Source of the DNA: Escherichia phage vB_EcoM-Sa45lw | Direction: 5' to 3' (one strand) | Length of the DNA stretch: 64,000 nt | Sequence record: MK977694.1 | In this document: positions 1 to 64,000 of the stretch, piece by piece | How positions within the stretch are numbered: position 1 is the first letter of the stretch | Layout: every line of letters begins with the position of its first letter | Translations under genes and position numbers: made by a program | The notes under the pieces: model-generated | What the model was told of the DNA's origin: nothing | The model's input: the letters and a program-made list of their open reading frames with translations, nothing else | Databases searched by the model: none

Positions 1-120
1 TCTGAAGTGTTTTCAAAAGAGCTTCAAGATATGGGTGATGAATACGCTCCAGTTATATTTGTTGATTCGGTTCATTCTGCTGAGTATGTTCCAGTATCTC
101 ATGGTATGTCAATGGTATAA
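1..120 (+). CDS. 3' end of upstream gene (partial); by synteny probably the terminase large subunit (T4 gene 17) C-terminus
   Basis: Open frame from window edge to TAA at 118-120; lies directly upstream of gene 18 as in T4. Identity by position only. Confidence 0.5.
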   Translation, partial: SEVFSKELQDMGDEYAPVIFVDSVHSAEYVPVSHGMSMV

Positions 121-123
121 ATA
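116..123 (+). promoter_or_regulatory. T4-type late promoter (TATAAATA) upstream of gene 18
   Basis: Exact TATAAATA 29 bp upstream of the gene 18 ATG. Confidence 0.55.
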
Positions 124-151
124 TATTAAAGCATATTAAAGAGGATTAAAA

Positions 152-2131
152 ATGACTTTATTATCTCCGGGCATTGAGCTCAAAGAAACTACGGTTCAAA
201 GCACCGTGGTTAATAACTCTACTGGTACAGCAGCTTTGGCCGGTAAATTCCAGTGGGGTCCTGCTTTTCAGATTAAACAGGTTACAAATGAAGTAGATTT
301 AGTTAATACTTTTGGTCAACCAACCGCTGAAACTGCTGACTATTTTATGTCTGCGATGAATTTCTTGCAGTACGGAAATGACTTACGAGTAGTTCGTGCT
401 GTTGATAGAGATACCGCTAAAAACTCATCGCCAATTGCTGGTAATATTGAATACACAATTTCTACCCCAGGTAGTAACTATGCAGTTGGAGATAAAATCA
501 CGGTCAAATATGTTTCAGATGATATTGAAACTGAAGGTAAAATTACCGAAGTAGACGCAGATGGAAAAATTAAGAAAATTAATATTCCTACTGCAAAAAT
601 TATTGCTAAAGCTAAAGAAGTTGGCGAATACCCAACATTAGGTTCTAACTGGACTGCAGAAATTTCTTCATCTTCTTCCGGTTTAGCTGCAGTAATAACT
701 CTTGGAAAAATTATTACTGATTCCGGTATTTTATTAGCTGAAATCGAGAGCGCTGAAACTGCTATGACAGCAGTTAATTTTCAGGAAAATCTTGAAAAAT
801 ATGGAATTCCAGGAGTAGTAGCTCTCTATCCAGGCGAATTAGGCGATAAAATTGAAATTGAAATCGTATCTAAAGCTGACTATGCGAAAGGCGCTTCTGC
901 ATTACTGCCAATTTATCCAGGTGGTGGTACTCGTGCATCTACTGCCAAGGCAGTATTTGGATATGGGCCGCAGACTGACTCACAGTACGCTATTATAGTT
1001 CGTCGAAATGATGCTATTGTTCAAAGCGTTGTTCTTTCAACTAAGCGTGGTGAAAAAGATATTTACGATAGTAACATCTATATCGATGACTTTTTCGCAA
1101 AAGGCGGCTCAGAATATATTTTTGCAACTGCACAAAACTGGCCAGAAGGCTTCTCTGGAATTTTAACTCTGTCTGGTGGATTATCATCAAATGCTGAAGT
1201 AACAGCAGGAGATTTGATGGAAGCTTGGGACTTCTTTGCTGACCGTGAATCTGTTGACGTTCAACTGTTTATTGCGGGTTCTTGTGCCGGTGAATCTCTA
1301 GAAACAGCATCTACTGTCCAAAAACACGTCGTTTCAATTGGGGATGCTCGCCAAGATTGCTTAGTATTGTGCTCACCACCGCGTGAAACTGTAGTTGGAA
1401 TTCCTGTAACCCGTGCTGTTGACAACTTAGTCAATTGGAGAACTGCCGCAGGTTCATATACTGATAATAACTTTAATATTAGTTCAACCTACGCAGCAAT
1501 TGATGGTAACTACAAATATCAGTATGACAAATATAATGATGTGAATCGTTGGGTTCCATTAGCAGCTGATATTGCTGGTTTATGCGCAAGAACTGATAAC
1601 GTATCTCAGACTTGGATGTCACCAGCTGGTTATAATCGTGGCCAGATTCTTAACGTTATTAAACTTGCTATTGAAACTCGCCAGGCACAACGTGACCGCT
1701 TATATCAAGAAGCTATCAACCCAGTAACTGGTACAGGTGGTGATGGTTACGTATTGTATGGTGATAAAACAGCTACTTCTGTTCCTTCTCCATTTGATCG
1801 TATTAACGTTCGTCGTCTGTTTAATATGTTGAAAACGAATATCGGACGTAGTTCAAAATATCGTTTGTTCGAATTAAACAACGCGTTTACTCGTTCTTCA
1901 TTCCGTACAGAAACTGCTCAGTACTTGCAAGGAATTAAAGCTCTTGGCGGAATTTATGAATATCGTGTAGTTTGCGATACAACAAATAACACTCCGTCAG
2001 TAATTGATAGAAATGAGTTTGTTGCAACATTCTACATCCAACCGGCTAGAAGCATTAACTACATTACTTTAAACTTCGTAGCAACTGCTACTGGTGCAGA
2101 CTTCGATGAGTTAACTGGTCTTGCAGGTTAA
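152..2131 (+). CDS. 18: Tail sheath protein gp18
   Basis: 659 aa, same length as T4 gp18; N-terminus MTLLSPGIELKETTVQSTVVNN matches recalled T4 gp18. Confidence 0.97.
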   Translation: MTLLSPGIELKETTVQSTVVNNSTGTAALAGKFQWGPAFQIKQVTNEVDLVNTFGQPTAETADYFMSAMNFLQYGNDLRVVRAVDRDTAKNSSPIAGNIEYTISTPGSNYAVGDKITVKYVSDDIETEGKITEVDADGKIKKINIPTAKIIAKAKEVGEYPTLGSNWTAEISSSSSGLAAVITLGKIITDSGILLAEIESAETAMTAVNFQENLEKYGIPGVVALYPGELGDKIEIEIVSKADYAKGASALLPIYPGGGTRASTAKAVFGYGPQTDSQYAIIVRRNDAIVQSVVLSTKRGEKDIYDSNIYIDDFFAKGGSEYIFATAQNWPEGFSGILTLSGGLSSNAEVTAGDLMEAWDFFADRESVDVQLFIAGSCAGESLETASTVQKHVVSIGDARQDCLVLCSPPRETVVGIPVTRAVDNLVNWRTAAGSYTDNNFNISSTYAAIDGNYKYQYDKYNDVNRWVPLAADIAGLCARTDNVSQTWMSPAGYNRGQILNVIKLAIETRQAQRDRLYQEAINPVTGTGGDGYVLYGDKTATSVPSPFDRINVRRLFNMLKTNIGRSSKYRLFELNNAFTRSSFRTETAQYLQGIKALGGIYEYRVVCDTTNNTPSVIDRNEFVATFYIQPARSINYITLNFVATATGADFDELTGLAG

Positions 2132-2225
2132 TACGGTGCATTCTAAAGGCCTGTTTCGGCAGGCCATATAAATACACTATATCCTTAATTCTTTAATTCT
2201 ATATGCCCTAGGTTAAACATAGGGA

Positions 2226-2233
2226 TATAAATA
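2226..2233 (+). promoter_or_regulatory. T4-type late promoter upstream of gene 19
   Basis: TATAAATA 15 bp upstream of the gene 19 ATG; a second TATAAATA lies at 2167-2174 just after a hairpin at 2148-2165. Confidence 0.55.
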
Positions 2234-2247
2234 CTACAGAGGCTAAT

Positions 2248-2739
2248 ATGTTTGTAGATGATGTAACACGAGCGTTTGAATCTGGTGATTTTGCGCGACC
2301 TAACTTATTCCAAGTAGAAATTTCTTATCTTGGACAAAATTTTACGTTCCAATGTAAAGCCACTGCTTTACCAGCTGGTATTGTAGAAAAAATTCCAGTC
2401 GGATTTATGAACCGTAAAATTAACGTGGCAGGCGATCGTACATTCGATGACTGGACTGTTACAGTAATGAACGATGAGGCACATGATGCTCGCCAGAAGT
2501 TCGTTGATTGGCAAAGCATTGCTGCTGGTCAAGGAAACGAAATTACTGGTGGAAAACCTGCAGAGTATAAAAAGAGCGCTATCGTTCGTCAATATGCTCG
2601 TGACGCTAAAACAGTAACAAAAGAAATTGAAATTAAAGGTCTATGGCCTACTAACGTGGGTGAACTTCAATTAGATTGGGATTCAAACAATGAAATTCAA
2701 ACCTTTGAAGTAACTCTTGCTCTCGATTATTGGGAATAA
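2248..2739 (+). CDS. 19: Tail tube protein gp19
   Basis: 163 aa, T4 gp19 length; follows the sheath gene. Confidence 0.96.
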   Translation: MFVDDVTRAFESGDFARPNLFQVEISYLGQNFTFQCKATALPAGIVEKIPVGFMNRKINVAGDRTFDDWTVTVMNDEAHDARQKFVDWQSIAAGQGNEITGGKPAEYKKSAIVRQYARDAKTVTKEIEIKGLWPTNVGELQLDWDSNNEIQTFEVTLALDYWE

Positions 2740-2771
2740 AATGAATGGGGAGAAATCCCCATCCTGCTTAA

Positions 2772-4396
<1,625 letters not shown>

Positions 4397-4397
<1 letters not shown>

Positions 4398-4627
4398 TGG
4401 AAGGTTTAATTGAAGCTATTAAATCAAACGACCTCGTAGCCGCTCGTAAATTATTTGCTGAAGCCATGGCTGCAAGAACGACTGATTTAATCAAAGAAGA
4501 AAAAATCACTATCGCTCGTAATTTCTTAATCGAGGGTGAAGAACCTGATGACGAGGATGACGACGAAGATAGCGATGATGATAAAGACGACAAAAAAGAC
4601 AAAGACTCTGACGAGGATGATGAATAA
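4397..4627 (+). CDS. 67: Prohead core protein gp67 with poly-acidic C-terminus
   Basis: 76 aa, highly acidic D/E-rich tail; ATGA-coupled to gene 20 stop; position as T4 gene 67. Confidence 0.85.
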
Positions 4628-5052
4628 TGATTCTAATCCCTGAAACTCATGAATTAGTTCTCGAGAATGTCGAAGCACTTATTCCTGAAGCACAGGGTCG
4701 CTTTGACGAGTTGTCTTCTGCTTTAAATAAAGACGATATAAATAAAATTATCGAGAATATGCTTGATGATGAAACTGATTTAGCGGTTGCATTAGCTTCT
4801 ATTAATGAAAATATGCCGTTAAATGAATTTATCGTTAAACATGTTTCTGCCCGTGGTGAAATTACTCGCACTAAAGATCGCAAAACCCGCGAACGTAATG
4901 CATTTCAAACTACCGGGTTGTCTAAAGCAAAACGTAGACAAATTGCTCGTAAAGCTACCAAAACGAAGATTGCCAATCCAGCAGGTCAATCTCGTGCTCA
5001 GCGTAAGCGTAAAAAAGCTCTTAAACGCCGTAAAGCATTAGGATTAAGCTAA
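4627..5052 (+). CDS. 68: Prohead core protein gp68
   Basis: 141 aa, basic C-terminus; position and size as T4 gene 68. Confidence 0.85.
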
Positions 5053-5690
5053 TGAATGAACCCCAATTGCTAATTGAAACTTGGGGTCAACCTGGCGAAA
5101 TTATTGATGGTGTGCCAATGCTTGAATCCCATGATGGGAAAGACTTAGGTTTAAAACCTGGTTTATACATCGAAGGAATATTCATGCAAGCAGAAGTCGT
5201 CAATAGAAATAAACGTCTTTATCCAAAACGTATATTAGAAAAAGCGGTAAAAGACTATATTAATGAGCAAGTTTTAACTAAACAAGCTCTCGGAGAATTA
5301 AATCATCCTCCACGCGCTAATGTTGACCCGATGCAAGCCGCTATCATTATAGAAGATATGTGGTGGAAAGGAAATGACGTATACGGACGAGCTCGTGTTA
5401 TTGAAGGTGACCATGGTCCTGGAGATAAATTAGCAGCTAATATTCGTGCCGGATGGATTCCAGGAGTTTCTTCTCGTGGATTAGGTTCATTGACTGACAC
5501 AAATAAAGGTTATCGTATCGTAAACGAAGGATTCAAATTAACTGTAGGTGTTGATGCAGTATGGGGTCCAAGTGCTCCAGATGCATGGGTAACTCCTAAG
5601 GAAATTACCGAATCACAGACGGCGGAAGCCGATACAAGTGCCGATGACGCCTATATGGCTCTCGCAGAGGCCATGAAAAAAGCGTTATAA
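5052..5690 (+). CDS. 21: Prohead core scaffold protein and protease gp21
   Basis: 212 aa, T4 gp21 length; position between 68 and 22. Confidence 0.93.
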   Translation: MNEPQLLIETWGQPGEIIDGVPMLESHDGKDLGLKPGLYIEGIFMQAEVVNRNKRLYPKRILEKAVKDYINEQVLTKQALGELNHPPRANVDPMQAAIIIEDMWWKGNDVYGRARVIEGDHGPGDKLAANIRAGWIPGVSSRGLGSLTDTNKGYRIVNEGFKLTVGVDAVWGPSAPDAWVTPKEITESQTAEADTSADDAYMALAEAMKKAL

Positions 5691-5693
5691 ATA
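5686..5693 (+). promoter_or_regulatory. T4-type late promoter upstream of gene 22
   Basis: TATAAATA overlapping the gene 21 stop, 28 bp upstream of the gene 22 ATG. Confidence 0.5.
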
Positions 5694-5720
5694 TTATTAT
5701 CTAAACAACAGGACTACAAA

Positions 5721-6530
5721 ATGCTTAAAGAACAACTGATTGCCGAAGCGCAGAAAATTGATGCTTCCGTTGCTCTTGATAGTATTTTCGAATCAGTTAA
5801 TATTTCTCCGGAAGCAAAAGAAACTTTCGGCACTGTATTCGAAGCTACCGTCAAGCAGCACGCCGTTAAATTAGCTGAATCTCATATCGCTAAAATTGCT
5901 GAAAAAGCAGAAGAAGAAGTAGAAAAAAATAAAGAAGAAGCAGAAGAAAAAGCTGAGAAGAAAATCGCTGAGCAAGCTTCTAAATTCCTTGACCATCTTG
6001 CAAAAGAATGGCTCACTGAAAATAAATTAGCAGTAGATAAAGGTATCAAAGCCGAACTGTTTGAATCCATGCTTGGTGGATTGAAAGAGCTCTTCGTTGA
6101 ACACAACGTTGTTGTTCCAGAAGAATCAGTTGATGTTGTAGCTGAAATGGAAGAAGAACTGCAAGAACATAAAGAAGAATCAGCTCGTCTGTTCGAAGAA
6201 CTCAATAAGCGTGACGCATATATCAATTATGTGCAGCGTGAAGTGGCATTGAGCGAAAGTACTAAAGATCTGACTGAGTCTCAAAAAGAAAAAGTCTCTG
6301 CTCTGGTCGAAGGTATTGATTATTCAGATGCATTCTCAAGCAAATTGAGTGCCATCGTAGAAATGGTGAAGAAATCTAATAAAGATGAAAGCACTATTAC
6401 TGAGAGTATAAATACTCCTGATACTGAAGCAGCCGGACTGAATTTCGTCACTGAAGCTGTAGAAGATAAATCTGCACAAGGTGCAGAAGATATTGTAAGT
6501 GTATATGCGAAAGTCGCATCTCGTTTCTAA
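5721..6530 (+). CDS. 22: Prohead core scaffold protein gp22
   Basis: 269 aa, acidic coiled-coil-like composition; T4 gp22 size and position. Confidence 0.93.
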   Translation: MLKEQLIAEAQKIDASVALDSIFESVNISPEAKETFGTVFEATVKQHAVKLAESHIAKIAEKAEEEVEKNKEEAEEKAEKKIAEQASKFLDHLAKEWLTENKLAVDKGIKAELFESMLGGLKELFVEHNVVVPEESVDVVAEMEEELQEHKEESARLFEELNKRDAYINYVQREVALSESTKDLTESQKEKVSALVEGIDYSDAFSSKLSAIVEMVKKSNKDESTITESINTPDTEAAGLNFVTEAVEDKSAQGAEDIVSVYAKVASRF

Positions 6531-6548
6531 TTTTAAAGGTTAACACAA

Positions 6549-8114
6549 ATGACTATCAAAACTAAAGCTGAACTTTTGAACAAATGGAAGCCATTACTGG
6601 AAGGTGAAGGTTTACCGGAAATTGCTAATAGCAAACAAGCGATTATCGCTAAAATCTTTGAAAACCAGGAAAAAGATTTCCAGACAGCTCCGGAATATAA
6701 AGACGAAAAAATTGCTCAGGCATTCGGTTCTTTCTTAACAGAAGCTGAAATCGGTGGTGACCACGGTTACAATGCTACCAACATCGCTGCAGGTCAGACT
6801 TCTGGCGCAGTAACTCAGATTGGCCCAGCTGTTATGGGTATGGTACGTCGTGCTATTCCTAACCTGATTGCTTTCGATATTTGTGGTGTTCAGCCAATGA
6901 ACAGCCCGACTGGCCAGGTATTCGCGCTGCGCGCAGTATATGGTAAAGATCCAATCGCTTCCGGCGCTAAAGAAGCATTCCACCCAATGTATGGTCCAGA
7001 TGCAATGTTCTCTGGTCAGGGTGCTGCTAAGAAATTCGCTGCTTTGAAAGCAAGTGATACTCTTGAAGTCGGAACTATTTACACTCACTTCTTCCAGGAC
7101 ACTGGTACTGTGTATCTGCAAGCTACAGCAGCTAAACAAATTGATTCAGGCGCATCTGACGCAGACAAATTAGATGCTGAAATTAAGAAACAAATGGAAG
7201 CTGGTGTACTGGTAGAAATCGCTGAAGGTATGGCTACTTCTATCGCTGAACTTCAAGAAGGTTTTAACGGTTCTACCGATAACCCGTGGAATGAAATGGG
7301 CTTCCGTATCGATAAACAAGTTATCGAAGCTAAATCTCGTCAGCTGAAAGCTGCTTACTCTATTGAATTAGCACAAGACCTCCGCGCTGTTCATGGTATG
7401 GATGCTGATGCTGAACTGTCTGGTATTCTGGCTACCGAAATTATGCTGGAAATCAACCGTGAAGTTGTTGATTGGATTAACTACTCAGCACAGGTTGGTA
7501 AATCTGGTATGACCCTGACTCCGGGTTCTAAAGCTGGTGTATTTGACTTCCAGGACCCAATCGATATTCGTGGTGCTCGCTGGGCTGGTGAATCCTTTAA
7601 AGCTCTGTTGTTCCAGATTGACAAAGAAGCAGTTGAAATTGCTCGTCAGACCGGTCGTGGTGAAGGTAACTTCATTATCGCTTCCCGTAACGTAGTTAAC
7701 GTTCTGGCTTCAGTTGATACCGGCATTTCTTATGCTGCACAGGGTCTGGCAACTGGCTTTAACACTGATACTACCAAGTCAGTATTTGCTGGTGTTCTGG
7801 GTGGTAAATACCGTGTATATATCGACCAGTATGCTAAACAGGATTATTTCACTGTAGGTTATAAAGGTCCGAACGAAATGGATGCTGGTATTTACTACGC
7901 TCCATATGTAGCTCTGACTCCACTGCGTGGTTCTGATCCGAAGAACTTCCAACCGGTAATGGGGTTCAAAACTCGTTACGGTATCGGTATCAACCCATTT
8001 GCAGAATCCGCTGCTCAGGCTCCGGCTTCTCGCATTCAGAGTGGTATGCCTTCTATCCTGAACAGCCTTGGTAAGAACGCTTACTTCCGCCGTGTATATG
8101 TTAAAGGTATCTAA
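6549..8114 (+). CDS. 23: Major capsid protein gp23
   Basis: 521 aa, T4 gp23 length; sequence-biased codon usage typical of a highly expressed gene. Confidence 0.98.
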   Translation: MTIKTKAELLNKWKPLLEGEGLPEIANSKQAIIAKIFENQEKDFQTAPEYKDEKIAQAFGSFLTEAEIGGDHGYNATNIAAGQTSGAVTQIGPAVMGMVRRAIPNLIAFDICGVQPMNSPTGQVFALRAVYGKDPIASGAKEAFHPMYGPDAMFSGQGAAKKFAALKASDTLEVGTIYTHFFQDTGTVYLQATAAKQIDSGASDADKLDAEIKKQMEAGVLVEIAEGMATSIAELQEGFNGSTDNPWNEMGFRIDKQVIEAKSRQLKAAYSIELAQDLRAVHGMDADAELSGILATEIMLEINREVVDWINYSAQVGKSGMTLTPGSKAGVFDFQDPIDIRGARWAGESFKALLFQIDKEAVEIARQTGRGEGNFIIASRNVVNVLASVDTGISYAAQGLATGFNTDTTKSVFAGVLGGKYRVYIDQYAKQDYFTVGYKGPNEMDAGIYYAPYVALTPLRGSDPKNFQPVMGFKTRYGIGINPFAESAAQAPASRIQSGMPSILNSLGKNAYFRRVYVKGI

Positions 8115-8129
8115 TCTTTGACGATTTAA

Positions 8130-8158
8130 GGGACCTTCGGGTCCCTTTAGTTGTTTTT
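8130..8158 (+). terminator. Intrinsic terminator after gene 23
   Basis: GGGACC-TTCG-GGTCCC hairpin followed by TTTAGTTGTTTTT. Confidence 0.6.
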
Positions 8159-8162
8159 ATGG

Positions 8163-8170
8163 TATAAATA
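8163..8170 (+). promoter_or_regulatory. T4-type late promoter upstream of gene 24
   Basis: TATAAATA 28 bp upstream of the gene 24 ATG. Confidence 0.55.
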
Positions 8171-8197
8171 AATCATATAAACTGAAAGGAAAGCGCA

Positions 8198-9481
8198 ATG
8201 GCTAAAATCAACGAACTTCTGCGCGAATCAACCACAACGAATAGCAACTCAATCGGTCGCCCAAATCTCGTTGCTTTGACTCGCGCTACCACTAAATTAA
8301 TATATTCTGACATTGTAGCAACGCAAAGAACTAATCAACCTGTTGCTGCTTTTTATGGTATCAAATACCTTAACCCAGACAATGAATTTACATTTAAAAC
8401 TGGTGCTACTTACGCTGGCGAAGCTGGATATGTAGACCGAGAAAAAATCACAGAATTAACAGAAGAGTCTAAATTAACTCTCAATAAAGGCGATTTATTC
8501 AAATATAATAATATCGTTTATAAAGTATTAGAAGATACACCATTTGCTGATATTGAAGAAAGCGACTTAGAGTTAGCTCTTCAGATTGCAATTGTTCTTT
8601 TAAAGGTTCGTCTATTTTCTGACGCAGCGTCAACAAGCAAATTTGAAAGCTCTGATAGTGAAATTGCGGATGCTAGATTCCAGATTAATAAATGGCAAAC
8701 CACAGTTAAATCTCGCAAACTTAAAACTGGTATCACAGTTGAATTAGCACAAGATTTAGAAGCAAACGGATTCGATGCTCCTAATTTCTTAGAAGATTTG
8801 CTTGCAACCGAAATGGCAGATGAAATCAATAAAGATATTCTGCAGTCTTTGATTACAGTATCAAAACGTTATAAAGTTACAGGAATTACTGATACTGGAT
8901 TCATTGATTTGAGTTATGCATCTGCACCTGAAGCTGGTCGTTCATTATACCGAATGGTATGTGAAATGGTTTCGCATATCCAAAAAGAATCAACTTATAC
9001 AGCAACGTTCTGTGTTGCTTCTGCTCGTGCCGCTGCGATTCTTGCTGCATCAGGTTGGTTAAAACATAAACCAGAAGATGACAAGTATCTTTCACAAAAT
9101 GCCTACGGGTTCTTAGCTAATGGTTTACCGCTTTATTGCGATACTAACAGCCCATTAGATTATGTAATCGTTGGCGTAGTAGAAAATATCGGTGAAAAAG
9201 AAATTGTTGGATCAATTTTCTATGCTCCGTATACAGAAGGTCTAGACTTAGATGACCCTGAACATGTAGGTGCATTTAAAGTTGTTGTTGATCCAGAAAG
9301 CTTGCAACCGTCTATCGGTTTATTAGTTAGATATGCTTTATCTGCAAATCCTTATACTGTAGCAAAAGATGAAAAAGAAGCAAGAGTAATTGATGGTGGA
9401 GACATGGATAAAATGGCGGGTCGTTCAGATTTGTCTGTTTTATTAGGTGTTAAATTACCAAAAATTATTATCGATGAATAA
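8198..9481 (+). CDS. 24: Capsid vertex protein gp24
   Basis: 427 aa, T4 gp24 length; paralogous to gp23 by position. Confidence 0.95.
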   Translation: MAKINELLRESTTTNSNSIGRPNLVALTRATTKLIYSDIVATQRTNQPVAAFYGIKYLNPDNEFTFKTGATYAGEAGYVDREKITELTEESKLTLNKGDLFKYNNIVYKVLEDTPFADIEESDLELALQIAIVLLKVRLFSDAASTSKFESSDSEIADARFQINKWQTTVKSRKLKTGITVELAQDLEANGFDAPNFLEDLLATEMADEINKDILQSLITVSKRYKVTGITDTGFIDLSYASAPEAGRSLYRMVCEMVSHIQKESTYTATFCVASARAAAILAASGWLKHKPEDDKYLSQNAYGFLANGLPLYCDTNSPLDYVIVGVVENIGEKEIVGSIFYAPYTEGLDLDDPEHVGAFKVVVDPESLQPSIGLLVRYALSANPYTVAKDEKEARVIDGGDMDKMAGRSDLSVLLGVKLPKIIIDE

Positions 9482-9487
9482 AACAAA

Positions 9488-9510
9488 GGGACCGAAAGGT
9501 CCCTTTTTAT
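9488..9510. terminator. Bidirectional terminator between convergent genes 24 and rnlB
   Basis: GGGACC-GAAA-GGTCCC hairpin flanked by A-run upstream and T-run downstream, so it reads as hairpin plus U-run on both strands. Confidence 0.6.
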
Positions 9511-10515
9511 TTAGCTCACCAACTCAATCCAAGCTGGACGAAGTACATCTTGCACCATTTTAACTAATTCCTTTTTAATCAAAGAAGGATTATCCGCTTG
9601 AGTTAGAGTAATACCTTCACGAGAAGTTTCTTCCAAAATATCTTGGACAGTTAGCCCCATCACCTTTCCAAAATCTTTAGGACCAATTTCGCCAATTTTA
9701 GAAATAACGTTATTTACTCGGTTCAGTGTAACGTAACAAGCTAAAATTCCCACTAATTTGTTATCAGCTTCTGATAGTTCAACTTTAGCTTTAATAGGCT
9801 TATCAGACTTTTTCTTTTCACTAAATTTGGAATTCTTGCATTTAATTGCTACACGATTTCCATTACGAAGCCAAGAAGGATAACAAGGTTTCAATACATA
9901 TCCTTCAGCGGTAAATACTTCGCCTTTTGCTTCGGCATTCCAAACGCATTTATTTGCATCAACTAATCCAGCATGGTCTACTGTAAAATTATAATCTTGG
10001 ACGACAGAATCTAAATCATTTGGCAATTTAATAAGCTCTTCAAATTTACCGCGACCTAAAAGTGGAGCCATTTTAAATTTAAATGTATTGCAGAATGATT
10101 CCATCATATAATCATCGACATAAGTCACGTCACCACTTTCTGTAGTGACAATAATGTCAAATACATAGAAATCTTTATCACCATAATCAACATTCTTCTG
10201 AATGCCAGGTCCAGCGAATTCGCCAAAAACTTGATAAGTCACAACAGCTGAAGTTTCCATAATATCTTGTACTGCTTTAATGGAATCAGCGTAATTCTTT
10301 AGAATAATTTCATACCCAAAGAAATCTTCAGCAGGAAGAATCGGTCCAGTACGTTTAGCGCAAGTTACTTTATCACGCTCAATAATCAAAGAAAAGTTTG
10401 TTCCATGAATTTTTTCACGAGCTACCCATTCGCCGCCAGTCAATCCCAAGCTATAAAGTTTTTCAATAAATTTAGAGTTGTAATGATTTTCAAGACTGCT
10501 ATACTTTTTAAACAT
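9511..10515 (-). CDS. rnlB: RNA ligase 2 (Rnl2)
   Basis: 334 aa, T4 Rnl2 length; nucleotidyltransferase lysine motif in EKIHGTN near N-terminus. Confidence 0.93.
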
Positions 10516-10524
10516 AATTAATCC

Positions 10525-10803
10525 TCAAAATGTAATTTCTAACCAATCACCATCACGCTGATCACTATTGACTTTAAAATTAAATCCTTCTTTTCTCAGC
10601 CAATCACCAATTTCTTCAGTAATCAGTTTATCGCGAGCAGTACAATAATAACTAAAATATGTTTTACCTTGTTCAGCTGCTTTATTAGCAAGTTCTGAAA
10701 AATCTTTAATAAAACACTCTAGCTTAAACTGTTTACTTTTTAATGCTTTTTCACGTAATTGATTAGCAAAAGATTCATTTTCATAAAGATCATACTGTTC
10801 CAT
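10525..10803 (-). CDS. Hypothetical protein (T4 24.2 position)
   Basis: 92-aa ORF with SD, tightly packed between rnlB and the next ORF. Confidence 0.65.
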   Translation of the reverse strand: MEQYDLYENESFANQLREKALKSKQFKLECFIKDFSELANKAAEQGKTYFSYYCTARDKLITEEIGDWLRKEGFNFKVNSDQRDGDWLEITF

Positions 10804-11005
10804 TTTTCACCTTTTTATTAATGTGTCTTTTTCTATAGACAACTTTTTCTCGAGTCTCAAATTTATTCTTTGCAGTCATAGCTCGAGCCCATAATACAGC
10901 CACTTCTTTCGCCTGTAAGTTTAATTCACGAGCAATTTCAATGAATGACTTTCCAGACTCATGAAGCGTAAACACCACAACTTCAGTTCTCATAATCAAT
11001 CTCAT
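10790..11005 (-). CDS. Hypothetical small basic protein with helix-turn-helix-like segment (T4 24.3 position)
   Basis: 71-aa ORF; segment SGKSFIEIARELNLQAKEV resembles an HTH. Confidence 0.6.
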   Translation of the reverse strand: MRLIMRTEVVVFTLHESGKSFIEIARELNLQAKEVAVLWARAMTAKNKFETREKVVYRKRHINKKVKNGTV

Positions 11006-11059
11006 GTTATCGAGTTGGTGCCATTATATACATCATTTTCTGATTGTGTTTTGTGTGCT

Positions 11060-11088
11060 TTCAAAATGAAGAAAGGGGCCGAAGCCCC
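11060..11088 (-). terminator. Intrinsic terminator downstream of hoc
   Basis: On the minus strand GGGGC-TTCG-GCCCC followed by TTTCTTCATTTT. Confidence 0.5.
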
Positions 11089-11094
11089 TTTCGA

Positions 11095-12225
11095 TTATGG
11101 ATAAGTATAGATGATACCAGTTTCTAAAGCAGTTTTATGAATGATGTATCCATTGCGTGATTCTTGAACATCAACTTCTGGATAGTCTTTCATCATCTTC
11201 TGAAGAGTGTAACGATGCAGGTAGTATTTACTGTCTGGATCTTCAGTTTTCCAATCTTTACCTTCTTCGGTCATTTTTTGGATTTCATCCATAACCCACC
11301 AACCGCACCAGATATAAGCTGAAGTACGATGTGGAAGAGGATGAACATAAGGCAATTCACCTTCTGGTTCCGGAGCAACTTTATCAGTTACCTGAACTTG
11401 GCCTGTTGCTTTAACTGTTTTACTATCATAGTCGGTTGCTGTAACGACAGCAGTAACTTCAATAGTTTGACTTCCAATAGATGAGGTGTCAACGGTGTAT
11501 ACGTTAGTTGACCCTTCTACAGGAGAAGAATCTTTCTTCCATGAATAAGTAATTTGCGCTGCTTCAGGTGCGCCAGTGACATTAGCGGTAAATGTAGCTG
11601 AAGCATCTTGCTGAACGTTAATAGAAGGAGGAGTCAATGTAACCTGCGGATTCATTGTCTTCTTATTAACTGTCAATGATACTTCATTAGAAGTAACTTC
11701 CTTTTCATTGTAATTTTCTGCTGTTACTTGGGCTACGCATTTAATTCTTTTTACTCCACTTGTAGTTGGAGTATAGCTAAATGTAGAGTTAGTTTCTCCA
11801 CCAACTTGAGAATCATCTACATACCATTTATATGTAGCAGACGCTCCATCAGGTTGAGAAGCTAAGGCAGCAGTAAATTGAACTGGGGTTCCAATTACTC
11901 CTGCTGGAGGACTATTAGGAGTTACTGCCAATGTAGTTGTCTGAGTTTTATTTTTAACCGTTATAGTAGTTGATGCTTGAGCTGTTTCAGGACTACTATC
12001 TGCAACTTGGTTTGTTGCAACAACTTTAATAGTCTTTTGACCAGCAGGACCTTTTAATACATAATCAAAAGTTGCTTCAGACCCATCTTGTGGAGCATTA
12101 TCTACACTCCAAGCATAAGTAATAGTTCCACCTCCAGTTTCACCACTGGGTGCAGCAGTAAACTGCTTGGTTTCATCAATAACCCCTGTCGGTGTTTTAG
12201 GAGTTATATCAACTGTAAAAGCCAT
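11095..12225 (-). CDS. hoc: Highly immunogenic outer capsid protein Hoc (Ig-like domains)
   Basis: 376 aa, T4 Hoc length; repeated beta-rich T/S/V-rich segments typical of tandem Ig-like domains. Confidence 0.92.
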   Translation of the reverse strand: MAFTVDITPKTPTGVIDETKQFTAAPSGETGGGTITYAWSVDNAPQDGSEATFDYVLKGPAGQKTIKVVATNQVADSSPETAQASTTITVKNKTQTTTLAVTPNSPPAGVIGTPVQFTAALASQPDGASATYKWYVDDSQVGGETNSTFSYTPTTSGVKRIKCVAQVTAENYNEKEVTSNEVSLTVNKKTMNPQVTLTPPSINVQQDASATFTANVTGAPEAAQITYSWKKDSSPVEGSTNVYTVDTSSIGSQTIEVTAVVTATDYDSKTVKATGQVQVTDKVAPEPEGELPYVHPLPHRTSAYIWCGWWVMDEIQKMTEEGKDWKTEDPDSKYYLHRYTLQKMMKDYPEVDVQESRNGYIIHKTALETGIIYTYP

Positions 12226-12234
12226 AAGTTATCC

Positions 12235-12915
12235 TTATTTTAATGTTACGAAAGAAGAATTGCGTGTTTCACGAATTAAAACTGATCCGTCGCGATTAAT
12301 GTAATAAATTAAGCTAAACAAAGTTTGGTGTGCTGACGCGTGCTCAAAACTAGTTGGATGAGATTTCCAATCAGGAGTTTCAGCGATCCATTGATAAATC
12401 CACCAAGGAACCGTACAGAATCCTGGATTTTTCCCCAATAATTGAAGATTCGGGCTAAAGTTTTCCGGAAGAGTAAATACAGACGGCTTTTCATATTCAA
12501 TAATCTCAGCTACAGCTTGTTCGAATTTTTCTTCAACAAAAGGAGTATCTTCAATCAAAACATCAGTATTTTCAGGAATTTTATCCGTTTCTACCACTTC
12601 AATTTTAATATCAGATTTAACTGGAGAATCAATCAGAAGTGCTGCTTCTGGATTAACTTCTTCATCGTCATATTTTAATCCCTCTGCAGCATCAGCAGCA
12701 TCAATTAAGTCTTTAATAGATAACCCATCAGTCTCTGGCATAGGTTCACTAGCGAGCTTCTGGAGGGCTTCTTCAATATCAGCAACGATATTATCAAAAG
12801 ATTTATTCTTTTTGACCTTTATACCAAACTGTTCAGCATATTCAGCTAATTTAGCTTTAGCTTCTTTATTATCATCAAGAGCCTTCAGCTCTGCAATATA
12901 ATCTTTATCTATCAT
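12235..12915 (-). CDS. inh: Inh, inhibitor of the prohead protease
   Basis: 226 aa, T4 Inh length; position upstream of hoc. Confidence 0.82.
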   Translation of the reverse strand: MIDKDYIAELKALDDNKEAKAKLAEYAEQFGIKVKKNKSFDNIVADIEEALQKLASEPMPETDGLSIKDLIDAADAAEGLKYDDEEVNPEAALLIDSPVKSDIKIEVVETDKIPENTDVLIEDTPFVEEKFEQAVAEIIEYEKPSVFTLPENFSPNLQLLGKNPGFCTVPWWIYQWIAETPDWKSHPTSFEHASAHQTLFSLIYYINRDGSVLIRETRNSSFVTLK

Positions 12916-12928
12916 AATATTTCCTCAG

Positions 12929-12936
12929 TATAAATA
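12929..12936 (+). promoter_or_regulatory. T4-type late promoter upstream of uvsW
   Basis: TATAAATA 30 bp upstream of the uvsW ATG in the inh/uvsW divergent intergenic region. Confidence 0.5.
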
Positions 12937-12965
12937 TAGATATATTTATTACATGGTATTTAGAC

Positions 12966-14477
12966 ATGACTGACATTAAAGTACATTTTTATGATTTTAG
13001 TCACGTGAGAATTGATTGTGAAGAAAGTACATTTCATGAACTCCGTGATTTCTTTAGCTTTGAAGCTGATGGGTATCGTTTTAATCCGAAATACAAATAT
13101 GGCCACTGGGATGGACGAATCCGTCTTTTAGATTATAATCGTCTTCTTCCATTCGGCTTAGTCGGGCAAATTAAAAAGTTCTGTGATAACTTTGGCTATA
13201 AAGCCTGGATTGACCCACAAATTAACGAAAAAGAAGAATTATCAAGAAAAGATTTTGATGAATGGCTTTCTAAATTAGAAATCTATTCAGGAAATAAAAG
13301 AATTGAACCACACTGGTATCAAAAAGATGCAGTGTTCGAAGGATTAGTTAATCGTCGTAGAATTCTTAATCTTCCAACATCCGCTGGTAAATCGTTAATT
13401 CAAGCTTTACTCGCTCGGTATTATTTGGAAAATTACGAAGGTAAAATTCTTATCATTGTTCCAACAACTGCTCTAACAACTCAGATGGCTGATGACTTCG
13501 TTGACTATCGTTTATTCAGTCATGCAATGATAAAGAAAATTGGTGGCGGAGCATCAAAAGATGATAAATATAAAAATGACGCACCAGTCGTTGTTGGTAC
13601 ATGGCAAACTGTAGTTAAACAACCGAAAGAATGGTTCTCACAGTTTGGAATGATGATGAATGATGAATGCCATCTTGCTACAGGAAAAAGTATTTCATCT
13701 ATCATATCAGGTTTAAATAACTGTATGTTTAAATTTGGTCTATCAGGTTCATTACGTGATGGCAAAGCCAATATCATGCAGTATGTTGGAATGTTCGGTG
13801 AAATATTTAAGCCAGTAACGACTTCTAAATTAATGGAAGATGGACAAGTAACTGAGCTAAAAATTAATAGTATTTTTCTTCGCTATCCCGATGAGTTCAC
13901 TACTAAATTAAAGGGAAAAACTTATCAAGAAGAAATAAAAATTATTACTGGGCTTAGTAAAAGAAATAAATGGATCGCTAAATTAGCTATTAAGCTTGCG
14001 CAAAAAGATGAAAACGCTTTTGTCATGTTTAAACATGTATCACATGGTAAAGCTATTTTCGATTTAATTAAAAATGAATACGATAAAGTTTATTACGTAT
14101 CAGGGGAAGTTGATACCGAAACCCGCAATATAATGAAAACCTTAGCTGAAAATGGTAAAGGAATAATTATAGTAGCTAGTTATGGTGTATTTTCTACTGG
14201 TATTTCAGTTAAAAATCTGCACCACGTTGTTTTAGCACACGGTGTTAAATCAAAAATCATTGTATTACAAACAATCGGTCGTGTATTACGTAAGCATGGT
14301 TCTAAGACAATAGCAACAGTCTGGGACCTCATAGATGATTGTGGTGTTAAGCCAAAATCTGCTAATACGAAAAAGAAATATGTTCATTTGAACTATCTTT
14401 TAAAACACGGCATTGATCGTATTCAGCGCTACGCAGATGAAAAATTTAATTACGTAATGAAAACAGTTAATTTATAA
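12966..14477 (+). CDS. uvsW: UvsW helicase (SF2 ATPase)
   Basis: 503 aa; Walker A in LPTSAGKS, DECH box in MNDECHLA. Confidence 0.95.
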   Translation: MTDIKVHFYDFSHVRIDCEESTFHELRDFFSFEADGYRFNPKYKYGHWDGRIRLLDYNRLLPFGLVGQIKKFCDNFGYKAWIDPQINEKEELSRKDFDEWLSKLEIYSGNKRIEPHWYQKDAVFEGLVNRRRILNLPTSAGKSLIQALLARYYLENYEGKILIIVPTTALTTQMADDFVDYRLFSHAMIKKIGGGASKDDKYKNDAPVVVGTWQTVVKQPKEWFSQFGMMMNDECHLATGKSISSIISGLNNCMFKFGLSGSLRDGKANIMQYVGMFGEIFKPVTTSKLMEDGQVTELKINSIFLRYPDEFTTKLKGKTYQEEIKIITGLSKRNKWIAKLAIKLAQKDENAFVMFKHVSHGKAIFDLIKNEYDKVYYVSGEVDTETRNIMKTLAENGKGIIIVASYGVFSTGISVKNLHHVVLAHGVKSKIIVLQTIGRVLRKHGSKTIATVWDLIDDCGVKPKSANTKKKYVHLNYLLKHGIDRIQRYADEKFNYVMKTVNL

Positions 14478-14490
14478 GGGCTTCGGCCCT

Positions 14491-14736
14491 TTGGAGAAAA
14501 AGATGTTACTAGAATTTAAACAATTTCTTTATGAAGCTTCTATTGATGAATTTATGGGTAAAATTGCCTCTTGCCAAACGATAGAAGGTTTAGAAGAACT
14601 TGAAGCTTATTATAAGAAAAGAGTTAAAGAAACTGAATTAAAAGATACTGATGACATCTCAGTCAGAGATGCTTTGGCAGGAAAAAGAGCTGAATTAGAA
14701 GATTCAGACGATGATGAAGTAGAAGAAAGCTTTTAA
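14491..14736 (+). CDS. uvsW.1: UvsW.1 small acidic protein
   Basis: 81-aa ORF directly after uvsW, SD GGAG abutting a UUCG hairpin. Confidence 0.8.
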   Translation: MEKKMLLEFKQFLYEASIDEFMGKIASCQTIEGLEELEAYYKKRVKETELKDTDDISVRDALAGKRAELEDSDDDEVEESF

Positions 14737-14791
14737 ATTAAAAAAGGCCCAACCAAAAAGGAAGGGCCAAAACTATAGACTAAAGGTCACA

Positions 14792-14959
14792 CTATAGCAA
14801 AAGTTGTGTTTCATTTAATTGTTCTTCCGAACTTTCTGAAACTGGTAGTTCTTTAATGTAATTATAGCAAGGCCCAGGATGTACAGGACCTTTGTCTGTT
14901 TCAACAACCAATGCAGAATCGATTGGAGTTTTACAGACAACACAAATCTTATCTGACAT
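14792..14959 (-). CDS. Small Cys-containing protein (T4 uvsY.-2-like); not in the supplied ORF track
   Basis: 55 codons translated by hand: MSDKICVVCKTPIDSALVVETDKGPVHPGPCYNY..., strong SD GAGGAGA 6 nt upstream of the ATG. Confidence 0.55.
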   Translation of the reverse strand: MSDKICVVCKTPIDSALVVETDKGPVHPGPCYNYIKELPVSESSEEQLNETQLLL

Positions 14960-15082
14960 GATTGTCTCCTCTGAATTATATATCTATTTATAACCCCATC
15001 TTAAAGCGCATTTCTTGTACACGCTTTAAACATGCTTCCATTTCTGCTAAAAGTCTAAATACTTCTTTATAATTTGTCATAT

Positions 15083-15310
15083 TTACCCCATATCTCTCAT
15101 ATGCATATCAATGCCCATATCTTTAGAATAAAAATATTCATCAAGATATCCGGCAAATTTTCCTTTAATATAAAGGACATCTTCACCACACGGGTGGTCG
15201 GCCAGGATACGAATATCCTGACGCTTAAGATTATGCTTTTTCATTAAGAATTGAATCTCAGTTTCAAATTCTTCTTCATAATTAAAAGCATCATCAATGT
15301 TATATCTCAT
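15083..15310 (-). CDS. Hypothetical protein (T4 uvsY.-1 position)
   Basis: 75-aa ORF overlapping the uvsY stop by one base. Confidence 0.7.
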   Translation of the reverse strand: MRYNIDDAFNYEEEFETEIQFLMKKHNLKRQDIRILADHPCGEDVLYIKGKFAGYLDEYFYSKDMGIDMHMRDMG

Positions 15311-15723
15311 TATTTTCCAGCCTCAAATGCCCGCATGTCTTGAATATGCTTAATAGCAAATCCACGTGATTTAATAGCATCAAGAGCTCCGCTACAGAAA
15401 TCCAATAAAATTCCCCAATATTGTAATGAAGTATCAACCTTTAAAACATCCTTATCAGCTGATAGAACTGTTTTCATTTCTGATTTCTCGTAACGATCCA
15501 TACTAAATTCATCACCATCTCCTCGTCCCGAGTAGTAGTCTAATTTAGCTTTAAGAGCAACTTTTTTCTGTGCTTCAATTCTAAGCATTTCCTTTTTAAT
15601 ACTTGAATGCTTATTAAGCCATTTACTATATAACATCACATTATTAGCTGCTTCATACTGTAATTTAGTCGAATCTATAAACACATCTTTCTTCAATTCT
15701 TCTTGAAGATCTTCTAATCTCAT
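15310..15723 (-). CDS. uvsY: UvsY recombination mediator
   Basis: 137 aa, T4 UvsY length; position. Confidence 0.93.
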   Translation of the reverse strand: MRLEDLQEELKKDVFIDSTKLQYEAANNVMLYSKWLNKHSSIKKEMLRIEAQKKVALKAKLDYYSGRGDGDEFSMDRYEKSEMKTVLSADKDVLKVDTSLQYWGILLDFCSGALDAIKSRGFAIKHIQDMRAFEAGK

Positions 15724-15789
15724 ATTGTTCTCTATTCAATTGTTATTGGATGGACTTAGATTCATTATACCACGTTTATACGTGAAGCA

Positions 15790-16188
15790 TTATACTCTAT
15801 TACTGGAAGCCAGTTGTAGTTTTATCTGCTCAATATCATCAGGGTTATCGATGACTGAAAAGCGTATTTCTACTATCAAAGTATAATCATCATAAACCGG
15901 TATTACATTAACTGCTAATTTATCAATACGTGGCTCATAGTTTCTTACTGCGCTTTCGATATTACGCTCAACCGTGTCAGCAGTAAGAGGAGTCATATTC
16001 TCAAAAAGTTGGTCAGATAAATCGCATCCAAATTCAGGGTCAAACGGTCTTGAACCTTTTCTTGTTGTAATAATTCCTAAAAGACTATTTTTAATTGACC
16101 TTAATCCAAGTGATCTTGAAACGTCTTTGTTCCAATCCATTTTCATCTCTGGGTCAATATCAGAATAAAGCTTATTAATATTTGCCAT
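15790..16188 (-). CDS. 25: Baseplate wedge protein gp25
   Basis: 132 aa, T4 gp25 length; N-terminus [14 protein letters not shown]. Confidence 0.93.
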   Translation of the reverse strand: MANINKLYSDIDPEMKMDWNKDVSRSLGLRSIKNSLLGIITTRKGSRPFDPEFGCDLSDQLFENMTPLTADTVERNIESAVRNYEPRIDKLAVNVIPVYDDYTLIVEIRFSVIDNPDDIEQIKLQLASSNRV

Positions 16189-16814
16189 TACAATAGCTCA
16201 AAGAATTCTTTGAGTCCTCTTATTACATGAGCGTGGGTTTTTCCACACTCTGGACATTTAATTGGAACAGCCAAATAAACAGTAGGCTTTAAAAGCATAT
16301 CTTTTATAGCTACAATATCTGACTCTGTGATGATAGAATATAAATCTTCCAATTCTTTTTCATTTAAGTCTTCAACTGGAATGCTTTCACCGTTAGCATG
16401 AATCGTTTCTATACATGATACTATCATGTGGGCTATATTTTTATCATCAAAAATTTTAGGGTAATGGAATTTAATTTTAATGTCACCCAGTGTATACCAG
16501 AGGTCTTCTGGTGCATCTATTTGTGTATGTAATAGATTTATATGGGTTGGTATTTCAGTTCCACAGGTGCACTTCCAGGAGTTTTCGTGATTAACTTCTC
16601 CAAGAGAATGCGCCCATAAATGAATCAGTAATAGTTCTGATTCTTGGCGGTTTAAATCTTTTGCATTTGTGCAGTCTTTGATTAGCTTTTTAACAATTAC
16701 TTCTACGGAACCATTATTTTTGGCAGTAATAAGTTCTAGATATTCTTTAAGAGTAAATGCACGACAGTTGATTATTTTAGAACCAACTCTCACGTCAAAT
16801 TTGTATTCATACAT
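16188..16814 (-). CDS. 26: Baseplate hub protein gp26
   Basis: 208 aa, T4 gp26 length; divergent from gene 51. Confidence 0.9.
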
Positions 16815-16835
16815 ATTTAGCTCCTTTATTTATCA

Positions 16836-16847
16836 TATTTATAAATA
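16836..16847. promoter_or_regulatory. Overlapping divergent late promoters for genes 26 (minus) and 51 (plus)
   Basis: ATATTTATAAATAG contains TATAAATA on the plus strand (16840-16847) and on the minus strand (complement of 16836-16843). Confidence 0.6.
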
Positions 16848-16864
16848 GAATAAAAGGAGCATCT

Positions 16865-17614
16865 ATGGCAAACATTATTCGTTGTAAATTACCTGATGGT
16901 GTTCATCGTTTTAAACCATTTACGGTAGAAGATTATCGAGATTTTTTGTTAGTTCGAAACGATATAGAACATCGGTCATCACAAGAACAAAAAGAAGTAA
17001 TTGCTGATTTAATTGCTGATTATTTTGGAGACTATCCAAAGACTTGGCAACCATTTATATTTTTGCAGGTATTTGTAGGTTCAATAGGTAAAACTAAAGT
17101 ACCAGTCACATTCATATGTCCAAAATGTAAAAAAGAAAAGACAGTTCCATTTGAAATATATCAAAAAGAATTAAAGGAACCTATTTTTGATGTAGCTAAT
17201 GTTAAAATTAAATTAAATTTTCCTTCTGAGTTTTATGAAAATAAAGCAAAGATGATTACTGAAAATATTCATTCTGTTCAAGTAGATGAAATGTGGTATG
17301 ATTGGAAGGAAATTAGTGAATCAAGTCAAATAGAACTTGTTGACGCCATCGAGATAGAAACATTAGAAAAAATTCTCGATGCAATGAATCCTATTAATTT
17401 AACATTGCACATGTCGTGTTGTGATAAGTACATTAAAAAATACACTGATATAGTAGATGTGTTTAAGCTATTAGTTAATCCAGATGAGATATTTACTTTT
17501 TATCAAATTAATCACACGCTTGTAAAAAGTAATTATAGCTTAAATTCAATAATGAAAATGATTCCTGCCGAGCGCGGATTCGTATTAAAACTGATTGAGA
17601 AGGATAAACAATAA
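16865..17614 (+). CDS. 51: Baseplate hub assembly protein gp51
   Basis: 249 aa, T4 gp51 length; Cys pairs CPKC and CCDKY. Confidence 0.9.
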
Positions 17615-18786
17615 TGAGTATGTTGCAACGCCCCGGATATCCAAATCTCAGCGTTAAATTATTTGAGAGTTATGACGCTTGGAGTAATAATAGATTTGTT
17701 GAATTAGCTGCTACTATTACCACATTAACTATGCGTGACTCTCTTTATGGTCGAAATGAAGGAATGCTACAATTTTATGATTCTAAAAACATTCATACAA
17801 AAATGGATGGAAATGAAATAATTCAGATTTCTGTAGCTAATGCAAACGATATTAATAATGTTAAAACACGAATTTATGGATGCAAGCATTTTTCCGTGTC
17901 AGTAGATTCAAAAGGCGATAACATCATTGCTATTGAATTGGGAACTATTCATTCTATAGAAAATCTTAAATTTGGTAGACCATTTTTCCCTGATGCCGGG
18001 GAATCTATAAAGGAAATGCTTGGTGTCATTTATCAAGACCGCACATTATTAACTCCAGCAATAAATGCTATAAATGCTTATGTTCCTGATATTCCATGGA
18101 CTAGCACATTTGAAAACTATTTGTCATATGTAAGAGAAGTTGCTCTAGCGGTAGGAAGCGATAAGTTCGTATTTGTATGGCAAGACATCATGGGAGTTAA
18201 CATGATGGACTATGATATGATGATAAATCAAGAACCATATCCAATGATTGTAGGTGAGCCAACTTTAATAGGTCAATTCGTCCAAGAATTGAAATATCCA
18301 TTAGCATATGATTTTGTTTGGTTGACTAAATCAAACCCGCATAAACGTGATCCAATGAAAAATGCTACTATCTATGCTCATTCATTTTTAGATTCTTCAT
18401 TACCAATGATTACTACAGGAAAGGGTGAAAACTCTATTGTAGTGTCAAGGTCAGGTGCTTATTCTGAAATGACTTATAGAAATGGATACGAAGAAGCTAT
18501 TCGTCTTCAGACTATGGCGCAGTATGATGGTTACGCTAAATGTTCTACTGTCGGTAATTTTAACTTGACTCCTGGCGTTAAAATTATTTTTAATGATAGT
18601 AAAAACCAATTTAAAACAGAATTTTACGTTGATGAAGTTATTCACGAATTATCAAATAATAATTCCGTAACTCATCTTTATATGTTCACTAATGCAACGA
18701 AACTGGAAACAATCGACCCAGTTAAGGTTAAAAATGAATTTAAAACTGATACTACCACTGAAGAAAGTAGTTCTTCCGATAAGTAA
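17614..18786 (+). CDS. 27: Baseplate hub protein gp27
   Basis: 390 aa (T4 391); ATGA-coupled to gene 51. Confidence 0.93.
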
Positions 18787-19267
18787 TAAAGAAGTTTCTA
18801 TTCCTAAGATGGGTCTTAAACATTATAACATTTTAAAAGATGTTAAAGGTCCTGATGAAAATTTAAAGCTTCTTATTGATTCTATTTGTCCGAATTTATC
18901 ACCAGCAGAAGTTGATTTCGTTTCTATTCATCTATTGGAATTTAATGGAAAGATTAAATCTCGTAAAGAAATAGATGGTTATACTTATGATATTAACGAC
19001 GTTTATGTATGCCAAAGATTGGAATTTCAATACCAAGGAAATACATTTTATTTTAGACCTCCTGGAAAATTTGAACAATTTTTAACTGTAAGCGATATGT
19101 TATCCAAATGCTTGCTTAAGGTCAATGATGAAGTTAAAGAAATTAATTTTCTTGAGATGCCAGCATTTGTTTTAAAATGGGCAAATGATATTTCTACAAC
19201 TTTAGCAATTCCTGGCCCTAATGGTCCAATAACCGGAATTGGCAATATTATTGGATTATTTGAATGA
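18734..19267 (+). CDS. 28: Baseplate hub distal subunit gp28
   Basis: ORF track starts at 18692; the ATG at 18734 gives 177 aa, the recalled T4 gp28 length. Start choice uncertain (alternative ATG at 18808). Confidence 0.8.
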
Positions 19268-21036
19268 AAAAGCCACAAGAAATGCAAACGATGCGTAGAA
19301 AAGTTATTTCAGATAATAAACCAACACAGGACGCGGCTAAATCCGCTTCTAATACTTTATCTGGTCTTAATGACATTTCTACAAAATTAGATGATGCTCA
19401 AGCTGCTTCTGAATTAATAGCTCAGACTGTTGAAGAAAAATCAAATGAAATAGTTGGAGCAATTGATAACGTTGAAAGCGCAGTAAGTGATACTACTGCC
19501 GGTTCTGAGTTAATTGCTGAAACTGTTGAAATTGGAAACAATATTAATAAAGAAATCGGTGAATCGCTCGGAAGCAAATTAGATAAATTAACAAGTTTAC
19601 TGGAACAAAAAATTCAGACAGCTGGAATTCAGCAAACTGGAACGAGTTTAGCAGTAGTCGAAAATGCTATTCCTGTTAAAGTCGTCGAGGATGATACAGC
19701 TGAATCTGTGGGTCCTTTATTACCGGCTCCTGAAGCAGTTAATAATGATCCTGATGCTGATTTTTTCCCTACTCCTCAGCCAATTGAACCAAAACAAGAG
19801 TCTCCAGAAGAGAAGCAAAAAAGAGACGCATTTAACTTAAAAATATCTAATGCATTAGATAAATTAACAAAGACAGTTGATTTCGGATTTAAGAAATCTA
19901 TTTCAATTACTGATAAAATATCTAGTATGCTATTTAAGTATACCGTCAGTGCTGCTATTGAAGCTGCTAAAATGGTTGCATTGATAATGGCTGTTGTTAT
20001 TGGAATAGACCTGCTGATGGTTCATTTTAAATACTGGTCAGATAAATTTTCAAAAGCCTGGGATTTATTTAGCACTGATTTTACTAAATTCTCTAGCGAA
20101 ACCGGAACATGGGGTCCTTTATTACAGAGCATCTTTGATTCTATTGATAAAATTAAACAACTTTGGGAAGCTGGAGATTGGGGCGGATTGACAGTAGCTA
20201 TTGTTGAAGGGCTTGGAAAGGTTCTTTATAATTTAGGAGAACTTATTCAATTAGGTATGGCTAAATTATCTGCGGCAATTCTTCGAGTTATTCCTGGTAT
20301 GAAAGATACCGCTGATGAAGTAGAAGGAAGAGCGCTGGAAAATTTCCAAAATACTACAAATGCTTCTCTTAGCAAAGAAGATCAAGAAAAAGTTGCAAAT
20401 TATCAATATAAAAGAATGAATGACGATCTTGGTCCAATAGCAAAAGGATTAGACAAAATTGCGAACTGGAAAACTCGTGCTTCTAACTGGATTCGTGGTG
20501 TTGATAATAAAGAAGCACTAACGACTGATGAAGAGAGAGCAGAGGAAGAAGAAAAATTAAAGCAACTTTCTCCGGAAGAAGCTAAAATTGCTTTAATGAA
20601 AGCTAATGAAGCTCGTGCTGCTATGAATCGTTTTGAGCAATATGCCGATTCAGCTGATATGAGTAAAGACTCAACAGTTAAATCAGTTGAATCTGCCTAT
20701 GAAGACCTTAAAAAACGGATGGATGACCCGGATTTAAATAATTCACCGGCAGTTAAAAAAGAACTTGCTGCTAGATTTTCTAAAATTGATGCTACTTATC
20801 AGGAGCTCAAGAAAAATCAGCCTAATGCCAAACCTGAAACTTCTGCTAAATCACCAGAAGCAAAACAGGTCCAGGTGATTGAAAAGAACAAAGCACAACA
20901 AGCTCCTGTTCAACAAGCATCTCCTTCAATCAATAATACTAATAATGTTATTAAGAAAAATACTGTCGTTCATAATATGACACCTGTCACAAGCACAACT
21001 GCTCCTGGTGTATTTGGTGCGACGGGAGTTAATTAA
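19264..21036 (+). CDS. 29: Baseplate hub and tail length determining protein gp29
   Basis: 590 aa, T4 gp29 length; long helical tape-measure-like composition. Confidence 0.93.
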   Translation: MKKPQEMQTMRRKVISDNKPTQDAAKSASNTLSGLNDISTKLDDAQAASELIAQTVEEKSNEIVGAIDNVESAVSDTTAGSELIAETVEIGNNINKEIGESLGSKLDKLTSLLEQKIQTAGIQQTGTSLAVVENAIPVKVVEDDTAESVGPLLPAPEAVNNDPDADFFPTPQPIEPKQESPEEKQKRDAFNLKISNALDKLTKTVDFGFKKSISITDKISSMLFKYTVSAAIEAAKMVALIMAVVIGIDLLMVHFKYWSDKFSKAWDLFSTDFTKFSSETGTWGPLLQSIFDSIDKIKQLWEAGDWGGLTVAIVEGLGKVLYNLGELIQLGMAKLSAAILRVIPGMKDTADEVEGRALENFQNTTNASLSKEDQEKVANYQYKRMNDDLGPIAKGLDKIANWKTRASNWIRGVDNKEALTTDEERAEEEEKLKQLSPEEAKIALMKANEARAAMNRFEQYADSADMSKDSTVKSVESAYEDLKKRMDDPDLNNSPAVKKELAARFSKIDATYQELKKNQPNAKPETSAKSPEAKQVQVIEKNKAQQAPVQQASPSINNTNNVIKKNTVVHNMTPVTSTTAPGVFGATGVN

Positions 21037-21044
21037 GGAATAAT

Positions 21045-22139
21045 ATGGCAATTGTTAAAGAAATAACTGCTGATTTAATTAAAAAGTCCGGTGAAACAAT
21101 TTCAGCCGGACAGAGTACTAAATCAGAAGTAGGAACTAAAACATACACAGCCCAGTTTCCAACTGGGCGTGCTAGTGGTAATGACACTACAGGGGACTTC
21201 CAGGTAACAGATCTATATAAGAATGGATTATTATTTACTGCATACAATATGTCATCTAGGGATTCTGGAAGTCTTAGAACGATGAGATCTAACTACTCTT
21301 CTTCATCTTCGAGTATTTTACGTACAGCCAGAAACACTATTAGTAGTACAGTATCAAAACTATCAAATGGATTAATATCAGATAATAATTCAGGAACAAT
21401 AAGTAAAGTTCCTGTTGCAAATATTCTTTTACCGAGATCTAAATCCGATGTTGATACATCATCACATAGATTTAACGATGTTCAAGATAGTCTTATTACA
21501 AAAGGTGGAGGTACTGCTACTGGCGTGTTAAGCAATATGGCTTCAACTGCAGTATTTGGAGCACTGGAAAGTATAACACAAGGTATAATGGCTGATAATA
21601 ATGAACAGATTTATACGACAGCCAGAAGTATGTATGGTGGTGCTGAGAATAGAACTAAAGTGTTCACTTGGGATTTGACTCCGCGTTCCACAGAAGATTT
21701 AATGGCTATTATTAATATCTATCAATATTTTAACTATTTTTCTTATGGTGAAACGGGTAAATCTCAATATGCTGCTGAAATAAAAGGATATCTAGATGAG
21801 TGGTATCGCTCTACTTTTATTGAGCCATTAACTCCAGAAGATGCAGTTAAAAATAAGACGTTATTTGAGAAAATGACATCGAGTTTAACTAACGTTCTTG
21901 TAGTTTCAAACCCGACAATTTGGATGGTTAAAAACTTTGGCGCAACTTCTAAATTTGACGGCAAAACAGAAGTGTTTGGACCGTGTCAAATTCAAAGTAT
22001 TAGATTTGATAAAACTCCGAATGGTAATTTTAACGGATTAGCTATTGCTCCTAACCTTCCAAGTTCTTTTACACTCGAGATTACTATGAGAGAGATTATT
22101 ACGTTAAACCGTGCTTCTTTATATACGGGGACTTTCTAA
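21045..22139 (+). CDS. 48: Baseplate tail tube cap gp48
   Basis: 364 aa, T4 gp48 length. Confidence 0.92.
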   Translation: MAIVKEITADLIKKSGETISAGQSTKSEVGTKTYTAQFPTGRASGNDTTGDFQVTDLYKNGLLFTAYNMSSRDSGSLRTMRSNYSSSSSSILRTARNTISSTVSKLSNGLISDNNSGTISKVPVANILLPRSKSDVDTSSHRFNDVQDSLITKGGGTATGVLSNMASTAVFGALESITQGIMADNNEQIYTTARSMYGGAENRTKVFTWDLTPRSTEDLMAIINIYQYFNYFSYGETGKSQYAAEIKGYLDEWYRSTFIEPLTPEDAVKNKTLFEKMTSSLTNVLVVSNPTIWMVKNFGATSKFDGKTEVFGPCQIQSIRFDKTPNGNFNGLAIAPNLPSSFTLEITMREIITLNRASLYTGTF

Positions 22140-23104
22140 TGTATTCTTTAGAGGAATTTAATAATCAAGCAATAAACGCAGACTTCCAACGTAATAATAT
22201 GTTCAGCTGTGTTTTTGCTACAACTCCATCAACTAAAAGCTCATCGTTAATAAGCTCAATTAGTAACTTTGCTTATAATAACTTGGGTCTAAATTCAGAT
22301 TGGTTGGGATTAACTCAAGGTGATATTAATCAGGGAATTACCACGCTAATTACCGCTGGCACACAAAAACTGATAAGAAAATCAGGGGTTAGTAAATATC
22401 TTATTGGTGCCATGAGTCAACGTACAGTTCAAAGTTTATTAGGCTCATTTACAGTTGGTACATATTTAATTGACTTCTTTAACATGGCATATAACTCATC
22501 TGGATTGATGATATATTCTGTAAAAATGCCAGAAAATAGATTATCCTATGAAACTGACTGGAACTATAATTCTCCTAATATTCGTATAACTGGAAGAGAA
22601 TTAGACCCTTTGGTTATTTCATTTAGAATGGATTCAGAAGCTTGTAACTATCGTGCAATGCAAGACTGGGTTAACGCCGTTCAAGACCCAGTAACTGGAT
22701 TGCGTGCTTTACCGCAAGATGTCGAGGCAGATATTCAGGTCAATCTTCATTCTCGCAATGGATTACCACATACTGCGGTGATGTTCACTGGCTGTATTCC
22801 AATATCTGTGAGTGCTCCTGAGTTATCATATGATGGAGATAACCAAATAACTACATTTGATGTTACTTTCGCTTATAGAGTCATGCAGGCTGGAGCAGTT
22901 GATAGACAAGCTGCCCTTGAATGGCTTGAATCTGCTACTATAAATGGTATTCAAAGCGTTCTCGGAAATAGTGGAGGTGTTACTGGACTATCTAATTCGC
23001 TTTCACGACTTAGTAGATTAGGGGGAACTGCAGGAAGCATTTCAAATATTAATACTATGACAGGAATTGTCAACTCGCAAAGTAAAATATTAGGAGCAAT
23101 ATAA
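22139..23104 (+). CDS. 54: Baseplate tail tube initiator gp54
   Basis: 321 aa (T4 320); ATGA-coupled to gene 48. Confidence 0.92.
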   Translation: MYSLEEFNNQAINADFQRNNMFSCVFATTPSTKSSSLISSISNFAYNNLGLNSDWLGLTQGDINQGITTLITAGTQKLIRKSGVSKYLIGAMSQRTVQSLLGSFTVGTYLIDFFNMAYNSSGLMIYSVKMPENRLSYETDWNYNSPNIRITGRELDPLVISFRMDSEACNYRAMQDWVNAVQDPVTGLRALPQDVEADIQVNLHSRNGLPHTAVMFTGCIPISVSAPELSYDGDNQITTFDVTFAYRVMQAGAVDRQAALEWLESATINGIQSVLGNSGGVTGLSNSLSRLSRLGGTAGSISNINTMTGIVNSQSKILGAI

Positions 23105-23108
23105 CAAT

Positions 23109-23139
23109 GGGGACCGAAAGGTCCCCATGTTTTTATTTA
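23109..23139. terminator. Bidirectional terminator between gene 54 and the convergent alt.-3-like ORF
   Basis: GGGGACC-GAAA-GGTCCCC hairpin followed by TTTTTATTT on the plus strand; A/T-run on the other side. Confidence 0.6.
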
Positions 23140-23423
23140 CGGAATGAAATAAAAGCAGCAACTGAAGCAACAGAGGTTTCTTCAATATAAACCTCAATTT
23201 TTACCGGAGCTTCTGACTCAAATTTACCTGTTACTACACCCTGAAAAATACTTTCAGTCTGTTCTGGCTTTGAAAAATTTTCAGAAGGAAAAATTCCAAA
23301 CTTTTTATCGGTTCCGAAAATTTTAATAAATTCATCGTAAACTGCTTCATTAAAAGCATTATCAGCAGGAATAACGCCTTCAACTACAAGTTCTTGACCT
23401 AAAAAGCGCAAAGAAGATTTCAT
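23133..23423 (-). CDS. Hypothetical protein (T4 alt.-3 position)
   Basis: 96-aa ORF with SD GAGGA that lies inside the 54-bp repeat/early promoter. Confidence 0.7.
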   Translation of the reverse strand: MKSSLRFLGQELVVEGVIPADNAFNEAVYDEFIKIFGTDKKFGIFPSENFSKPEQTESIFQGVVTGKFESEAPVKIEVYIEETSVASVAAFISFRK

Positions 23424-23430
23424 TTTGTGT

Positions 23431-23484
23431 TCCTCATGTTATGTCAGTAAGACTACTATAACACAACACGAGGGACTTGTAAAC
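23431..23484 (-). promoter_or_regulatory. Early promoter plus SD; copy 1 of an exact 54-bp direct repeat
   Basis: Minus strand reads GTTTAC, 18-bp spacer, TGT-TATAGT extended -10, then GAGGA. Identical 54 bp occur at 39225-39278. Confidence 0.6.
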
Positions 23485-25541
23485 TACATTTTGAACTTTT
23501 TAGACATTCCGTTAATGTTAACCAAAGAAGCTAAGATTTGAGAAACTTCGTTTTCCTCTTCTTTTGATTCTTCTACAAGGAATTGATTAAATCCAGCCAT
23601 TGGACGAACTTCACCAGTTTCCATTAGATGGTCGCCATCATATACTGATTCTTCTAATTGTTCAGAAGGAGGAACGATTGTACCTTCGATTAGATACTTG
23701 TTATAAGCAGTTTCTTTCATAAAGTAAGTACTTACTTTATTAATCTTCAGTAAAATTCCACGTGGTAGAATAACTTCAGCTTCTGATGGAAATCCTGATA
23801 AATGACCCGGAACGATAACTTTAACTCGTTCAGCTCCTTTAATTACCATACCCACGCTAGTTTCAGCATCTTCATTAGCATATGTAGAATGACTACCCAT
23901 ATGCATCAAATCTTCTGCATCAACGGAACCTTCTCCTTCACCAGAAAATACTGCTCCGGAATCATCTAAGGCCATATAATTTTTACCATACTCACCAAAG
24001 ATATTTGGTTTAAGTGATGTAGATACGAAGTTCTTGAAATAGAACATTTTATTTTCAATGTTATGACGCAAAGTTTTAAAAGTAACTTCTTGTCCACGGT
24101 AAAGTGTAGTTCCTGGAGGAAGAACTGAACCTTTAGCAAACGCAGAATCCATAGTCTCGATGTGCTTAATAGCGCGCTCCATGTATTCTTCACGTGTAGA
24201 ATCAGGTTTACCTAAAAGGAATGAGTTCATTTCAACATACGAATCTGCACAATAATCTTCAATTACATCAGATTCAGCCTGAGTCAATCCTTTTGGAGTT
24301 ACTTCAGTGCTTGCATATTCATACGCCTGAGCAGCGGATTCATCAATTAATTTATAAATGCCATTCATGACAAATTGAATAATAGCTGTCTTTTCATCTG
24401 GCGTAGCTTTAGAACCTTTAACTAAATCATTGACAATTTTCTTAATAACATCAAAGCTATTAGAAATATTAATGTCAGCAAGATCGCTTAAAATTTTATC
24501 AGTTTTATAATCAAAGAATTCTTTATTCTTTAAATATTCTTGAGAACCTTGATATGTTATATCGCTCTGCAGCTTGATAGATGGATCACGTAAACGTGCA
24601 TGGGCTAATGCAATATGATTTCGGAAGCTTTCTAGTTCATAATCACTAGATTTAAAACGAGAAGCACTCCTCATACCACCGATAGCTCCTTTGCCGAAGT
24701 TTGAACCAATCTGAATAACGCCAGAGTTCATTGGTCCTTCTGCTTTATATACCGGAACTTTAGATTCAAACTCTTGATATTTCTTAGCAGCAAAGCTATC
24801 ACCCTGAAGTGAAGCATCAACAGTAGAATATTGAGCTTGTGCTGCTAATCGACGACTAATTTTAGTTTTCTGAATAACAGCTTGATCCGTACGCTTATCA
24901 TTTTCTAAAGCAATAGAAGCAGCAACTGCGACAGCTTTAGGAACAGCATTACCTGTTTTAACGTCTACATAAACATCACCGACTTTCGATTCAACTTTTG
25001 TGAATAACTCAGTTGAAATAGGAGGTACACCTGGAATGTCTTCTAAATTGGCATTTTTACGGTAAACCATAATATATGCATATTTCTTATCATAGTCCCA
25101 GATTTCCTTTAAAAGAACATATCGACCTGCTCCTTTAGTACGTACTAAACGGTCAGCAATAACTTGCATTTGACGAGCAGCGCCATTTGTTTTACTTTTT
25201 AGTACGCGGAATAGGCATGCATCAATTTTATACTGTTTCATTGTTTGAAGAGCAGTATCAAAAACCGCATTAATGACACCAATTGGATTTCCACCCAAGT
25301 TTTTAAGCTTAACTAACGATAATTTCTCATTAACACCTATCATTACGATATGCATCATTTTGTCGCCTGGCTTAACGTTTTTATTCGTATCACCGCCAGA
25401 GGTGTATGTACAAAATCGAAATCCAGGAAGAACGCTTTCTTCACCGGCTTGAATAGCAAAAATTTGAGGTATTTTATGCTTAGGATTTAAGTTAACAACC
25501 GGCGCCGAAGCGCCGTCAAATAATTCTGTAATAAGTTCCAT
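23484..25541 (-). CDS. Alt-family ADP-ribosyltransferase paralog, intact
   Basis: 685 aa; N-terminus MELITELFD... nearly identical to Alt over about 65 aa; C-terminal domain carries R (LYRGQ), STS (FVSTSL) and EAEVILPRG motifs. Confidence 0.85.
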   Translation of the reverse strand: MELITELFDGASAPVVNLNPKHKIPQIFAIQAGEESVLPGFRFCTYTSGGDTNKNVKPGDKMMHIVMIGVNEKLSLVKLKNLGGNPIGVINAVFDTALQTMKQYKIDACLFRVLKSKTNGAARQMQVIADRLVRTKGAGRYVLLKEIWDYDKKYAYIMVYRKNANLEDIPGVPPISTELFTKVESKVGDVYVDVKTGNAVPKAVAVAASIALENDKRTDQAVIQKTKISRRLAAQAQYSTVDASLQGDSFAAKKYQEFESKVPVYKAEGPMNSGVIQIGSNFGKGAIGGMRSASRFKSSDYELESFRNHIALAHARLRDPSIKLQSDITYQGSQEYLKNKEFFDYKTDKILSDLADINISNSFDVIKKIVNDLVKGSKATPDEKTAIIQFVMNGIYKLIDESAAQAYEYASTEVTPKGLTQAESDVIEDYCADSYVEMNSFLLGKPDSTREEYMERAIKHIETMDSAFAKGSVLPPGTTLYRGQEVTFKTLRHNIENKMFYFKNFVSTSLKPNIFGEYGKNYMALDDSGAVFSGEGEGSVDAEDLMHMGSHSTYANEDAETSVGMVIKGAERVKVIVPGHLSGFPSEAEVILPRGILLKINKVSTYFMKETAYNKYLIEGTIVPPSEQLEESVYDGDHLMETGEVRPMAGFNQFLVEESKEEENEVSQILASLVNINGMSKKFKM

Positions 25542-25544
25542 GAT

Positions 25545-27638
25545 TTATCCTTGAACGAACTTGTAAGGCATGTTTGTAATATCTATGCAAGACGCAATAA
25601 TTCCAAGAGATGATTCTACTTTCTGTTTAATATTTGATGAAACAAATGATGCAAAGTCAACTCTGTCTTCTATTTCAATATCACCTGTCATTGCAACCAA
25701 TTCACCAGTTTCCATTAAATGGTCTCCATCATAGATTACCGATTCGGTGAGCTCTTCCGTGGTCATAACTTCAGCTTGAATGAGTTTTGTATTATTAGAT
25801 GTTGTTCCGTCATTATTAGAAGCATCAGTTATTTTATTAACCTTGACCATCAATCCGCGTGGTAGAATAACTTCAGCTTCTGTTGCTATTCCGAGACTTC
25901 CTGGATATACAACATTAACTTTATGAGCTCCATCAATTGCCCATCCTATTTGAACTTTAACATATTCAGGATTTTCTTTATACGCTCTTATTTCGTTTGG
26001 ATTAATAGTTATTCCTTCTTCATTTTTATCAACTGTTAATTCGTTACGAGCTTCTGGTTCTAAAAGACCAATACCAGCATGTGTGATTCCAAAACGTCCA
26101 AAAATGATAGGAGTTAAAGAAGTAGATACAAAATTTCTGAAGTAGAACACTTTATTTTTAACTAACGCTTCATATATAGGAGCAGTCATACTTTGAGCAC
26201 GATAAACTGTAATGCCTTCTGGTATACGGTCACCATTTTCAAAAGCTGAATCTAAGTTATTTATAGCAGATTCAATTTCTTTTTCACTCATTACATCGTA
26301 TCGTTCTGGATTGTAACGACCTAAAAGAAGATTATTGATGTCAGTATATCCTGAACCGCAATATTCTCTAATGCCACGCTTTTGTGATGGAGTATATTTA
26401 GAACCATCGCGGGCAATAGTAATATCAATCATTGGACCAGCACCAATTCCAGAAAAACTGTAAATCATTCGTTTGAGGAATTTAGTTTTTGCTGCGTTCC
26501 AGGAATTTTTAGTTATTTCTTCCCAGACTTCATCTGGTTGTCCTTTACGATTTTTATTATGATTAGCAAGCCATTTATCTTTATAATCTTCAAAGAATTG
26601 ATTTACAGCTGCTGCGTATTTCTCTAAACATTTTATTGAAGTAGTTGGTTCATTTTTAATTGCATTAAAAATTACTTCTTTAATTTTTTCTGAAACTTCA
26701 CCGACTTGACTCATTGGAAAGAATTTATAATCATAGTGAAGTTCATCTGCCGTTCCTTCAGCAATAATTTTTGCTGCCTTTGTTTTAGAAGCTAATGAAT
26801 TAATTCCAATTTTCATTTCTTCTGCTTCGGGAATTAAAGGTGCAGTAGCTGGTTTATTAAAATTAGCTGCTGTAGATTCATACTTCTGGAATAATTCACT
26901 TTCAAATCTAGAAGATTCCAATGACTGACTTTGTGCAATTGCTCTACGGGAAATTTTAACTTTAACGATTACGGCTTGGTCAGAACGTTTATCATTTTCT
27001 TGTGCAATAGATGCAGCAATTGCCTCATTTTTGGTTACTTGAGCTCCAGTATCTTTATTGATATAAACATCACCGACCTTCGATTCAACTTTAGTAAAAA
27101 GCTCGGTGCTAATTTCTGGAACTCCTGGAATGTCTTCTAGTGATACATTTTTACGATGTATAAGAATATATGCATACTTTTTATCGTAATCCCAGAGTTC
27201 CTTAAGAAGGACGTATCTGCCACCTGAACGACTGCGGATGAGTCTATCAGCAATAAGTTGAATTTGTCGAGCTTGACCGGCGGTTTTAGACTTAAGAATA
27301 CGAAGCATGCAGGCATCAATTTTATATTGACGCATTGTTTGCATTGCAACAGTAAAAACTGAATTGATATAATTAATCGGGCTTGGACCAAGACCTTTTA
27401 ATTTAGCAATTGAACCTTTAGCAGTTAATGTAAAAGGAACAATGTGCATCATTTTATCGCCCATCTTTAAATCACGATTAGTATCACCTCCAGATGTATA
27501 GGTACATAAACGAAAGCCTGGTTGTTCAATTGCATCATCAACATGAACTGAAAAAATTTGTGGTATTTTCTTCTTTGGATTTAAGTTTGTAATCGGAAGA
27601 GTAGTATCTTCGTCAAATAATTCTGTAATAAGTTCCAT
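25545..27638 (-). CDS. alt: Alt, virion-packaged ADP-ribosyltransferase
   Basis: 697 aa; N-terminus MELITELFDEDTTLPITNL matches recalled T4 Alt; R (VYRAQ), STS and EAEVILPRG motifs. Confidence 0.93.
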   Translation of the reverse strand: MELITELFDEDTTLPITNLNPKKKIPQIFSVHVDDAIEQPGFRLCTYTSGGDTNRDLKMGDKMMHIVPFTLTAKGSIAKLKGLGPSPINYINSVFTVAMQTMRQYKIDACMLRILKSKTAGQARQIQLIADRLIRSRSGGRYVLLKELWDYDKKYAYILIHRKNVSLEDIPGVPEISTELFTKVESKVGDVYINKDTGAQVTKNEAIAASIAQENDKRSDQAVIVKVKISRRAIAQSQSLESSRFESELFQKYESTAANFNKPATAPLIPEAEEMKIGINSLASKTKAAKIIAEGTADELHYDYKFFPMSQVGEVSEKIKEVIFNAIKNEPTTSIKCLEKYAAAVNQFFEDYKDKWLANHNKNRKGQPDEVWEEITKNSWNAAKTKFLKRMIYSFSGIGAGPMIDITIARDGSKYTPSQKRGIREYCGSGYTDINNLLLGRYNPERYDVMSEKEIESAINNLDSAFENGDRIPEGITVYRAQSMTAPIYEALVKNKVFYFRNFVSTSLTPIIFGRFGITHAGIGLLEPEARNELTVDKNEEGITINPNEIRAYKENPEYVKVQIGWAIDGAHKVNVVYPGSLGIATEAEVILPRGLMVKVNKITDASNNDGTTSNNTKLIQAEVMTTEELTESVIYDGDHLMETGELVAMTGDIEIEDRVDFASFVSSNIKQKVESSLGIIASCIDITNMPYKFVQG

Positions 27639-27662
27639 GTTATCCTCTCTAGTGTTTATTCT

Positions 27663-27670
27663 ATTTATAA
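27663..27670 (-). promoter_or_regulatory. T4-type late promoter upstream of alt
   Basis: TATAAATA on the minus strand about 25 bp upstream of the alt ATG, followed by SD AGAGAGGA. Confidence 0.55.
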
Positions 27671-27694
27671 AATTAAAGGCCCGAAGGCCTTTAA

Positions 27695-27880
27695 TTAATA
27701 GAGAGCTAAAAGAGTACGATATACTTCAAACTTTGGACCTTTTTCATATGGATCAAATCTTTCCGTGAATTCATCATATGCTAGTTTATCTGGGAATTCA
27801 AGAATAACCTGCGATACCGCAGTGGAAACATCTCCACCTTCTTTTTGAGCCACGACAATTGTTTCTAAGTAAGCTTTCAT
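27695..27880 (-). CDS. Hypothetical small protein between gene 30 and alt
   Basis: 61-aa ORF, ATGA-coupled to the gene 30 stop. Confidence 0.55.
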   Translation of the reverse strand: MKAYLETIVVAQKEGGDVSTAVSQVILEFPDKLAYDEFTERFDPYEKGPKFEVYRTLLALY

Positions 27881-29340
27881 AAACCAGTTACCTCATGAAA
27901 ATCGCCAAATACATCTTCGAACGTATTAGCTTTAGTTTTATCTTCACGTAAACGAATTGCAATTGGAAGAAATAGCTTAACGTAATCAGTACGTCCATCT
28001 AATTTTACCCAGCCGTTGCATTCGCACTCTAGAATTTTTCCAATATAATAATTTTGGTTTTCCATAATGCGAGTACGATCAAGTTCATGCGATTTTATAC
28101 CGGCTTTATCTTTTAAGCCTGAACCAGCATTTACTTTAATTTTTCCACACTCTGATTCAAGAATGAAACCACCTGCTTTAGTAGGGTCTTTACGGTGAGG
28201 ATAAATTCCTACAATTTTTAAATCAACATCAATTACTTCTTTAAATTTATAAAGATTTTTTGAACGAGCATTTTCCCATAATCCATCGATATTTTTGAGA
28301 ATAATACCTTCAAGACCTTGGTCAATATACTTTTTATAAATTACCTTAGCTTCATCTAGGTTATTTACTATCTGGTTTTCAATTAAAATTACTTTATCAT
28401 AGCCTGATGTCATTTGTTCTAGTTTAGAAAAACGTACATCATATTTTAAACGAAATGCTGGAAGACCATATATTTCTACTAATGGAACATAGTCCCAGAC
28501 CTGAAACTTCATGCATTGTGCTTCTTTTTCAGAAATGGTTCCCTTTAAAGATTTATTAGCGATTCCATTAGAAGTAGTACGTGATTCAGCTACTTCGGCG
28601 AATTCTTTAGCTTTACTAATTTCAGGATAAGCATCAAAAAGAAAATCTAGGCCTTCTGGTTCCTTTTCAACTTGCTCATGGTATACCAATTCGCCATCAA
28701 TTAACACACCTTCTGGATGAATCTGGCGAGCTTCTGCAGTCATTTTGATTAACTCTTCCTTGAGAAGATCTAATCCTAGATATTCATTACCAGCTCGTGA
28801 TAAAAGACGAACATCATCTAATTCATCACCTCTGACTTCAGCAAAGCACCGAGCTCCATCAGCTTTTAACTGGGCAAAAGCTGGAAATTTGATATTCTTA
28901 TTAATGCCTTTTTCATCATAAGAACTTGCCAGCATTTGAGGTTGTTCAGGAATTAAACCTGGCCAAACTTTGTTTGCAATAGATACTGATGCACCACATT
29001 CAAGGTCTCGCATCATCACCCGACGCAAAACTTCAACATCATCTTTTTTACCGTCAGCAATATATCCAGTTAATTCCTCAATTGCCGCATTTCCGGTCAA
29101 TTTCCGAGTAGCTAACGTGAATTCAATGAAGTCAAGCATATCGGTAAGAGTCAACATTCCAAAACTCTGGGTAGTAATACCCGGTTTAGGCCATTTCTTG
29201 ATATAATACTGTAACCCACGAGAATAAGTCAGACGATATACTCGTTTAAGCAATTCATTATCTTTATTCTTTTCAAGAATTGCTTGCTTCTGCTTAGTTG
29301 AACCAATAGATGCTATTTCGTTCAGAATTTTAAGAATCAT
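27877..29340 (-). CDS. 30: ATP-dependent DNA ligase gp30
   Basis: 487 aa, T4 DNA ligase length; N-terminus MILKILNEIASIGSTKQKQAILEKNKDNELLKRVYRLTYSRGLQYYIKKWPKPG; adenylation lysine motif KADGAR. Confidence 0.97.
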   Translation of the reverse strand: MILKILNEIASIGSTKQKQAILEKNKDNELLKRVYRLTYSRGLQYYIKKWPKPGITTQSFGMLTLTDMLDFIEFTLATRKLTGNAAIEELTGYIADGKKDDVEVLRRVMMRDLECGASVSIANKVWPGLIPEQPQMLASSYDEKGINKNIKFPAFAQLKADGARCFAEVRGDELDDVRLLSRAGNEYLGLDLLKEELIKMTAEARQIHPEGVLIDGELVYHEQVEKEPEGLDFLFDAYPEISKAKEFAEVAESRTTSNGIANKSLKGTISEKEAQCMKFQVWDYVPLVEIYGLPAFRLKYDVRFSKLEQMTSGYDKVILIENQIVNNLDEAKVIYKKYIDQGLEGIILKNIDGLWENARSKNLYKFKEVIDVDLKIVGIYPHRKDPTKAGGFILESECGKIKVNAGSGLKDKAGIKSHELDRTRIMENQNYYIGKILECECNGWVKLDGRTDYVKLFLPIAIRLREDKTKANTFEDVFGDFHEVTGL

Positions 29341-29606
29341 TGTTCATCCTTTAGAGTTTGGTTTACAGCTCTATTATAAATCAATTCATCATTAAGCTCA
29401 GTCAAAGACCTGTGATACGTGGTTCTAACTTTATTTCCTTGCATCCAGTGCTTGACGTAAATGAAACCTTGCTCTACACATTTTTTAAAAATTCGTTCGT
29501 CTTTTTGAGCTCGGAATTCTGGATTGCATCTAAAAAATTGATTTACGTGACCGTAATCACGTGTAGTATTACCTTCATTTTCATAAATAGTGTGAACAAC
29601 AAACAT
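29337..29606 (-). CDS. Hypothetical protein (T4 30.1 position)
   Basis: 89-aa ORF, overlap-coupled to neighbours. Confidence 0.7.
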   Translation of the reverse strand: MFVVHTIYENEGNTTRDYGHVNQFFRCNPEFRAQKDERIFKKCVEQGFIYVKHWMQGNKVRTTYHRSLTELNDELIYNRAVNQTLKDEQ

Positions 29607-30442
29607 TAGAATGCTCCTTGGAAAATATTATCACCGCTAGTAGGTCTATTATACAAATACTCTATGCCACCAGGTTTAATATAGTTCCATGTCTGAAACG
29701 GATGCGTCTGATATGGATGATATAGATTATAAGGATTAAATCCAGGAGTTCTCCAGGTAGTGTTCCAAGGAAAAGAATCGTTTTTAATCATCTTTTCAAT
29801 TACATCTTTTATAGCTTTTTCACTATCAAAACTTTCTTTATTTTCCTTCGATGGAAAAAGCTTATTCTCTACATCATTCCATGTATAAACTCGCTGTGCA
29901 GTTTTTGGAATACTGTCACGCTCCCCTCGAGCCATCCAATAAACAGGAACATTTAATATTTCACTCGCGTGATCGCAGTGGTGAGCGAGATCGTCAATAT
30001 AACAAATTACGTTATATTTCTCTTTTGCCTTTTTGAACAACTCTTCTTTTGAAGAATCATGACCACACATCAATACTTCTGAGAAGGCACCAGGAAAAAG
30101 AGCATTCAAATTAAATTGACGATTCAGCAGAGCGTCAATAGAATCACCCAATGCTGTAACAGCTACAAAATTATAATCTTCTTTTAATTTGTTAATTACA
30201 CATAGAGCATCTTTATATGGAGACAAATAACGAATAAAATCTGAACGATTATACTTTTCGATTAATTTAACACCAAGTTCTTCATCGCAATTAAAGAGCT
30301 TACCAGGAGAAATAAATTTTTCGTCCTGAATCATTTTTAAAATATGTTCTAATGGAAGATTATATTTTTGGGCAAAATAAGGAAGACCTGATTGCCAGCT
30401 TAAACATACACCATCAATATCAGTCAAAATAGTAGGCTTCAT
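29606..30442 (-). CDS. HAD-superfamily-like hydrolase (T4 30.2 position)
   Basis: 278 aa; N-terminal ILTDIDGV fits HAD motif I (DxDG); later CYIDD fits an acidic motif IV. Confidence 0.65.
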   Translation of the reverse strand: MKPTILTDIDGVCLSWQSGLPYFAQKYNLPLEHILKMIQDEKFISPGKLFNCDEELGVKLIEKYNRSDFIRYLSPYKDALCVINKLKEDYNFVAVTALGDSIDALLNRQFNLNALFPGAFSEVLMCGHDSSKEELFKKAKEKYNVICYIDDLAHHCDHASEILNVPVYWMARGERDSIPKTAQRVYTWNDVENKLFPSKENKESFDSEKAIKDVIEKMIKNDSFPWNTTWRTPGFNPYNLYHPYQTHPFQTWNYIKPGGIEYLYNRPTSGDNIFQGAF

Positions 30443-30903
30443 AGAGAGTCTCTTAATAGGTTTAACACATCAATAAATTCAGCTTCGGTTAGTATTGTAT
30501 CATCTTTTGTTAGACCACTAGCCATGCTGTGCTTCAAAACTTTTCCTTTCGAGGCTTGTAATGCATCACGAAAGCCCTTGTTTTGGATCGCTGCTTCAAA
30601 ATATGCATTTGTGTATAATTCTTTCCACGCCGGGGAGTATCTTGAAAACGGAACTCCAAGCCAGAAGAGGGTCCCACGGTCCTGAGCTCTAGCATAAGAC
30701 CTTCCAGCTTGTTGGGCGGCAAGCCCGGATAACCCAAATATACGACGTTGTTGTTCAACATTTTTCACCTTGCATCCTTGGAGGAATCCTTCAAGACCTC
30801 CAAATTGAATACCATCCATAACGAAAGGCCATTGGGCGAAATTACTTAATGCACATGATGGCCACCTAAAATTGCTTCTAATCTCTAACTCAGACATTTT
30901 CAA
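30439..30903 (-). CDS. NADAR (YbiA/DUF1768-like) domain protein (T4 30.3 position)
   Basis: 154 aa; LSNFAQWPFVMDG resembles the E. coli YbiA core FSNFAAWPIKVDG. Confidence 0.75.
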   Translation of the reverse strand: MKMSELEIRSNFRWPSCALSNFAQWPFVMDGIQFGGLEGFLQGCKVKNVEQQRRIFGLSGLAAQQAGRSYARAQDRGTLFWLGVPFSRYSPAWKELYTNAYFEAAIQNKGFRDALQASKGKVLKHSMASGLTKDDTILTEAEFIDVLNLLRDSL

Positions 30904-31096
30904 TGCTTATAATTTCAACATCAGCCCAATGACCATAGCAAGGAAGACGAAATTCAACTGGCCAGTTAGGGTCCTTTTCTAATATAATAGACTCAACTCG
31001 TGGTTCTTCATGTTCATCAGTATATGGATTTTTATCTGTTACTTTATATGTGACCTTAATGTACTGAATTCCAAAAATCTTATTAATTATATTCAT
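30890..31096 (-). CDS. Hypothetical small protein
   Basis: 68-aa ORF in the tightly packed 30.x block. Confidence 0.6.
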   Translation of the reverse strand: MNIINKIFGIQYIKVTYKVTDKNPYTDEHEEPRVESIILEKDPNWPVEFRLPCYGHWADVEIISIENV

Positions 31097-31290
31097 ACTA
31101 ATTCCTTTAATCCGTAAATAGGAGATAATTCATCACCCATGCGAAGGTCTTCATTTCCATCTACCCAAGAAACAATATAAGCCTCTTTTATTTGAATACC
31201 ACTCCATTTAAATGGAGGTAGAACCTTAGAAATTAATCCAGGTATACCAACTCCCTTTAATTCAACAGTTTGACCTAAAAAGAATTTCAT
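31093..31290 (-). CDS. Hypothetical small protein
   Basis: 65-aa ORF, ATGA-coupled. Confidence 0.6.
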   Translation of the reverse strand: MKFFLGQTVELKGVGIPGLISKVLPPFKWSGIQIKEAYIVSWVDGNEDLRMGDELSPIYGLKELV

Positions 31291-31577
31291 TAGAACCTCA
31301 TCTGAAAGCCGTGTGATTTAACATTACCGCCGCCAATATCAGAAATATTAATTTCACGCGCAATTGAAGGGTCAATGTCAATTTCACGATTAAGTTTAGC
31401 TATAGCTAAAGTATCACGCCCATTTACTGTACGGAATTCTAAAGGACAAACCACATCAACATAATTTTTAATCGATTCACTGGTAGGTTGCAAATGAGCA
31501 GGAAGGTCTTTAGGCGCCTTAGAGAAAACAACTTCACAGAAATTTTTGCGGGTATCAAAATAAGTAGTCATAAACAT
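31290..31577 (-). CDS. Hypothetical protein
   Basis: ORF track extends to 31628 through a GC hairpin; ATG at 31577 with SD GAGGAAAA is the likelier start (95 aa). Confidence 0.6.
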   Translation of the reverse strand: MFMTTYFDTRKNFCEVVFSKAPKDLPAHLQPTSESIKNYVDVVCPLEFRTVNGRDTLAIAKLNREIDIDPSIAREINISDIGGGNVKSHGFQMRF

Positions 31578-31617
31578 AGTATTTTCCTCAGTAAGGGGCC
31601 GAAGCCCCTGTTTTATT

Positions 31618-31983
31618 TTAAATATCAAATTCGTTAAGAACTACATCAAAGATTGCTTCAAGATGCTCAGGTTTAGCTCTGTTACTCAAAATATGACGAA
31701 TCCAAGTTTTAACCAGAAGCTTACGATTAGCGCCATTCCAGCAAGGATGGGTCCCTAAATCGCGTTGACGAAAATCATCATCCAGAGCGATTTTGAAGTT
31801 TGAACCTTCCATTGTGATTGAAACCGTGATGCCATTTTCAAATCGCATATAAACGTAGTTAGGAGTCATATACTGTTCAATTTCGCATACTGATCCATTT
31901 TGATGTTTCCAAAGGCAAATAGTATCAATAGAACCTGCAATACCATTAGAAACATATTTACGTTCAAAGTTGATGTAGTTCAT
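31618..31983 (-). CDS. Hypothetical protein
   Basis: 121-aa ORF in the 30.x block. Confidence 0.65.
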   Translation of the reverse strand: MNYINFERKYVSNGIAGSIDTICLWKHQNGSVCEIEQYMTPNYVYMRFENGITVSITMEGSNFKIALDDDFRQRDLGTHPCWNGANRKLLVKTWIRHILSNRAKPEHLEAIFDVVLNEFDI

Positions 31984-32051
31984 TTTTATTCTCCGAGATG
32001 TTTAATTGCGGTACAGGTATATAATATCATATCCTGTACCAAAGTAAACAA

Positions 32052-32384
32052 TTATTTTACTACTTTCCAGTGCTTCATGTCAAGTTTACCAACTTTTTTC
32101 ATCTTCTCAATCAAACGTTCGGCACGTTGGCGAGCTGTAACATAATACCATTCGCCTAATTCATTTTGTTCAATTTTTCCAACGATTACTGTATTCAATT
32201 CATAAATCCAACCAGTAAAGAAATTATGAACTTGAATTGTAAAGGTGAAATCTGTTCCCATACCTTCTGTTGTTTCTACTTCAATAATATCACCTTCAAT
32301 TGCCATTAAGAACCACATAGTTTCATCATATTTACCATTGAAGCATTTAGTCTTAACTGCAGCGTTCAGATTAATCGTTTTCAT
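32052..32384 (-). CDS. Hypothetical protein
   Basis: 110-aa ORF preceded by an early promoter. Confidence 0.65.
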   Translation of the reverse strand: MKTINLNAAVKTKCFNGKYDETMWFLMAIEGDIIEVETTEGMGTDFTFTIQVHNFFTGWIYELNTVIVGKIEQNELGEWYYVTARQRAERLIEKMKKVGKLDMKHWKVVK

Positions 32385-32411
32385 TTTATTCTCCTTTGTT
32401 TGTGTAAGATA

Positions 32412-32441
32412 ATACTATCACAAAGGAACCATACTGTAAAC
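32412..32441 (-). promoter_or_regulatory. Sigma70-type early promoter for the 110-aa ORF
   Basis: Minus strand GTTTAC, 18-bp spacer ending GTGA, TAGTAT; -10 lies 28 bp upstream of the ATG. Confidence 0.5.
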
Positions 32442-32461
32442 AACTTTATGCAATCTTTGGA

Positions 32462-32490
32462 AAATAAAAAAGGACTCCCGAAGGAGTCCT
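32462..32490 (-). terminator. Intrinsic terminator downstream of the 30.9-like ORF
   Basis: Minus strand GGACTCC-TTCG-GGAGTCC followed by TTTTTT. Confidence 0.55.
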
Positions 32491-32494
32491 TAAC

Positions 32495-32671
32495 TTATGC
32501 TTTCTGCTTACCAAAACGAGAAGCATCATCTCGAAGAACCGCACGTGCTCGGCGCATGATCTTCTCAACAGTTTGATTGATACGAGAGTTCGACCCACGC
32601 TTGTAGCCAGCGCGTTTAGAATCACCAACTTTCTTTTCAACTGCTTTCTTTGCTTTAGCTTGTTTTGCCAT
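32495..32671 (-). CDS. Small lysine/arginine-rich protein (T4 30.9 position)
   Basis: ORF track starts at 32713; ATG at 32671 with SD AGAGAA gives 58 aa beginning MAKQAKAKKAVEKK. Confidence 0.6.
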   Translation of the reverse strand: MAKQAKAKKAVEKKVGDSKRAGYKRGSNSRINQTVEKIMRRARAVLRDDASRFGKQKA

Positions 32672-32914
32672 TATAAATTCTCTTTTAAATGAAAATGCAG
32701 GACTTATTGGCATTGCCTGCGCAAGCCCTCAAGGGGAACATAGGTTTTGGATATTTAACGACAGGATAACCATAAACCCGTCATCATTCACATTCAAGAG
32801 GTACACCATAAAACTGCCGGGATCTTAAAACTATAATGATTCGCAAATCATTAATCAGACAGTTCGATGGCTCCTCGATTTTAGCTCACACTAAGGCAGT
32901 GAATCTCCAATAAA

Positions 32915-33163
32915 TTACTTCAGTGTTACCACAAAGTGACGAACTGCTTTTCGTGCAGCAGAAGCCAGAGGCTTAGCATACTTAAGTTCATCTTTTTCCT
33001 GAAGCTCAGCAGCTAATGCAGTTTGAGCAGGATTCAGATGTTTGAAATAACGCAGGATTTCAAGAGCTTCGGCTTCAACATCAATAGATGCGCCATAGTT
33101 TTCGTGACCATTATTCCATGCGTTTCGTTGCAGTTCAAGAGCGTGTTGTAATTGTTTAATCAT
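32915..33163 (-). CDS. rIII: rIII lysis inhibition accessory protein
   Basis: 82 aa, T4 RIII length; N-terminus MIKQLQHALELQRNAWNNGHENYGASIDVEAEALEILRYFKHLNP. Confidence 0.9.
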   Translation of the reverse strand: MIKQLQHALELQRNAWNNGHENYGASIDVEAEALEILRYFKHLNPAQTALAAELQEKDELKYAKPLASAARKAVRHFVVTLK

Positions 33164-33310
33164 TTAAAAATTCTCGTTAGAGATTAAAACTCGGTAGTCA
33201 CGTTCTTCTGAATTTCATCTTCTTTCGACAGATCTCTCAGTTGTAGACTACCACATAGAATTGTTCGGTTAACTTATTATTCCGACACCCAATTCATATT
33301 ATTATTTATA

Positions 33311-33646
33311 TCACTTATAAAGACACGGAATAGCTTTATAGTGACAAGTAACGAATTTTTGTTTAATTTCTTTTGGCTGCTTAAGACCCAGAGCTACAAA
33401 AGGATGCGGAACATTTCGAATTTGACCAACTGGAAGAGAAGTCAAATCACCAACTTCGCAGAAACCTTCAGGAACATCAGGACCGACAGAGTGAACTACA
33501 CACAGTTCAGGAACTTCACCTTGAACACGTTTACCGATAATAAGTCCTGATTCTGTAACTTCTTCATCACCGGCTTGTGCGGGTTCAGAAACTAAAATAA
33601 CATATTCACCGACAGCACGAATTGGTAACTGTTGTACTTCAGACAT
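33311..33646 (-). CDS. 31: Co-chaperonin gp31 (GroES-like)
   Basis: 111 aa, T4 gp31 length; N-terminus [45 protein letters not shown]. Confidence 0.95.
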
Positions 33647-33676
33647 CGTTTTTCCTTTTTGTTAACAGATGAATTA

Positions 33677-33701
33677 ATAATAACAAATAATTCTTAAAGC
33701 A
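33677..33701 (-). promoter_or_regulatory. MotA-dependent middle promoter for gene 31
   Basis: Minus strand AAATGCTTTA (MotA box), 12-bp spacer, TATTAT; -10 lies about 31 bp upstream of the gene 31 ATG. Confidence 0.45.
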
Positions 33702-33702
33702 T

Positions 33703-34011
33703 TTATTTACCAATAAATTGGAGTAAATGCTCAACTTTCATACCATTAACAGAAATCAATTTGTCAATAGAAAAACCTCGCCACTCGCCAAGCTCAACAT
33801 CAAATACTGGAATCATGTCAGTAGATTCTTTCCGAGTAGATTCAGTCAATTTACCAGTTTGCATAGTTGGCATAAAGTCTGCATCACGCGTACCTTTCAT
33901 AGTACGAATAGTACCATCAGACTTTTCAAAAACTACGTTTGAAACACCCATGGACAGTTTAGTTTTCAAAATTTCACGAATTGCTACTTTCTGCTCAGTT
34001 GTCAGTTTCAT
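33703..34011 (-). CDS. Hypothetical protein (T4 31.1 position)
   Basis: 102-aa ORF. Confidence 0.7.
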   Translation of the reverse strand: MKLTTEQKVAIREILKTKLSMGVSNVVFEKSDGTIRTMKGTRDADFMPTMQTGKLTESTRKESTDMIPVFDVELGEWRGFSIDKLISVNGMKVEHLLQFIGK

Positions 34012-34248
34012 TTATTTACCTATCACAGTTTTAATATGAGTTGTTCCACGTTCTTTAAGGGTGGAAAGTAATTTTTGGCATTTTTCTAAATCAGATTTCC
34101 AACTATATGGTCTATCAATACTAGTCCAATCAGTTTTATAATACTGTTTCCATTTAGAGAAAAAATATTTCTTATACTCTACAGCAAACGAGATGTTCTC
34201 GTTAGAATAAGAACTAATTGCTGTAAGCTTTACCAAACGAAATTTCAT
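34012..34248 (-). CDS. Hypothetical protein (T4 31.2 position)
   Basis: 78-aa ORF overlapping the cd start by one base. Confidence 0.65.
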   Translation of the reverse strand: MKFRLVKLTAISSYSNENISFAVEYKKYFFSKWKQYYKTDWTSIDRPYSWKSDLEKCQKLLSTLKERGTTHIKTVIGK

Positions 34249-34829
34249 TATTCACCACAGAATTCGTTGATATTTTCCCAGTTTAACTTATTCAAGTTTT
34301 TCTTAGGAACATTAAACACTTCAATACCTGCATTTCGCAGAATATCATCCCAGCCAGGTTTATTTTTATCGTATGTTTCGCAATAAACCAGTTTTTTAAT
34401 ACCAGATTGAGCTATCGCTTTTGCACAATCTGGACAAGGAGAAAGTGTTACATACATAGTAGCACCTTCAATAGAAGAACCATTTCGTGCAGCAAACAAA
34501 ATTGCATTTAGTTCAGCATGAATTTCATTTTTAGACGACCATTCAGAGTGAGCACTACGATGTTCTTTAGCCAAGACAAAGCGATCAGTTGAACCAAATG
34601 ATACGCATTCAGGTTTATGGCCTTGAATGATAGTGTGTTTAGGCTTATTCAACAACCAACCTTGCTCAGCAGCATAATCACAACAGTTCACACCACCAGC
34701 AGGTGAACCATTATATCCGGTAGAAATAATACGTCCATTCTTTTCAATTACTGCTCCTACCTTCCAGGAGCAACATTTTGATTCCTGCGATACTAAATAT
34801 GCAATTTGAAGTACTGTACTCGCTTTCAT
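34248..34829 (-). CDS. cd: dCMP deaminase
   Basis: 193 aa, T4 Cd length; zinc-binding motifs HAELNAI and PCPDCAKAI. Confidence 0.95.
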   Translation of the reverse strand: MKASTVLQIAYLVSQESKCCSWKVGAVIEKNGRIISTGYNGSPAGGVNCCDYAAEQGWLLNKPKHTIIQGHKPECVSFGSTDRFVLAKEHRSAHSEWSSKNEIHAELNAILFAARNGSSIEGATMYVTLSPCPDCAKAIAQSGIKKLVYCETYDKNKPGWDDILRNAGIEVFNVPKKNLNKLNWENINEFCGE

Positions 34830-35164
34830 TTCATAATCACCAGATAAGCAGATTTAGCAGTTTCAACACGATAAATTTCGTGACGAAGTTTAGTTATACT
34901 TTTAATAACAGAACTAATTATATTCTGCCCATCTTTAAAGCGGTTTTTCTTATCAATAAAAATTGCACCAACCATCTTTTTGTGAAGCTCAACTGGATAC
35001 TTCGTCACAATAATAGCATCATACACAGAAGGATGAATACTATTCACTAGAGTGTCATTCATTAAAGTTATTCTAATGAACTGAGCTGTTTCAGAGTCAA
35101 GCGCTCTATGATCGCCAGTATCATTTTCAAGACAATTATCAATTATATCAGTTAAATTCATCAT
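34826..35164 (-). CDS. Hypothetical protein (cd.1 position)
   Basis: 112-aa ORF, ATGA-coupled. Confidence 0.65.
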   Translation of the reverse strand: MMNLTDIIDNCLENDTGDHRALDSETAQFIRITLMNDTLVNSIHPSVYDAIIVTKYPVELHKKMVGAIFIDKKNRFKDGQNIISSVIKSITKLRHEIYRVETAKSAYLVIMK

Positions 35165-35397
35165 AGTACGCCATACACCCTTTGTGCTTCAACTAATCCA
35201 TCAAAATCCAATTTGAGATGTGTTATTTGGTCACCATCACCTGGATTCACAATTACTAATACTGAACGAGGAGTTTCTGTAATAACACGAACCGATGTTT
35301 CTGGAAATCGTTCAGAAACCTTATTTACCAATTCTTGAGCAAATAGTTTAACTTTTTCTTGGAATTCTTTAACAGTAATTGGTTTTTCGCTTAGCAT
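35161..35397 (-). CDS. Hypothetical protein (cd.2 position)
   Basis: 78-aa ORF, ATGA-coupled. Confidence 0.65.
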   Translation of the reverse strand: MLSEKPITVKEFQEKVKLFAQELVNKVSERFPETSVRVITETPRSVLVIVNPGDGDQITHLKLDFDGLVEAQRVYGVL

Positions 35398-35918
35398 GTT
35401 GATCCTAGCTCCTTACTTTCAACGTTTTTAACTAATTTGACAGAAACTAATTCAGCATCTTGGGTAATCATTACCGGGCCTTCTTCATACTCTTCAAGAT
35501 ATTCTAGAGCTTTGTTTTTAGCTTCTTCCTTCGTATCAGTTTGAGCATAGATATAGAACATACAACCAGTAATACCTACTACTTTCCACTTAATTTCTTT
35601 ATCAGTTTTAATTTCAAATTTACTGACAGAATCATCTTTTTGAACTTCTTCGAAAAAAGAATATTCTAACATATAAGTAATTGAAAATAACGGGCTAACT
35701 TTATAGGATTCGCCCATTACATCAACAGCTTTATACCAACAGTCATCAATTTCGCGTTTAATGCTAATAACATTTTTCGCAGGATCTATTTTTACTTTAA
35801 ATGAATTTTCCCCAATAAACTGGGCAATTCGTTTATTAGCCCCGCAAGTTTCATTAAAAATATCTTTATACCCAGTTTTAAAGCGATAAACCTTATCTTC
35901 TTCAAACCATTCGCTCAT
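35391..35918 (-). CDS. Hypothetical protein (cd.3 position)
   Basis: 175-aa ORF preceded by an early promoter. Confidence 0.7.
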   Translation of the reverse strand: MSEWFEEDKVYRFKTGYKDIFNETCGANKRIAQFIGENSFKVKIDPAKNVISIKREIDDCWYKAVDVMGESYKVSPLFSITYMLEYSFFEEVQKDDSVSKFEIKTDKEIKWKVVGITGCMFYIYAQTDTKEEAKNKALEYLEEYEEGPVMITQDAELVSVKLVKNVESKELGSTC

Positions 35919-35948
35919 TTCAATTTCCTCGTTTGTTTTGGTAGAGCT

Positions 35949-35978
35949 ATAATATCACAACTCTACCGTAAAGTAAAC
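35949..35978 (-). promoter_or_regulatory. Sigma70-type early promoter for the cd.3-position ORF
   Basis: Minus strand GTTTAC, 18-bp spacer ending TGTGA, TATTAT; -10 lies 31 bp upstream of the ATG. Confidence 0.5.
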
Positions 35979-35980
35979 TA

Positions 35981-36286
35981 TTAAATTGCTTTGAATTCTG
36001 ATGTCTGTGATTCAAAACGAATGTCGCCTTTGATAACTAGCTCAGCATCAAGACCGAATACAACAATGATATGCGCGGAACCTGGATACAACGTGATGGC
36101 AACAGAATCCACCTGGTCTGGAAGCAAAGTGTTCAATACATGAGTCACTTGAGCATGAATTCGAAGCTCGGCTGCGTTATCAAGCTTTTCAAACATATTA
36201 TTAGCGATAATTTGACTAAACACTACTTCTACAATTTTAGAATAAGTCGGAAACATATTTACCTCACATAATTTTCTTCGAGCCAA
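35981..36286 (-). CDS. Hypothetical protein (cd.4 position)
   Basis: 101-aa ORF. Confidence 0.65.
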   Translation of the reverse strand: MARRKLCEVNMFPTYSKIVEVVFSQIIANNMFEKLDNAAELRIHAQVTHVLNTLLPDQVDSVAITLYPGSAHIIVVFGLDAELVIKGDIRFESQTSEFKAI

Positions 36287-36459
36287 TCAATAACATCCAA
36301 CGCATTATCAAAAGTTGAACCATCTACTTTGTCTTCTGTTTCATAATCAAGAACATCTAAGCCTAATCTTCCGTTAACAATAGGCCATAAACAAAATAGA
36401 TATTTCTTTTCTTTTTCAATTTTATCACAAAGACGATAAATCTTTTCTATGTTATTCAT
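36259..36459 (-). CDS. Hypothetical protein (cd.5 position)
   Basis: 66-aa ORF overlapping neighbours. Confidence 0.6.
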   Translation of the reverse strand: MNNIEKIYRLCDKIEKEKKYLFCLWPIVNGRLGLDVLDYETEDKVDGSTFDNALDVIDWLEENYVR

Positions 36460-36645
36460 AAGTTTTCCATGGTAAAGGCAGTTTAGTTTTCTTTACTGTT
36501 AGTTCAACATCAGGATTCTTTTCTCTTAATTTAAGGCATTCCTCCCAAGCTCTGATTTCACTAGTGAATACACAAAATTGCCCATTACTAGTACCGACTA
36601 AACCACTATTTACAATAATAGCCCAAGTTTCATGATGCCACGCCA

Positions 36646-36646
<1 letters not shown>
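36452..36646 (-). CDS. Hypothetical small protein
   Basis: 64-aa ORF overlapping the pseT start by one base. Confidence 0.6.
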
Positions 36647-37846
<1,200 letters not shown>

Positions 37847-37850
<4 letters not shown>

Positions 37851-38077
37851 TTATTTTTCTCAACCAATGATTGAATATAATCATGCAGGTCTTTAGATGC
37901 TTTACCCCACTTATTTTGATATTCATTTTTGAGATTAGCGCGTGATTGAGCTAATAAAACATCATTAGTTGGAGGTAAAGATTCTAATCGTTGAATCTGT
38001 CGTCCATAAATCATTGCAGCCATCTCGGATTCATAAATTAATCCTTTTAGATGTTCAAATTGATACCATGAAATCAT
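37847..38077 (-). CDS. Hypothetical protein
   Basis: 76-aa ORF, overlap-coupled. Confidence 0.6.
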
Positions 38078-38373
38078 TTACATTTATCCTCTTTTAGCTC
38101 TTGACGATAATAACATATCATAGTTTTCTGGTCATGTACATATCGTTTTACATCATTAAGCCAAATACGAAATTCCTGAGAATCTTCAAATGGCATACCT
38201 ACCCAAGCTTTACCATCAATAACTTTAACTTGCCAAGATAGTTTAGCTTCGTCATATGACTTTATTTGCACAGGCCAATTAGGATGAACTGTTTCTTTCT
38301 TTACTTCTAGAGGCTTTGTCGAACAACCAACTAGAAGACCAATAGATAATATTACTGCAGATAATTTAATCAT
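38074..38373 (-). CDS. Outer-membrane spanin (Rz1-like lipoprotein; T4 pseT.2 equivalent)
   Basis: 99 aa; signal peptide with lipobox LLVGC; directly downstream of the i-spanin candidate. Confidence 0.75.
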   Translation of the reverse strand: MIKLSAVILSIGLLVGCSTKPLEVKKETVHPNWPVQIKSYDEAKLSWQVKVIDGKAWVGMPFEDSQEFRIWLNDVKRYVHDQKTMICYYRQELKEDKCK

Positions 38374-38723
38374 TTAGAAAGGTCCTGGATGTCTTCTGCG
38401 AACTTGTTGAAGGAGTTGTTGATTTGTTTTTCAACCAATCCTGGCTTACGAGCCACCACATCCGCCTTCTTTGCATCTTTGCGCAGTTTTTCATTTTCAC
38501 GCTCAATAGCAGCAATCGCCTCACGATTTTTATTATTCATCGCATCAATATAATTATACTGAATTCGCAAATTATTTAATGCTAAGGCGTTTTCATTGGC
38601 CGTTTTTGTAATTTCTACAACAGACGTTTCTAATCTTTCAATTTTATTTTTTAAAATTAAAGAAGTTCCGCCTAATGCAATTACAATTAATAGCAAACCT
38701 GCTGTCGTATTACTTAATTGCAT
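38370..38723 (-). CDS. Inner-membrane spanin (Rz-like; T4 pseT.3 equivalent)
   Basis: 117 aa; N-terminal transmembrane helix GLLLIVIALGGTSLIL followed by a charged coiled-coil-like domain. Confidence 0.75.
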   Translation of the reverse strand: MQLSNTTAGLLLIVIALGGTSLILKNKIERLETSVVEITKTANENALALNNLRIQYNYIDAMNNKNREAIAAIERENEKLRKDAKKADVVARKPGLVEKQINNSFNKFAEDIQDLSK

Positions 38724-39220
38724 AAAGTTTTAATAACCTCTATAATATCGTCTTGAGAAAGACCGTTAATTAAAATATGATGTTCAGCTGGAGATTTAGA
38801 AATTTTAAAGCATGCCGCAACATCTTCTGCCATATCCGATGCGCTACGATTTGGATTACTAATTCCAAGACGATGTTTTCCCGTCAAAGGATTAACGATG
38901 ATATAGCATTTACAGTTGTTGATATGAACATTAGGTTGAGTCTGATTAATAAACACTTCACAATCATACTTAGCGAGTTGATTTTCTAAAAAGACTTTCA
39001 TCTCCTCAACCGCATTAGGAAGCATATCACGGGCTTGCTCAAGACGACGATTTCGATATTCTTTAATGGTCGTTTTCCGCTTGACTTGCTTAGCTAAATC
39101 TTTCTTAAGATCAGTGATATATCCAACTCGACGATTTCCTTTGAATACAGAAATCCCATCTGTAGTATCACCGTATGCTTCAGCGACCATTTCAGTAGTA
39201 ATAAGCTGCAAATCCATCAT
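38714..39220 (-). CDS. alc: Alc-like inhibitor of host transcription (by position and size)
   Basis: 168 aa (T4 Alc 167), between spanins and rnlA as in T4; identity not checked by alignment. Confidence 0.65.
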   Translation of the reverse strand: MMDLQLITTEMVAEAYGDTTDGISVFKGNRRVGYITDLKKDLAKQVKRKTTIKEYRNRRLEQARDMLPNAVEEMKVFLENQLAKYDCEVFINQTQPNVHINNCKCYIIVNPLTGKHRLGISNPNRSASDMAEDVAACFKISKSPAEHHILINGLSQDDIIEVIKTLCN

Positions 39221-39224
39221 AAAG

Positions 39225-39278
39225 TCCTCATGTTATGTCAGTAAGACTACTATAACACAACACGAGGGACTTGTAAAC
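39225..39278 (-). promoter_or_regulatory. Early promoter plus SD; copy 2 of the exact 54-bp direct repeat
   Basis: Identical to 23431-23484; SD GAGGA followed by the alc-like ATG. Confidence 0.6.
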
Positions 39279-39281
39279 AGC

Positions 39282-40869
<1,588 letters not shown>

Positions 40870-40896
40870 AATAAAATGGGCCTTGCGGCCCACTCC

Positions 40897-42075
40897 TTAA
40901 AAGTATTTTTTAAAACTCATCATAACTTTATCATCAACATCATTATCAATCTGTGCAACAAGATAAGATGACAGTTCTACTTCTTGCGGCGCGGATTGAA
41001 CATTATCAGAATTAAGGTATTCACGAATCCAAGGATATGGATGTTTAACCGGAGCATCGGTAATCGGGCATGGAAGACCACACTGTTTCATACGAGATAC
41101 AGTTAAGTAATCAATAAAGCTCCACATGCTATTTGTATTTAATCCAGGAACATCGCCATCTTTAAATAAATGAACTGCCCAATCTTTTTCTTGGCGGTTA
41201 ACTTCCATGAAAATATCAACTGCTTCTTGTTCACACTCTTTGGCAATTTTAACCCATTCATCACCATCAGTGCCAAGTTGAAGTTGACGAATAATATATT
41301 GGGTGCCTTTAAGGTGAAGCTGCTCATCACGTGCAATGAACTTCATAATCTTGGCATTACCTTCCATGATTTCCATGTTCTTATGGAAGTTAAAGGTACA
41401 TGCGAAAGATACATAAAAACGAATAGCTTCCAATGCGTTGATTACATGCAGACAAAGGTAAAGAGAACGCATTAGTTCGTATTTGCATTCTTCTACATGC
41501 ATAAGGCTATTTGAATATGCGTCCAAATCATATTCATTCTCTGAAAAACACCTAAAAATTTCTTTTGCGTTTTCCCATTCACGAGTTTTCTCAATAACAT
41601 CATCATAATAACGACCAATAGATTCAGCACGTTTCATGATAGCTTTATCTAATACAATCTCATCAAATACCTTTGACGGATCAGTATAAAGATTTCGCAT
41701 AATATGAGTGTATGAACGACTGTGAATAGTTTCACTAAAAGTCCATGTAGCAACCCATGTATCAAGGCTTGGATCTGAAATTAATGACATAAGTACAGCA
41801 GACGGTGCACGACCCTGAATGCTATCTAAAAGTGATTGATACTTCAGGTTATTAGTAAAAATATCTTGCTGATACTGGGGAAGCTTGTTAAATTGTGCAG
41901 CATCCATCATCAAGTTTACTTCTTCAGGACGCCAGAAAAATGACAATTGCTTTTCGGTTAAATCTTCAAAAACTTTATGACGTTGAATATCATAACGCGC
42001 AATACCAAGACCTGAACCGAAGAACATAGGTTCTTTTAAAACATCAACTGGATTTGTATTAAAAACTGTGCTCAT
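40897..42075 (-). CDS. nrdB: Ribonucleotide reductase small subunit, uninterrupted
   Basis: 392 aa contiguous ORF with N-terminus MSTVFNTNPVDVL; no intron-like break. Confidence 0.95.
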   Translation of the reverse strand: MSTVFNTNPVDVLKEPMFFGSGLGIARYDIQRHKVFEDLTEKQLSFFWRPEEVNLMMDAAQFNKLPQYQQDIFTNNLKYQSLLDSIQGRAPSAVLMSLISDPSLDTWVATWTFSETIHSRSYTHIMRNLYTDPSKVFDEIVLDKAIMKRAESIGRYYDDVIEKTREWENAKEIFRCFSENEYDLDAYSNSLMHVEECKYELMRSLYLCLHVINALEAIRFYVSFACTFNFHKNMEIMEGNAKIMKFIARDEQLHLKGTQYIIRQLQLGTDGDEWVKIAKECEQEAVDIFMEVNRQEKDWAVHLFKDGDVPGLNTNSMWSFIDYLTVSRMKQCGLPCPITDAPVKHPYPWIREYLNSDNVQSAPQEVELSSYLVAQIDNDVDDKVMMSFKKYF

Positions 42076-42126
42076 AAATTTTCCGCTTAGTTAATAGATA
42101 GTGACTCGTCCGTGAGTCAAATTATA

Positions 42127-44391
42127 TCATAATTTACAGGATGAACAATCTTCAGCTTTTGGAGTTTCTATTTCATAATCATCAGTACCAGAACCGTCAC
42201 GGGTATTATGATAATAGAAATTTTTTCCGCCAAAATACCAAAAATACAAAAGGTCATCAATCATTATTGACATTGGAACCTTTCCTTTTGGAAAAATCTG
42301 TGGGTCATAATATGTATTCGCTGAAGCTGATTGACATACCCATTTCAGCATAATAGCTACCTGCGTAAGATAAGGTTTATTACCTTTCTTAGCTAATTTC
42401 CATGTATAATCATATAGGTCTATGTTATGTTCAATATTGGGCACGACTTGATTAAAGGAACCCTCTTTTGATTCTTTAACAGAGACTGGTCCACGTGGAG
42501 GCTCGATACCGTTTGTACTGTTAGAAACTTGGGAAGATGACTCACATGGCATAAGTGCTGATAGTGTGCTATTACGGATGCCAAAGAGCTTAAGGTCTTC
42601 CCGCAGCGACGACCAGTCACAAACGTATTTTGGAGCTGCGATTTGGTCAATCTTTTTATTGTACCAGTCGATAGGTAATTCGCCTCGAGACCAACGAGTG
42701 TCTGAATAATATTCACAAGGTCCTTTTTCTTTGGCGAGTTTAATGGATGCTTTAATGAGTCCATACTGTAATCTCTCAAATAGTTCATGTGTTAAATCGT
42801 TAGCATCTTCATAAGAAGCAAAGTTACTTGCCAACCAAGCTGCATAGTTAGTAACACCTACACCGAGGTTACGACGCTTTTTAGCTTTTTCTGCTTCAGG
42901 AACTGGATATCCTTGGTAATCCAAAAGATTATCAAGAGCACGAACCTGGACTTCTGCCAATTCATTAATTTTATCTTGGTCTTGCCAGTCAAAATTATCT
43001 AATACGAATGCAGAGAGAGTACACAATCCAATTTCAGCATCAGGACTATTCACATCATTTGTTGGAATAGCAATTTCACAGCACAAGTTACTCTGACGAA
43101 TAGGTGCCTTTTCACGAATAAACGGAGTATAGTTATTCGTATTATCAATGAACTGTACATAAATCCTTGCTGTTCCTGAGCGTTCAGTCATGAGCAATTC
43201 AAATAGTTCACGAGCTTTAATACGCTTTTTACGAATATTAGGGTCTTTTTCTGCGGCTTCATACAATTCACGGAAACGGTCTTGGTCTTTAAAATAAGAA
43301 TAATAAAGCTCTCCGCCCATTTCATGGGGACTGAACAAAGTAATGTAATCGTTCTTTCCGAATCGTTCCATCATCAAATCATTCAGCTGAACACCATAAT
43401 CCATATGACGAATGCGGTTTTCTTCTACGCCTTTGTTATTTTTCAAAACAAGAAGATTTTCAACTTCCAAATGCCAAATAGGATAATAAGCAGTAGCAGC
43501 GCCGCCACGAATTCCACCCTGTGAGCATGATTTAACAGCAGTCTGAAAATGTTTCCAAAAAGGAATAACACCAGTATGGCGTACTTCACCCATGCCAATC
43601 TTAGAACCTTCAGCACGAATCATACCAACGTTAATACCAATTCCAGCACGTTTAGAGATATATTCAACAATTGAAGCGGAAGCCTTATTGATAGACTTTA
43701 ATGAATCACCTGCCTCAATAACAACGCATGAACTAAACTGCCGAGTTGGAGTACGGCAACCAGCCATAATAGGAGTTGGTAATGAAATCTGTCGAGTAGA
43801 TACCGCTTCATAAAAACGGATAACATGTTTTAATCTATCAGCAGGTTCATCTTGATGCAATGCCATTCCAATAGTCATAAATGCAAACTGTGGAGTTTCA
43901 TAAATTTGACCAGTGGTTTTATCTTTAACTAGATATTTTTCTTTTAATTGCATCGCCCCAGAATAAGTAAATTCCATATCCCGCTCGTGCTTAATTTTTG
44001 ATTCTAAAAATGTAATTTCTTCTGCTGAATATTTTGACAATAATTCAGGGTCATATTTACCTTCATTTACACAGTAAGAAATATGGTCAATAAATGAACG
44101 TGGTTCATACTGCCCATAAACATGCTTACGAAGAGCAAACATTAAACAGCGTGCAGCTACATATTGATAATCAGGTTCTTCAACCGAAATAGAATTCGCA
44201 GCGGCCTTAATGACAATAGTCTGAATATCATCAGTTGTCATTCCATCACGGAGATAAGATTTAATATTTTCATATAATTCATAAGGATCTACTGATGTTC
44301 CTTCAGCTGCCCAAGATAAAACTTTAATAATTTTTTGTGGGTCAAAGCTCTGAGAAACACCACTACTTTTGATAACATTAATTAATTGCAT
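42127..44391 (-). CDS. nrdA: Ribonucleotide reductase large subunit
   Basis: 754 aa, T4 NrdA length; N-terminal ATP-cone-like region and C-terminal Cys pair. Confidence 0.97.
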   Translation of the reverse strand: MQLINVIKSSGVSQSFDPQKIIKVLSWAAEGTSVDPYELYENIKSYLRDGMTTDDIQTIVIKAAANSISVEEPDYQYVAARCLMFALRKHVYGQYEPRSFIDHISYCVNEGKYDPELLSKYSAEEITFLESKIKHERDMEFTYSGAMQLKEKYLVKDKTTGQIYETPQFAFMTIGMALHQDEPADRLKHVIRFYEAVSTRQISLPTPIMAGCRTPTRQFSSCVVIEAGDSLKSINKASASIVEYISKRAGIGINVGMIRAEGSKIGMGEVRHTGVIPFWKHFQTAVKSCSQGGIRGGAATAYYPIWHLEVENLLVLKNNKGVEENRIRHMDYGVQLNDLMMERFGKNDYITLFSPHEMGGELYYSYFKDQDRFRELYEAAEKDPNIRKKRIKARELFELLMTERSGTARIYVQFIDNTNNYTPFIREKAPIRQSNLCCEIAIPTNDVNSPDAEIGLCTLSAFVLDNFDWQDQDKINELAEVQVRALDNLLDYQGYPVPEAEKAKKRRNLGVGVTNYAAWLASNFASYEDANDLTHELFERLQYGLIKASIKLAKEKGPCEYYSDTRWSRGELPIDWYNKKIDQIAAPKYVCDWSSLREDLKLFGIRNSTLSALMPCESSSQVSNSTNGIEPPRGPVSVKESKEGSFNQVVPNIEHNIDLYDYTWKLAKKGNKPYLTQVAIMLKWVCQSASANTYYDPQIFPKGKVPMSIMIDDLLYFWYFGGKNFYYHNTRDGSGTDDYEIETPKAEDCSSCKL

Positions 44392-44708
44392 AAGTCCTCA
44401 ACTTGAAAATCGTCTTTAAACAATCGGTTAACTATATGAGCTATTATATCACCATGACACGGCTTTGGTTTACATGTGCATCCTAGCCTCATTCCACGTA
44501 AAGGCTCTAAATGTGCTTTAGTTATTTCTCCGGATTTAATTCGACGTATAAAATCTTTTTTGAATAATTCAATGGCAGCCTCCCGGCTGCCAGCATCTTT
44601 ACCGACGTAATTTCCCCAAAATGTACCACGGTGAATATTAACATCAAAGTCGGATTTATATTTATTCACTACTCGGCATATACGGCCTGCGCGGTTGTAA
44701 GTGTTCAT
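44382..44708 (-). CDS. Hypothetical protein (nrdA.1 position)
   Basis: 108-aa ORF with Cys/His residues ([11 protein letters not shown]). Confidence 0.65.
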
Positions 44709-44937
44709 ATTGTTCTTCCGTTAAAACAGTAATATCGTAGTAACAGTCAGAAGAAGTTTTAACTGTGGAAATTTTATTATCAAAATACTCACGAGTCATT
44801 TTATGAGTATAATATTTTTTGCCATAAATGATAATAGGCTGATTTGGTCCTGGAACTTCTAACTCACTTGGATTAGGAAGTGTAAAAAGAACTACACCAG
44901 AAGTATCTTTAAATCGTAAAATCATATATCCTCGCAA
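44662..44937 (-). CDS. Hypothetical protein (nrdA.2 position)
   Basis: 91-aa ORF. Confidence 0.6.
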
Positions 44938-44945
44938 TAATAAAA

Positions 44946-45806
44946 TTACACCGCCATCTTTCCTTTAATAGGAGGATGTGATTCATAGTTGTTAAGAACA
45001 AAATTATGAGGCTTTGCAAATTGACTCAACCAAAATACCTGCGATTCTGTGTCCCATTCATCAAATTCATCTGGAAATTTTAATTGTAATTCGCATAAAT
45101 CCATAGGTTCACGACATAAAATTTCTTTACATTGTTCTACGTGATTCATATAGATATGAGTATTACCACCAGAAAATATCAAATCTCCCGGAATAAGATT
45201 ACACATCTTAGCTACAATATGAACTAACGTAGCATATGATGCAATATTAAATGGAAGACCGAGGAAAACATCTACCGAACGTTGATACCACTGAAGGTCA
45301 AGGTATCCATTACGCACATTAAACTGATAGAACATATGACAAGGCGGTAATGCCATATATTTAAGTTCAGCTGGATTCCACGCAGAAACAATTTGACGCC
45401 TATCATTTGGCAGTTTTTTAATACGATCAATAACTTCTATAATTTGATCTACACCGCCAAAATCACGCCACTGTTTTCCATAAATTGGACCAAGTTCACC
45501 GCTATGGTATCCTAAATCTTTTGCTTGATTTTCGTAATTTTCATCCCAGACTGTTTTGCCTTGAATTAATGAATCATGTTGAATTAATCGCAAATCATTG
45601 ACATTTGTGCTTCCTGATAAAAACCATATTAGCTCAGCAATGCATGCATTCCAGGCGAGCTTTTTAGTTGTTACTGCAGGAAAACCTTTGGTTAAATCCC
45701 AACGCAATTTAGTACCGAACAAAGCAATTGTTCCTGTACCCGTTCGGTCATCGGTTTCATAGCCATTTTCAAAAATGTCTTTAATTAAATCTTGGTATTG
45801 TTTCAT
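44946..45806 (-). CDS. td: Thymidylate synthase, uninterrupted
   Basis: 286 aa contiguous ORF; catalytic-site motif in [10 protein letters not shown]; no intron-like break. Confidence 0.96.
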
Positions 45807-45851
45807 TTAGTACCTTATATAAATTATAATACATTTTATGAAGCTAAATAA

Positions 45852-46199
45852 TCAATACGGTTTAGCATCAAATTTTCTCTCAATTTCAGGCGTGAAATAT
45901 AATTCTTTACCGCGTTTGGAAAAGCGACCAATAATATGATAATTATTCTCATCAAACGTGATATTACCAATATCCATAGCTTTCAACCAAATATCGATAT
46001 TTCTATCCAGCTTTATGTCAAAATTCCAATACGGAGAACTATTACCGAAAATACTACAAGCGGATTCAGTGAAACAACTGCTATAAATCTTGTCTTTAGG
46101 AACTACTAATTGATAGACACCTTTAATAAACTGAGGACCCTGCCACTTTGGCTGTTTCTCATCTTTTTCTAATAGAATAGGGTAATAATTAAAATTCAT
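45852..46199 (-). CDS. Hypothetical protein inserted between td and frd
   Basis: 115-aa ORF with no recognisable motif, flanked by short intergenic gaps. Confidence 0.65.
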   Translation of the reverse strand: MNFNYYPILLEKDEKQPKWQGPQFIKGVYQLVVPKDKIYSSCFTESACSIFGNSSPYWNFDIKLDRNIDIWLKAMDIGNITFDENNYHIIGRFSKRGKELYFTPEIERKFDAKPY

Positions 46200-46218
46200 A
46201 TTTCCGCCACGCGTTATT

Positions 46219-47177
<959 letters not shown>

Positions 47178-47230
47178 TTTTTAAAGCATTGCATAATAGA
47201 ATTCATCATTCATAAACTCAAATACAAAAA

Positions 47231-47590
47231 TTATATTATCTCCCATCGAAAAGGGTCAGGAGCATATCCGATAGAATTAATCATTTTAACTAAAGTTACC
47301 ATTCCTTTGTTAACTGCTTGTGCGATTTCATCAAAAACTTCATCGCTATCATCATAAAGGTCATTAAAAAGTTCTAACACGTTCTTCTGAACTTTTAATT
47401 TACAGCCAACAAATTCGCCTACAGTAAATTCGTTTCCGCCAACTCCAGCGTAAAACGTAATTACACCAGTTAATGGTCTTTCACTAGAACATAGGTCGTG
47501 TGATAAATTAATATAAGCCGTCCCGGGTGCAGTTTTAAGTTGGCAACGAATACTTACTCGAGCAATTCCAGCTACACGAATGTCAGACAT
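47231..47590 (-). CDS. Hypothetical protein (frd.2 position)
   Basis: 119-aa ORF. Confidence 0.65.
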   Translation of the reverse strand: MSDIRVAGIARVSIRCQLKTAPGTAYINLSHDLCSSERPLTGVITFYAGVGGNEFTVGEFVGCKLKVQKNVLELFNDLYDDSDEVFDEIAQAVNKGMVTLVKMINSIGYAPDPFRWEII

Positions 47591-47600
47591 ATTATTTTCC

Positions 47601-47843
47601 TCAAATAGACTTTTTCACAATTTTCCAATCAGCTTTAAACTGCTCGACGTCAGAATGGTAAATCCAAAATCCTGCGCTTTCTCCATCCTCATAAAGAGGG
47701 CATCCATCACATTCATCTTCCCATCCCATATCGCGTAAAAGGTGTTCAGCTTTTTCAACAAGTTCAGAATCTTTACCGATGATATTAAAATACCATTTAC
47801 CTCTAACTTCTGAATCTTTGATACTCTGACGTTGTAATCTCAT
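47601..47843 (-). CDS. Hypothetical protein (frd.3 position)
   Basis: 80-aa ORF with strong SD AAGGAGAA. Confidence 0.65.
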   Translation of the reverse strand: MRLQRQSIKDSEVRGKWYFNIIGKDSELVEKAEHLLRDMGWEDECDGCPLYEDGESAGFWIYHSDVEQFKADWKIVKKSI

Positions 47844-47853
47844 TTTATTCTCC

Positions 47854-47922
47854 TTAGCAAGCTTTAATCAAAAGATATAAACAGACCAACATAACTGCTG
47901 CCATAATATAAGGTGCGAACAT
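47854..47922 (-). CDS. Candidate 22-aa hydrophobic mini-protein; not in the supplied ORF track
   Basis: Hand translation MFAPYIMAAVMLVCLYLLIKAC; SD GGAG upstream; early promoter -10 lies 31 bp upstream of its ATG. Confidence 0.4.
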   Translation of the reverse strand: MFAPYIMAAVMLVCLYLLIKAC

Positions 47923-47952
47923 TTTCTTTTCTCCATTAGTTTTGATAGGGTA

Positions 47953-47982
47953 ATAGTATCACACTACTACCCCGTTGTAAAC
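47953..47982 (-). promoter_or_regulatory. Sigma70-type early promoter upstream of the mini-ORF and frd.3
   Basis: Minus strand GTTTAC, 18-bp spacer ending GTGTGA, TACTAT. Confidence 0.5.
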
Positions 47983-47984
47983 AA

Positions 47985-48245
47985 TTATTTTTGAATTTTA
48001 TCGAGCCACTTACCAAGCTTAATCATTTCTTTAGTAGCCTTTTCCATACTTCTGAACTTAACCAATAGAGGATAGGTATCGACACCCATAACTAAACTGG
48101 TTACAAGACTGTGTTCACCCACAAGCCATAATGAATACGTTTGAATATCGAGCCCGTAATTTCTGTCTTTATGGACCCGTACACCCATCACTTCAAATTT
48201 CTCACTAGCTTTTTCTACCGCATCCAGGAAATCATCTTTAGTCAT
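47985..48245 (-). CDS. Hypothetical protein
   Basis: ORF track starts at 48287; ATG at 48245, 1 nt after the upstream stop, gives 86 aa. Confidence 0.55.
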   Translation of the reverse strand: MTKDDFLDAVEKASEKFEVMGVRVHKDRNYGLDIQTYSLWLVGEHSLVTSLVMGVDTYPLLVKFRSMEKATKEMIKLGKWLDKIQK

Positions 48246-48246
48246 A

Positions 48247-48648
48247 TTAGGCCTTAAAAGTTTTTCGCAAAAGTTCAATGATTTCATCTACATTGTTTTC
48301 ATCAACAATGCAGTGAATTTTTGTCACGTCAGAAACCTTGTCTTCGATTTCATCTTCTTCAGAAGTCGGTTCTTTATATTCGCGGAAACAATAAAACTCT
48401 TCTTCACGAAGTTCAAAATAATCATCATCCATACCATCATCATTATAGATTTCACCATTAGCACAAATGATTTCGGTTACATAATCAAAGCCATCTAAAC
48501 TTAATATTGATTTAACTTCAAACCAACCACCATTTTCTTGAATGATGCCGACCATACTAGCATTTAATGAACTAATATCAATGAAAGATTTAATATGACG
48601 TGGATTTAACTCGTATTTTTTTTCCAACTTCCACTTTGATTTCCTCAT
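48247..48648 (-). CDS. Hypothetical acidic protein
   Basis: 133-aa ORF, very acidic C-terminal half. Confidence 0.6.
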   Translation of the reverse strand: MRKSKWKLEKKYELNPRHIKSFIDISSLNASMVGIIQENGGWFEVKSILSLDGFDYVTEIICANGEIYNDDGMDDDYFELREEEFYCFREYKEPTSEEDEIEDKVSDVTKIHCIVDENNVDEIIELLRKTFKA

Positions 48649-48680
48649 TTTAACGGGGCTATCAAATAGCCCCTTGATAA

Positions 48681-48911
48681 TTATTGTTCAATCAGTCCCA
48701 TGTAAAATTCTGCGTCTTCAGAATCCATGCCATCGCAATATTCATTAGCCATAAAGCGGGTAAGGTCTTCAAGAGGACCTTCAATGACAATAGAAAAATT
48801 GCAATAATTGGGATCATCATGAATACTTGTGATACTAAGTTCAGGATAACGATTACGAATAATCTCTTCAATATATTCAAAATCAACGATGTCAATATCA
48901 ACTTTAGCCAT
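48681..48911 (-). CDS. Hypothetical acidic protein
   Basis: ORF track starts at 48932; ATG at 48911 with SD AAGAGGAAA gives 76 aa beginning MAKVDIDIV. Confidence 0.6.
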
Positions 48912-48954
48912 ATTATTTTCCTCTTTAATCATCAGCAGTATTGCCGATAGTTGT

Positions 48955-48984
48955 ATAGTACCATAAAGCCTTATGTTTGTAAAC
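48955..48984 (-). promoter_or_regulatory. Candidate sigma70-type early promoter
   Basis: Minus strand GTTTAC, 18-bp spacer, TACTAT; no extended TG; 43 bp upstream of the 76-aa ORF start. Confidence 0.4.
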
Positions 48985-49004
48985 CGTTTTGTGAAAAAAT
49001 TTTT

Positions 49005-49034
49005 GAAATAAAAAAGGGGACCTCTAGGGTCCCC
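49005..49034 (-). terminator. Intrinsic terminator downstream of gene 32
   Basis: Minus strand GGGGACC-CTAGA-GGTCCCC followed by TTTTTTATTT. Confidence 0.55.
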
Positions 49035-49056
49035 AATTAATTAGTAATATAATCTA

Positions 49057-49965
49057 TTAAAGGTCATTCAAAAGGTCATCCAGGTCCGTGTCATCAGCAC
49101 TAGATGAACTGCCAGAGCTTGAGCTCATAAAATCATCTTCAGTTTTTGTATTGAAGTCATCAACATTGAATGCATCCAAATCATCAGCAACTTTATCAGC
49201 TTTCTTAGCAGCAGTTGCAGCGGCACCGCCCATCACAGCAGTTCCCATAACTTGACCGAATTTAGTATTCAGTTCTTCAAACGATTTGAATTTATCTTTA
49301 GAAGTCATTTCAGAAAGGTCAACCATTTGTTCGAACAGTTCTTTCTGGAAAGATTCATCGTCAATGTTTGGAATCGCAGATTGATTCAGGAATTTAGATT
49401 CGTCGTAGTTACTAAAACCAGAAACTTGTTTAACTTTCAGTACAAAGTTAGCACCTTCCCACGGACAAGTTACATCAACCGGAGTTTCACCCATTTCAAC
49501 ATCAACTGCAATCATTGCATTGATTTTATCCCAGATTTTCTTACCGAAACGATATTTAAATACTTTACCTTCGTTTTCTGGAGCAGCTGGATCTTTTACA
49601 ACAAGAATGTTAGCCCAGTAAGAAGTTTTACGTTTAACAAGACCGTACTCTTTATTGTCAGTGTTGTACAAATCATTTTTACTGATGTACTGACATACTG
49701 GGCAAGAATCGTAATCACCGTGGGTAGATGAACAGTTTTCAATATACCATTTACCATTTTTCTTGAAACCGTGATTTACAAGAATTGCGAATGGTGCTTG
49801 TTCATCATTTTTAGACGGAAGAAAACGAATTACTGCTTGACCGTTACCCGCATTGTCGAGTTTCAGTTTCCACTCGCCTTTATCTTCAGAAGAAAAACCA
49901 CCTTTATTTCCAGCCAGTTTAGCCATTTGCGCAGCGAGTTCAGCAGTAGATTTACGTTTAAACAT
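49057..49965 (-). CDS. 32: Single-stranded DNA-binding protein gp32
   Basis: 302 aa (T4 301); N-terminus [17 protein letters not shown]; Ser-rich acidic C-terminus [22 protein letters not shown]. Confidence 0.97.
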
Positions 49966-50056
49966 TTTTATTTCCTTTTTAATTTAATTAACAGTTGGTG
50001 CTATGACGATGTATGACCTCATAGCTGGTCAGTGAGATAATTATAATCTATTTATA
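49966..50056 (-). promoter_or_regulatory. Gene 32 leader: late promoter, H-type pseudoknot and AU-rich translational operator
   Basis: Minus strand TATAAATA (complement of 50049-50056); UGACC-AG-CUAUGA-GGUCA-UACAUCG-UCAUAG (complement of 50001-50031) forms two interleaved stems; then UUAAAUUAAAUUAAAAAGGAAAUAAAA before the AUG. Confidence 0.65.
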
Positions 50057-50064
50057 ATAAGCAA

Positions 50065-50718
50065 TTAATACTTGCAAGATTTCACAGTTTCAATAAAAAC
50101 TTTTTTAGCTTCCTGTGAATCGATATTTAAAATTTTTCTATAAGCTTTTAACTTTATAGAATAATTGTTCCAAACTAAATTATCAGTTTGTTCATCATGT
50201 TTATCAATTATATTTAAAAACGAATCAAGCAAGATAAACGTCTCAAACGAAATTATGTTCGATTGCAGAAGTTTAAAAATATAACTTGATTGAACTTTTG
50301 GATTATATTCAAAAATTTCTTTAAAAGCAGAAACTTCAACTTTTTTACTAAAATAATAAATGTTGCGAATATCTTCTTCAAACTTAAATTTAATTTGCTT
50401 TAAGCGTCCGATATATTCACGATAAAACACAAGTGCATCAGCGTCAGAGATGTCGCCAATCCAAGCATCTTGGTTAGCAACCAAATTACTTATAAAGATT
50501 AAAGCAAGTTCCTTTAATTTATATTTTTCTGATAACTTCTGGAAAAAATACTTATCCCTTCGCTTTTGATAAGCGGCATCAGACACCCGCATGCACCAAT
50601 TATACTTAATAACATCATACTTTCCATTCATATGTTGTTTTATCATTAAGTATAATTTATAAACTGATTTACCATCAATGTATCTTTCACCACCAGCAGG
50701 CATGCGGAGTTTAATCAT
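50065..50718 (-). CDS. 59: Helicase loader gp59
   Basis: 217 aa, T4 gp59 length; position between 33 and 32. Confidence 0.92.
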   Translation of the reverse strand: MIKLRMPAGGERYIDGKSVYKLYLMIKQHMNGKYDVIKYNWCMRVSDAAYQKRRDKYFFQKLSEKYKLKELALIFISNLVANQDAWIGDISDADALVFYREYIGRLKQIKFKFEEDIRNIYYFSKKVEVSAFKEIFEYNPKVQSSYIFKLLQSNIISFETFILLDSFLNIIDKHDEQTDNLVWNNYSIKLKAYRKILNIDSQEAKKVFIETVKSCKY

Positions 50719-51062
50719 AGTAGAAAATCTAATGTATTAGTTTTTTCACAGCGAACAACAGAAGGACGTAAAAGATTTTCGTCAATGGCTTCTGACTGAA
50801 TTTTTTCAATTATACCCGAAGGAATAAATTTAGCAAATTGAGTTTCAGGAATAGAGTTTTCTTCCAAGAATGCTGTCGTAGCTTCAAGATAACTCATTCC
50901 AAACTCTTCTACCATTTTTTCAATGATAAATCCATTTTCTTGTCGATCAAGAAGCTTTGCGATTTCATCTTTTTCCTTTTTAAGGGAAAGTTCTTTTTCT
51001 GAAAGCCCGGCCTCATCGACCGGACGAATATCATTTAGAGAAAACTGTGTCATAAAGTTCAA
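50715..51062 (-). CDS. 33: Late transcription co-activator gp33
   Basis: 115-aa ORF; internal start at MTQFSLNDIRPV would give 112 aa as in T4. Confidence 0.85.
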   Translation of the reverse strand: MNFMTQFSLNDIRPVDEAGLSEKELSLKKEKDEIAKLLDRQENGFIIEKMVEEFGMSYLEATTAFLEENSIPETQFAKFIPSGIIEKIQSEAIDENLLRPSVVRCEKTNTLDFLL

Positions 51063-51300
51063 CTACCTCTTCAGTTTCAGCTTCAAACACATCACGGTTA
51101 TCTTTATGATATAGAGCCAAAAGACGATTAAACATCTTGCCATCAACACCAAGTTCATCTTTGGCACGAATTCGAATATCTTTAATCAATTCATTATAAC
51201 CGGAAATTTTCAGTTTATGATCAGATGCTTCTTTAATAAATTTAGCCAAGTCTTCGCCGTGGATAGCTTCATCAAATTCAACCATTTCTTTTTTAGCCAT
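51031..51300 (-). CDS. dsbA: dsDNA-binding protein DsbA
   Basis: 89 aa, T4 DsbA length; position between rnh and 33. Confidence 0.82.
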   Translation of the reverse strand: MAKKEMVEFDEAIHGEDLAKFIKEASDHKLKISGYNELIKDIRIRAKDELGVDGKMFNRLLALYHKDNRDVFEAETEEVVELYDTVFSK

Positions 51301-51308
51301 TATTCACC

Positions 51309-52226
51309 TCAAAATTCATTAATGCTATTAGTTAATTTAGAAAGACCCGCTTTTACAAAATATGAATAAATTTTGCCACGCGGTGGTAATTTATATGAAT
51401 TATAGTAATTCACAATGTTTGAAGCAATATTATTAGGAATATAATCAAAATCAATTAGAACTAAATTTTCTTTATAACGATTATATTCAGATTCTGTGAG
51501 AAGCACCTTAGCTTGCTCACGGTCATTAGCAATAGCTTCAACGATTGAAGTTTTCATTGAAGGAGTTCGTTCACCTTCAACTTTGGTAAACCAAAAGTCA
51601 GATCGTACTTTAACTGAAGCAACGTTATCCTTTTTATCGCCTTTAAGGATTTTAGTCATACAGTCAATTTCAGCAGAACCGCTTTTAATTTTAACCCATT
51701 TCTTGTGCATCGGTGACCATTGCTTAACATTTGGATATTTGTGAAGTTGAGTAAAGTCACCATCAGATGAAATGATTAAAATCTTGTGTCCTTCTAAAGA
51801 GAACTTTTTAACAAGAACAGCAATGTGGTCATCTGCTTCATACTTATCGATATCCATAACAATGTATGGCATATAAGCTTTCAATTCATCTATAACTTTA
51901 TGACTGGATTCAAAATAACCTTCCCAGTCCCAAGTAGATTCTTCTCGTGCTTTTCCACGGTTTTTCTTATAATAATACGCGAAATCACGACGCCAATATC
52001 CAGATTTCGCATTATCAATACACAGTACAATTTTAGTGTATCCAAGAGTTTTTGCTTTTTTGACATTAAACTTAATTGAGTTCAATATCAAATGACGAAC
52101 CATTGATAAATTAATTTTTTCTTTATCTGGAAAGTTTACCAAAGCAGTTGAAAGCGCAATTTGACTAAAGTCAATAAAGCAAATTCCTTCTTTGTAATCT
52201 TCATCCAGCATCATTTCTAAATCCAT
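51309..52226 (-). CDS. rnh: RNase H (5'-3' exonuclease/flap endonuclease)
   Basis: ORF track starts at 52241; ATG at 52226 gives 305 aa beginning MDLEMMLDEDYKEG, matching T4 RNase H. Confidence 0.93.
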   Translation of the reverse strand: MDLEMMLDEDYKEGICFIDFSQIALSTALVNFPDKEKINLSMVRHLILNSIKFNVKKAKTLGYTKIVLCIDNAKSGYWRRDFAYYYKKNRGKAREESTWDWEGYFESSHKVIDELKAYMPYIVMDIDKYEADDHIAVLVKKFSLEGHKILIISSDGDFTQLHKYPNVKQWSPMHKKWVKIKSGSAEIDCMTKILKGDKKDNVASVKVRSDFWFTKVEGERTPSMKTSIVEAIANDREQAKVLLTESEYNRYKENLVLIDFDYIPNNIASNIVNYYNSYKLPPRGKIYSYFVKAGLSKLTNSINEF

Positions 52227-52288
52227 ATGAACCTCGTTCAATTAGTGAGATTTCTATTATATACCATCCAAATCTTAAAGTAAACAAG

Positions 52289-52296
52289 TATAAATA
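52289..52296 (+). promoter_or_regulatory. T4-type late promoter upstream of gene 34
   Basis: TATAAATA 35 bp upstream of the gene 34 ATG. Confidence 0.6.
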
Positions 52297-52330
52297 CTTA
52301 TTATTGAAAACACAATAGGAGCCCGGGAGA

Positions 52331-55300
52331 ATGGCCGAGATTAAAAGAAAGTTCAGAGCAGAAGACGGTCTGGACGCAGGTGGTGATAAAATAATCAACG
52401 TAGCTTTAGCTGATCGTGCCGTAGGAACTGACGGTGTAAACGTTGATTACTTAATTCAAGAAAACACAGTTCAACAATATGATCCAACTCGTGGATATTT
52501 AAAAGATTTTGTAATCATTTATGATAACCGCTTTTGGGCTGCTATAAATGATATTCCAAAACCAGCAGGAGCTTTTAATAGCGTACGATGGAGAGCGTTA
52601 CGCACTGATGCAAACTGGACAACTGTTTCGTCAGGACCTTATCAATTAAAATCAGGCGAATCGATTTCAGTTAACACCGCAGCGGGTAATGACATTACAT
52701 TTACTTTGCCATCTTCTCCAATTGATGGTGATACTATCGTTCTCCAAGATATTGGAGGAAAACCTGGAGTTAACCAGGTTTTAATTACAGCTCCGGTACA
52801 AAGCATTGTAAACTTTAGAGGTCAACAAGTACGCTCAGTACTAATGACTCATCCAAAATCACAGATAGTTTTAATTTTTAGTAATCGTCTGTGGCAAATG
52901 TATGTTGCTGATTATAGCAGAGAAGCTGTAGTTGTAACGCCTGCAAGTCTCTATCAGGCGCAATCAAACGATTTTATCGTACGTAGATTTACTTCTGCTT
53001 CAGCAATTAATATTAAACTTCCAAGATTTGCTAATCATGGCGATATTATTAATTTCGTTGATTTGGATAAATTAAATCCACTTTATCACACAATTGTTAC
53101 CACATACGATGAAACGACTTCAGTACAAGAAGTTGGAACTCATTCCATTGAAGGTCGTACATCTATTGATGGTTTCTTGATGTTTGATGATAATGAGAAA
53201 TTGTGGAGATTGTTTGACGGGGATAGTAAAGCACGTTTACGCATTATAACGACTAATTCTAATATTCGTCCAAATGAAGAAGTCATGGTATTTGGCGCAA
53301 ATAATGGAACAACCCAAACAATTGAACTTCAGCTTCCAACTGATATTTCTATCGGTGATACTGTTAAGATTTCCATGAATTATATGAGAAAAGGACAAAC
53401 AGTTAAAATCAAAGCTGCCGGTGAAGATAAAATTGCTTCTTCAGTTCAATTGCTGCAATTTCCAAAACGTTCAGAATACCCACCTGAAACTAAATGGGTG
53501 ACTGTTCAAGAATTAGTTTTTAATGGCGAAACCAATTATGTTCCAGTTTTACAGCTTGCTTATATCGAAGATTCCGATGGAAAATATTGGGTTGTACAGC
53601 AAAACGTTCCAACTGTAGAAAGAGTAGACTCTTTAAATAATTCTACTAGAGCAAGATTAGGCGTAATTGCTTTAGCTACACAGGCTCAAGCTAATGCTGA
53701 TCTAGAAAATTCTCCACAAAAAGAACTGGCAATTACTCCAGAAACGTTAGCTAATCGTACTGCTACAGAAACTCGTAGAGGTATTGCAAGAATAGCAACA
53801 ACTGCGCAAGTAAACCAGGATACCACATTCTCTTTTGCAGATGACCTTATCATCACTCCTAAAAAGTTGAATGAAAGAACTGCTACAGAAACTCGTAGGG
53901 GTGTCGCTGAAATTGCTACGCAGCAAGAAACAAACACAGGAACAGATGATACAACCATCATTACTCCTAAAAAGCTTCAAGCTCGTCAAGGTTCTGAATC
54001 ATTATCTGGTATTGTAACTTTTGTATCTACTGCAGGTGCTACTCCGGCTTCTAGCCGTGAATTAAATGGTACAAATGTTTATAATAAAAACACTAATAAC
54101 TTAGTTGTTTCACCTAAAGCCTTGGATCAGTATAAAGCTACTCCAACGCAACAAGGTGCAGTAATTTTAGCAGTTGAAAGTGAAGTAATTGCTGGACAAA
54201 GCCAAGAAGGATGGGCAAATGCGGTTGTAACGCCAGAAACGTTACATAAAAAGACATCAACTGATGGAAGAATTGGTTTAATTGAAATTGCTACGCAAAG
54301 TGAAGTTAATACAGGAACTGATTATACTCGTGCAGTCACTCCTAAAACTTTAAATGACCGTAGAGCAACTGAAAGTTTAAGTGGTATAGCTGAAATTGCT
54401 ACACAAGTTGAATTCGACGCAGGCGTCGACGATACTCGTATCTCTACACCATTAAAAATTAAAACTAGATTTAATAGTACTGATCGTACTTCTGTTGTTG
54501 CTCTATCTGGATTAGTTGAATCAGGAACTCTCTGGGACCATTATACCCTTAATATTCTTGAAGCAAATGAGACACAACGTGGTACACTTCGTGTGGCTAC
54601 ACAAGTTGAAGCTGCTGCCGGAAAATTAGATAATGTTTTAATAACTCCTAAAAAGCTTTTAGGTACTAAATCTACCGAATCGCAAGAAGGTGTTATTAAA
54701 GTTGCAACTCAGTCTGAAACTGTGGCTGGAACGTCAGCAAACACTGCTGTATCTCCAAAAAATTTAAAATGGATTGTACAGAGTGAACCTACCTGGGCAG
54801 CTACTACTGCGATAAGAGGTTTTGTTAAAACTTCATCTGGTTCAATTACATTTGTCGGTAATGATACAGTCGGTTCTACCCAAGATTTAGAACTGTATGA
54901 GAAAAATAGCTATGCAGTATCACCATATGAATTAAACCGTGTATTAGCAAATTATTTACCGTTAAAAGCAAAAGCTGCTGATAGTAATTTATTGGATGGT
55001 CTAGATTCATCTCAGTTCATTCGTAGGGATATTGCACAGACGGTTAATGGTTCACTAACCTTAACCCAACAAACGAATCTGAGTGCCCCTCTTGTATCAT
55101 CTAGTACTGCTACGTTCGGTGGATCAGTTTCAGCAAATAGTACATTAACTATTTCTAATACTGGAACAGCAACTCGATTGATTTTTGAGAAAGGACCTCA
55201 AACTGGAACAAACCCAGCCCAAACGATGACTGTTAGAGTGTGGGGAAATCAATTTAGTGGGGAATTAGATACAACACGTTCTACCGTATTTGAAGTTAGT

Positions 55301-56200
55301 GATGAAACATCTAGTCATTTTTATTCTCAGCGCAATAAAGCCGGAAATATAACATTTAATATCAACGGTACAGTAACACCGATAAATGTTAATGCTTCAG
55401 GAACATTGAATGCAAATGGCGTAGCAACATTTGGTAATTCAGTCACTGCAACTGGTGAAATTATTTCTCGAAGCGCAAATGCTTTCCGTGCTATTAACGG
55501 AAATTACGGTTTCATTGTTCGCAATGATGGATCAGTAACGAATTTTATGCTTACTGCATCGGGTGATCAGACTGGTGGATTTAATGGATTACGCCCATTA
55601 GCTATTAATAATGCATCTGGCCAAGTAACGATTGGTGAAAGCTTAATCATTGCCAAAGGTGCTACTATAAATTCAGGTGGTTTGACTGTTAACTCGAGAA
55701 TTCGTTCTCAAGGTACTAAAACATCTGACTTATATACACGTGCGCCAACATCTGATACTGTAGGATTCTGGTCAATTGATATTAACGATTCAGCTACTTA
55801 TAACCAGTTCCCAGGTTATTTTAAAATGGTTGAAAAAACTAATGAAGTGACTGGTCTTCCATATTTAGAACGTGGCGAAGAAGTTAAATCTCCTGGTACA
55901 CTGACTCAGTTTGGTAACACACTTGATTCGCTTTACCAAGATTGGATTACTTATCCAACAACGCCAGAAGCGCGTACCACTCGCTGGACACGTACATGGC
56001 AGAAAACCAAAAATTCTTGGTCAAGTTTTGTTCAGGTATTTGATGGAGGTAACCCTCCTCAACCGTCTGATATCGGTGCTTTACCATCTGATAATGCTAC
56101 AATGGGTAATCTTACTATTCGTGATTTCTTACGAATTGGTAATGTTCGCATTATTCCTGACCCAGTGAATAAAACTGTTAAATTTGAATGGGTTGAATAA
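52331..56200 (+). CDS. 34: Long tail fibre proximal subunit gp34
   Basis: 1289 aa, T4 gp34 length; internal tandem repeats. Confidence 0.95.
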   Translation: MAEIKRKFRAEDGLDAGGDKIINVALADRAVGTDGVNVDYLIQENTVQQYDPTRGYLKDFVIIYDNRFWAAINDIPKPAGAFNSVRWRALRTDANWTTVSSGPYQLKSGESISVNTAAGNDITFTLPSSPIDGDTIVLQDIGGKPGVNQVLITAPVQSIVNFRGQQVRSVLMTHPKSQIVLIFSNRLWQMYVADYSREAVVVTPASLYQAQSNDFIVRRFTSASAINIKLPRFANHGDIINFVDLDKLNPLYHTIVTTYDETTSVQEVGTHSIEGRTSIDGFLMFDDNEKLWRLFDGDSKARLRIITTNSNIRPNEEVMVFGANNGTTQTIELQLPTDISIGDTVKISMNYMRKGQTVKIKAAGEDKIASSVQLLQFPKRSEYPPETKWVTVQELVFNGETNYVPVLQLAYIEDSDGKYWVVQQNVPTVERVDSLNNSTRARLGVIALATQAQANADLENSPQKELAITPETLANRTATETRRGIARIATTAQVNQDTTFSFADDLIITPKKLNERTATETRRGVAEIATQQETNTGTDDTTIITPKKLQARQGSESLSGIVTFVSTAGATPASSRELNGTNVYNKNTNNLVVSPKALDQYKATPTQQGAVILAVESEVIAGQSQEGWANAVVTPETLHKKTSTDGRIGLIEIATQSEVNTGTDYTRAVTPKTLNDRRATESLSGIAEIATQVEFDAGVDDTRISTPLKIKTRFNSTDRTSVVALSGLVESGTLWDHYTLNILEANETQRGTLRVATQVEAAAGKLDNVLITPKKLLGTKSTESQEGVIKVATQSETVAGTSANTAVSPKNLKWIVQSEPTWAATTAIRGFVKTSSGSITFVGNDTVGSTQDLELYEKNSYAVSPYELNRVLANYLPLKAKAADSNLLDGLDSSQFIRRDIAQTVNGSLTLTQQTNLSAPLVSSSTATFGGSVSANSTLTISNTGTATRLIFEKGPQTGTNPAQTMTVRVWGNQFSGELDTTRSTVFEVSDETSSHFYSQRNKAGNITFNINGTVTPINVNASGTLNANGVATFGNSVTATGEIISRSANAFRAINGNYGFIVRNDGSVTNFMLTASGDQTGGFNGLRPLAINNASGQVTIGESLIIAKGATINSGGLTVNSRIRSQGTKTSDLYTRAPTSDTVGFWSIDINDSATYNQFPGYFKMVEKTNEVTGLPYLERGEEVKSPGTLTQFGNTLDSLYQDWITYPTTPEARTTRWTRTWQKTKNSWSSFVQVFDGGNPPQPSDIGALPSDNATMGNLTIRDFLRIGNVRIIPDPVNKTVKFEWVE
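53700..54780 (+). repeat. Degenerate tandem repeats (about 40 aa, 120 nt period) inside gene 34
   Basis: Repeated units ...TPKKL...(R/T)ATE(T/S)(R/Q)RG(V/I)A(E/R)IAT(Q/T)xE...; ACTGCTACAGAAACTCGTAG recurs at 53761 and 53881. Confidence 0.55.
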
Positions 56201-56208
56201 GAGGTATT

Positions 56209-57324
56209 ATGGAAAAATTTATGGCAGAGTTTGGACAAGGATATGTCCAAACGCCATTTTTATCGGAAAGCAATTCAGTAAGATATAAAATAAGTATAGC
56301 GGGTTCTTGCCCGCTTTCTACCGCAGGACCATACGTTAAATTTCAAGATAATCCTGTGGGAAGTCAAACATTTAGTGCAGGTCTTCATTTAAGAGTTTTT
56401 GACCCTTCTACAGGAGCATTGGTTGATAGTAAGTCATATGTTTTTTCTACTTCAAATGATACAACATCTGCTGCTTTTGTTAGTTTCATGAATTCTTTTT
56501 CAGGCAATAGACTTGTTGCTATATTAACTAGCGGAAAGGTTAATTTTCCTCCTGAAGTAGTATCTTGGTTAAGAACGGCAGGAACATCTGCTTTTCCATC
56601 TGATTCTTTATTGTCAAGATTTGACGTATCATATGCTGCCTTTTACACTTCTTCTAAAAGAGCTATCGCACTAGAGCATGTTAAACTGAGTAACAGAAAA
56701 AGCACAGATGACTATCAAACTATATTAGATGTAGTATTTGATAGTTTAGAAGATGTTGGAGCGACAGGATTTCCTAAAAGAACATATGAAAGCGTTGAGC
56801 AATTTATGTCAGCTGTTGGTGGAACTAATAACGAAATTGCCCGTCTACCTACAGCATCTGCAATAAGTAAACTTTCTGACTATAATTTAATTCCTGGAGA
56901 TGTTCTTTATCTTAAAGCACAACTATATGCTGACGCTGATTTATTAGCGTTGGGAACTACTAATATTTCAATTCGTTTTTATAATGCGTCGAATGGATAT
57001 ATTTCCTCGACACAAGCTGAGTTTACTGGACAGGCTGGGTCTTGGGAATTAAAAGAAGATTATGTAGTTGTTCCAGAAAATGCAGTTGGATTTACGATAT
57101 ATGCACAGAGAACTGCACAAGCAGGTCAAGGCGGTATGAGAAATTTAAGCTTTTCTGAAGTGTCAAGAAATGGTGGCATTTCAAAACCTGCTGAGTTTGG
57201 CGTCAATGGTATTCGAGTTAATTATATCTGTGAATCTGCTTCACCTCCGGATATAATGGTACTTCCTACGCAAGCATCGTCTAAAACTGGTAAAGTGTTT
57301 GGACAGGAATTTAGAGAAGTTTAA
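56209..57324 (+). CDS. 35: Long tail fibre hinge protein gp35
   Basis: 371 aa (T4 372); position. Confidence 0.9.
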   Translation: MEKFMAEFGQGYVQTPFLSESNSVRYKISIAGSCPLSTAGPYVKFQDNPVGSQTFSAGLHLRVFDPSTGALVDSKSYVFSTSNDTTSAAFVSFMNSFSGNRLVAILTSGKVNFPPEVVSWLRTAGTSAFPSDSLLSRFDVSYAAFYTSSKRAIALEHVKLSNRKSTDDYQTILDVVFDSLEDVGATGFPKRTYESVEQFMSAVGGTNNEIARLPTASAISKLSDYNLIPGDVLYLKAQLYADADLLALGTTNISIRFYNASNGYISSTQAEFTGQAGSWELKEDYVVVPENAVGFTIYAQRTAQAGQGGMRNLSFSEVSRNGGISKPAEFGVNGIRVNYICESASPPDIMVLPTQASSKTGKVFGQEFREV

Positions 57325-57329
57325 ACTGA

Positions 57330-57356
57330 GGGAGCCTTCGGGTTCCCTTTTTCTTT
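57330..57356 (+). terminator. Intrinsic terminator after gene 35
   Basis: GGGAGCC-TTCG-GGTTCCC followed by TTTTTCTTT. Confidence 0.6.
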
Positions 57357-57363
57357 ATAAATA
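57356..57363 (+). promoter_or_regulatory. T4-type late promoter upstream of gene 36
   Basis: TATAAATA 24 bp upstream of the gene 36 ATG, abutting the terminator. Confidence 0.6.
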
Positions 57364-57386
57364 CTATTAAAATAAAGGGGCATACA

Positions 57387-58043
57387 ATGGCTGATTTAAA
57401 AGTAGGTTCAACAACTGGAGGCTCTGTCATTTGGCATCAAGGAAATTTTCCATTGAATCCAGCCGGTGACGATGTACTCTATAAATCATTTAAAATATAT
57501 TCAGAATATAATAAACCACAAGCTGCTGATAACGATTTCGTTTCTAAAGCTAATGGTGGTACATATTTAAATAAAGTAATTTTTAATAAAGGAATGACTG
57601 TTCCTGGTGCTGGGTCAGGTGACAACGGTATTTTTGCCGGTCCTGGTGATAATGCTACATATGATACTACAAATATGGATATTGTTTCATGGTATGGTAT
57701 CGGCTTTAAATCATCACAAGGGGCAGCAGGTAGAACTGTAGTAATTAACACACGAAACGGAGATATTAGCTCAAAGGGTGTAATTGAAGCATCACAAATA
57801 CGCGCAACTTCGTTATCACCAGTAAATAATTATGACCTTACGAGAAAAGATTATGTTGATGGGGCAATAAATATTGTTACAACAAATGCAAACTCTAGAG
57901 TATTACGCTCTGGAGACACTATGACAGGAAATTTAACTGCGCCAAACCTTTTTTCACAGAATCCTGCATCTCAACCCTCGCATGTTCCGCGATTTGACCA
58001 AATCGTAATTAAGGATTCTGTTCAAGATTTCGGCTATTATTAA
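57387..58043 (+). CDS. 36: Long tail fibre distal connector gp36
   Basis: 218 aa (T4 221); position. Confidence 0.9.
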   Translation: MADLKVGSTTGGSVIWHQGNFPLNPAGDDVLYKSFKIYSEYNKPQAADNDFVSKANGGTYLNKVIFNKGMTVPGAGSGDNGIFAGPGDNATYDTTNMDIVSWYGIGFKSSQGAAGRTVVINTRNGDISSKGVIEASQIRATSLSPVNNYDLTRKDYVDGAINIVTTNANSRVLRSGDTMTGNLTAPNLFSQNPASQPSHVPRFDQIVIKDSVQDFGYY

Positions 58044-58051
58044 GAGGACTT

Positions 58052-61000
58052 ATGGCTACTTTAAAACAAATACAATTTAAAAGAAGCAAAACGGCAGGTC
58101 AACGTCCAGCTGCTTCAGTATTAGCCGAAGGTGAATTGGCTATAAACTTAAAAGACCGTTTACTTTTTACTAAAGATGACCAGGGAAATATTATTGATTT
58201 AGGTTTTGCTAAAGGCGGTAGTATTGACGGGAATGTTATTCATAAAGGCAATTATAACCAAACTGGCGATTATACTTTAAACGGTACATTCACCCAGACT
58301 GGTAATTTTAATTTAACTGGTATTGCTCGAGTAACTCGTGATATTATTGCTGCTGGGCAGATTATGACTGAAGGCGGAGAACTTATTACAAAAAGTTCAG
58401 GTACATCACATGTTCGTTTTCATGATTCAGCTGACCGTGAACGTGGAATCATTTTTTCTCCTGCTAATGATGGATTAACTACACAAGTAATTAACATCAG
58501 AGTTCAAGATTACAAAGCTGGTTCAGAAAGCACTTTCGCTTTTAATGGAAATGGTTTGTTTTCTTCACCAGAAGTTTTTGGGTGGAAATCTGTATCAACT
58601 CCGGTAATTTATACCAATAAAGTTATCACCAATAAAAAAGTTAAAGATGATTATGACATCTATTCGATGGCAGATAATGTTCCATTATCTGAAAGCACTA
58701 CTGCTATTAATCATCTTCGTGTTATGCGTAATGCAGTTGGTTCTGGTATTTTCCATGAAGTTAAAGATAATGATGGAATAACATGGTATAGTGGAGATGG
58801 ATTAGACGCTTATCTTTGGTCATTTACTTGGAGCGGCGGAATTAAATCAAGTCACTCAATTTCCATCGGTTTAACACCCGGACCTAAGGATTACTCAATA
58901 TTAGGACCGTCTAGTATCGCTTTAGGAGATAATGATACTGGATTTAAATGGCATCAAGACGGATATTATTTCAGTGTTAATAATGGCACAAAAACGTTTT
59001 TATTTAGCCCTAGCGAAACAACTAGCCTAAGAAAATTTGTAGCTGGATATTCTACTAATGGAACCGATTTAACTACTCCTCCGACTGAAAACTATGCTCT
59101 TGCTACTGTCGTGACATATCATGACAATAACGCGTTTGGAGATGGTCAGACTCTTTTGGGGTATTATCAAGGCGGTAGATATCACCATTACTTTCGCGGA
59201 AGAGGAACAACTAATATTAATACTGCTGGAGGGTTATTAGTTACTCCTGGTAATATTGATGTTATTGGCGGTTCTGTTAATATCGATGGTAGAAATAATG
59301 CTTCTACAGCTCTGTTTAAAGGTAACACAACAGGTAGTAGTTCTGTGGATAACATGACAATTTCTGTGTGGGGTAATACATTTACTAATCCTAGCGAAGG
59401 TAATCGCAAAAATGTCATGGAAATTTCCGATGCAACTAGCTGGATGAGCTATATTCAAAGACTTACTACTGGTGAAGTAGAAATGAACGTTAACGGTTCA
59501 TTTGAATCATCTGGTGTTACTGCTGGAAATAGAGGAGTTCACACAACAGGCGAAATTTCATCTGGAGCAGTGAATGCTCTTCGCATTTGGAATGCAGATT
59601 ATGGAGCCATTTTTAGACGTTCAGAAGGTAGTCTTCATATTATTCCAACTGCTTACGGTGAAGGCAAAAATGGTGATATCGGTCCACTTCGTCCATTTAG
59701 TATTGCTTTGGATACTGGTAAGGTTGTTATTCCAGATTTAGAATCAAGTTATAACACGTTTGCTGCAAATGGCTACATTAAATTTGCTGGTCACGGCGCG
59801 GGTGCAGGTGGTTATGATATTCAGTATTCACAAGCTGCTCCTATTTTCCAAGAAATCGATGATGCTGCTGTAAGCAAATATTATCCTATTGTTAAACAGA
59901 AGTTTTTAAACGGTAAAGCTGTCTGGTCTTTAGGTACTGAAATTAATTCAGGTACATTTGTTTTACATCATCTAAAAGAAGATGGTTCACAAGGCCATAC
60001 ATCAAGATTTAATGCTGATGGTACAGTTAATTTCCCCGATAATGTTCAAGTCGGCGGCGGTGAAGCTACTATTGCTCGTAATGGTAATATCTTCTCTGAT
60101 ATTTGGAAAACATTTACTTCTGCCGGAGATACTACAAATATTCGCGATGCGATAGCTACTCGTGTTGCCAAAGAAGGCGATACGATGACTGGCAAATTAA
60201 TCGTTAGAAGAGGCTCTGACGCTATTAACATTGCTGCCGATGAAAATGATTCTTGCTATTTACTTGGAACATCGGGTGGAGCGAATTCATGGTACATCGG
60301 TAAAGGAGGAGCAGATGACACTGCTTCATTTTATAATTTCAAAACTACCGCAGGAATTACTCTTAATAGTGTTGGTGATATTGATTTTAACGTCAAAAAT
60401 CAAGCTACTGCAGCTTCATTAAATTTTTATCGTTTATATTTAAATGGAAGACAATGGACAGCTACACAAGGTCACGGCTATAATAATCAATGGCAAACAG
60501 AAGCCCCATTCTTCGTTGACTTTGGTGAATCTGTTCCGAAAGATAGTTATATGCCTATAATTAAAGGAAGAAGCCAAATCATTAACGAAGGATATGCCAC
60601 AAAGGCAGATTTTGGTATTATTCGATTGGGTGGAAATGCTACTTGGGGAAATGCAGTAATTCGTGTTGGTTCTGCGGAAAGCGGAGATAGCAGCCATCCT
60701 AATGCAATATTTGTGTTTCAGGCTAATGGTGATTTTAAAGCTCCGGCTGGCCTTCGTGCTGGTGTTAACTTGGGCGTCGGCACAATTCCAGTATGGGGTG
60801 GAGCATCTATCGCCATCGGGGATGATGATACCGGTTTAGTTCATGGCGGCGATGGTCGAATTAATATGTATGCTAACGCGCAGCATATAGCATCATGGGG
60901 CACGATGTATCAATCTCATCCAGGCCTTTGGGATTCAAATGGAGCTTTTTGGACAGAAGTTGGCAAAGCAATTATTTCTCATGGCCATTTAGTTCAGGCG

Positions 61001-61378
61001 AATGACAGCTATTCAACGTATGTCCGCGATGTTTATGTCCGCTCTGATATTCGTGTTAAAAAGGACCTAGTTAAATTTGAAAATGCTTCTGAGAAGCTTT
61101 CAAAAATTAATGGTTACACTTATATGCAGAAGCGAGGCCTAGATGAAGAAGGTAATCAGAAATGGGAACCAAACGCTGGGTTAATTGCTCAAGAAGTTCA
61201 AGCTATTTTACCTGAATTGGTTGAAGGCGATCAGGATAGTGAAGCTTTACTTCGTTTGAACTATAACGGTGTAATTGGTTTAAATACAGCTGCAATCAAT
61301 GAGCATACTGCAGAAATTGCAGAACTTAAGTCAGAGATTGAAGAGCTTAAAAAATTAGTTAAATCATTGTTAAAATAA
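58052..61378 (+). CDS. 37: Long tail fibre distal subunit gp37 with C-terminal intramolecular chaperone domain
   Basis: 1108 aa; conserved N-terminus [21 protein letters not shown]; C-terminal coiled-coil segment resembling autocleaving chaperone domains of other phage fibres. Confidence 0.92.
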
Positions 61379-61383
61379 AATGA

Positions 61384-61397
61384 GGGGCTTCGGCCCC
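61384..61397 (+). other. Stable UUCG-tetraloop hairpin abutting the gene 38 SD
   Basis: GGGGC-TTCG-GCCCC immediately followed by TTGGAGG and the gene 38 ATG; no U-run. Confidence 0.45.
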
Positions 61398-61409
61398 TTG
61401 GAGGTTTAT

Positions 61410-62204
61410 ATGGCAGTTGAAGGACCGTGGGTAGGATGGTCTGCGAGGGTACAAACTGGAGACCCTTGGATGGGTGGTGCCGCGCAGAGATTGAGAATGG
61501 GAATTCCGTTTTGGATGAGTAATATGATAGGTCGATCTGTTGAAGTAATTCACACCCTTGGAGCGGACCATAACTTTAATGGTCAATGGTTCCGAGATAG
61601 ATGTTTTGAGGCAGGTAGTGCACCTATAGTGTTTAATATTACCGGAAATTTGGTATCATATTCTAGAGACGTTCCTTTATTCTTCATGTACGGAGATACA
61701 CCTAATGAATATGTTCAGTTGAATATTGGTGGCGGCGTCCATATGTGGGGTAGAGGTGGACAAGGTGGATGGACTCATTCCGGCGGAGATGGTAATGGTC
61801 AACAAGGTGGTCATTGTATTCAAAATGACATCGGTGGACGATTAAGAATTAATAACGGTGGAGTAATTTGTGGTGGAGGTGGAGGTGGAGGTGGTATCGC
61901 TTATCGTCCTCACTCTGGTGCAAATTGGCAAGATATTGGTGGTGGTGGAGGAAGACCATTTGGCCCAGGAGGAGGCGGAGGTTATTCCGGCGGCGCAGCT
62001 TCTTATGATGGCCCAGGAGGTGGTTATAATTATGGTAATGCTCACTCTGGCCAGGGTGGTGATGCTGGCGCAAATGGACAAAATGCCTGGTATGATGGCG
62101 GTAAAGTTCTAAAAGTTGGAGCTGGTGGCGCTGCCGGATATGCTGTTATAGGATCAGCTCCAACATGGCAAAATGTTGGAGTAATATATGGTCCAAGGGT
62201 ATAA
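61410..62204 (+). CDS. 38: gp38 receptor-binding adhesin with glycine-rich motifs (T2-type)
   Basis: ORF track starts at 61380; ATG at 61410 follows GGAGG and gives 264 aa; poly-Gly blocks separated by short variable segments. Confidence 0.88.
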
Positions 62205-62235
62205 TTTTGAATAAATATCCTTAAAAGGAGGGTCT

Positions 62236-62892
62236 ATGGCAGCACCTAGAATATCATTTTCGCCCTCTGATATTCTATTTGGTGTTCTAGATCGCTTGTT
62301 CAAAGATAACGCTACCGGGAAAGTTCTTGCTTCCCGGGTAGCTGTCGTAATTCTTTTGTTTATGATGGCGATTGTTTGGTATAGGGGAGATAGTTTCTTT
62401 GAGTACTATAAGCAATCAAAGTATGAAACATACAGTGAAATTATTGAAAAGGAAAGAAATGCACGCTTTGAATCTGTCGCCCTGGAACAACTCCAGATAG
62501 TTCACATATCATCTGAGGCAGACTTTAGTGCGGTGTATTCTTTCCGCCCTAAAAACTTAAACTATTTTGTTGATATTATAGCATATGAAGGAAAATTACC
62601 TTCAACAATAAGTGAAAAATCACTTGGAGGATATCCTGTTGATAAAACTATGGATGAATATGCAGTTCATTTAAATGGACGTCATTATTATTCCAACTCA
62701 AAATTTGCTTTTTTACCAACTAAAAAGCCTACTCCCGAAATAAACTACATGTACAGTTGTCCATATTTTAATTTGGATAATATCTATGCTGGAACAATAA
62801 CCATGTACTGGTATAGAAATGATCATATAAGTAATGACCGCCTTGAATCAATATGTGCCCAGGCGGCCAGAATATTAGGAAGGGCTAAATAA
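62236..62892 (+). CDS. t: Holin T
   Basis: 218 aa, T4 holin length; single transmembrane segment VAVVILLFMMAIVWY with large C-terminal domain. Confidence 0.95.
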   Translation: MAAPRISFSPSDILFGVLDRLFKDNATGKVLASRVAVVILLFMMAIVWYRGDSFFEYYKQSKYETYSEIIEKERNARFESVALEQLQIVHISSEADFSAVYSFRPKNLNYFVDIIAYEGKLPSTISEKSLGGYPVDKTMDEYAVHLNGRHYYSNSKFAFLPTKKPTPEINYMYSCPYFNLDNIYAGTITMYWYRNDHISNDRLESICAQAARILGRAK

Positions 62893-63165
62893 TTATTTGT
62901 TCGTATACATCTCTAGATATCGATATACACCCTCAAAACCCTCGTTGAATTCGTCGATGAGGGTTTTCTTATCTTCTTGAGTTAATTCAGAAACAATTTT
63001 ACGGAATGAATTCTGATTTAATTTTCTACCTTCATGCATTACTCCAATCTCATTCAGAAATGCAATAAAATTAGCACGATTCTCAACAATATCTTCTCTG
63101 GAAAATTTAATCAAAATAGACGCAACAGTAATAATTTCACGAACTGTATCAATATTTTTATTCAT
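62893..63165 (-). CDS. asiA: Anti-sigma70 factor AsiA
   Basis: 90 aa, T4 AsiA length; N-terminus MNKNIDTVREIITVASILIKFSREDIVENRANFIAFLNEIG. Confidence 0.95.
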   Translation of the reverse strand: MNKNIDTVREIITVASILIKFSREDIVENRANFIAFLNEIGVMHEGRKLNQNSFRKIVSELTQEDKKTLIDEFNEGFEGVYRYLEMYTNK

Positions 63166-63177
63166 TAACTATACCAC

Positions 63178-63330
63178 TCAATTAGTTGACTTTGTTATAA
63201 TATCATCAGACGTTTGTTTTGTAAACTGGTCTGTGTTATTTTCTTGAAAAATTTTTTCTACGAATTCCTTGAACGACTCACGTTCCTGAGCTACATTATG
63301 CTCGATTACTTTTTCAAGATTATGACTCAT
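63178..63330 (-). CDS. Candidate small ORF between arn and asiA; not in the supplied ORF track
   Basis: 50 codons translated by hand (MSHNLEKVIEHNVAQERESFKEF...), start overlapping the arn stop. Confidence 0.35.
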   Translation of the reverse strand: MSHNLEKVIEHNVAQERESFKEFVEKIFQENNTDQFTKQTSDDIITKSTN

Positions 63331-63605
63331 TCGAAATAATCTTCAATTTCATAATCATGGACATAAATCATTATAGTTTTTAATACATCATCAATACTTT
63401 TTCCTGGAGCTGGAATTACGTAAAAATATCCTGCTTTTGAGAGGTCTTTATAAGTTCCAATCAAGAAATCATTATTCTCGAGATGTAGTTCTTCAACTAA
63501 TTCATTAACAATTGAGTGGTATAAATTTGGTAGAAACTTATACAGCTTTTCTAGAATATCAATTTTGATTGTGTATTGAACCACAGACTGAGAATCAATA
63601 ATCAT
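63327..63605 (-). CDS. arn: Arn-like anti-restriction protein (by position and size)
   Basis: 92 aa, acidic; position next to asiA as in T4; identity not checked by alignment. Confidence 0.7.
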   Translation of the reverse strand: MIIDSQSVVQYTIKIDILEKLYKFLPNLYHSIVNELVEELHLENNDFLIGTYKDLSKAGYFYVIPAPGKSIDDVLKTIMIYVHDYEIEDYFE

Positions 63606-63688
63606 AGACCTTCCCCTTATGTTTCTGTTTGCGATTAGATTCTTTAAACGCTTTCTTCTTATCCTTATGAACAGAAGCTTTATTAAAA

Positions 63689-63907
63689 TTATGTTTTGCG
63701 ACTAAATTGTTCATAATGCTGAATTACCTCTCTTAAACATTTGCATGTGAATGAGAACTTTTTAGCTACACCACATTCAAATATATGTTCTCTTAAATCA
63801 CGTGTATCAGTATATCCCATCTCAACAATAAAATGCCTTATTAGATTTTTATCTTTATCATTGAGAGAATTAAAATAATCAGATTTTGAATTAATTTCCC
63901 TGGCCAA
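63689..63907 (-). CDS. Hypothetical protein
   Basis: 72-aa ORF with Cys residues (CGVAKKFSFTCKC); a further minus-strand ORF overlaps its start and runs to the window edge. Confidence 0.55.
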   Translation of the reverse strand: MAREINSKSDYFNSLNDKDKNLIRHFIVEMGYTDTRDLREHIFECGVAKKFSFTCKCLREVIQHYEQFSRKT

Positions 63908-64000
63908 ATTGAATCACCTTCAGTTGACGTTTTAATTCTTTTATCATTTCTTCGTTCATCGCAATATAAAGATCGCGTAAAGCAGGTTTTAGCATTCCAT

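Follow-up and report, generated by a model that had tools for sequence, protein, structure and literature searches.

The alt region of Escherichia phage vB_EcoM-Sa45lw (MK977694.1), analyzed here within a window of 64,000 nucleotides, probably represents the normal, undeleted alt locus of Tequatrovirus, in which alt is accompanied by an anciently duplicated Alt-like gene (hereafter, the paralog) whose product would likewise be packaged, injected, and directed at a distinct set of targets (Table 1). The tandem arrangement itself is already known, as it is usual and annotated among the relatives of T4, with T4 being the exception. Two small points are added: 1) the T4 genes alt.-1 and alt.-2 are traced to a microhomology deletion of 1,699 bp together with a frameshift in a full-length gene, and 2) both motifs of the prohead protease gp21 are retained in the paralog.

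Table 1. Features of the alt locus, in positions of the window
Feature	Position	Strand	Remark
Bidirectional terminator-like hairpin near alt.-3	23107-23128		Promoter/terminator scan
alt.-3 (96 aa, DUF5498)	23133..23423	-	Last gene of the unit; Pfam E 3e-62
Early-type promoter-like site for alt.-3	23455-23483		Promoter/terminator scan
Second Alt-like gene (paralog)	23484..25541	-	685 aa ORF; ortholog of RB14 alt.-2 and T2_202
Paralog C-terminal segment	23487..23657	-	Motif LEE-631 and predicted 54-residue propeptide (residues 632-685) containing YDGDHLMETGE
CTAAAAAGT, downstream repeat copy	23495..23503	-	Right breakpoint; the 1,699 bp between the copies are gone in T4
Paralog C-terminal gp21 motif L629-E630-E631	23649-23657	-	Aligns with LTE-619 of T4 Alt
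Paralog R-S-ExE ADP-ribosyltransferase domain, residues 419-628	23658..24287	-	PF03496
Paralog catalytic codons	R482 24096-24098; S507 24021-24023; E587 23781-23783; E589 23775-23777	-	
Paralog central region, residues 238-418	24288..24830	-	Helical; homology to the corresponding region of Alt not detected
Paralog N-terminal alpha/beta domain, residues 1-237	24831..25541	-	Putative capsid-targeting or retention module
CTAAAAAGT, upstream 9-bp repeat copy	25194..25202	-	Left breakpoint of the deletion behind T4 alt.-2
Paralog N-terminal gp21 motif I4-T5-E6	25524-25532	-	Identical to ITE-6 of T4 Alt
alt	25545..27638	-	697 aa ORF; T2/RB14-type allele of the virion ADP-ribosyltransferase Alt
Paralog Shine-Dalgarno AAGGA	25548..25552	-	Within the last alt codons, 6 nt ahead of the ATG
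alt Shine-Dalgarno GAGG	27644-27647	-	Read from sequence
Late promoter box TATAAATA of T4 type, preceding alt	27662..27669	-	Exact match
Terminator-like hairpin AAAGGCC-TTCG-GGCCTTT, then T-run	27675..27692	-	Between alt.1 and the late promoter; read from sequence

As described in the first-pass annotation, the locus contains two adjacent minus-strand open reading frames of 697 and 685 aa, the second of which starts 3 nt past the alt stop codon and has its own Shine-Dalgarno sequence (alt TAA at 25545-25547, gap at 25542-25544, paralog ATG at 25539-25541). The paralog lies past the late promoter, in the interval from gene 30/alt.1 to alt.-3/gene 54, and tblastn detected no third Alt-like copy in the window. 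The placement of the AAGGA sequence inside alt suggests that translation of the two genes is coupled. An exact-match scan located only one TATAAATA upstream of both genes, which confirms the late promoter proposed earlier, albeit at 27662-27669 rather than 27663-27670; T4 has a late promoter at the equivalent place (L001 8532). Given a lone late promoter upstream, a gap of 3 nt, and no terminator-like site that the promoter/terminator scan could detect between the genes on the minus strand, alt and the paralog probably form one late transcription unit, as had been supposed. A further copy of TATAAATA within alt (26258-26265) could yield a partly independent paralog transcript. The hairpin preceding the late promoter, which was absent from the output of the consensus terminator scan, would shield alt from early/middle transcription arriving from upstream, and a conserved terminator upstream of alt has been reported previously (PMC1524935).

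Alt and the paralog of the window are 41% identical (BLASTP E 6e-160), so their similarity and shared motifs are not a product of chance. The first-pass annotation had portrayed the pair as sharing an almost identical stretch of about 65 N-terminal residues and differing through most of the remainder, including the C-terminal domain, but alignment of the proteins yields a different picture. Residues 1-65 are 66% identical, much the same as residues 66-237 (68%), and together they comprise a common N-terminal domain of 237 residues with a uniform 67.5% identity along its length (hhalign probability 100%, E 6e-110), which rules out a near-identical leader as a separate feature. The ADP-ribosyltransferase (ART) domain (residues 416-625, 35.5% identity) and the tail (residues 626-685, 46%) align as well, and the catalytic domains belong to one family (hhalign probability 100%, E 2e-42). 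A different C-terminal domain, as proposed in the first-pass annotation, is therefore not supported. Across residues ~238-418, a forced alignment of Alt and the paralog gives 16% identity and no profile-level homology was detected (hhalign probability 0.6%, E 0.096). Judging from these comparisons, the categorical difference between the two proteins is this helical region of ~180 residues, which in the paralog is predicted to be helical by AF2 with pLDDT values of 80-93 and may serve in target recognition or as an adaptor. The N-terminal domain of the paralog (AF2 pLDDT 87.5, pTM 0.84) occurs in only 69 representative proteins out of 1.84 billion and is always located N-terminally; its carriers are essentially all ART proteins of 600-712 aa, and 54 of the 56 that were scanned also contain PF03496. 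Homologs of the paralog carry the precomputed PF26846 in this domain (model name unverified). A MuF-like N-terminal domain (Phage_Mu_F, PF04233), as in MuF-fused head-packaged effectors, was ruled out, as it had no Pfam support. Sequences and models thus depict each protein as an Alt-specific N-terminal domain, a helical center, a predicted Arg-specific R-S-ExE mono-ADP-ribosyltransferase domain, and a C-terminal tail.

Both proteins score above the gathering threshold of PF03496 (ADPrib_exo_Tox; 23.4 bits), at 129.9 bits for Alt (E 9.6e-38) and 71.5 bits for the paralog (E 7.5e-20, residues 416-620), and both match phrog_802, the family of Alt-like virion ADP-ribosyltransferases from T4-like phages (E 1.2e-272 and E 2.1e-256, respectively, the latter over the full length of residues 1-685). 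No NCBIfam model matches either protein. All of the R-S-E motifs initially noted are present in the pair, namely YRAQ/YRGQ at R480 of Alt and R482 of the paralog, FVSTSL at 503 and 505, and EAEVILPRG at 587 in both. The resulting catalytic signatures are R480, S505-T506-S507, and E587-A-E589 in Alt and R482, S507-T508-S509, and E587-A-E589 in the paralog; pairwise alignment and motif inspection found every catalytic Arg/Ser/Glu position conserved in the 685-aa protein. Among family members, alignment A1 shows no variation at R482, S507, S509, E587, and E589, and at least 54 of the 56 sequences of A2 keep these residues. The stretch ahead of ExE reads SGFPSEAE in the paralog versus LGIATEAE in Alt. 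Sequence searches against solved structures returned no match for the paralog and only marginal CdtA/iota hits for Alt, and the PDB copy searched contained no Alt structure. Foldseek searches with the AF2 model of the paralog (ART region pLDDT about 77-92) retrieved Vis (E 3e-6, target-normalized TM 0.63), Certhrax, CDTa, C3, iota Ia, and VIP2. The combined sequence evidence supports both genes as intact Alt-family R-S-E ADP-ribosyltransferases. The alt allele of the window is present in 330 phage records and its product is 71% identical to T4 Alt, with near-identical ends and about 50% identity in the center.

T4 Alt is present at ~40 copies in the phage head and is injected with the DNA. Cleavage by gp21 at its ITE-6 and LTE-619 sites has been determined by mass spectrometry (PMC5694885). 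The Alt of the window has the corresponding motifs ITE-6 and LTE-632, and the paralog has motifs at both aligned positions. Of 56 family sequences, 53 keep E6, 54 keep E631, and 47 have L/I at position -2 of the latter site. The paralog tail past E631 is predicted to be disordered (AF2 pLDDT < 50). Motifs of the (L/I)xE type are short and several occur in each protein; their presence at the two aligned positions of the paralog is suggestive of cleavage, rather than proof of it. Because the paralog shares the Alt N-terminal domain and conserves both gp21 motifs at aligned sites, it is likely to be packaged and injected in the manner of T4 Alt. Alternatively, the paralog could serve as a late cytoplasmic ADP-ribosyltransferase that modifies host or phage targets in the producing cell and is not injected, which would suit its late promoter context. 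Literature searches also returned no proteomic evidence of paralog packaging, nor any virion proteomics, enzymology, or transcript mapping for this protein. Even so, we regard a purely cytoplasmic role as improbable, since it would leave unexplained an N-terminal domain almost confined to the Alt family, the two aligned gp21 motifs, and the same conserved propeptide-like C-terminal tail.

When examining the distribution of the paralog, it is evident that most Tequatrovirus phages keep the second copy intact, as paralog-specific DNA was detected in 401 phage records, among them those of T2, RB14 (gene alt.-2), and RB51, versus a total of 91 records with the T4-type deletion junction. The alt/paralog pair is found in T2, RB14, JoYop, pSs-1, phiD1, and Dhakavirus IME08 (altA/altB). 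Its annotation is either "alt.-2" or "Alt-like RNA polymerase ADP-ribosyltransferase", with several records keeping "hypothetical protein", and such Alt paralogs are mentioned in papers of 2006 and 2026 (PMC1524935, PMC13600099). Given these records, annotations, and papers, an intact second enzyme is not the novelty that had originally been implied. Carriers of the T4-type deletion live without the paralog, and the gene is therefore dispensable at least on laboratory hosts. Its destroyed copy in T4 and the other deletion records might invite the view that the paralog is a decaying duplicate, with a reading frame that is open by chance or was inactivated only recently, as in T4. This is highly improbable for a 685-aa frame in DNA of about 35% G+C that is intact in all six genomes examined, keeps every catalytic residue, and encodes a protein conserved at 97-99% across phages. 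The dN/dS values of 0.03-0.06 (dS up to 0.31) are low in every segment, including the central region (0.077), and indicate strong purifying selection; together with the six intact frames, they rule out a pseudogene or chance ORF.

At the paralog position, T4 has only the short genes alt.-1 (61 aa) and alt.-2 (67 aa), as stated in the first-pass annotation. These genes (NP_049810 and NP_049809) correspond to paralog residues 1-~55 and 62-116, respectively, with about 95% nucleotide identity. T4 lost the remainder through two lesions: a 1-nt deletion in an A-run, which creates a frameshift, and a deletion of the 1,699 bp between two direct repeats of the 9-bp sequence CTAAAAAGT. Because of these lesions, alt.-1 and alt.-2 can be recognized as what is left of a once full-length gene, and the mapping rules out the explanation in the T4 record, according to which just the initial portion of alt was duplicated.

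Among known systems, RB14 alt.-2 (YP_002854530) and T2_202 (BBC14817) are orthologs of the paralog (685 aa, between alt and alt.-3, 97-99% protein identity), as are the second copies in RB51, RB68, Sf23, wV7, phiD1, and others. There is no difference of substance between these copies and that of the window; they are the same gene. In Dhakavirus, IME08 has this tandem pair too, as altA/altB (ADI55518/ADI55517) flanked by alt.1 and alt.-3, with the downstream copy (708 aa) as the positional counterpart of the paralog, and JS10 Alt P0012 (707 aa, 48% identity) ranks with the nearest homologs of the paralog beyond the 90% cluster. However, the Dhakavirus copies diverge from the paralog by about 50% in sequence, and the length of their central and insert regions varies. 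T4 ModA/ModB, Vis, CDTa, iota Ia, VIP2, and C3bot share the R-S-E ART fold and the Arg/STS/ExE signature, but neither the small early ModA/ModB nor the secreted bacterial toxins have the Alt N-terminal domain, the gp21 motifs, or the virion context.

The closest point of functional reference is T4 Alt (NP_049811, gpAlt), an injected NAD+:arginine ADP-ribosyltransferase that modifies the alpha subunit of E. coli RNA polymerase (Arg265) as well as other host proteins. The paralog resembles it in the N-terminal domain, the R-S-ExE ART domain, ITE-6, the C-terminal (L)xE motif, the YDGDHLMETGE tail, and the late promoter context. Despite this, the two are only 41% identical overall, lack detectable homology across the central ~180 residues, and differ in the residues preceding ExE; furthermore, only T4 Alt has demonstrated activity, targets, and packaging. 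The shared architecture, catalytic motifs, and processing motifs could also reflect a redundant back-up that is packaged and injected to act on RNA polymerase alpha and the other proteins that Alt modifies, providing extra dose or robustness rather than a new specificity. Such redundancy would accord with the ability of T4 to cope with Alt alone and with the report that Alt itself probably modifies several proteins besides RNA polymerase (PMC5512222). We nevertheless consider it unlikely. A spare copy would be expected to decay or homogenize, whereas the paralog is tightly conserved with a dN/dS of about 0.04, its ART domain is still only 35% identical to that of Alt, its center is unrelated, and the pair is older than the split between Tequatrovirus and Dhakavirus. 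It is this combination of an unrelated center and a divergent ART domain with 97-99% conservation across phages that makes targets other than those of Alt the most likely for the paralog.

Based upon these features, both genes would be transcribed late from the TATAAATA promoter, with translation of the paralog probably coupled to that of alt. If it behaves like T4 Alt, as its motifs suggest, the paralog would be built into the prohead core, trimmed by gp21 after E6 and E631, and kept inside the head until its injection along with the DNA, whereupon it may ADP-ribosylate host proteins on arginine using NAD+, presumably acting upon a target set that differs from that of Alt. A more speculative and rather doubtful extension is that the paralog is an injected effector with a role unlike the transcriptional "alteration" performed by Alt, such as disarming a host defence or toxin-antitoxin component by ADP-ribosylation or using a non-canonical substrate, for instance NAD-capped RNA. 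In which case, its absence from T4 could partly explain the differences in host-defence sensitivity between T4 and T2-like phages. With both gp21 motifs retained, mass spectrometry offers a direct check on packaging of the paralog. What is known of phage-injected ADP-ribosyltransferases comes almost entirely from T4, which is itself without the paralog, and most of its close relatives, including T2, have a tightly conserved second Alt-type enzyme, which constitutes a worthwhile experimental gap, albeit one already annotated and previously noted.

The phage from which the window derives is a Tequatrovirus, and its alt locus encodes two Alt-family ADP-ribosyltransferases (ARTs), Alt and a second Alt-like protein (hereafter the paralog). 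The 4.8 kb around the locus shares 99.1% identity with Shigella phage Sf23, and at least 80% of it is covered in 366 phage records. Whereas the alt-locus genes lie on the minus strand, gp54 and gp48 lie on the plus strand, convergent toward them; the start of alt.1 and the ligase stop codon overlap. Only 3 nt separate alt from the paralog, whose Shine-Dalgarno sequence (AAGGA) is embedded in the final alt codons. The sole T4-type late promoter box (TATAAATA) upstream of both genes is found right behind the hairpin and T-run downstream of alt.1; the first-pass annotation had correctly recognized this box, but its coordinates (27663-27670) were one base off, the actual position being 27662-27669. 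The T-run of the hairpin overlaps the late promoter, and the hairpin is absent from the output of the consensus terminator scan. No minus-strand terminator-like site was returned by the terminator scan between alt and the paralog, the next such site being a bidirectional hairpin. A second exact TATAAATA within alt could serve as an internal late promoter feeding the paralog; T4 has no TATAAATA at the place equivalent to window 26258-26265. An early-type promoter-like site overlaps the paralog end directly upstream of alt.-3, which raises the possibility of early expression of alt.-3 in addition to late.

Features of the alt locus (window coordinates)
Feature	Position	Strand	Remarks
DNA ligase gp30	27877-29340	-	
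alt.1	27695-27880	-	61 aa; Pfam PF24647 'Phage blade protein', E 6.8e-28
Hairpin AAAGGCC-TTCG-GGCCTTT + T-run	27675-27692	-	between alt.1 and alt late promoter
alt	25545-27638	-	697 aa
Second exact TATAAATA	26258-26265	-	within alt coding sequence
Second Alt-like ORF (paralog)	23484-25541	-	685 aa
Early-type sigma-70 promoter-like site	23455-23483	-	TTTACA, 17-nt spacer, TG, TATAGT
alt.-3	23133-23423	-	DUF5498
Bidirectional hairpin	23107-23128		next terminator-like site

Alt and the paralog are 41% identical (BLASTP, E 6e-160), and each is also a match to phrog_802, the full-length Alt family. The two proteins had been described as sharing an almost identical N-terminus of about 65 residues and differing through most of the remainder, which does not hold: identity to the window Alt is only 66% over paralog residues 1-65 and continues at 68% over residues 66-237, falls to 16% in a forced alignment of residues 238-415, and is 35.5% over residues 416-625 and 46% over residues 626-685, such that the ART domain and tail also align. 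When a profile built from paralog-type sequences was compared with one built from Alt-type sequences, the N-terminal domains matched with a probability of 100% (E 6e-110), as did the ART domains (100%, E 2e-42), whereas the central residues 238-418 reached a probability of just 0.6%. Three of the four modules are therefore common to both proteins and only the central one is categorically different. The original observation is real, but its description was imprecise. The interpretation as a pair of intact Alt-family ARTs that are probably co-transcribed holds up, given that both exceed the PF03496 gathering score, keep their catalytic residues, and sit 3 nt apart behind a single upstream TATAAATA.

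The catalytic Arg, Ser, and Glu, whose absence from the 685-aa protein would have refuted the first-pass annotation, are conserved by alignment. In the paralog these are R482 (YRGQ), S507-T508-S509 (FVSTSL), and E587-A-E589 (EAEVILPRG), equivalent to R480, S505-T506-S507, and E587-A-E589 of Alt. The R/S-T-S/E-x-E residues do not vary across an alignment of 22 sequences, and at least 54 of the 56 family-wide representatives keep them. The AlphaFold2 prediction for the paralog (mean pLDDT 75, about 77-92 in the ART region) has Foldseek matches to Vis, Certhrax, CDTa, C3, iota Ia, and VIP2. In this ART clade, arginine specificity accompanies the ExE motif, in contrast to the QxE found in C3; the specificity thus predicted for the paralog is consistent with the known chemistry of Alt.

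An uninterrupted paralog of exactly 685 codons is present in the window, RB14, T2, JoYop, pSs-1, and phiD1, and its sequence is 97-99% identical wherever it occurs. Pairwise dN/dS (Nei-Gojobori) ranges from 0.026 to 0.064 with dS no greater than 0.31, and by segment is 0.016 in the N-domain (residues 1-237), 0.077 in the centre, 0.034 in the ART domain, and 0.027 in the tail. Strong purifying selection operates across its full length, and therefore the possibility that it is a pseudogene is ruled out.

It is T4 that is derived. T4 alt.-1 and alt.-2 correspond to paralog residues 1-~55 and 62-116, and two lesions separate them from the intact gene: the loss of 1 nt from an A-run near nt 160, and the loss of 1,699 bp with endpoints in two copies of a 9-bp direct repeat, CTAAAAAGT (window 25194-25202 and 23495-23503). 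Both copies occur in five of the six intact genomes, and the T4-type deletion junction in 91 records. According to the note in the T4 record, the first part of alt was duplicated long ago, but these findings point instead to alt.-1/alt.-2 as the remnant of a full-length paralog.

Alt occurs as two alleles, one of 697 aa (T2/RB14/window type, 330 records) and one of 682-684 aa (T4 type), which share ~70% identity, being nearly the same at both ends and divergent in the centre and ART domain. Alt is itself mosaic: compared with T4 Alt (sequence L001, 6455-8503), the window Alt has ~99% identity over residues 1-246 and about 600-697 but only ~50% in its central and ART portion. Which alt allele a phage carries is independent of whether it has the paralog: JoYop combines a T4-type alt with an intact paralog, and slur14 a window-type alt with the T4-type deletion. 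Three database homologues in the 22-sequence alignment A1 (P0003, P0005, and P0007), each with 1-4 members and drawn from Logan/ENA assemblies, have a paralog body with an Alt-type first ~50, ~195, or ~220 residues. Gene conversion involving the two tandem N-terminal domains could account for these, as could chimeric assembly of short reads.

In T4, Alt belongs to the prohead core at about 40 copies per head, is trimmed by the prohead protease gp21, and is injected with the DNA (PMC9958956; PMC9026906); mass spectrometry placed its cleavage sites after ITE-6 and LTE-619 (PMC5694885). T4 Alt, ModA, and ModB have each been assayed on NAD-capped RNA (PMC10468400). The paralog start, MELITE|LFD, is the same as that of Alt up to and through the first site, and its LEE-631|S aligns with LTE-619; the predicted mature form would span residues 7-631. 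Among 56 family representatives, the N-terminal motif has Glu in 53 and L/I two residues upstream in 49, while the C-terminal motif has Glu in 54 and the preceding L/I in 47. The tail past E631 is predicted to be disordered, yet has a conserved YDGDHLMETGE motif. The N-domain, modelled alone with confidence (pLDDT 87.5, pTM 0.84), was found by phmmer in only 69 of 1.84 billion representative proteins, always N-terminal; most of the proteins are 600-712 aa long, and PF03496 is present in 54 of the 56 scanned. Presumably, the N-domain and the two propeptides would constitute a packaging and processing apparatus common to both enzymes, and on this basis the paralog, too, is most likely an injected ART. 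Beyond Alt homologs, the modelled N-domain fold (window 24831-25541) has matches in BFVD to myovirus proteins that are large and uncharacterised (query-normalised TM ~0.5, E 1e-7 to 1e-5); zeta-toxin, ParB, or deaminase domains are annotated in some of them. This gives a lead that delivery of injected effectors may be a general role of the fold.

A second intact enzyme is not the novelty that was implied: the window has the usual alt locus without the deletion, which is widespread and already annotated. The segment of 1,690 bp missing from T4 is found in 401 phage records at 94-100% nucleotide identity, among them T2, RB5, RB14, RB51, and numerous Tequatroviruses of Shigella, Yersinia, and Salmonella. 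The paralog is named alt.-2 in RB14 and 'Alt-like RNA polymerase ADP-ribosyltransferase' in RefSeq, and in Dhakavirus IME08 the tandem arrangement recurs under the names altA/altB, so the duplication is older than the Tequatrovirus/Dhakavirus split. Alt paralogs of T4-like phages were listed by Nolan et al. 2006 (PMC1524935), and a 2026 paper reported two Alt-like paralogs with 43% identity and suggested functional divergence (PMC13600099). The literature searched yielded no functional or proteomic studies of the second copy, since the model phage T4 is without the gene.

Follow-up and report, generated by a model that had tools for sequence, protein, structure and literature searches.

In the promoter-early stem-loop (PeSL) elements described by Arbiol et al. 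(2010, PMC2839356) and Comeau et al. (2014, PMC4122927), an upstream stop codon is followed by an early promoter, a stem-loop that overlaps the -10 box and contains G-T/G.U pairs, a Shine-Dalgarno (SD) sequence, and a start codon. These elements favor variable regions with small genes that lack a known function. They were proposed by their authors to act as terminators, attenuators, or insulators against upstream transcription, and in phages RB49 and phi1, mini-circles arise by recombination between PeSL pairs that have one to three small ORFs between them (PMC2839356). A different use of hairpins is known for the T4 genes e, soc, 49, and I-TevI (Uzan and Miller, 2010, PMC3014915), where the SD/AUG is hidden in a long RNA, and transcripts from a promoter within the helix are made without the 5′ arm and are translated. 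The internal promoter of these genes is late (TATAAATA) and the silenced RNA is early. The T4 early promoters (Pe; Hinton, 2010, PMC2988021) have a GTTTAC -35 element, a TGn motif, a TAnnnT -10 box, and an upstream A/T-rich region. The repeated cassette examined here is an instance of the PeSL class and is also present in T4. Added here, as predictions, are the geometry of its hairpin, the cross-genus conservation of this hairpin ahead of alc, and signs of exchange between the two copies.

The DNA analyzed (64,000 nucleotides of Escherichia phage vB_EcoM-Sa45lw, MK977694.1; hereafter the window) belongs to Tequatrovirus, and the genes in it were identified from the annotation of Shigella phage SH7 and from Pfam. 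The same 54-nt sequence, GTTTACAAGTCCCTCGTGTTGTGTTATAGTAGTCTTACTGACATAACATGAGGA, is read on the minus strand at two places (Table 1). The copies have no mismatches, and a pattern search of the window found no third copy at three or fewer mismatches. None of 100 dinucleotide-preserving shuffles of the window contained a match, and none is expected by chance. A repeat search of the window returned the pair as a 100% identical family (D7) with a spacing of 15,794. The identity ends abruptly at both edges, with copy 1 lying between ...aaaatgta and acacaaaatg and copy 2 between ...actaagct and ctttatgatg. The exact repeat reported in the preliminary description is real, and its placement before alt.-3 and alc agrees with the gene context.

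Copy 1 lies ahead of a DUF5498 gene and beside the variable alt paralogue region, and copy 2 lies ahead of the conserved alc. The stop codon of the second Alt-like gene (TAG) overlaps the first base of copy 1 (23484), and that of rnlA (TAA, 39282-39284) is located 3 nt ahead of copy 2. The start codons are at 23421-23423 for alt.-3, the final gene of a leftward unit ahead of gene 54, and at 39218-39220 for alc, which has a second ATG at 39215-39217. Over 321 bp around copy 1, the window matches Shigella phages SH7 and Sf23, Escherichia phage MLF4, and others at 100% identity; the alc copy of SH7 differs from the 54-mer by 1 nt.

Table 1. Coordinates of the two cassette copies, their elements, and the neighboring genes in the window.
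Feature	Position	Strand	Remarks
Cassette copy 1, 54 nt	23431-23484	-	Exact match; between stop codon of Alt-like gene 2 and alt.-3 homologue
Cassette copy 2, 54 nt	39225-39278	-	Exact match; between rnlA and alc
-35 hexamer TTTACA (GTTTAC in T4 early-promoter notation)	copy 1 23478-23483; copy 2 39272-39277	-	Promoter scan
TGn-extended -10, TGTTATAGT	copy 1 23455-23463; copy 2 39249-39257	-	Promoter scan
Predicted transcription start (A, cassette position 37)	copy 1 23448; copy 2 39242	-	Predicted from promoter geometry
Predicted hairpin, 5′ arm, cassette positions 12-31 (promoter spacer and -10)	copy 1 23454-23473; copy 2 39248-39267	-	ViennaRNA
Predicted hairpin, 3′ arm, cassette positions 36-53 (5′ UTR and GAGG of SD)	copy 1 23432-23449; copy 2 39226-39243	-	Predicted fold
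Shine-Dalgarno GAGGA	copy 1 23431-23435; copy 2 39225-39229	-	Sequence
alt.-3 homologue, 96 aa	23133-23423	-	Pfam DUF5498; downstream of copy 1
alc, inhibitor of host transcription, 168 aa	38714-39220	-	Pfam ALC; downstream of copy 2
Alt-like ADP-ribosyltransferase paralogue 2	23484-25541	-	Upstream of copy 1
rnlA, RNA ligase 1	39282-40409	-	Upstream of copy 2
Block between the repeats: two alt paralogues, alt.1, gene 30 (DNA ligase), 30.1-30.9, rIII, 31, 31.1-2, cd, cd.1-5, pseT, pseT.1-3 (spanins), alc	23485-39224	-	SH7 annotation

Several other features of the window lie near copy 1 or are repeats themselves. The two Alt-like ADP-ribosyltransferase genes (685 and 697 aa; 23484-27638, minus strand) are full-length and in tandem. 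They are 70-82% identical in stretches at spacings of 2091-2097 in the repeat search, and 29 nt at their 5′ ends are repeated exactly (25514-25542 and 27611-27639). In T4, the second alt paralogue is reduced to the remnants alt.-1/alt.-2; this deletion stops approximately 19 nt short of cassette copy 1 on its upstream side and was not cassette-mediated. Genes 54 and alt.-3 converge on a GC-rich hairpin with a perfect 9-bp stem (ATGGGGACC-gaaa-GGTCCCCAT, 23107-23128); it has T-runs on both strands and resembles a bidirectional intrinsic terminator. Finally, three copies of a 68-nt unit (65-72% identical, spacings 120 and 483) at 53732-54402, together with a related 41-nt pair at 53960 and 54641, look like in-frame repeats in a structural (fibre-type) gene.

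For the promoter, a scan found TTTACA, a 17-nt spacer, and TATAGT with a TG ahead of the -10 box in both copies, and transcription is predicted to start 7 nt past this box. The gap from GAGGA to the ATG is 8 nt for alt.-3 and 4 nt for alc. By-eye counts of A+T in the approximately 20 nt upstream gave about 77% for copy 1 and 57% for copy 2, and copy 2 has a highly A/T-rich run farther upstream. One GenBank record labels the cassette site as a promoter. In the time-resolved transcriptome and proteome of T4 (Wolfram-Schauerte et al., 2022), both alt.-3 and alc fall in the class "early RNA, early protein"; of the upstream genes, alt is late and rnlA is early RNA/late protein. A literature search found no start-site mapping study of T4, and a search with the cassette sequence string returned irrelevant papers only. 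The sequence and the early expression in T4 agree with the preliminary description of an early promoter and SD, and a strong sigma-70 early promoter followed by a 5′ UTR and a GAGGA ribosome site is well supported. From the T4 expression classes, we infer that this promoter is active without phage proteins, as is the Pe class. The other GTTTAC-type promoters of the window (at 32441, 35978, 47982, and 32049) have only 36-38 positions identical to the cassette in alignments of 56-63 columns. Because of this low sharing, the 54/54 identity of the two copies goes well beyond the promoter consensus, as had been claimed.

The preliminary description overlooked that the 54-mer is also predicted to form a stable RNA hairpin with the SD in its 3′ arm. 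The predicted fold (ViennaRNA) has a free energy of -22.0 kcal/mol (z = -5.4), and none of 200 shuffles was as good. Positions 12-25 of the promoter spacer are predicted to pair with positions 40-53 (leader and GAGG), an inner 4-bp helix is added to this stem, and the loop region contains the -10 box together with the predicted start (about A37). The fold is strand-specific (-12.8 kcal/mol for the antisense strand) because it includes three G.U pairs. It is kept in 19 of 19 natural haplotypes, at -15.8 to -23.3 kcal/mol. Since the predicted start sits in the first bases of the 3′ arm, the cassette's own transcript would lack the 5′ arm. The predicted cost of opening the region from the SD to the AUG is 12.1 kcal/mol in read-through RNA versus 4.5 kcal/mol in RNA from position 37 for alt.-3, and 9.8 versus 1.7 kcal/mol for alc. 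For alc, the predicted probability of an unpaired SD rises from 0.03 in read-through RNA to 0.77 in the short transcript. For alt.-3, the corresponding values are 0.19 and 0.18; here, a weak alternative pairing is predicted to keep the SD largely paired even in RNA from position 37. Among the 19 Tequatrovirus haplotypes, covariation was weak and not significant, with one compensatory pair and 118 of 500 shuffles as good. The stem variants in this genus (G16.U to A-U, C15-G to U.G, a double change at U15-A50, and a few single mismatches) are only compatible with a functional hairpin. No Rfam family was found at either copy.

The same layout recurs with other sequences in other genera. Upstream of alc in five genera, the spacer of a GTTTAC promoter is complementary to its own ribosome site, and the stem sequences differ among Bragavirus (CCTCTCATTTT / AAAATGAGAGG), Karamvirus (TCTCCGTTTTTG / CAAAAACGGAGA), Jiaodavirus (ATCCTCGTCAG / CTGATGAGGAT), and Dhakavirus (TCTCCTCAT / ATGAGGAGA), with a weaker version in Marfavirus. 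Across these five genera, z scores for the spacer-leader duplex range from -3.0 to -7.2 against shuffled leaders. These scores were calculated per sequence in place of a six-genus alignment; a MAFFT/RNAalifold consensus of the alc-upstream cassettes of six genera had mis-registered stems and was meaningless. Pairing of the spacer with the SD upstream of alc is absent in Mosigvirus and Gualtarvirus, and at the alt.-3-like site it is found in Bragavirus and is absent in Karamvirus. The portion of the stem that is kept across genera is always the ribosome site itself. Pairing that persists while the sequence changes is the best evidence for a functional hairpin.

Predicted hairpins also enclose other early promoters of the window, with the SD hidden at 32441 and stems formed around the -10 box at 35978, 47982, and 32049. 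In the promoter upstream of the 30.8 homologue (GTTTACA-17-TAGTAT; 32382-32441, minus strand), the spacer (TTCCTTTGT) and the ribosome site (ACAAAGGAG) pair with each other in an SD-hiding layout like that of the 54-mer. Nearby, the Rhizobiales sRNA Atu_C8 gave a weak Rfam match (32456-32539, minus strand; 32.5 bits with a gathering score of 50, E = 0.003) that overlaps a terminator-like hairpin (32470-32491) and is probably a chance or terminator-driven match. In the record of phage vB_EcoM_SA20RB, several predicted T4 early promoters overlap predicted rho-independent terminators (e.g., 9195-9240 and 20807-20855 of our locus L028). The SA20RB annotation provides independent evidence, at the annotation level, that cassettes with a promoter inside a hairpin are common in Tequatrovirus.

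The distribution of the repeat was determined by blastn with the 54-mer, which found 997 places in 499 phage records (about two each), all with at least 90% identity. This count agrees with the 496 records that have an Alc at least 90% identical. T4 (NC_000866) has an exact alc copy (136283-136336) and an alt.-3 copy with one change (123040-123093). Among the 16 Tequatrovirus genomes with both copies recovered, the copies within a genome differ by 0-5 nt. A 30-mer megablast on cassette positions 14-43, which needs an exact 28-mer, located the reference core in 272 records and 362 places, corresponding to about 90 records (18%) with this core at both sites; exact identity of the copies is thus a frequent condition, though not the usual one. 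Searches of IMG/VR with Alc and Alt.-3 as anchors (five loci each) and a degenerate-pattern scan of metagenome contigs (eight) were also used; these were too few for statistics, for which GenBank phage records were taken instead. The comparison with related genomes thus places both copies at the same two sites in essentially all of the 499 records, and the repeat is a fixed, genus-wide feature of Tequatrovirus, T4 included. In genome scanning, it is to be read as such a feature and not as a sign of recent rearrangement or instability.

Among the 16 genomes, no fixed difference separates the alt.-3 site from the alc site. The distance between paralogues (2.4-2.6 nt) equals the diversity among orthologues (2.0 and 3.0 nt), and seven of the nine polymorphic positions of the alc copies have the same derived base in alt.-3 copies. 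Copies differ by 2.38 nt within genomes and by 2.60 nt between genomes, which is not significant (permutation p = 0.16). Two linked changes, A29+A32, were located at 66 places in 54 records. The genomes with flanks read (L010, L020, and L027) have this double variant at alt.-3 only, and so, as judged from record coordinates, do apparently most of the 54 records. In 11B_SA_NWU and KMB39, it is confined to alc (flanks verified). PP01 and G28 have it at both sites, and so, to judge by two places per record, probably do the UFV05-11 group and ZCEC15. Variant C27 (117 records, 122 places) is mostly found at alc. This partial differentiation of the sites, combined with occasional transfer of short patches, suggests ectopic gene conversion. 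Cassettes of the same build share approximately 60-70% of positions with the 54-mer, and a comparison with outgroup cassettes for a donor site gave 60-73% throughout, which is the consensus level, and favored neither site. Because same-build cassettes differ and the same two genomic sites hold different cassettes in Bragavirus and Karamvirus, function alone does not demand sequence identity; the identity therefore points to a Tequatrovirus-specific replacement of one cassette by the other.

Alternative explanations for the likeness of the two copies differ in plausibility. Nothing but the exactness of the match speaks for a recent strain-specific duplication or an assembly artefact. This reading is refuted by the occupation of both loci in records from many laboratories, with T4, T6, PP01, and metagenome assemblies among them; moreover, 54 bp is shorter than a typical read, so assemblers would neither collapse nor copy the repeat, and the probability left to it is negligible. 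Selection on a constrained promoter, leader, and hairpin could also keep the copies alike, with the shared variants arising by recurrent mutation and no exchange. These variants are indeed mostly transitions at loop or wobble positions, an overlap at eight sites is what chance predicts with about 15 free sites, and the non-significant excess of within-genome similarity is in line with this explanation. However, promoters of the same architecture carry quite different sequences, the Bragavirus and Karamvirus cassettes differ at these very sites, and the linked A29+A32 variant is found at either site or both. By a rough count, approximately four of about seven lineages with A29+A32 at alc also have it at alt.-3, compared with roughly 10% of genomes in the background, and selection without exchange appears improbable. 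The preliminary description raised the further prospect that the repeats mediate deletion or duplication of the 15.8-kb block, and a working substrate for deleting, duplicating, or circularizing this block would have a precedent in the mini-circles of RB49 and phi1. In T4, genes 30 (ligase) and 31 are essential, headful packaging provides a terminal redundancy of only a few percent, and 54 bp is near the minimum homology for efficient recombination. The last point favors such events, but because genes 30 and 31 lie inside the block and a 15.8-kb duplication exceeds the headful, both crossover products should be non-viable alone; non-crossover conversion would therefore be the only visible trace of copy pairing. 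No rearrangement of the block between the copies was found in about 20 genomes inspected, where copy order and orientation are constant at 13.2-15.8 kb apart, and the count of about two places per record also argues against it. The only genome with three copies is that of Escherichia phage vB_EcoM-G28 (L036, 3972-4674), in which a local 351-bp tandem duplication of the rnlA 3′ end, the cassette, and the 5′ part of alc has produced a third cassette and a truncated alc-like ORF; its junction is outside the cassette, and all three cassettes have A29+A32. Biologically relevant recombination of the block is thus very unlikely. Shuffling of promoter cassettes, the other suggestion of the preliminary description, belongs to the right family of ideas given the PeSL class: the comparative data point to exchange of short variants, and no crossover product was seen. 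As a separate observation, Gaprivervirus VR26 (L030, 10-757) has a 78-aa alc-like ORF directly ahead of the full alc, with no GTTTAC promoter before alc, and this ORF may represent a similar local duplication.

For the hairpin, the main alternative is that it acts on transcription, as a terminator, attenuator, or insulator against upstream RNA polymerase after which the promoter restarts synthesis, with the hiding of the SD being incidental. A PeSL stem-loop reduces expression of a downstream lacZ like a strong terminator (Arbiol et al., 2010, PMC2839356). The SA20RB GenBank record marks the hairpin of the alt.-3 copy as a rho-independent terminator (WebGeSTer), and the overlaps of several other early promoters with predicted terminators in that record point the same way. 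In addition, the stem of the alc copy runs on into the flank and is then followed by CUUUAUGAU. On the other hand, a terminator scan of the window called neither copy, the alt.-3 copy is followed by ACACAAAAUG without a U-run, and the part of the stem conserved across genera is the ribosome site, which a pure terminator does not require. A mainly transcriptional role is consequently a serious but rather unlikely explanation. Termination and SD hiding are not mutually exclusive.

The reading that we favor, and consider probable though far from assured, is that the repeat represents two copies of one self-contained PeSL early cassette, including gating at the RNA level and a history of conversion. 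The sigma-70 promoter would be fired by host polymerase immediately after infection, giving RNA from about position 37. This transcript would have an 18-nt leader that ends in GAGGA directly ahead of the alt.-3 or alc start codon; lacking the 5′ arm, it would leave the ribosome site open. Read-through RNA from the late alt-like gene or from rnlA would include both arms and would enclose the ribosome site in a hairpin of 14 + 4 bp. The likely effect, according to the predicted folds, is that Alc and Alt.-3 would be translated from the short early transcripts only. The hairpin may also attenuate or insulate upstream transcription. Alternatively, a ribosome at the upstream stop codon, 0-3 nt ahead of the cassette, could melt the base of the hairpin, resulting in translational coupling rather than a block. 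For the history of the copies, one cassette would have overwritten the other in an ancestor of Tequatrovirus, and the highly active recombination system of T4 would since have kept them interchangeable through occasional short-patch gene conversion without crossover. Crossovers would delete or duplicate approximately 13-16 kb with essential genes and would be lost. The start site, the translational gating, and the mechanism of conversion are what we infer in this account. A broader proposal, in which hairpin-embedded early promoters are a general temporal gate (for Alc, Alt.-3, and, e.g., 30.8) and the cassettes are kept alike by 54-bp conversion, is possible and offered tentatively.

If the temporal gate is true, no later read-through RNA would yield Alc or Alt.-3, and the two genes would share one expression program. 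Such gating would explain how Alc could be limited to the first minutes of infection despite later transcripts through alc. The shared polymorphisms would show, in a clean natural case, how a 54-bp regulatory cassette of a lytic phage evolves in concert, and would gauge how short a homology T4 recombination uses naturally.

Compared with the described systems, the cassette has the part order of the PeSL elements (Arbiol et al., 2010, PMC2839356; Comeau et al., 2014, PMC4122927), including a sigma-70-like promoter, an overlapping stem-loop, an upstream stop codon with an A/T-rich stretch, and an SD with a start codon. Its -10 box, TATAGT, fits the PeSL PST/T4 consensus (TTTACW-N17-TAYWAT) at five of six positions (G for A), and the A29 variant, TATAAT, fits it fully. 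PeSL copies serve as short homologies for exchange, and the same is proposed for the 54-nt cassette. However, the copies here are near-identical over 54 nt and are located 13-16 kb apart; because they flank essential genes, crossover products of this pair should not be viable. Moreover, the stems of the PST elements are placed just upstream of the promoter in the figure legend, whereas the stem here spans the promoter. Pairing between the spacer and the ribosome site is not discussed in the PeSL papers, and the words "translation" and "sequester" are absent from the 2010 text (PMC2839356). As a promoter, the cassette matches the T4 Pe class (Hinton, 2010, PMC2988021) in its -35, TGn, and -10 elements, its upstream A/T-rich region, and the early expression of the downstream genes, without an essential difference; it is one Pe promoter present twice. 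As in concerted evolution or ectopic conversion of short dispersed repeats, the paralogues have no fixed differences and share polymorphisms, but the tract is only 54 bp, the host genome is that of a lytic phage, and the evidence is of a population-genetic kind only. With regard to translation, alc and alt.-3 are not in the list of SD-sequestering hairpins of Uzan and Miller (2010, PMC3014915), and the cassette is predicted to follow the same logic as the hairpins of e, soc, 49, and I-TevI, with the SD hidden in long RNA and exposed in RNA from the internal promoter. It would work like this group but is not a member, because its internal promoter is of the early sigma-70 type. If the gating is true, the cassette would thus be the early-phase counterpart and mirror image of the T4 hairpins with an internal late promoter, in which an early promoter yields the translated RNA and the later read-through RNA is silenced.

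What the first reader, a model, noticed from the sequence alone, without database searches (positions are those of the whole stretch)
40897..45806. Intron-free td and nrdB and apparent absence of seg homing endonuclease genes
td (286 aa) and nrdB (392 aa) are continuous ORFs, whereas T4 carries group I introns in both. The 23/24 and inh/uvsW junctions are only 83 and 50 bp long, too short to hold the segD and segE genes that I recall at these junctions in T4. The interval where T4 has segG (between frd.3 and 32) holds three small acidic ORFs instead. This marks the phage as a T-even relative distinct from T4 and predicts it would be a recipient, not a donor, in intron or seg homing during co-infection with T4.
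Basis: partly seen in the sequence, partly recalled or inferred. Interest (0 to 1): 0.4.

Follow-up and report, generated by a model that had tools for sequence, protein, structure and literature searches.

The report
T2-like phage lacking T4's homing elements
This stretch of a T4-like phage genome has uninterrupted td and nrdB genes and none of the six selfish endonuclease elements that T4 carries here, which is the ordinary, already documented state of most T4 relatives, such as phage T2.

Summary
The core observation holds. td (44946-45806, 286 aa) and nrdB (40897-42075, 392 aa) are continuous and align end to end with the spliced T4 genes. The T4 introns (1017 and 598 nt) are precisely absent. 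The 23/24 and inh/uvsW spacers are 83 and 50 bp, so segD and segE are absent.

One detail is wrong. T4 segG lies between genes 32 and 59, not between frd.3 and 32. That junction is also empty here (99 bp). The "three small acidic ORFs" are the conserved frd.1, frd.2 and frd.3 genes, which T4 also has.

No homologue of any of the 15 T4 homing endonucleases is found anywhere in the 64 kb.

The window is a Tequatrovirus about 98% identical to RB51, wV7 and Sf23. Its layout at all six sites matches phage T2, the classical recipient in T4 x T2 crosses. Each element occurs in only about 20-200 of roughly 500 sequenced close relatives, and the reviews already call T4 the oddity.

The recipient prediction is reasonable for I-TevI, MobE, SegE and SegG. 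It is not reasonable for SegD, which is published as not initiating homing of its own gene. Verdict: ordinary and already known.

The parts
44946..45806 (-). td (thymidylate synthase), 286 aa, uninterrupted. The site of the T4 intron lies between 45258 and 45257.
   Evidence: ORF list. Pfam PF00303 matched over 1-266/266, E 4e-94. T4 has 1017 nt more exactly at this point. About 89% aa identity to spliced T4 Td; protein alignment.
45240..45284 (-). Unoccupied I-TevI homing site in td (-27 to +18 around the insertion site). CAACG cleavage motif kept. Differs from T4 at 7 positions; the encoded peptide is unchanged. The downstream half is identical to T2.
   Evidence: Three-way alignment of window, T2 and T4. 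Protein identical across this region. Cleavage at -23/-25 and the 38-bp site are taken from PMC2988022.
40897..42075 (-). nrdB (ribonucleotide reductase small subunit), 392 aa, uninterrupted. The site of the T4 intron lies between 41400 and 41399.
   Evidence: PF00268. T4 has 598 nt more here. Within 40 nt either side of the insertion site the window differs from T2 at 1 position. T2 nrdB is also 1179 nt.
42076..42126 (.). nrdA/nrdB spacer, 51 bp: the empty mobE + nrdB.1 site. Contains a short inverted repeat (GACTC...GAGTC).
   Evidence: blastn gap: window 42075/42131 against T4 139719/140420. T4 annotation. Sequence. T2 has the same 51-bp spacer. The relative JLBYU31 has a 243-aa homing endonuclease gene here.
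8115..8197 (.). Gene 23/24 spacer, 83 bp: the empty segD site. Has a hairpin followed by a T run, then TATAAATA.
   Evidence: T4 segD lies at 106561-107232 between genes 23 and 24. T2 also has an 83-bp spacer.
12916..12965 (.). inh/uvsW spacer, 50 bp: the empty segE site.
   Evidence: T4 segE lies at 112057-112674. T2 also has a 50-bp spacer. uvsW nt 1-224 are identical to T2, whereas T4 differs at about 39 positions in nt 1-139.
49966..50064 (.). Gene 32/59 spacer, 99 bp: the true empty segG site. On the minus strand it carries a TATAAATA late-promoter-like motif upstream of gene 32.
   Evidence: blastn gap: window 50028/50064 against T4 147918/148542. T4 SegG is annotated between genes 32 and 59 (PMC2988022 Table 1). 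Sequence. T2 has the same 99-bp spacer.
48933..49056 (.). frd.3/32 interval, 124 bp non-coding. It holds a G+C hairpin with a T run (terminator-like) and an early-promoter-like stretch.
   Evidence: Sequence. It aligns collinearly with the 145-bp frd.3/32 spacer of T4.
47601..48932 (-). frd.1 (47601-47843), frd.2 (48247-48648) and frd.3 (48681-48932): most likely the 'three small acidic ORFs'. An extra 86-100-aa ORF (47985-48287) lies between frd.1 and frd.2.
   Evidence: Pfam DUF5417, FRD2, Phage_FRD3. pI 4.94, 4.46, 4.05. 92-95% identical to T4 frd.1-frd.3 DNA.
40459..40893 (-). denA (endonuclease II), the only GIY-YIG-domain protein found in the window. It is a host-DNA nuclease, not a homing endonuclease.
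   Evidence: tblastn: 99.3% identity to T4 DenA. Pfam GIY-YIG, E 5e-6. It served as the positive control for the searches.

Best explanation
The window is gene 18 to arn of a T2/RB51-type Tequatrovirus. All six places where T4 carries a homing element in this interval are unoccupied: segD, segE, the nrdB intron with I-TevIII, mobE, the td intron with I-TevI, and segG. The td and nrdB genes are therefore plain continuous genes. This is the common state of T-even phages, and T4 is the exception.

Mechanistic consequence (inferred, not shown): in a cell co-infected with T4, three T4 enzymes would cut this DNA and one would nick it. I-TevI would cut in td, SegE in uvsW and SegG in gene 32; MobE would nick nrdB. 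Repair copied from T4 DNA would then install the td intron, mobE with the nrdB intron, segE and segG, together with flanking T4 markers. This is localized marker exclusion, as happens to T2. SegD is not expected to do this.
For: Shown here:
- Collinear blastn against T4 has clean gaps of 790, 636, 601, 701, 1017 and 624 bp at exactly the annotated T4 elements.
- td and nrdB are continuous and match full-length Pfam models.
- tblastn with all 15 T4 homing endonucleases finds nothing better than E = 0.02, while the DenA control scores 99%.
- Seg-GIY-YIG and Mob-HNH profile searches of all six reading frames find nothing. The best hit is E = 0.2, to denA. The same profiles recover segD, segE, I-TevI, segG and mobE in T4 at E 1e-30 to 1e-64.
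- Window ORFs with no T4 counterpart have no nuclease domains.
- T2 has identical spacer lengths at all six sites and is collinear with the window.
- Target regions are T2-type.

Frequency among about 460-515 close relatives (records covering at least 80% of each query): td intron 197, nrdB intron 118, mobE+nrdB.1 20, segD 53, segE 159, segG 142.

Literature:
- T4 is 'an oddity' with 15 homing endonucleases (PMC2988022).
- T2 has 1, RB51 has 4 and RB26 has none (PMC2993671 Table 5).
- T2 is the recipient for MobE/I-TevIII, I-TevI and SegG (PMC2790892; PMC2988022).
Against: - Cleavability of this phage's sites was not tested. Upstream of the insertion site, its I-TevI site differs from T2 at four positions (-22, -19, -7, -4). 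The G at -19 is found in neither T4 nor T2.
- The exact SegE and SegG cleavage sequences could not be retrieved, so only whole-gene comparisons with T2 were possible.
- The rest of the genome is unseen and may carry other homing endonucleases.
- The Rfam negatives carry no weight. Rfam also missed T4's own td and nrdB introns.
Confidence: 0.88

Rival explanations
1. Secondary loss. An ancestor carried some of these elements and lost them precisely, for example by recombination with an empty allele from a co-infecting relative. On this view the empty sites are derived rather than never invaded.
For: The elements are patchily distributed among phages that are 96-98% identical. JLBYU31 has a homing endonuclease gene at nrdA/nrdB, and ECO4 and Isf-Pm2 have split td genes. 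td and nrdB contain local mosaic patches that differ from both T4 and T2, which shows past allele exchange around these sites.
Against: No remnant of any element is present. The junctions have the same lengths as in T2 and are collinear with it. Loss and non-invasion cannot be told apart from one sequence. The practical consequence, an empty site, is the same either way.
Confidence: 0.25
2. Resistant empty alleles. The sites are empty, but the target sequences have drifted so that one or more T4 endonucleases no longer cut. The phage would then be neither donor nor recipient at those loci.
For: The I-TevI site differs from T4 at 7 of 45 positions and from T2 at 4, including a G at -19 seen in neither. 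td as a whole is a diverged allele, with about 100 differences from both T4 and T2, against 36 between T4 and T2.
Against: The CAACG cleavage motif and its spacing are kept. The half of the site downstream of the insertion site equals that of T2, a proven recipient. All changes are synonymous third-position changes. From general knowledge rather than any test here, I-TevI is known to tolerate many substitutions. The nrdB Trp-codon region and the uvsW 5' end are identical to T2.
Confidence: 0.12
3. Artefact. The continuous genes would result from an assembly or editing step that removed introns, for example assembly guided by an intron-less reference.
For: None found.
Against: Hundreds of independent records share the same intron-less, endonuclease-free arrangement. 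499 records cover at least 80% of 40000-47000. The six empty sites are spread over 42 kb.
Confidence: 0.01

Closest known systems
Escherichia phage T2 (AP018813), the classical intron-less, endonuclease-poor partner in T4 x T2 marker-exclusion crosses
   Same: Identical layout at all six sites: 83-, 50-, 51- and 99-bp spacers, td 861 nt, nrdB 1179 nt. It has the same 115-aa ORF cassette between td and frd and the same two alt paralogues. It is collinear with the window at 93.5-96.6% identity over the stretch compared, window 627-53030.
   Different: The td allele differs at 99 of 861 nt, with a different C-terminal patch. The nrdB hypervariable patch differs. The window has extra ORFs (35391-35918; 46797-47590) that T2 lacks.
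Enterobacteria phage RB51 / RB68 and Escherichia phage wV7 (Tequatrovirus)
   Same: The nearest records: 98.5-98.7% identity over 40000-47000 and 97.8% over 1-25000, each in one piece. Gene content matches, including the RB32ORF229c-like ORF and the extra ORFs between frd and frd.1.
   Different: None is identical to the window. RB51 is reported to carry 4 homing endonuclease genes elsewhere in its genome (PMC2993671 Table 5). The corresponding parts of this phage are outside the window.
Escherichia phage T4 (NC_000866)
   Same: Same gene order from gene 18 to arn, at 92-97% nucleotide identity in most shared genes.
   Different: In this interval T4 carries segD, segE, the nrdB intron with the I-TevIII relic, nrdB.1 with mobE, the td intron with I-TevI, and segG. 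T4 lacks the td/frd cassette and several small ORFs. Its uvsW and nrdB 5' ends are heavily polymorphic relative to the window and T2.

Membership tests
Intron-containing td / nrdB alleles (T4 type, group I intron with I-TevI or I-TevIII) | An intervening sequence interrupts the coding sequence at the known insertion site | tested here: not met
   td and nrdB are single ORFs that align end to end with the spliced T4 genes. The 1017 and 598 nt of T4 are absent.
Intron-containing td / nrdB alleles (T4 type, group I intron with I-TevI or I-TevIII) | Intron-encoded endonuclease ORF (I-TevI GIY-YIG; I-TevIII HNH) | tested here: not met
   tblastn best hits are E = 0.33 (I-TevI) and 0.32 (I-TevIII), both at unrelated places.
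Intron-containing td / nrdB alleles (T4 type, group I intron with I-TevI or I-TevIII) | Group I ribozyme fold detectable by covariance model | tested here: inconclusive
   Rfam gives no hit in the window. It also gives none on T4's own td/nrdB region, so this test has no power for introns that carry an ORF.
Free-standing Seg (GIY-YIG) homing endonuclease genes | ORF with an N-terminal GIY-YIG domain inserted between conserved genes (23/24, inh/uvsW, 32/59) | tested here: not met
   The spacers are 83, 50 and 99 bp. The Seg profile finds nothing in six frames; its best hit is E = 0.2, to denA. The T4 control recovers segD, segE, I-TevI and segG. tblastn is negative.
Free-standing Mob (HNH) homing endonuclease genes | HNH ORF between nrdA and nrdB (mobE or hef type) | tested here: not met
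   The spacer is 51 bp. The Mob profile's best hit is E = 1.8, while the T4 control finds mobE at 3e-64.
Tequatrovirus (T-even) genome, T2/RB51 type | Collinear gene order with more than 90% nucleotide identity to type members | tested here: met
Homing recipient allele | Lacks the element but has flanking homology to the donor | tested here: met
   The flanks are mostly 92-97% identical to T4 on both sides of every empty site. The exception is nrdB exon 1, at 82%.
Homing recipient allele | Target sequence is cleaved by the donor's endonuclease | not testable with these tools
   Sequence comparison only. CAACG is kept and the T2-type sequence is shared at td, nrdB and the uvsW 5' region. The G at -19 of the I-TevI site is unique to this allele.
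Homing recipient allele | Element gained in progeny of a mixed infection | not testable with these tools
   This requires phage crosses. Published for T2 with I-TevI, MobE/I-TevIII and SegG (PMC2790892, PMC2988022). Reported negative for SegD (title cited in PMC10448857).

The most novel reading that the evidence does not exclude
The td allele of this phage may be a naturally I-TevI-resistant intron-less allele. It has a G at -19 that neither T4 nor T2 has, its own bases at -22 and -4, and a replaced C-terminal patch. If so, this lineage would escape td-intron invasion and the associated marker exclusion without carrying the intron.
Probability: 0.1. Interest if true: 0.3.

Novelty: already known. 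Interest (0 to 1): 0.07.

Why it matters
It matters little beyond correct annotation. The result places the phage in the T2/RB51-like group of T-even phages that carry few homing endonucleases. It also tells anyone planning crosses or engineering that td, nrdB, uvsW and gene 32 are probably open to T4-driven gene conversion. The sporadic distribution of these elements, T4's exceptional load of them, and the recipient role of T2 have been described since the 1990s-2000s and are covered in reviews (PMC2988022, PMC2993671).

Tried and rejected
- Rfam scans for group I introns gave no hits. I reject them as evidence, because the same scan on T4's own td/nrdB region also found nothing. The large ORF inside the introns probably defeats the model.
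- The best tblastn hit was segF at 26862-27197, E = 0.023 and 25% identity. It lies inside an alt paralogue with an ADP-ribosyltransferase domain. With 17 queries I treat it as chance.
- The ORFs absent from T4 were checked as possible novel homing endonucleases: 35391-35918, 37548-37850, 45852-46199, 46797-47177, 47231-47590 and 47985-48287. None has a nuclease domain in Pfam, and all fall in PHROGs of unknown function.
- I looked for the exact source phage. No record is identical; the best are about 98-98.7%.
- I looked for the exact SegE, SegG and SegD cleavage sequences. The primary papers (Kadyrov 1997, Liu 2003, Sokolov 2018) are not in the searchable library. Only reviews and a reference title were available.
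Full report
**What the window is.** Megablast of 40000-47000 and of 1-25000 against GenBank phage records gives hundreds of full-length Tequatrovirus matches. The nearest are wV7, O157 typing phage 7, RB51, RB68 and Sf23, at about 98-98.7% identity. No record is identical. Against T4 (NC_000866, fetched) the window is collinear from gene 18 to arn (T4 98,385-161,985). Most shared genes are 92-97% identical.

**Checking the observation.** td is one ORF at 44946-45806 (minus strand, 286 aa). nrdB is one ORF at 40897-42075 (minus strand, 392 aa). td matches the whole Pfam thymidylate synthase model (1-266/266, E 4e-94), and nrdB matches the RNR small-chain model.

The blastn map against T4 has six clean gaps, each coinciding with an annotated T4 element:

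| Window junction | T4 coordinates | Extra in T4 | Element |
|---|---|---|---|
| 8125/8186 | 106521/107311 | 790 bp | segD |
| 12952/12972 | 112044/112680 | 636 bp | segE |
| 41399/41402 | 138457/139058 | 601 bp | nrdB intron with the I-TevIII relic |
| 42075/42131 | 139719/140420 | 701 bp | nrdB.1 + mobE |
| 45257/45258 | 143546/144564 | 1017 bp | td intron with I-TevI |
| 50028/50064 | 147918/148542 | 624 bp | segG |

The spacers in the window are 83 bp (23/24), 50 bp (inh/uvsW), 51 bp (nrdA/nrdB) and 99 bp (32/59).

T4 segG lies between genes 32 and 59 (Table 1 of PMC2988022). It is not between frd.3 and 32. In the window the frd.3/32 interval is 124 bp of non-coding DNA. The three small acidic ORFs next to gene 32 are frd.1, frd.2 and frd.3 (Pfam DUF5417, FRD2, Phage_FRD3; pI 4.9, 4.5, 4.1). 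T4 has them too, so they replace nothing. The conclusion that segG is absent still holds, because the real site (32/59) is empty.

**Is any homing endonuclease present anywhere in the 64 kb?**
- tblastn with all 15 T4 homing endonucleases plus NrdB.1 found nothing better than E = 0.02. That weak segF match lies inside an alt paralogue. The DenA control scored 99% identity.
- I built profile HMMs from the T4 Seg/I-Tev GIY-YIG proteins and from the Mob HNH proteins and searched all 887 stop-to-stop segments of 30 aa or more. The best hits were E = 0.2 (denA, a distant GIY-YIG nuclease) and E = 1.8.
- The same profiles recovered segD, segE, I-TevI, segG and mobE from the homologous T4 interval at E 1e-30 to 1e-64.
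- The ORFs in stretches that do not align to T4 have no nuclease domains in Pfam and fall in PHROGs of unknown function.
- Rfam found no group I intron. This carries no weight, because Rfam also failed on T4's own td/nrdB region. The absence of introns rests on ORF continuity and on the alignments.

**Comparison with T2.** The T2 record (AP018813) has the same arrangement at every one of the six sites: 83-, 50-, 51- and 99-bp spacers, td of 861 nt and nrdB of 1179 nt. It is collinear with the window across all of them.

At the enzyme target regions the window carries T2-type sequence:
- The td I-TevI site keeps the CAACG cleavage motif at -27 to -23.
- The td site is identical to T2 from -3 through +28, spanning the insertion site. 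All differences from T4 are synonymous.
- Upstream of the insertion site the window differs from T2 at -22, -19, -7 and -4. The G at -19 is in neither T4 nor T2.
- The nrdB stretch encoding the conserved Trp, where the MobE-dependent nick was mapped in T2 (PMC2790892), is identical to T2. [quoted passage not shown]
- uvsW nt 1-224 are identical to T2, whereas T4 differs at about 39 positions in nt 1-139.
- nrdB nt 39-141 show the same pattern, and so does a small cluster in gene 32 at nt 52-66.

**How common is this state?** Records covering at least 80% of each T4 element were: td intron 197, nrdB intron 118, nrdB.1+mobE 20, segD 53, segE 159 and segG 142. There are about 460-515 records at Tequatrovirus-level similarity to the window, so each element is a minority state.

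The literature says the same:
- Table 5 of PMC2993671 lists T4 15, T6 11, RB3 8, RB51 4, T2 1 and RB26 none.
- PMC10448857 also notes T2 as a relative that carries few homing endonucleases.

**Mechanism and interpretation.** Shown: the six sites are empty, and the flanks are homologous to T4. Inferred from established T4 x T2 work:
- T4 I-TevI would cut the td site, and SegE and SegG would cut in uvsW and gene 32. MobE would nick nrdB.
- Double-strand-break repair off T4 DNA would then copy in the elements and flanking T4 markers (PMC2988022; PMC2790892).
- The nrdB intron would move only through MobE, because T4 I-TevIII is defective (PMC2790892).
- SegD is an exception. [quoted passage not shown]
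- 'Not a donor' applies only to these loci. The rest of the genome is unseen, and RB51 has four homing endonuclease genes elsewhere.

**Rivals.**
- Secondary loss rather than never invaded cannot be resolved from one sequence, and the consequence is the same.
- Resistant target variants are possible, mainly for td, but are disfavoured by the conserved cleavage motif and the T2-like sequence.
- An assembly artefact is implausible, given hundreds of independent records with the same layout.

**Verdict.** The finding describes the normal condition of a T2/RB51-like phage. It is already known and of low interest.

Noticed in passing
window 45798-46225 (ORF 45852-46199, minus strand): A 416-bp cassette with a 115-aa ORF of unknown function (phrog_1928) sits exactly where the frd stop and td start overlap (ATGA) in T4. 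It is flanked by a 12-nt direct repeat, TT(G/A)TTTCATTTA, that duplicates that junction. It is also present in T2 and RB51, whose record notes 'flanked by 9 bp repeat', and is absent from T4.
   Followed up: partly
window 45001-45118 (td nt 689-806): The C-terminal part of td (about residues 230-268) is replaced by a sequence unlike both T4 and T2, while the rest of the protein is nearly identical. This is a local mosaic patch about 140-250 nt downstream of the intron insertion site.
   Followed up: partly
window 41479-41583 (nrdB nt ~493-597): [quoted passage not shown] This accounts for 392 aa here against 388 aa in T4.
   Followed up: partly
window 12966-13104 (uvsW nt 1-139) and 41935-42037 (nrdB nt 39-141): These are dense clusters of T4-specific substitutions, about 39 and about 30 positions. 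Here the window and T2 are identical or nearly identical to each other. The clusters lie right next to the segE and mobE insertion points, as expected for target-site divergence in the genome that carries the endonuclease.
   Followed up: partly
window 23484-27638: Two full-length alt-like ADP-ribosyltransferase genes lie in tandem (685 and 697 aa; Pfam ADPrib_exo_Tox), as in T2. T4 has one alt gene plus the alt.-1/alt.-2 relic.
   Followed up: partly
window 35391-35918 (minus strand): A 175-aa ORF between cd.2 and cd.3 is absent from both T4 and T2. It has no Pfam hit and falls in phrog_3710 (unknown function).
   Followed up: partly
L007 (Escherichia phage JLBYU31) 2076-2807: This relative, 96.8% identical, carries a 243-aa putative homing endonuclease exactly at the nrdA/nrdB junction, where the window has 51 bp. 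Different endonuclease genes therefore use the same junction.
   Followed up: no
window 48946-49018: A 73-bp stretch of the frd.3/32 spacer matches three other T4 intergenic regions (T4 55346-55417 at 96% identity, 163635-163707, 70658-70720). Read on the minus strand it looks like a T4 early promoter (GTTTAC ... TACTAT) just after a terminator-like hairpin downstream of gene 32.
   Followed up: no
L003 7900-15200 (T4 td/nrdB region): A note on the tool: Rfam at gathering threshold does not detect T4's own td and nrdB group I introns, so Rfam negatives cannot be used to rule out phage introns that carry an ORF.
   Followed up: yes
window 58218-62211: The distal part of gene 37 and the ORF after it at the gene 38 position (274 aa) do not align to T4 DNA, apart from one 86-bp match at 74% identity. 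The receptor-binding tip of the long tail fibre is therefore of a different type from T4.
   Followed up: no
window 46797-47590, 47985-48287 and 37548-37850: Small ORFs absent from T4: RB51ncORF236c-like, a DUF7247 protein, RB51ncORF239c-like and RB32ORF217c-like. All are of unknown function.
   Followed up: partly

Follow-up and report, generated by a model that had tools for sequence, protein, structure and literature searches.

Does the 141-nt gap upstream of frd.1 in Escherichia phage vB_EcoM-Sa45lw contain a protein-coding gene, and if so, of what kind? We analysed a window of 64,000 nt from the genome of this phage (MK977694.1), a Tequatrovirus. On the minus strand, gene 32 (49965..49057) is followed by three small ORFs, the gap, an 80-aa gene and, further on, frd. 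The gap lies between the stop codon of a 100-aa ORF (47985) and the ATG of the 80-aa gene (47843). An earlier sequence-only reading of the window had placed in this gap a hydrophobic ORF of 22 codons with its own Shine-Dalgarno box and early promoter, and had named the downstream neighbour frd.3; by the nomenclature of T4 and AR1 this neighbour is frd.1 (DUF5417). We consider it likely that the short ORF, below called the mini-ORF, is a genuine small protein-coding early gene, nearly always unannotated, whose product is a probable membrane helix.

The 22-codon frame and its promoter

The ORF, the Shine-Dalgarno box and the promoter were all found where the sequence-only reading had put them (Table 1). 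The mini-ORF runs from 47922 to 47854 and has 22 codons followed by TAA; its ATG is the first in-frame start after the upstream in-frame stop. The promoter has a 17-nt spacer between (G)TTTACA (47982/47981..47976) and TACTAT, and transcription would start at about position 47946. Early promoters of T4 have the architecture UP/-35/TGn/-10 (PMC2988021). The promoter of the mini-ORF shows the same set of features, namely an A/T-rich UP stretch, GTTTAC, TGn, and a -10 element at the distance of 17 +/- 1 nt. The end of the -10 element is separated from the ATG by 31 nt. It had been claimed that other early genes of the window have the same promoter-to-ATG distance; indeed, at six other extended -10 early-type promoters on the same strand of the window the first ATG with a Shine-Dalgarno box is observed at 29, 31, 28, 38, 32 and 44 nt, and the 31 nt of the mini-ORF fall within this range of 28-44 nt.

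The inverted repeat that overlaps the promoter may fold into a hairpin of -15.2 kcal/mol. Its counterparts in six lineages differ in sequence, with energies in the range of -15 to -16 kcal/mol. At the homologous site of the SA21RB record, another group annotated both a promoter (T4 early) and a rho-independent terminator. The hairpin would form only in read-through RNA coming from upstream, which would make this site a composite promoter/terminator similar to PeSL (promoter-early stem-loop) elements. At the other end, the stop codon of the mini-ORF directly abuts the Shine-Dalgarno box of the next gene, with the arrangement TAAGGAG-aataaa-ATG.

Table 1. Features of the mini-ORF locus (positions in the 64,000-nt window)
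Feature	Position	Strand	Comment
A/T-rich UP-like stretch	~47983..48004	(-)	Directly upstream of the -35 element
-35 element of the early promoter, GTTTACA	47976..47982	(-)	T4 early consensus GTTTAC
Extended -10 element	47953..47961	(-)	TG (47961-47960), n (= a), TACTAT (47958..47953)
12-bp inverted repeat/hairpin, GGGGTAGTAGTG-TGA-TACTATTACCCT	47947..47973	(-)	Overlaps the promoter spacer and the -10 element
Shine-Dalgarno box of the mini-ORF, GGAG	47931..47934	(-)	8-nt spacer to the ATG
Mini-ORF with TAA	47854..47922	(-)	Stop codon 47856..47854; predicted single-pass membrane peptide MFAPYIMAAVMLVCLYLLIKAC
TAAGGAG	47850..47856	(-)	Mini-ORF stop codon fused to the Shine-Dalgarno box of the next gene; forms the right-hand boundary of the cassette at either locus
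frd.1	47601..47843	(-)	80 aa, DUF5417, phrog_1254; follows the mini-ORF as second cistron on the predicted early transcript, outside the cassette

An ORF of this length may arise by chance. The gap was shuffled 5000 times with its dinucleotides preserved, and some ATG-initiated ORF of at least 22 codons turned up in 13% of the shuffles. The fraction is 1.3% if such an ORF has to be preceded by a Shine-Dalgarno box, and 0.02% if it also has a GRAVY of at least 1.5. In the entire 64-kb window, the mini-ORF is the sole ATG-initiated ORF of 14-45 codons that has a core Shine-Dalgarno box and a GRAVY above 1.2 and lies outside ORFs of at least 70 aa.

Distribution, annotation and selection

The 241 nt around the mini-ORF are 100% identical to ECO4 and 99.6% identical to AR1 and RB27. 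The T4 reference genome (AF158101.6) encodes an identical peptide at positions 146018..146083 of the minus strand, in the gap between frd.2 and frd.1, where no gene is annotated. The identical peptide is likewise encoded by T6, PST, the RB phages and many others. A blastn search with a 75-nt query, which considers nucleotides only, produced 200 phage records that cover the mini-ORF. A tblastn search produced a full-length uninterrupted match of 22 aa in 200 records with the same breakdown by organism. Many of these copies are close to each other, as nucleotide identity reaches 99% or more for 131 of the 200. We fetched 21 copies, including the most divergent ones, from Tequatrovirus, Mosigvirus (ESh15) and Dhakavirus (MN04, UP19, B-01), and all 21 consist of ATG, 22 codons in total, and TAA.

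The sequence-only reading had described the mini-ORF as missing from the annotation. This holds for most records, T4, T6, ECO4, AR1 and RB27 among them, in which no gene is annotated in the gap, but it does not hold for phage ACG-C40. Among about 90 distinct records whose annotation was checked, the only one to contain the gene is that of Escherichia phage vB_EcoM_ACG-C40 (JN986846.1), where it is called ACG-C40_0237a (AFH20202.1, 'hypothetical protein'). It corresponds to the mini-ORF: the 69-nt CDS likewise lies between frd.2 and frd.1, and its peptide MLAPYIMAAVMLVCLYLLIKAC differs from MFAPYIMAAVMLVCLYLLIKAC in one residue. It is not discussed in the ACG-C40 genome paper. The mini-ORF has thus been called once in GenBank, but no characterisation followed, and the T4 reference lacks it.

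No exact match to any of three variants of the peptide was found in a collection of 15 billion proteins. Sequence searches of Pfam, PHROGs, NCBIfam and PDB with the peptide yielded no homologue, the single PHROG match being insignificant (E=0.5). Scans of viral contigs produced T4-like copies only. Metagenomes and genomes scanned with the degenerate core PYIM-x6-CLYLL contained two copies identical to that of T4 and four chance matches without an ORF, and in these scans no distant relatives or bacterial homologues were observed outside the T-even phages. Since these scans gave no copy outside this group, a function cannot be transferred from any relative. The searchable literature on the peptide, frd.1, ribosome profiling (Ribo-seq) of T4 and small proteins contains no report of transcription, translation or localisation for this locus.

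Selection was assessed in 10 related haplotypes from three genera, which represent about 20 substitution events. There are 18 variable sites, and they are distributed over the third, first and second codon positions as 11, 5 and 2 (binomial P=0.014). Synonymous changes account for 11 of the 20 variant alleles, compared to 4.85 +/- 1.58 expected if the same types of mutations are placed randomly (P=0.00024). The same alleles create six stop codons if read in the +1 frame, and only four of them are synonymous in the +2 frame. In the proposed frame, pairwise pN/pS values are between 0 and 0.37, and all four substitutions that separate the mini-ORFs of T4 and IME537 are synonymous. Compared within the same pairs of phages, the mini-ORF and the neighbouring bona fide gene frd.1 have similar synonymous divergence: pS is 0.30 and 0.25, respectively, in one pair and 0.30 and 0.18 in the other, with pN of the mini-ORF near zero. 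Thus the nucleotides drift freely where the protein is not affected.

The replacements that do occur are A/T/I/V, M/I, L/V, V/I and F/L, so that the peptide is hydrophobic throughout, and 16 of the 22 residues (M1, A3-M7, V10 and C14-C22) are invariant across the three genera. There are no indels within the ORF, whereas the leaders preceding the ATG differ between lineages by indels of 2 to 8 nt. Three such leaders nevertheless retain a Shine-Dalgarno box at a spacing of 7-8 nt from the ATG; it reads GGAG in T4 and Dhakavirus and GAGG/AGGA in ESh15. These data show that the predicted peptide is under purifying selection. As a check on its proposal, the sequence-only reading had suggested looking in related phages for conservation of the frame and not merely of the nucleotides. 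Such conservation was observed: comparison of blastn with tblastn revealed no broken-frame copy among the 200 records, and the synonymous bias has P=0.0002.

RNA-level ALTERNATIVES and overlapping readings were considered as well. No Rfam family matched either strand of the region 47500..48300 at E-values up to 1. Each of 200 shuffled sequences folds better than the predicted transcript, which extends from the leader into frd.1 (z=+2.26). RNA that is so unusually unstructured speaks against structural conservation and agrees with a 5' end that is open and translated efficiently. The readings as a structured RNA or as a member of an Rfam family were rejected, as there is no Rfam match and the RNA is less stable than every shuffle. 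An overlapping ORF in the +1 frame (47868..47936, MEKRKCSHLILWQQLCWSVYIF) was rejected because 6 of the 20 natural variants make stop codons in it and its Dhakavirus version is unrelated. The 3' half of the mini-ORF contains a promoter-like match, TTGATT-18-TAAAAT, and one record has a predicted promoter annotated there. However, as a promoter of frd.1 it was rejected, since the start site would fall inside frd.1.

The predicted peptide and comparable systems

The peptide has a GRAVY of 2.05 (1.9-2.3 across the variants), and every variant gives a negative sum on the Hessa scale of insertion energy. Residues 2-19 are uncharged and K20 is the sole charged residue, and these features are retained in all variants. 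By simple hydropathy scales, which were the only means of transmembrane prediction, the product is most likely a single-pass inner-membrane peptide. Hydropathy is also the ground on which the peptide may be called membrane-active, as had been proposed. A lipoprotein signal peptide was considered and rejected: there is no lipobox [LVI][ASTVI][GAS]C, as C14 is preceded by M-L-V (I-V-I in Dhakavirus), and the N-terminus is not basic.

The invariant residues in the middle of the candidate helix, A3, M7, V10, C14, L17 and A21, have the spacing 4-3-4-3-4 and fall on one helical face (R=0.90). All five variable core positions are off this face. The stripe weakly suggests a helix-packing interface, an argument that is built on five variable positions.

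The sequence features are consistent with the following mode of action. The strong UP/-35/TGn/-10 promoter would be recognised by the host sigma-70 RNA polymerase, and the mini-ORF would be transcribed immediately after infection. It is the first cistron, with a short unstructured leader and the Shine-Dalgarno box at a distance of 8 nt from the ATG, and it is probably translated efficiently. Synthesis of a chain of 22 residues ends while it is still inside the ribosome tunnel, so the peptide would enter the inner membrane post-translationally, as a single alpha-helix formed by approximately residues 2-19, and K20 would probably stay on the cytoplasmic side. With its invariant residues in one helical stripe, the peptide most likely works through helix-helix association, its partner being another copy of itself or an inner-membrane protein of the host, although the support from the stripe is modest. 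Helix-helix association is the mode of action of small regulators of bacterial membrane proteins and of small toxins. Termination at the TAA, which overlaps the next Shine-Dalgarno box, might have a secondary effect, coupled re-initiation at the downstream gene. A role in host takeover, exclusion or counter-defence would fit the early timing and the accessory distribution described below, and it is speculation.

Several known groups of short peptides are comparable with the candidate product. AcrZ, KdpF, MgrB and MgtS are examples of small single-pass inner-membrane proteins of E. coli. This class, with lengths of up to 50 aa, was reportedly described by Hemm et al. in 2008. It is also referred to in a more recent preprint (bioRxiv 10.1101/511675). 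The mini-ORF resembles the genes of this class in that its product is tiny and consists of approximately one hydrophobic helix with a flanking basic residue, and in that it has its own Shine-Dalgarno box. It was also missed by gene callers and recognised by comparative genomics together with evidence for a ribosome-binding site. Helix-helix binding in the membrane is the likely mode of action common to both, as predicted for the phage peptide. On the other hand, the mini-ORF is encoded by a phage, early and accessory, its product has no similarity to Pfam or NCBIfam families, and with 22 aa this product lies at the lower extreme of their lengths. By kind, the predicted product belongs with the small single-pass membrane proteins.

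Type I toxins are also short: Ibs has 19 aa, ShoB 26 aa and TisB 29 aa, and Hok and Ldr belong to the same group. The mini-ORF peptide is similar to them in being very short and very hydrophobic, and the toxins are inserted in the inner membrane. However, mRNAs of the toxins are tightly repressed, whereas the mini-ORF has a strong promoter and an open, unstructured ribosome-binding site. In the search for an antisense sRNA antitoxin, no Rfam family was found on either strand of 47500..48300, and there is no convincing pair of a promoter and a terminator on the opposite strand. A type I toxin locus was rejected, as two defining features are lacking: no antisense RNA was found on either strand of this region, and the ribosome-binding site is not occluded.

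In T4 itself, Stp is a very short early peptide that acts on a host protein; it is hydrophilic and cytoplasmic. Stp and the mini-ORF peptide are both very short, early, and encoded by T4, but the latter is shorter and hydrophobic, and the sequences have no resemblance. To our knowledge, Stp (26 aa) is the smallest characterised polypeptide of T4, and the product of the mini-ORF, if translated, would be smaller than any T4 protein known to us.

A cassette at two loci, and alternative explanations

The Shine-Dalgarno box, the 22 codons and TAAGGAG form a cassette of approximately 84 nt, which is either present or cleanly absent. The absence was first seen in loci that had been selected solely because they encode frd.1. 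At the frd.1 locus, a search for the empty-site junction revealed about 291 empty records, compared to 200 filled ones. In the empty sites the same kind of promoter runs directly into ...TATCAAC-TAAGGAGAATAAAATG(frd.1). A second locus was found in Dhakavirus, between a motB-like gene and cef. Here the cassette is present in three records (MN04, UP19, B-01), whose peptide has protein identity of 77-82%, and about 70 records are empty. In the members of the Dhakavirus group without it, among them JS98, JS10 and IME08, promoter and leader are the same and about 90 nt are missing.

The gene that follows the cassette is frd.1 in Tequatrovirus and Mosigvirus and cef in Dhakavirus, and the putative gene is independent of any single downstream gene. 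The upstream neighbour varies independently: it is frd.2 in T4 and the 100-aa ORF both in the window and in two of the empty-site loci (L008 and L009). The mini-ORF is absent from about 60% of close relatives and thus is dispensable. The mini-ORF is accessory: at two unrelated loci, early promoters that are otherwise similar either have the cassette behind them or lack it cleanly. The account given by the sequence-only reading contains neither the second locus nor the present/absent behaviour of a mobile cassette.

Alignment at the level of individual bases demonstrates that the early promoter and the start of the leader are common to filled and empty sites. The boundaries of the cassette are near-repeats, CTAAtGGAGAAaAgAAAATG and CTAAGGAGAAtAAAATG. 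Such junctions suggest that the cassette is shuffled by recombination in conserved regulatory sequences, with the promoter and leader probably used on one side and the Shine-Dalgarno region on the other.

Cassettes of PeSL elements with ORFans have been described in T4-type phages by Arbiol et al. 2010 (PMC2839356) and Comeau et al. 2014 (PMC4122927), and recombination between conserved regulatory sequences was proposed as the mechanism of their mobility (PMC2839356, PMC4122927). The situation at the mini-ORF is similar, as an early sigma-70-type promoter and a stable stem-loop accompany an ORF that is present or absent in very close relatives, in a hyperplastic region. However, the mini-ORF unit sits between the leader and the next Shine-Dalgarno box and shares the promoter of the resident gene, so that there is no flanking pair of PeSLs: the only promoter and hairpin are on the upstream side, and the downstream boundary is a near-repeat similar to a Shine-Dalgarno box, not a second PeSL. 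Besides, the hairpin overlaps the -10 element rather than preceding the promoter, its stem lacks the polyG/polyC tracts of the PeSLs of RB49 and phi1, and the cargo comprises just 22 codons.

A broader reading of these observations is put forward tentatively, as a possibility that we do not favour over doubt. The unit of about 84 nt could be a self-contained mobile 'micro-gene' that inserts as the first cistron behind pre-existing early promoters, using microhomologies in the promoter and leader and in the Shine-Dalgarno box, and its 22-aa membrane peptide could benefit the phage under certain conditions soon after infection, within the first minutes. Possible ways would be to neutralise a host defence associated with the membrane, to keep out superinfecting phages or to depolarise the membrane.

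One alternative to a functional peptide is that the mini-ORF is a translated upstream leader acting in cis. What matters then would be translation as such: it could feed ribosomes to the Shine-Dalgarno box that overlaps the stop codon, keep Rho or RNases away from the early transcript, or adjust expression of the downstream gene. Fusion of the TAA with the next Shine-Dalgarno box (TAAGGAG) at both loci agrees with this explanation, as do the unstructured leader and the invariable position of the mini-ORF as the first cistron directly behind an early promoter. We nevertheless consider it unlikely. The amino acid sequence itself is selected, as seen from the excess of synonymous changes, the conservative replacements and the 16 invariant residues of 22, and an ORF serving as a spacer needs none of this. 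Moreover, the same promoters and Shine-Dalgarno boxes drive frd.1 and cef without the mini-ORF in about 291 and about 70 records, respectively, the two downstream genes served are unrelated, and no alternative RNA structures of the attenuator type were predicted. A dedicated regulatory leader or arrest peptide fits poorly on the same grounds: the mini-ORF precedes two unrelated genes, both of which mostly lack it, and no alternative structures are predicted.

It is still less probable that the frame is not translated at all and occurs by chance inside a conserved non-coding element, be it promoter-proximal DNA involved in recombination, an embedded promoter or an RNA element. Much of the apparent conservation does reflect recent common ancestry, given the 131 of 200 copies with at least 99% nucleotide identity; the promoter-like match in the 3' half, TTGATT-18-TAAAAT, is annotated as a predicted promoter in one record; and 13% of the shuffled gaps contain some ATG-initiated ORF of at least 22 codons. 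However, an ORF that is both hydrophobic and preceded by a Shine-Dalgarno box occurs in just 0.02% of the shuffles, and the bias in codon positions and synonymous changes is frame-specific (P=0.0002), as the other frames acquire stop codons or mostly non-synonymous changes. The Shine-Dalgarno box and its spacing are maintained in leaders that differ by indels, the unusually unstructured RNA has no Rfam match, and the embedded promoter would start transcription within frd.1. Least probable, and in our opinion hardly credible, is an origin by decay of a larger membrane-protein gene, of which a deletion in this hyperplastic region would have left, for instance, an N-terminal signal or transmembrane segment. 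The region between gene 32 and frd is indeed highly variable, with different ORFs between gene 32 and frd.1 in T4, ECO4/AR1, Ge15 and ESh15, and shuffling and deletion of ORFs at promoter cassettes are known in T4-type genomes (PMC2839356). However, tblastn at E-values up to 10 finds only the 22-aa ORF, in one place per record and never within a longer protein; across three genera and two loci neither the start and stop nor the length varies; selection is purifying, not relaxed; and the mini-ORF has its own Shine-Dalgarno box.

The likely reading of the mini-ORF as a small early gene for a membrane peptide has several consequences. The genome of T4 is among the most thoroughly annotated, and still its reference annotation lacks a gene that is conserved, under selection and close to a promoter. 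Model phage genomes thus still hide micro-genes below the thresholds of gene callers. The very strong promoter is predicted to drive its expression at the earliest stage, the time at which factors for host takeover, exclusion and counter-defence act. The pattern of presence and absence across about 500 sequenced relatives, together with the second locus, provides natural comparisons of an isogenic-like kind, and the cassette is a concrete example of tiny ORFs spreading via homology of promoters and ribosome-binding sites. If the tentative micro-gene reading is true, T-even phages have so far shown no moron-like cargo smaller than this one, and the T4 reference would have been without a functional early gene for decades.

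Hairpin over the early promoter

The early promoter upstream of the mini-ORF is overlapped by a stable hairpin. It was retained in six lineages (the window and the related-phage loci L004, L006, L007, L008 and L032) with differing stem sequences, the variants being AGGGTA/TACCCT, AGGCTAT/ATAGCCT and GATAGG/CCTATC. Sites having no mini-ORF are among those that keep it. In the SA21RB record both a promoter and a terminator are annotated at this site. Together, the hairpin and the early promoter look like a composite terminator/promoter of the PeSL (promoter-early stem-loop) type.

Features of the window
Feature	Position	Strand	Details
Hairpin, 12 bp	47947..47973	-	overlaps early promoter spacer and -10; -15 to -16 kcal/mol
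+1-frame ORF, 22 aa (MEKRKCSHLILWQQLCWSVYIF)	47868..47936	-	overlaps mini-ORF; starts at ATG within TAATGGAG
Promoter-like match TTGATT-18-TAAAAT	47842..47871	-	within 3' half of mini-ORF; at 652..681 in related-phage locus L005
Small gene	46797..47177	-	mechanical ORF 126 aa from TTG; 81 aa annotated
Small gene	47985..48287	-	mechanical ORF 100 aa; 86 aa annotated
Perfect direct repeat, 54 nt	23431..23484 and 39225..39278		copies 15.8 kb apart
Several direct repeats (families D1, D2, D4), 50-155 nt	23593..25892 and 24969..27217		77-82% identity

Signals overlapping the mini-ORF

Two further signals overlap the mini-ORF. The +1-frame ORF was rejected as a gene, since natural variants introduce six stop codons into it and its counterpart in Dhakavirus is unrelated. 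The promoter-like match is annotated as a predicted promoter in the record of phage Lutter; it is probably spurious, as its start site would land inside frd.1.

Neighbouring small genes

Comparing the window with the related-phage loci L003, L004 and L007 shows that the region separating gene 32 from frd.1 (47985..49056, minus strand) is hyperplastic. It contains frd.3 and frd.2 in T4, ORFs of 83, 133 and 100 aa in the window and in ECO4/AR1, and still different ORF combinations in Ge15 and ESh15. The names frd.3 and frd.2 are used inconsistently across records, AR1 applying both to ORFs other than those of T4, and this may be the source of the label frd.3 given to the downstream gene in the sequence-only reading. 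The mechanical ORFs of two small genes are longer than the CDSs annotated in ECO4/AR1, and thus the true start codons of both are uncertain.

Repeats elsewhere in the window

In the D1, D2 and D4 families the repeats are always spaced about 2.09 kb apart, which suggests that the part of the window they occupy holds two diverged tandem paralogous genes. Each copy of the 54-nt repeat contains, on the minus strand, an early-type promoter, a leader and a Shine-Dalgarno box (GTTTACAAGTCCCTCGTGTTGTGTTATAGTAGTCTTACTGACATAACATGAGGA). The genes behind the two copies differ, one encoding 96 aa and the other 168 aa. Identical promoter-leader modules of this kind could be recombination substrates for cassette shuffling.

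Follow-up and report, generated by a model that had tools for sequence, protein, structure and literature searches.

A probable T2-type receptor-recognition end of the long tail fiber in Escherichia phage vB_EcoM-Sa45lw, with a gp38 adhesin predicted to bind OmpA

[quoted passage not shown] Here we examined genes 37 and 38 in the window, the whole 64,000-nucleotide stretch of record MK977694.1 that was analyzed. The gene order 34-35-36-37-38-t-asiA is common to the window, T4, T2, and KIT03. A gene 37 that ends in an intramolecular chaperone (IMC) domain and is followed by an adjoining gene 38 is also found in KIT03, AV119, FL08, RB32, T2, and S16. With a probability of roughly 0.88, the whole module is the distal receptor-recognition end of a T2-type Tequatrovirus long tail fiber. 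Its two genes are:

58052..61378, plus strand: gene 37, the distal long tail fiber subunit, 1108 aa plus stop (open reading frame; full-length match to phrog_1699; 1103/1108 residues identical to KIT03).
61410..62204, plus strand: gene 38, the T2/S16-type tail fiber tip adhesin, 264 aa plus stop.

The gp38 protein is a T2/S16-type adhesin and not a T4 chaperone, and by homology it would sit at the tip of the virion's fiber. The Pfam profile GP38 (PF05268) matched it at E 1.3e-68 (231.6 bits, cutoff 25; profile positions 1-218/218) and Gp38_N (PF21721) at E 1.4e-19 (70.2 bits, cutoff 25; positions 1-40/40). PHROG 2056, “tail fiber protein; host specificity”, was matched as well. Against solved structures, gp38 aligned with the PP01 gp38 RBD (9V85, E 4e-73) and, over its full length, with S16 gp38 (6F45_D, E 1e-48). 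An AF2 model of gp38 (pLDDT 86.4) predicts a β-helix plus a polyglycine-II (PGII) sandwich, and a Foldseek search of the PDB with this model returned only 9V85 (TM 0.87, E 1.6e-26) and 6F45_D (TM 0.82, E 9.5e-22), the next match having an E of 5. The two Pfam families and the two solved relatives bear out the T2-type adhesin proposed in the earlier note.

In a T4-type set-up, gp38 would be an assembly chaperone that stays outside the virion and the gp37 C-terminus would bind the receptor. The records of the wV7, HY03, and T6 homologs do carry the label “distal long tail fiber assembly catalyst”, but these labels are legacy annotation moved by gene position. The earlier note had named alignment with the T4-type chaperone as the result that would overturn its reading; BLASTP found no similarity between gp38 and T4 gp38 (best E 0.85 over 20 residues). 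The contrast between the two proteins rests on this direct comparison because profile searches gave nothing for T4 gp38, with zero families in Pfam and zero NCBIfam matches for gp37, gp38, or T4 gp38. The tip domains of T4 gp37 are Collar and Phage_fiber, and Peptidase_S74 is missing from it, whereas gp37 here shows the opposite, and gp38 matches solved virion adhesins. The T4-type arrangement is thus already refuted at the sequence level and retains next to no probability.

We placed the start of gp38 at ATG 61410 because it follows a GGAGG, corresponds in the alignments to the first position of Gp38_N and the first residue of S16 gp38, and agrees with the KIT03 annotation; the 264-aa length proposed before stands. 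The upstream ATG at 61380, used as the start of a 274-aa frame in the mechanical list of open reading frames, was rejected, as a Shine-Dalgarno sequence is missing there and a hairpin adjoins it. The signals around the genes are:

57356..57363, plus strand: T4-type late-promoter box TATAAATA, 24 nt upstream of the gene 36 ATG.
61383..61398, plus strand: intergenic hairpin A-GGGGC-UUCG-GCCCC-U with a UUCG tetraloop, after the stop of gp37 and ahead of the gp38 ribosome-binding site.
61400..61404, plus strand: Shine-Dalgarno GGAGG, 5 nt before the gp38 ATG (read from the sequence).

In a 60-nt context, the hairpin has a minimum free energy of -17.1 kcal/mol (z -2.1). It is kept in KIT03, AV119, FL08, T2, and T4, and in S16 with compensatory stem changes. 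The T4 late-promoter consensus is well established, and the window holds 19 matches to the box where 8.3 are expected. Judged by this consensus, TATAAATA is the probable start of a late transcript of genes 36-37-38. A scan for sigma-70 promoters and terminators was uninformative, with 17 promoter-like sites in the window compared to 19.7 expected.

Two domains make up gp38, and the second carries the glycine runs and the variable segments between them:

61410..61544, plus strand: gp38 aa 1-45, attachment domain at the N-terminus, bearing W7, W20, and W35 and sharing its subtype with S16, AV119, and KIT03.
61545..62201, plus strand: gp38 aa 46-264, the β-helix and PGII sandwich specificity domain (216/219 residues identical to RB32).
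61872..61895, plus strand: G155-G162, octaglycine, the central PGII helix, equivalent to S16 151-GGGGGGGG-158.
61896..61937, plus strand: I163-I176, variable segment equivalent to PP01 loop B, holding R166 and N172.
61938..61952, plus strand: G177-G181, pentaglycine (GGGGGRPFG, invariant across the family).
61968..61982, plus strand: G187-G191, pentaglycine.
62079..62117, plus strand: Q224-V236, variable segment equivalent to PP01 loop E, holding Y228.

W7, W20, and W35 are invariant in an alignment of seven phages and at least 90% conserved in an alignment of 72 sequences; in S16, three gp38 Trp residues sit in gp37 pockets (Dunne et al. 2018; PDB 6F45). The three polyglycine blocks split by variable segments that had been described earlier were located at G155-G162, G177-G181, and G187-G191. 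Glycine accounts for 27% of gp38, rising to 40% across residues 107-245. When the gp38 composition was shuffled 200,000 times, a run of at least eight occurred in 806 shuffles and three runs of at least five in 201, and the six frames of the 64-kb window contain no run of five or more glycines besides these three. Invariant positions in the gp38 alignment comprise G114-G117, G133-G134, G156-G160, G180-G181, and G216-G217, with variable stretches between them. Loop B was mapped by hand from the 9V85 alignment and the published limits of the PP01 loops. No specificity-domain position varies more among close relatives than Y228, which is replaced by H in RB32 and by S in AV119 and FL08; RB32 also has K in place of N172.

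GC content and GC skew are raised at 60500-62000. Foreign origin was considered for this rise and set aside, since the load of glycine (GGN) codons in gene 38 explains it.

The full-length gp37 match, phrog_1699, is described as “long tail fiber protein distal subunit”, and about 20 PHROG tail fiber families have just the C-terminal module in common with gp37. Three regions were delimited along the protein:

59396..59704, plus strand: gp37 aa 449-551, resembling the gp34 C-terminal trimerization domain (PF21446).
60794..61042, plus strand: gp37 aa 915-997, the post-cleavage fiber tip with the gp38 docking surface, ending in DVYVR (alignment with 6F45_A).
61043..61375, plus strand: gp37 aa 998-1108, the intramolecular chaperone (Peptidase_S74) with predicted auto-cleavage at R997/S998 and a terminal heptad helix.

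PF21446 matched aa 449-551 at E 5e-08 (33.9 bits, cutoff 27), and aa 418-561 aligned with 4uxe/5nxf at an E of about 1e-12. The gp37 tip matched 6F45_A, the S16 gp37 tip, at E 2.6e-44; according to a paper on S16 and the fPS phages, the docking surface for gp38 is the tip strand (PMC7917993). Pfam Peptidase_S74 (PF13884) covers aa 998-1057 (E 1.2e-12, 48.4 bits, cutoff 22; profile 1-57/58), and the match begins exactly at the cleavage-site serine S998. This family is present in T2 gp37 and absent from T4 gp37. For the 111-aa IMC domain, S16 gp37 was a further match (E 3e-32), and a weak one was the auto-cleaving domain of MYRF (7dc3, E 0.018). The gp37 sequence reads S998-D999-I-R1001-V-K1003 here, and its S, D, R, and K do not vary among six phages, with KIT03, AV119, RB32, T2, and S16 among them. 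In the endosialidase domain, the Ser and Lys are the catalytic residues.

The Pfam, S16, and motif evidence settles the assignment of the domain: gp37 ends in a genuine Peptidase_S74 intramolecular chaperone, and its autoproteolysis is predicted. The earlier note had drawn a chaperone domain at about residues 990-1108 (nt 61020-61378); the domain stood, while its limits shift to S998 and nt 61043-61375. In S16, the last 113 residues of gp37 are auto-cleaved at DLNVS^SDRRIKK (PMC7917993), and the aligned counterpart here is DVYVR^SDIRVKK. The T2 and T6 gp37 proteins are likewise processed proteolytically and capped by gp38 (PMC3157838). A single-sequence AF2 model of aa 965-1108, spanning the tip and the IMC, was too poor for use (pLDDT 56).

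The last ~27 residues of gp37 show an a/d heptad pattern of I/L/I/L/V/L (read from the sequence), and such a helix would also suit a coiled-coil or trimerization element that is retained and never cleaved off. We consider this very improbable: the S-D-x-R-x-K cleavage motif is intact and invariant, the homologous domain of S16 is removed and gp37 of T2 and T6 is processed, and the docking surface for gp38 is the one laid open by cleavage.

One further feature lies within gp38:

61557, no strand: recombination joint relative to RB32 (approximate).

Upstream of 61557, nucleotide identity to RB32 is ~50%, whereas downstream only 2 mismatches occur in 61557-62300; the ~100% identity to RB32 DNA that starts near 61557 extends through gene t. 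On one side of the joint at about nt 61557 lies the attachment domain matched to gp37, on the other a specificity domain of the RB32 type.

OmpA is the likely receptor of gp38, with some dependence on the LPS core, because aa 46-264 are nearly those of RB32 and the complete gp38 shares 93-96% identity with AV119 and FL08, both OmpA-dependent. RB32 requires OmpA and is sensitive to LPS, and transfer of its HVS block confers OmpA/LPS specificity (Trojet et al. 2011). AV119 and FL08 lose infectivity on a ΔompA strain, and R165 and D217 are their modeled contact residues (Lutz et al. 2025, PMC12032242). Their counterparts here are the conserved R166 and D218, the former corresponding to the modeled OmpA salt-bridge residue. 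Over aa 107-245, gp38 shares 130/139 residues with AV119 and 129/139 with FL08. The receptor panel suggested in the earlier note (OmpC, OmpF, FadL, and Tsx) needs amending, as it left out OmpA, the receptor of the closest characterized relatives. A paper on OmpA and LHE83 was set aside as evidence, since the gp38 of this Bp7-like phage is a different one. No statement on the KIT03 receptor was found in the literature searched.

The same adhesin may instead have been retargeted by loop substitutions to another porin, either OmpC, as in PP01 and S16, or Tsx, OmpF, or FadL. One loop substitution can suffice, as Q206L switches RB68 from OmpF to OmpW (bioRxiv 10.64898/2026.04.02.716166). The highly variable Y228 sits in the equivalent of loop E, which governs PP01 specificity, and O157:H7 or Salmonella settings are the source of KIT03-like phages. 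However, the specificity domain is that of the OmpA-dependent RB32 at 216 of 219 positions, and all three characterized relatives at 90% identity or more (3/3) use OmpA. AV119 and FL08, as “type 1” phages, tolerate all eight tested OmpA variants (PMC12032242) despite their own differences, and PP01, whose loops are different, reaches only 64% identity. Another porin is therefore unlikely, and OmpA remains the preferred assignment. The loop B residue N172 and the loop E residue Y228, both different in RB32, could conceivably retune which OmpA alleles, or even which porin, is bound, though we regard this as doubtful. If true, these residues would account for the reported infection of both E. coli O157:H7 and Salmonella by KIT03-like phages, and would represent a natural one- or two-residue host-range switch on an otherwise fixed scaffold.

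Taken together, these features suggest the following course of assembly. After late transcription of genes 36-37-38, gp37 would trimerize into a β-helical fiber guided by its own C-terminal chaperone domain (aa 998-1108). This domain would then remove itself by Ser-Lys-type autoproteolysis at R997/S998, with S998 and K1003 as the residues involved, and cleavage would lay bare the flat DVYVR tip of the fiber. A single gp38 monomer would cap this tip by means of the helical attachment domain at its N-terminus, inserting W7, W20, and W35 into gp37 pockets, for a predicted gp37:gp38 stoichiometry of 3:1. In the small β-helix and PGII sandwich of aa 46-264, the glycine runs would serve as a rigid core, while the intervening variable segments would make up five loops at the distal end that bind the receptor in the host outer membrane. 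OmpA, with some LPS core dependence, is the most probable receptor of this gp38 allele; both cleavage and receptor are predicted by homology.

Published work already covers the pairing of gp37 IMC and gp38 adhesin, including the structure of this system, its modular recombination, and host-range engineering with it, and an identical gp38 protein occurs on at least nine public contigs. The module adds no new biology, and its value lies in annotation and practical use. The phage can be annotated as T2-type and its gp38 as an adhesin, with OmpA and the LPS core as predicted receptor. The receptor prediction helps in choosing cocktail partners and in forecasting resistance through loss of ompA. 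The proposal to engineer host range through the variable segments is sound, yet already standard for the gp38 family (PMC3157838; bioRxiv 10.64898/2026.04.02.716166).

The nearest named phage is KIT03 (AP018932 / NC_054923), an Escherichia phage isolated on E. coli O157:H7. It is 98.8% identical over the whole 4153-nt module with no gaps, its flanking gene order is identical, and gp38 matches at 263/264 residues. The differences are gp37 substitutions at 37, 119, 719, 943, and 1051, and Q26L in gp38. The remaining backbone of the window is slightly nearer to other Tequatroviruses than to KIT03, for example Sf23 at 98.1% over window positions 1-25000. RB32/RB33 gp38 shares the specificity domain, but the RB32 attachment domain is identical at only 25/47 residues, its gp37 tip and IMC are of another subtype (~31% over the last 208 aa), and substitutions mark its loops B (N172K) and E (Y228H). 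In AV119, the attachment domain and the gp37 tip are of the subtype found here; its gp38 is 95.5% identical, compared to 93.2% for FL08. The two differ from gp38 here at about 9 specificity-domain positions, those of AV119 being G107del, G108I, V110A, P167V, D200V, G201A, N207Q, A221G, and Y228S.

Among more distant systems, S16 (PDB 6F45) shares the IMC-bearing gp37 (50% identity over the last 208 aa; E 3e-44 for tip plus IMC), the three-Trp attachment domain, the β-helix, and the PGII sandwich with an octaglycine central helix. It differs in its 43-49% identity, its other loops, its Salmonella OmpC receptor, and its genus, Gelderlandvirus. PP01 gp38 (9V85; Terasaki et al. 2026) is the best solved match (64% identity, TM 0.87) and is nearly identical at aa 41-106, but its loops A-E are unlike those here in sequence and length, and PP01, an O157 phage, binds the OmpC of O157. 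T4 also has gene 38 between 37 and t and a similar UUCG hairpin in the 37/38 spacer, but the gp38 proteins are unrelated, and T4 gp37 bears its own receptor-binding tip and lacks Peptidase_S74. The Peptidase_S74/endosialidase C-terminal IMC (Schulz et al. 2010), also found in MYRF, resembles the gp37 domain in its whole-model Pfam match and its terminal place in a trimeric fiber protein. Here, however, the passenger is a T-even fiber shaft rather than a sialidase, and the autoproteolysis is predicted.

The region is the long-tail-fiber operon of a T-even phage (Tequatrovirus), with a gene order that matches the fiber operons of T4, T2, KIT03, RB32 and S16. Pfam names for gp36, the holin and the fiber domains agree with this assignment.

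Features of the long-tail-fiber operon, in window coordinates
52289, T4-type late-promoter box TATAAATA, closely upstream of gene 34
52331-56200, gene 34
56209-57324, gene 35
57356-57363, T4-type late-promoter box TATAAATA, closely upstream of gene 36
57387-58043, gene 36
58052-61378, gene 37
61410-62204, gene 38
62236-62892, holin gene t
62893-63165, minus strand, asiA

Directly 3' of gene 35, a UUCG hairpin and T-run occupy 57328-57349, and the second late-promoter box follows before gene 36. Residues 58-127 of the fiber hinge protein gp35 match Pfam ILEI (PF15711, interleukin-like EMT inducer; score 30.1 bits, Pfam threshold 27, E 6.8e-07), a match also found among the precomputed Pfam matches of related contigs.

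An earlier note had read gp37 as a fiber subunit with a C-terminal chaperone domain and gp38 as a T2-type tip adhesin, unlike the T4 chaperone. The finding is real and its interpretation correct; an ORF check also reproduced the coordinates and lengths it gave for gp37 (1108 residues) and gp38 (264 residues). Two Pfam profiles, GP38 (E 1.3e-68) and Gp38_N (E 1.4e-19), are matched by gp38 above threshold and end to end, and the protein also matches PHROG 2056. Among solved structures it lies closest to the receptor-binding domain of PP01 gp38 (9V85, E 4e-73) and to S16 gp38 in the gp37-gp38 complex 6F45 (E 1e-48, end to end). The AlphaFold model, made from an alignment of 72 homologues, has a mean pLDDT of 86.4, and its only matches in a PDB fold search were 9V85 and 6F45_D, with TM scores of 0.87 (by target length) and 0.82; the next in rank had an E of 5. 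Three tryptophans of S16 gp38 anchor in pockets of gp37, and their counterparts W7, W20 and W35 are conserved in gp38 alignments. Direct comparison with T4 gp38 found no similarity (E 0.85). On these results gp38 is an adhesin, and the alignment with the T4-type chaperone that the earlier note named as refuting its reading was not obtained.

The three poly-glycine blocks described earlier lie at residues 155-162, 177-181 and 187-191, and the six frames of the window hold no other stretch of at least five glycines. Such runs are unlikely even at the 27% glycine content of gp38: among 200,000 shuffles of its composition, 806 gave a run of at least eight and 201 gave three runs of at least five. 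GC content and GC skew are high at 60500-62000 because of GGN codons, which account for the signal; foreign DNA was rejected as its source.

For gp38, the ATG at 61410 was chosen as start over an upstream ATG at 61380, since it has GGAGG 5 nt upstream, corresponds to position 1 of both Gp38_N and S16 gp38, and agrees with the KIT03 annotation. Genes 37 and 38 are separated by 31 nt, which hold a UUCG-tetraloop hairpin (61383-61398, core GGGGC-UUCG-GCCCC) ahead of the Shine-Dalgarno sequence (61400-61404). This hairpin, which probably belongs to the known T4-type class of intercistronic CUUCGG hairpins, is kept in KIT03, AV119, FL08, T2, T4 and RB32 (with a UUUG loop in RB32), and the S16 stem carries compensatory changes (GAGCC-UACG-GGCUC). 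The order differs from that of T4, where the Shine-Dalgarno sequence precedes the hairpin; in the window it follows the hairpin.

The gp37 chaperone domain is present, but its limits, earlier placed at about residues 990-1108, are refined to residues 998-1108 (nt 61043-61375). Pfam Peptidase_S74 covers residues 998-1057 from profile position 1, and the C-terminal 194 residues align with the S16 gp37 construct in 6F45 (E 2.6e-44). Searched by itself, the 111-residue domain hits S16 (E 3e-32), with a weak hit to the auto-cleaving domain of MYRF (7dc3, E 0.018). About 20 PHROG tail-fiber families have only this terminal module in common with gp37. S16 gp37 loses its last 113 residues by auto-cleavage at DLNVS^SDRRIKK, which uncovers the surface where gp38 docks (PMC7917993). 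The corresponding window sequence is DVYVR^SDIRVKK, the predicted auto-cleavage site, in which S998, D999, R1001 and K1003 are invariant across KIT03, AV119, RB32, T2 and S16. In T2 and T6, gp37 is known to undergo proteolytic processing before gp38 caps it (PMC3157838). T2 gp37 has a Peptidase_S74 domain as in the window, while in T4 gp37 Collar and Phage_fiber domains take its place. Single-sequence structure prediction of the gp37 C-terminal part was too poor in quality for use.

The 4153-nt module (58052-62204) is 98.8% identical, gap-free, to that of Escherichia phage KIT03, with 5 of 1108 residues differing in gp37 and one in gp38 (Q26L). The nearest relative of the backbone is a different phage, Shigella phage Sf23 (98.1% over 1-25000), and no phage collection record matches the whole window exactly; outside the fiber module, the window has the mosaic backbone typical of Tequatrovirus. 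At least nine contigs in public collections encode the exact gp38, several being whole-phage contigs within bacterial assemblies that bear the name Salmonella enterica or E. coli. Among these, L008, L010, L011 and L012 (GCA_041350275.1, GCA_019575835.1, GCA_015532365.1 and GCA_025011585.1) are complete T4-like phage contigs of ~167 kb. The gene 37 call in L008 covers just a C-terminal remnant of 157 aa, reflecting either a frameshift or an assembly error. A 303-aa database protein (P0089) that joins Peptidase_S74, Gp38_N and GP38 probably reflects read-through or an ORF miscalled over the 37/38 junction, not a genuine fusion.

Compared with RB32, the DNA is ~50% identical up to the end of gene 37 and over the first ~145 nt of gene 38, then ~100% from ~61557 through gene t, with only two mismatches to 62300. 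As a result of this joint, gp38 residues 46-264 are identical to RB32 at 216 of 219 positions (differences V46I, N172K and Y228H), and by sequence the specificity domain is of RB32 type. Another contig, L009 (Logan SRR31364082, locus 2757-6795), has an identical gp38 behind a different, 1070-aa gp37; its identity to the window (99.4%) starts only at 60157, a sign of a further recombination joint within gene 37. Gp37 residues 418-561 (59303-59734) resemble the C-terminal trimerization domain of gp34, itself encoded in this operon (PF21446; PDB 4uxe and 5nxf, E ~1e-12). Recombination within the operon could use this segment as a substrate.

RB32 depends on OmpA and also shows sensitivity to LPS composition, and its hypervariable block carries this specificity along when moved into RB5 (PMC3157838). 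AV119 and FL08, whose gp38 proteins are 95.5% and 93.2% identical to that of the window, are OmpA-dependent in deletion-mutant assays and constitute a broad "type 1" group (PMC12032242); the counterparts of their modelled contact residues, R165 and D217, are R166 and D218 in the gp38 of the window. Based on the near-identity to RB32, the OmpA dependence of AV119 and FL08 and this correspondence, OmpA is the best-supported predicted receptor, with a probability of roughly 75-80%. A caveat is that in this family single gp38 loop substitutions can switch porins, as in RB68 Q206L (bioRxiv 10.64898/2026.04.02.716166), and close relatives vary more at Y228 than at any other position of the specificity domain. 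The mutant panel proposed in the earlier note did not include OmpA.

Useful additions here are the exact chaperone boundary, the predicted cleavage site, the OmpA prediction and the location of the recombination joint, with N172 and Y228 as two candidate tuning residues. The module itself is textbook and already known, a near-identical copy having been published, and its gp37/gp38 modularity is the "lock-and-key" co-variation between the gp37 C-terminus and the gp38 N-terminus described by Trojet et al. (PMC3157838).
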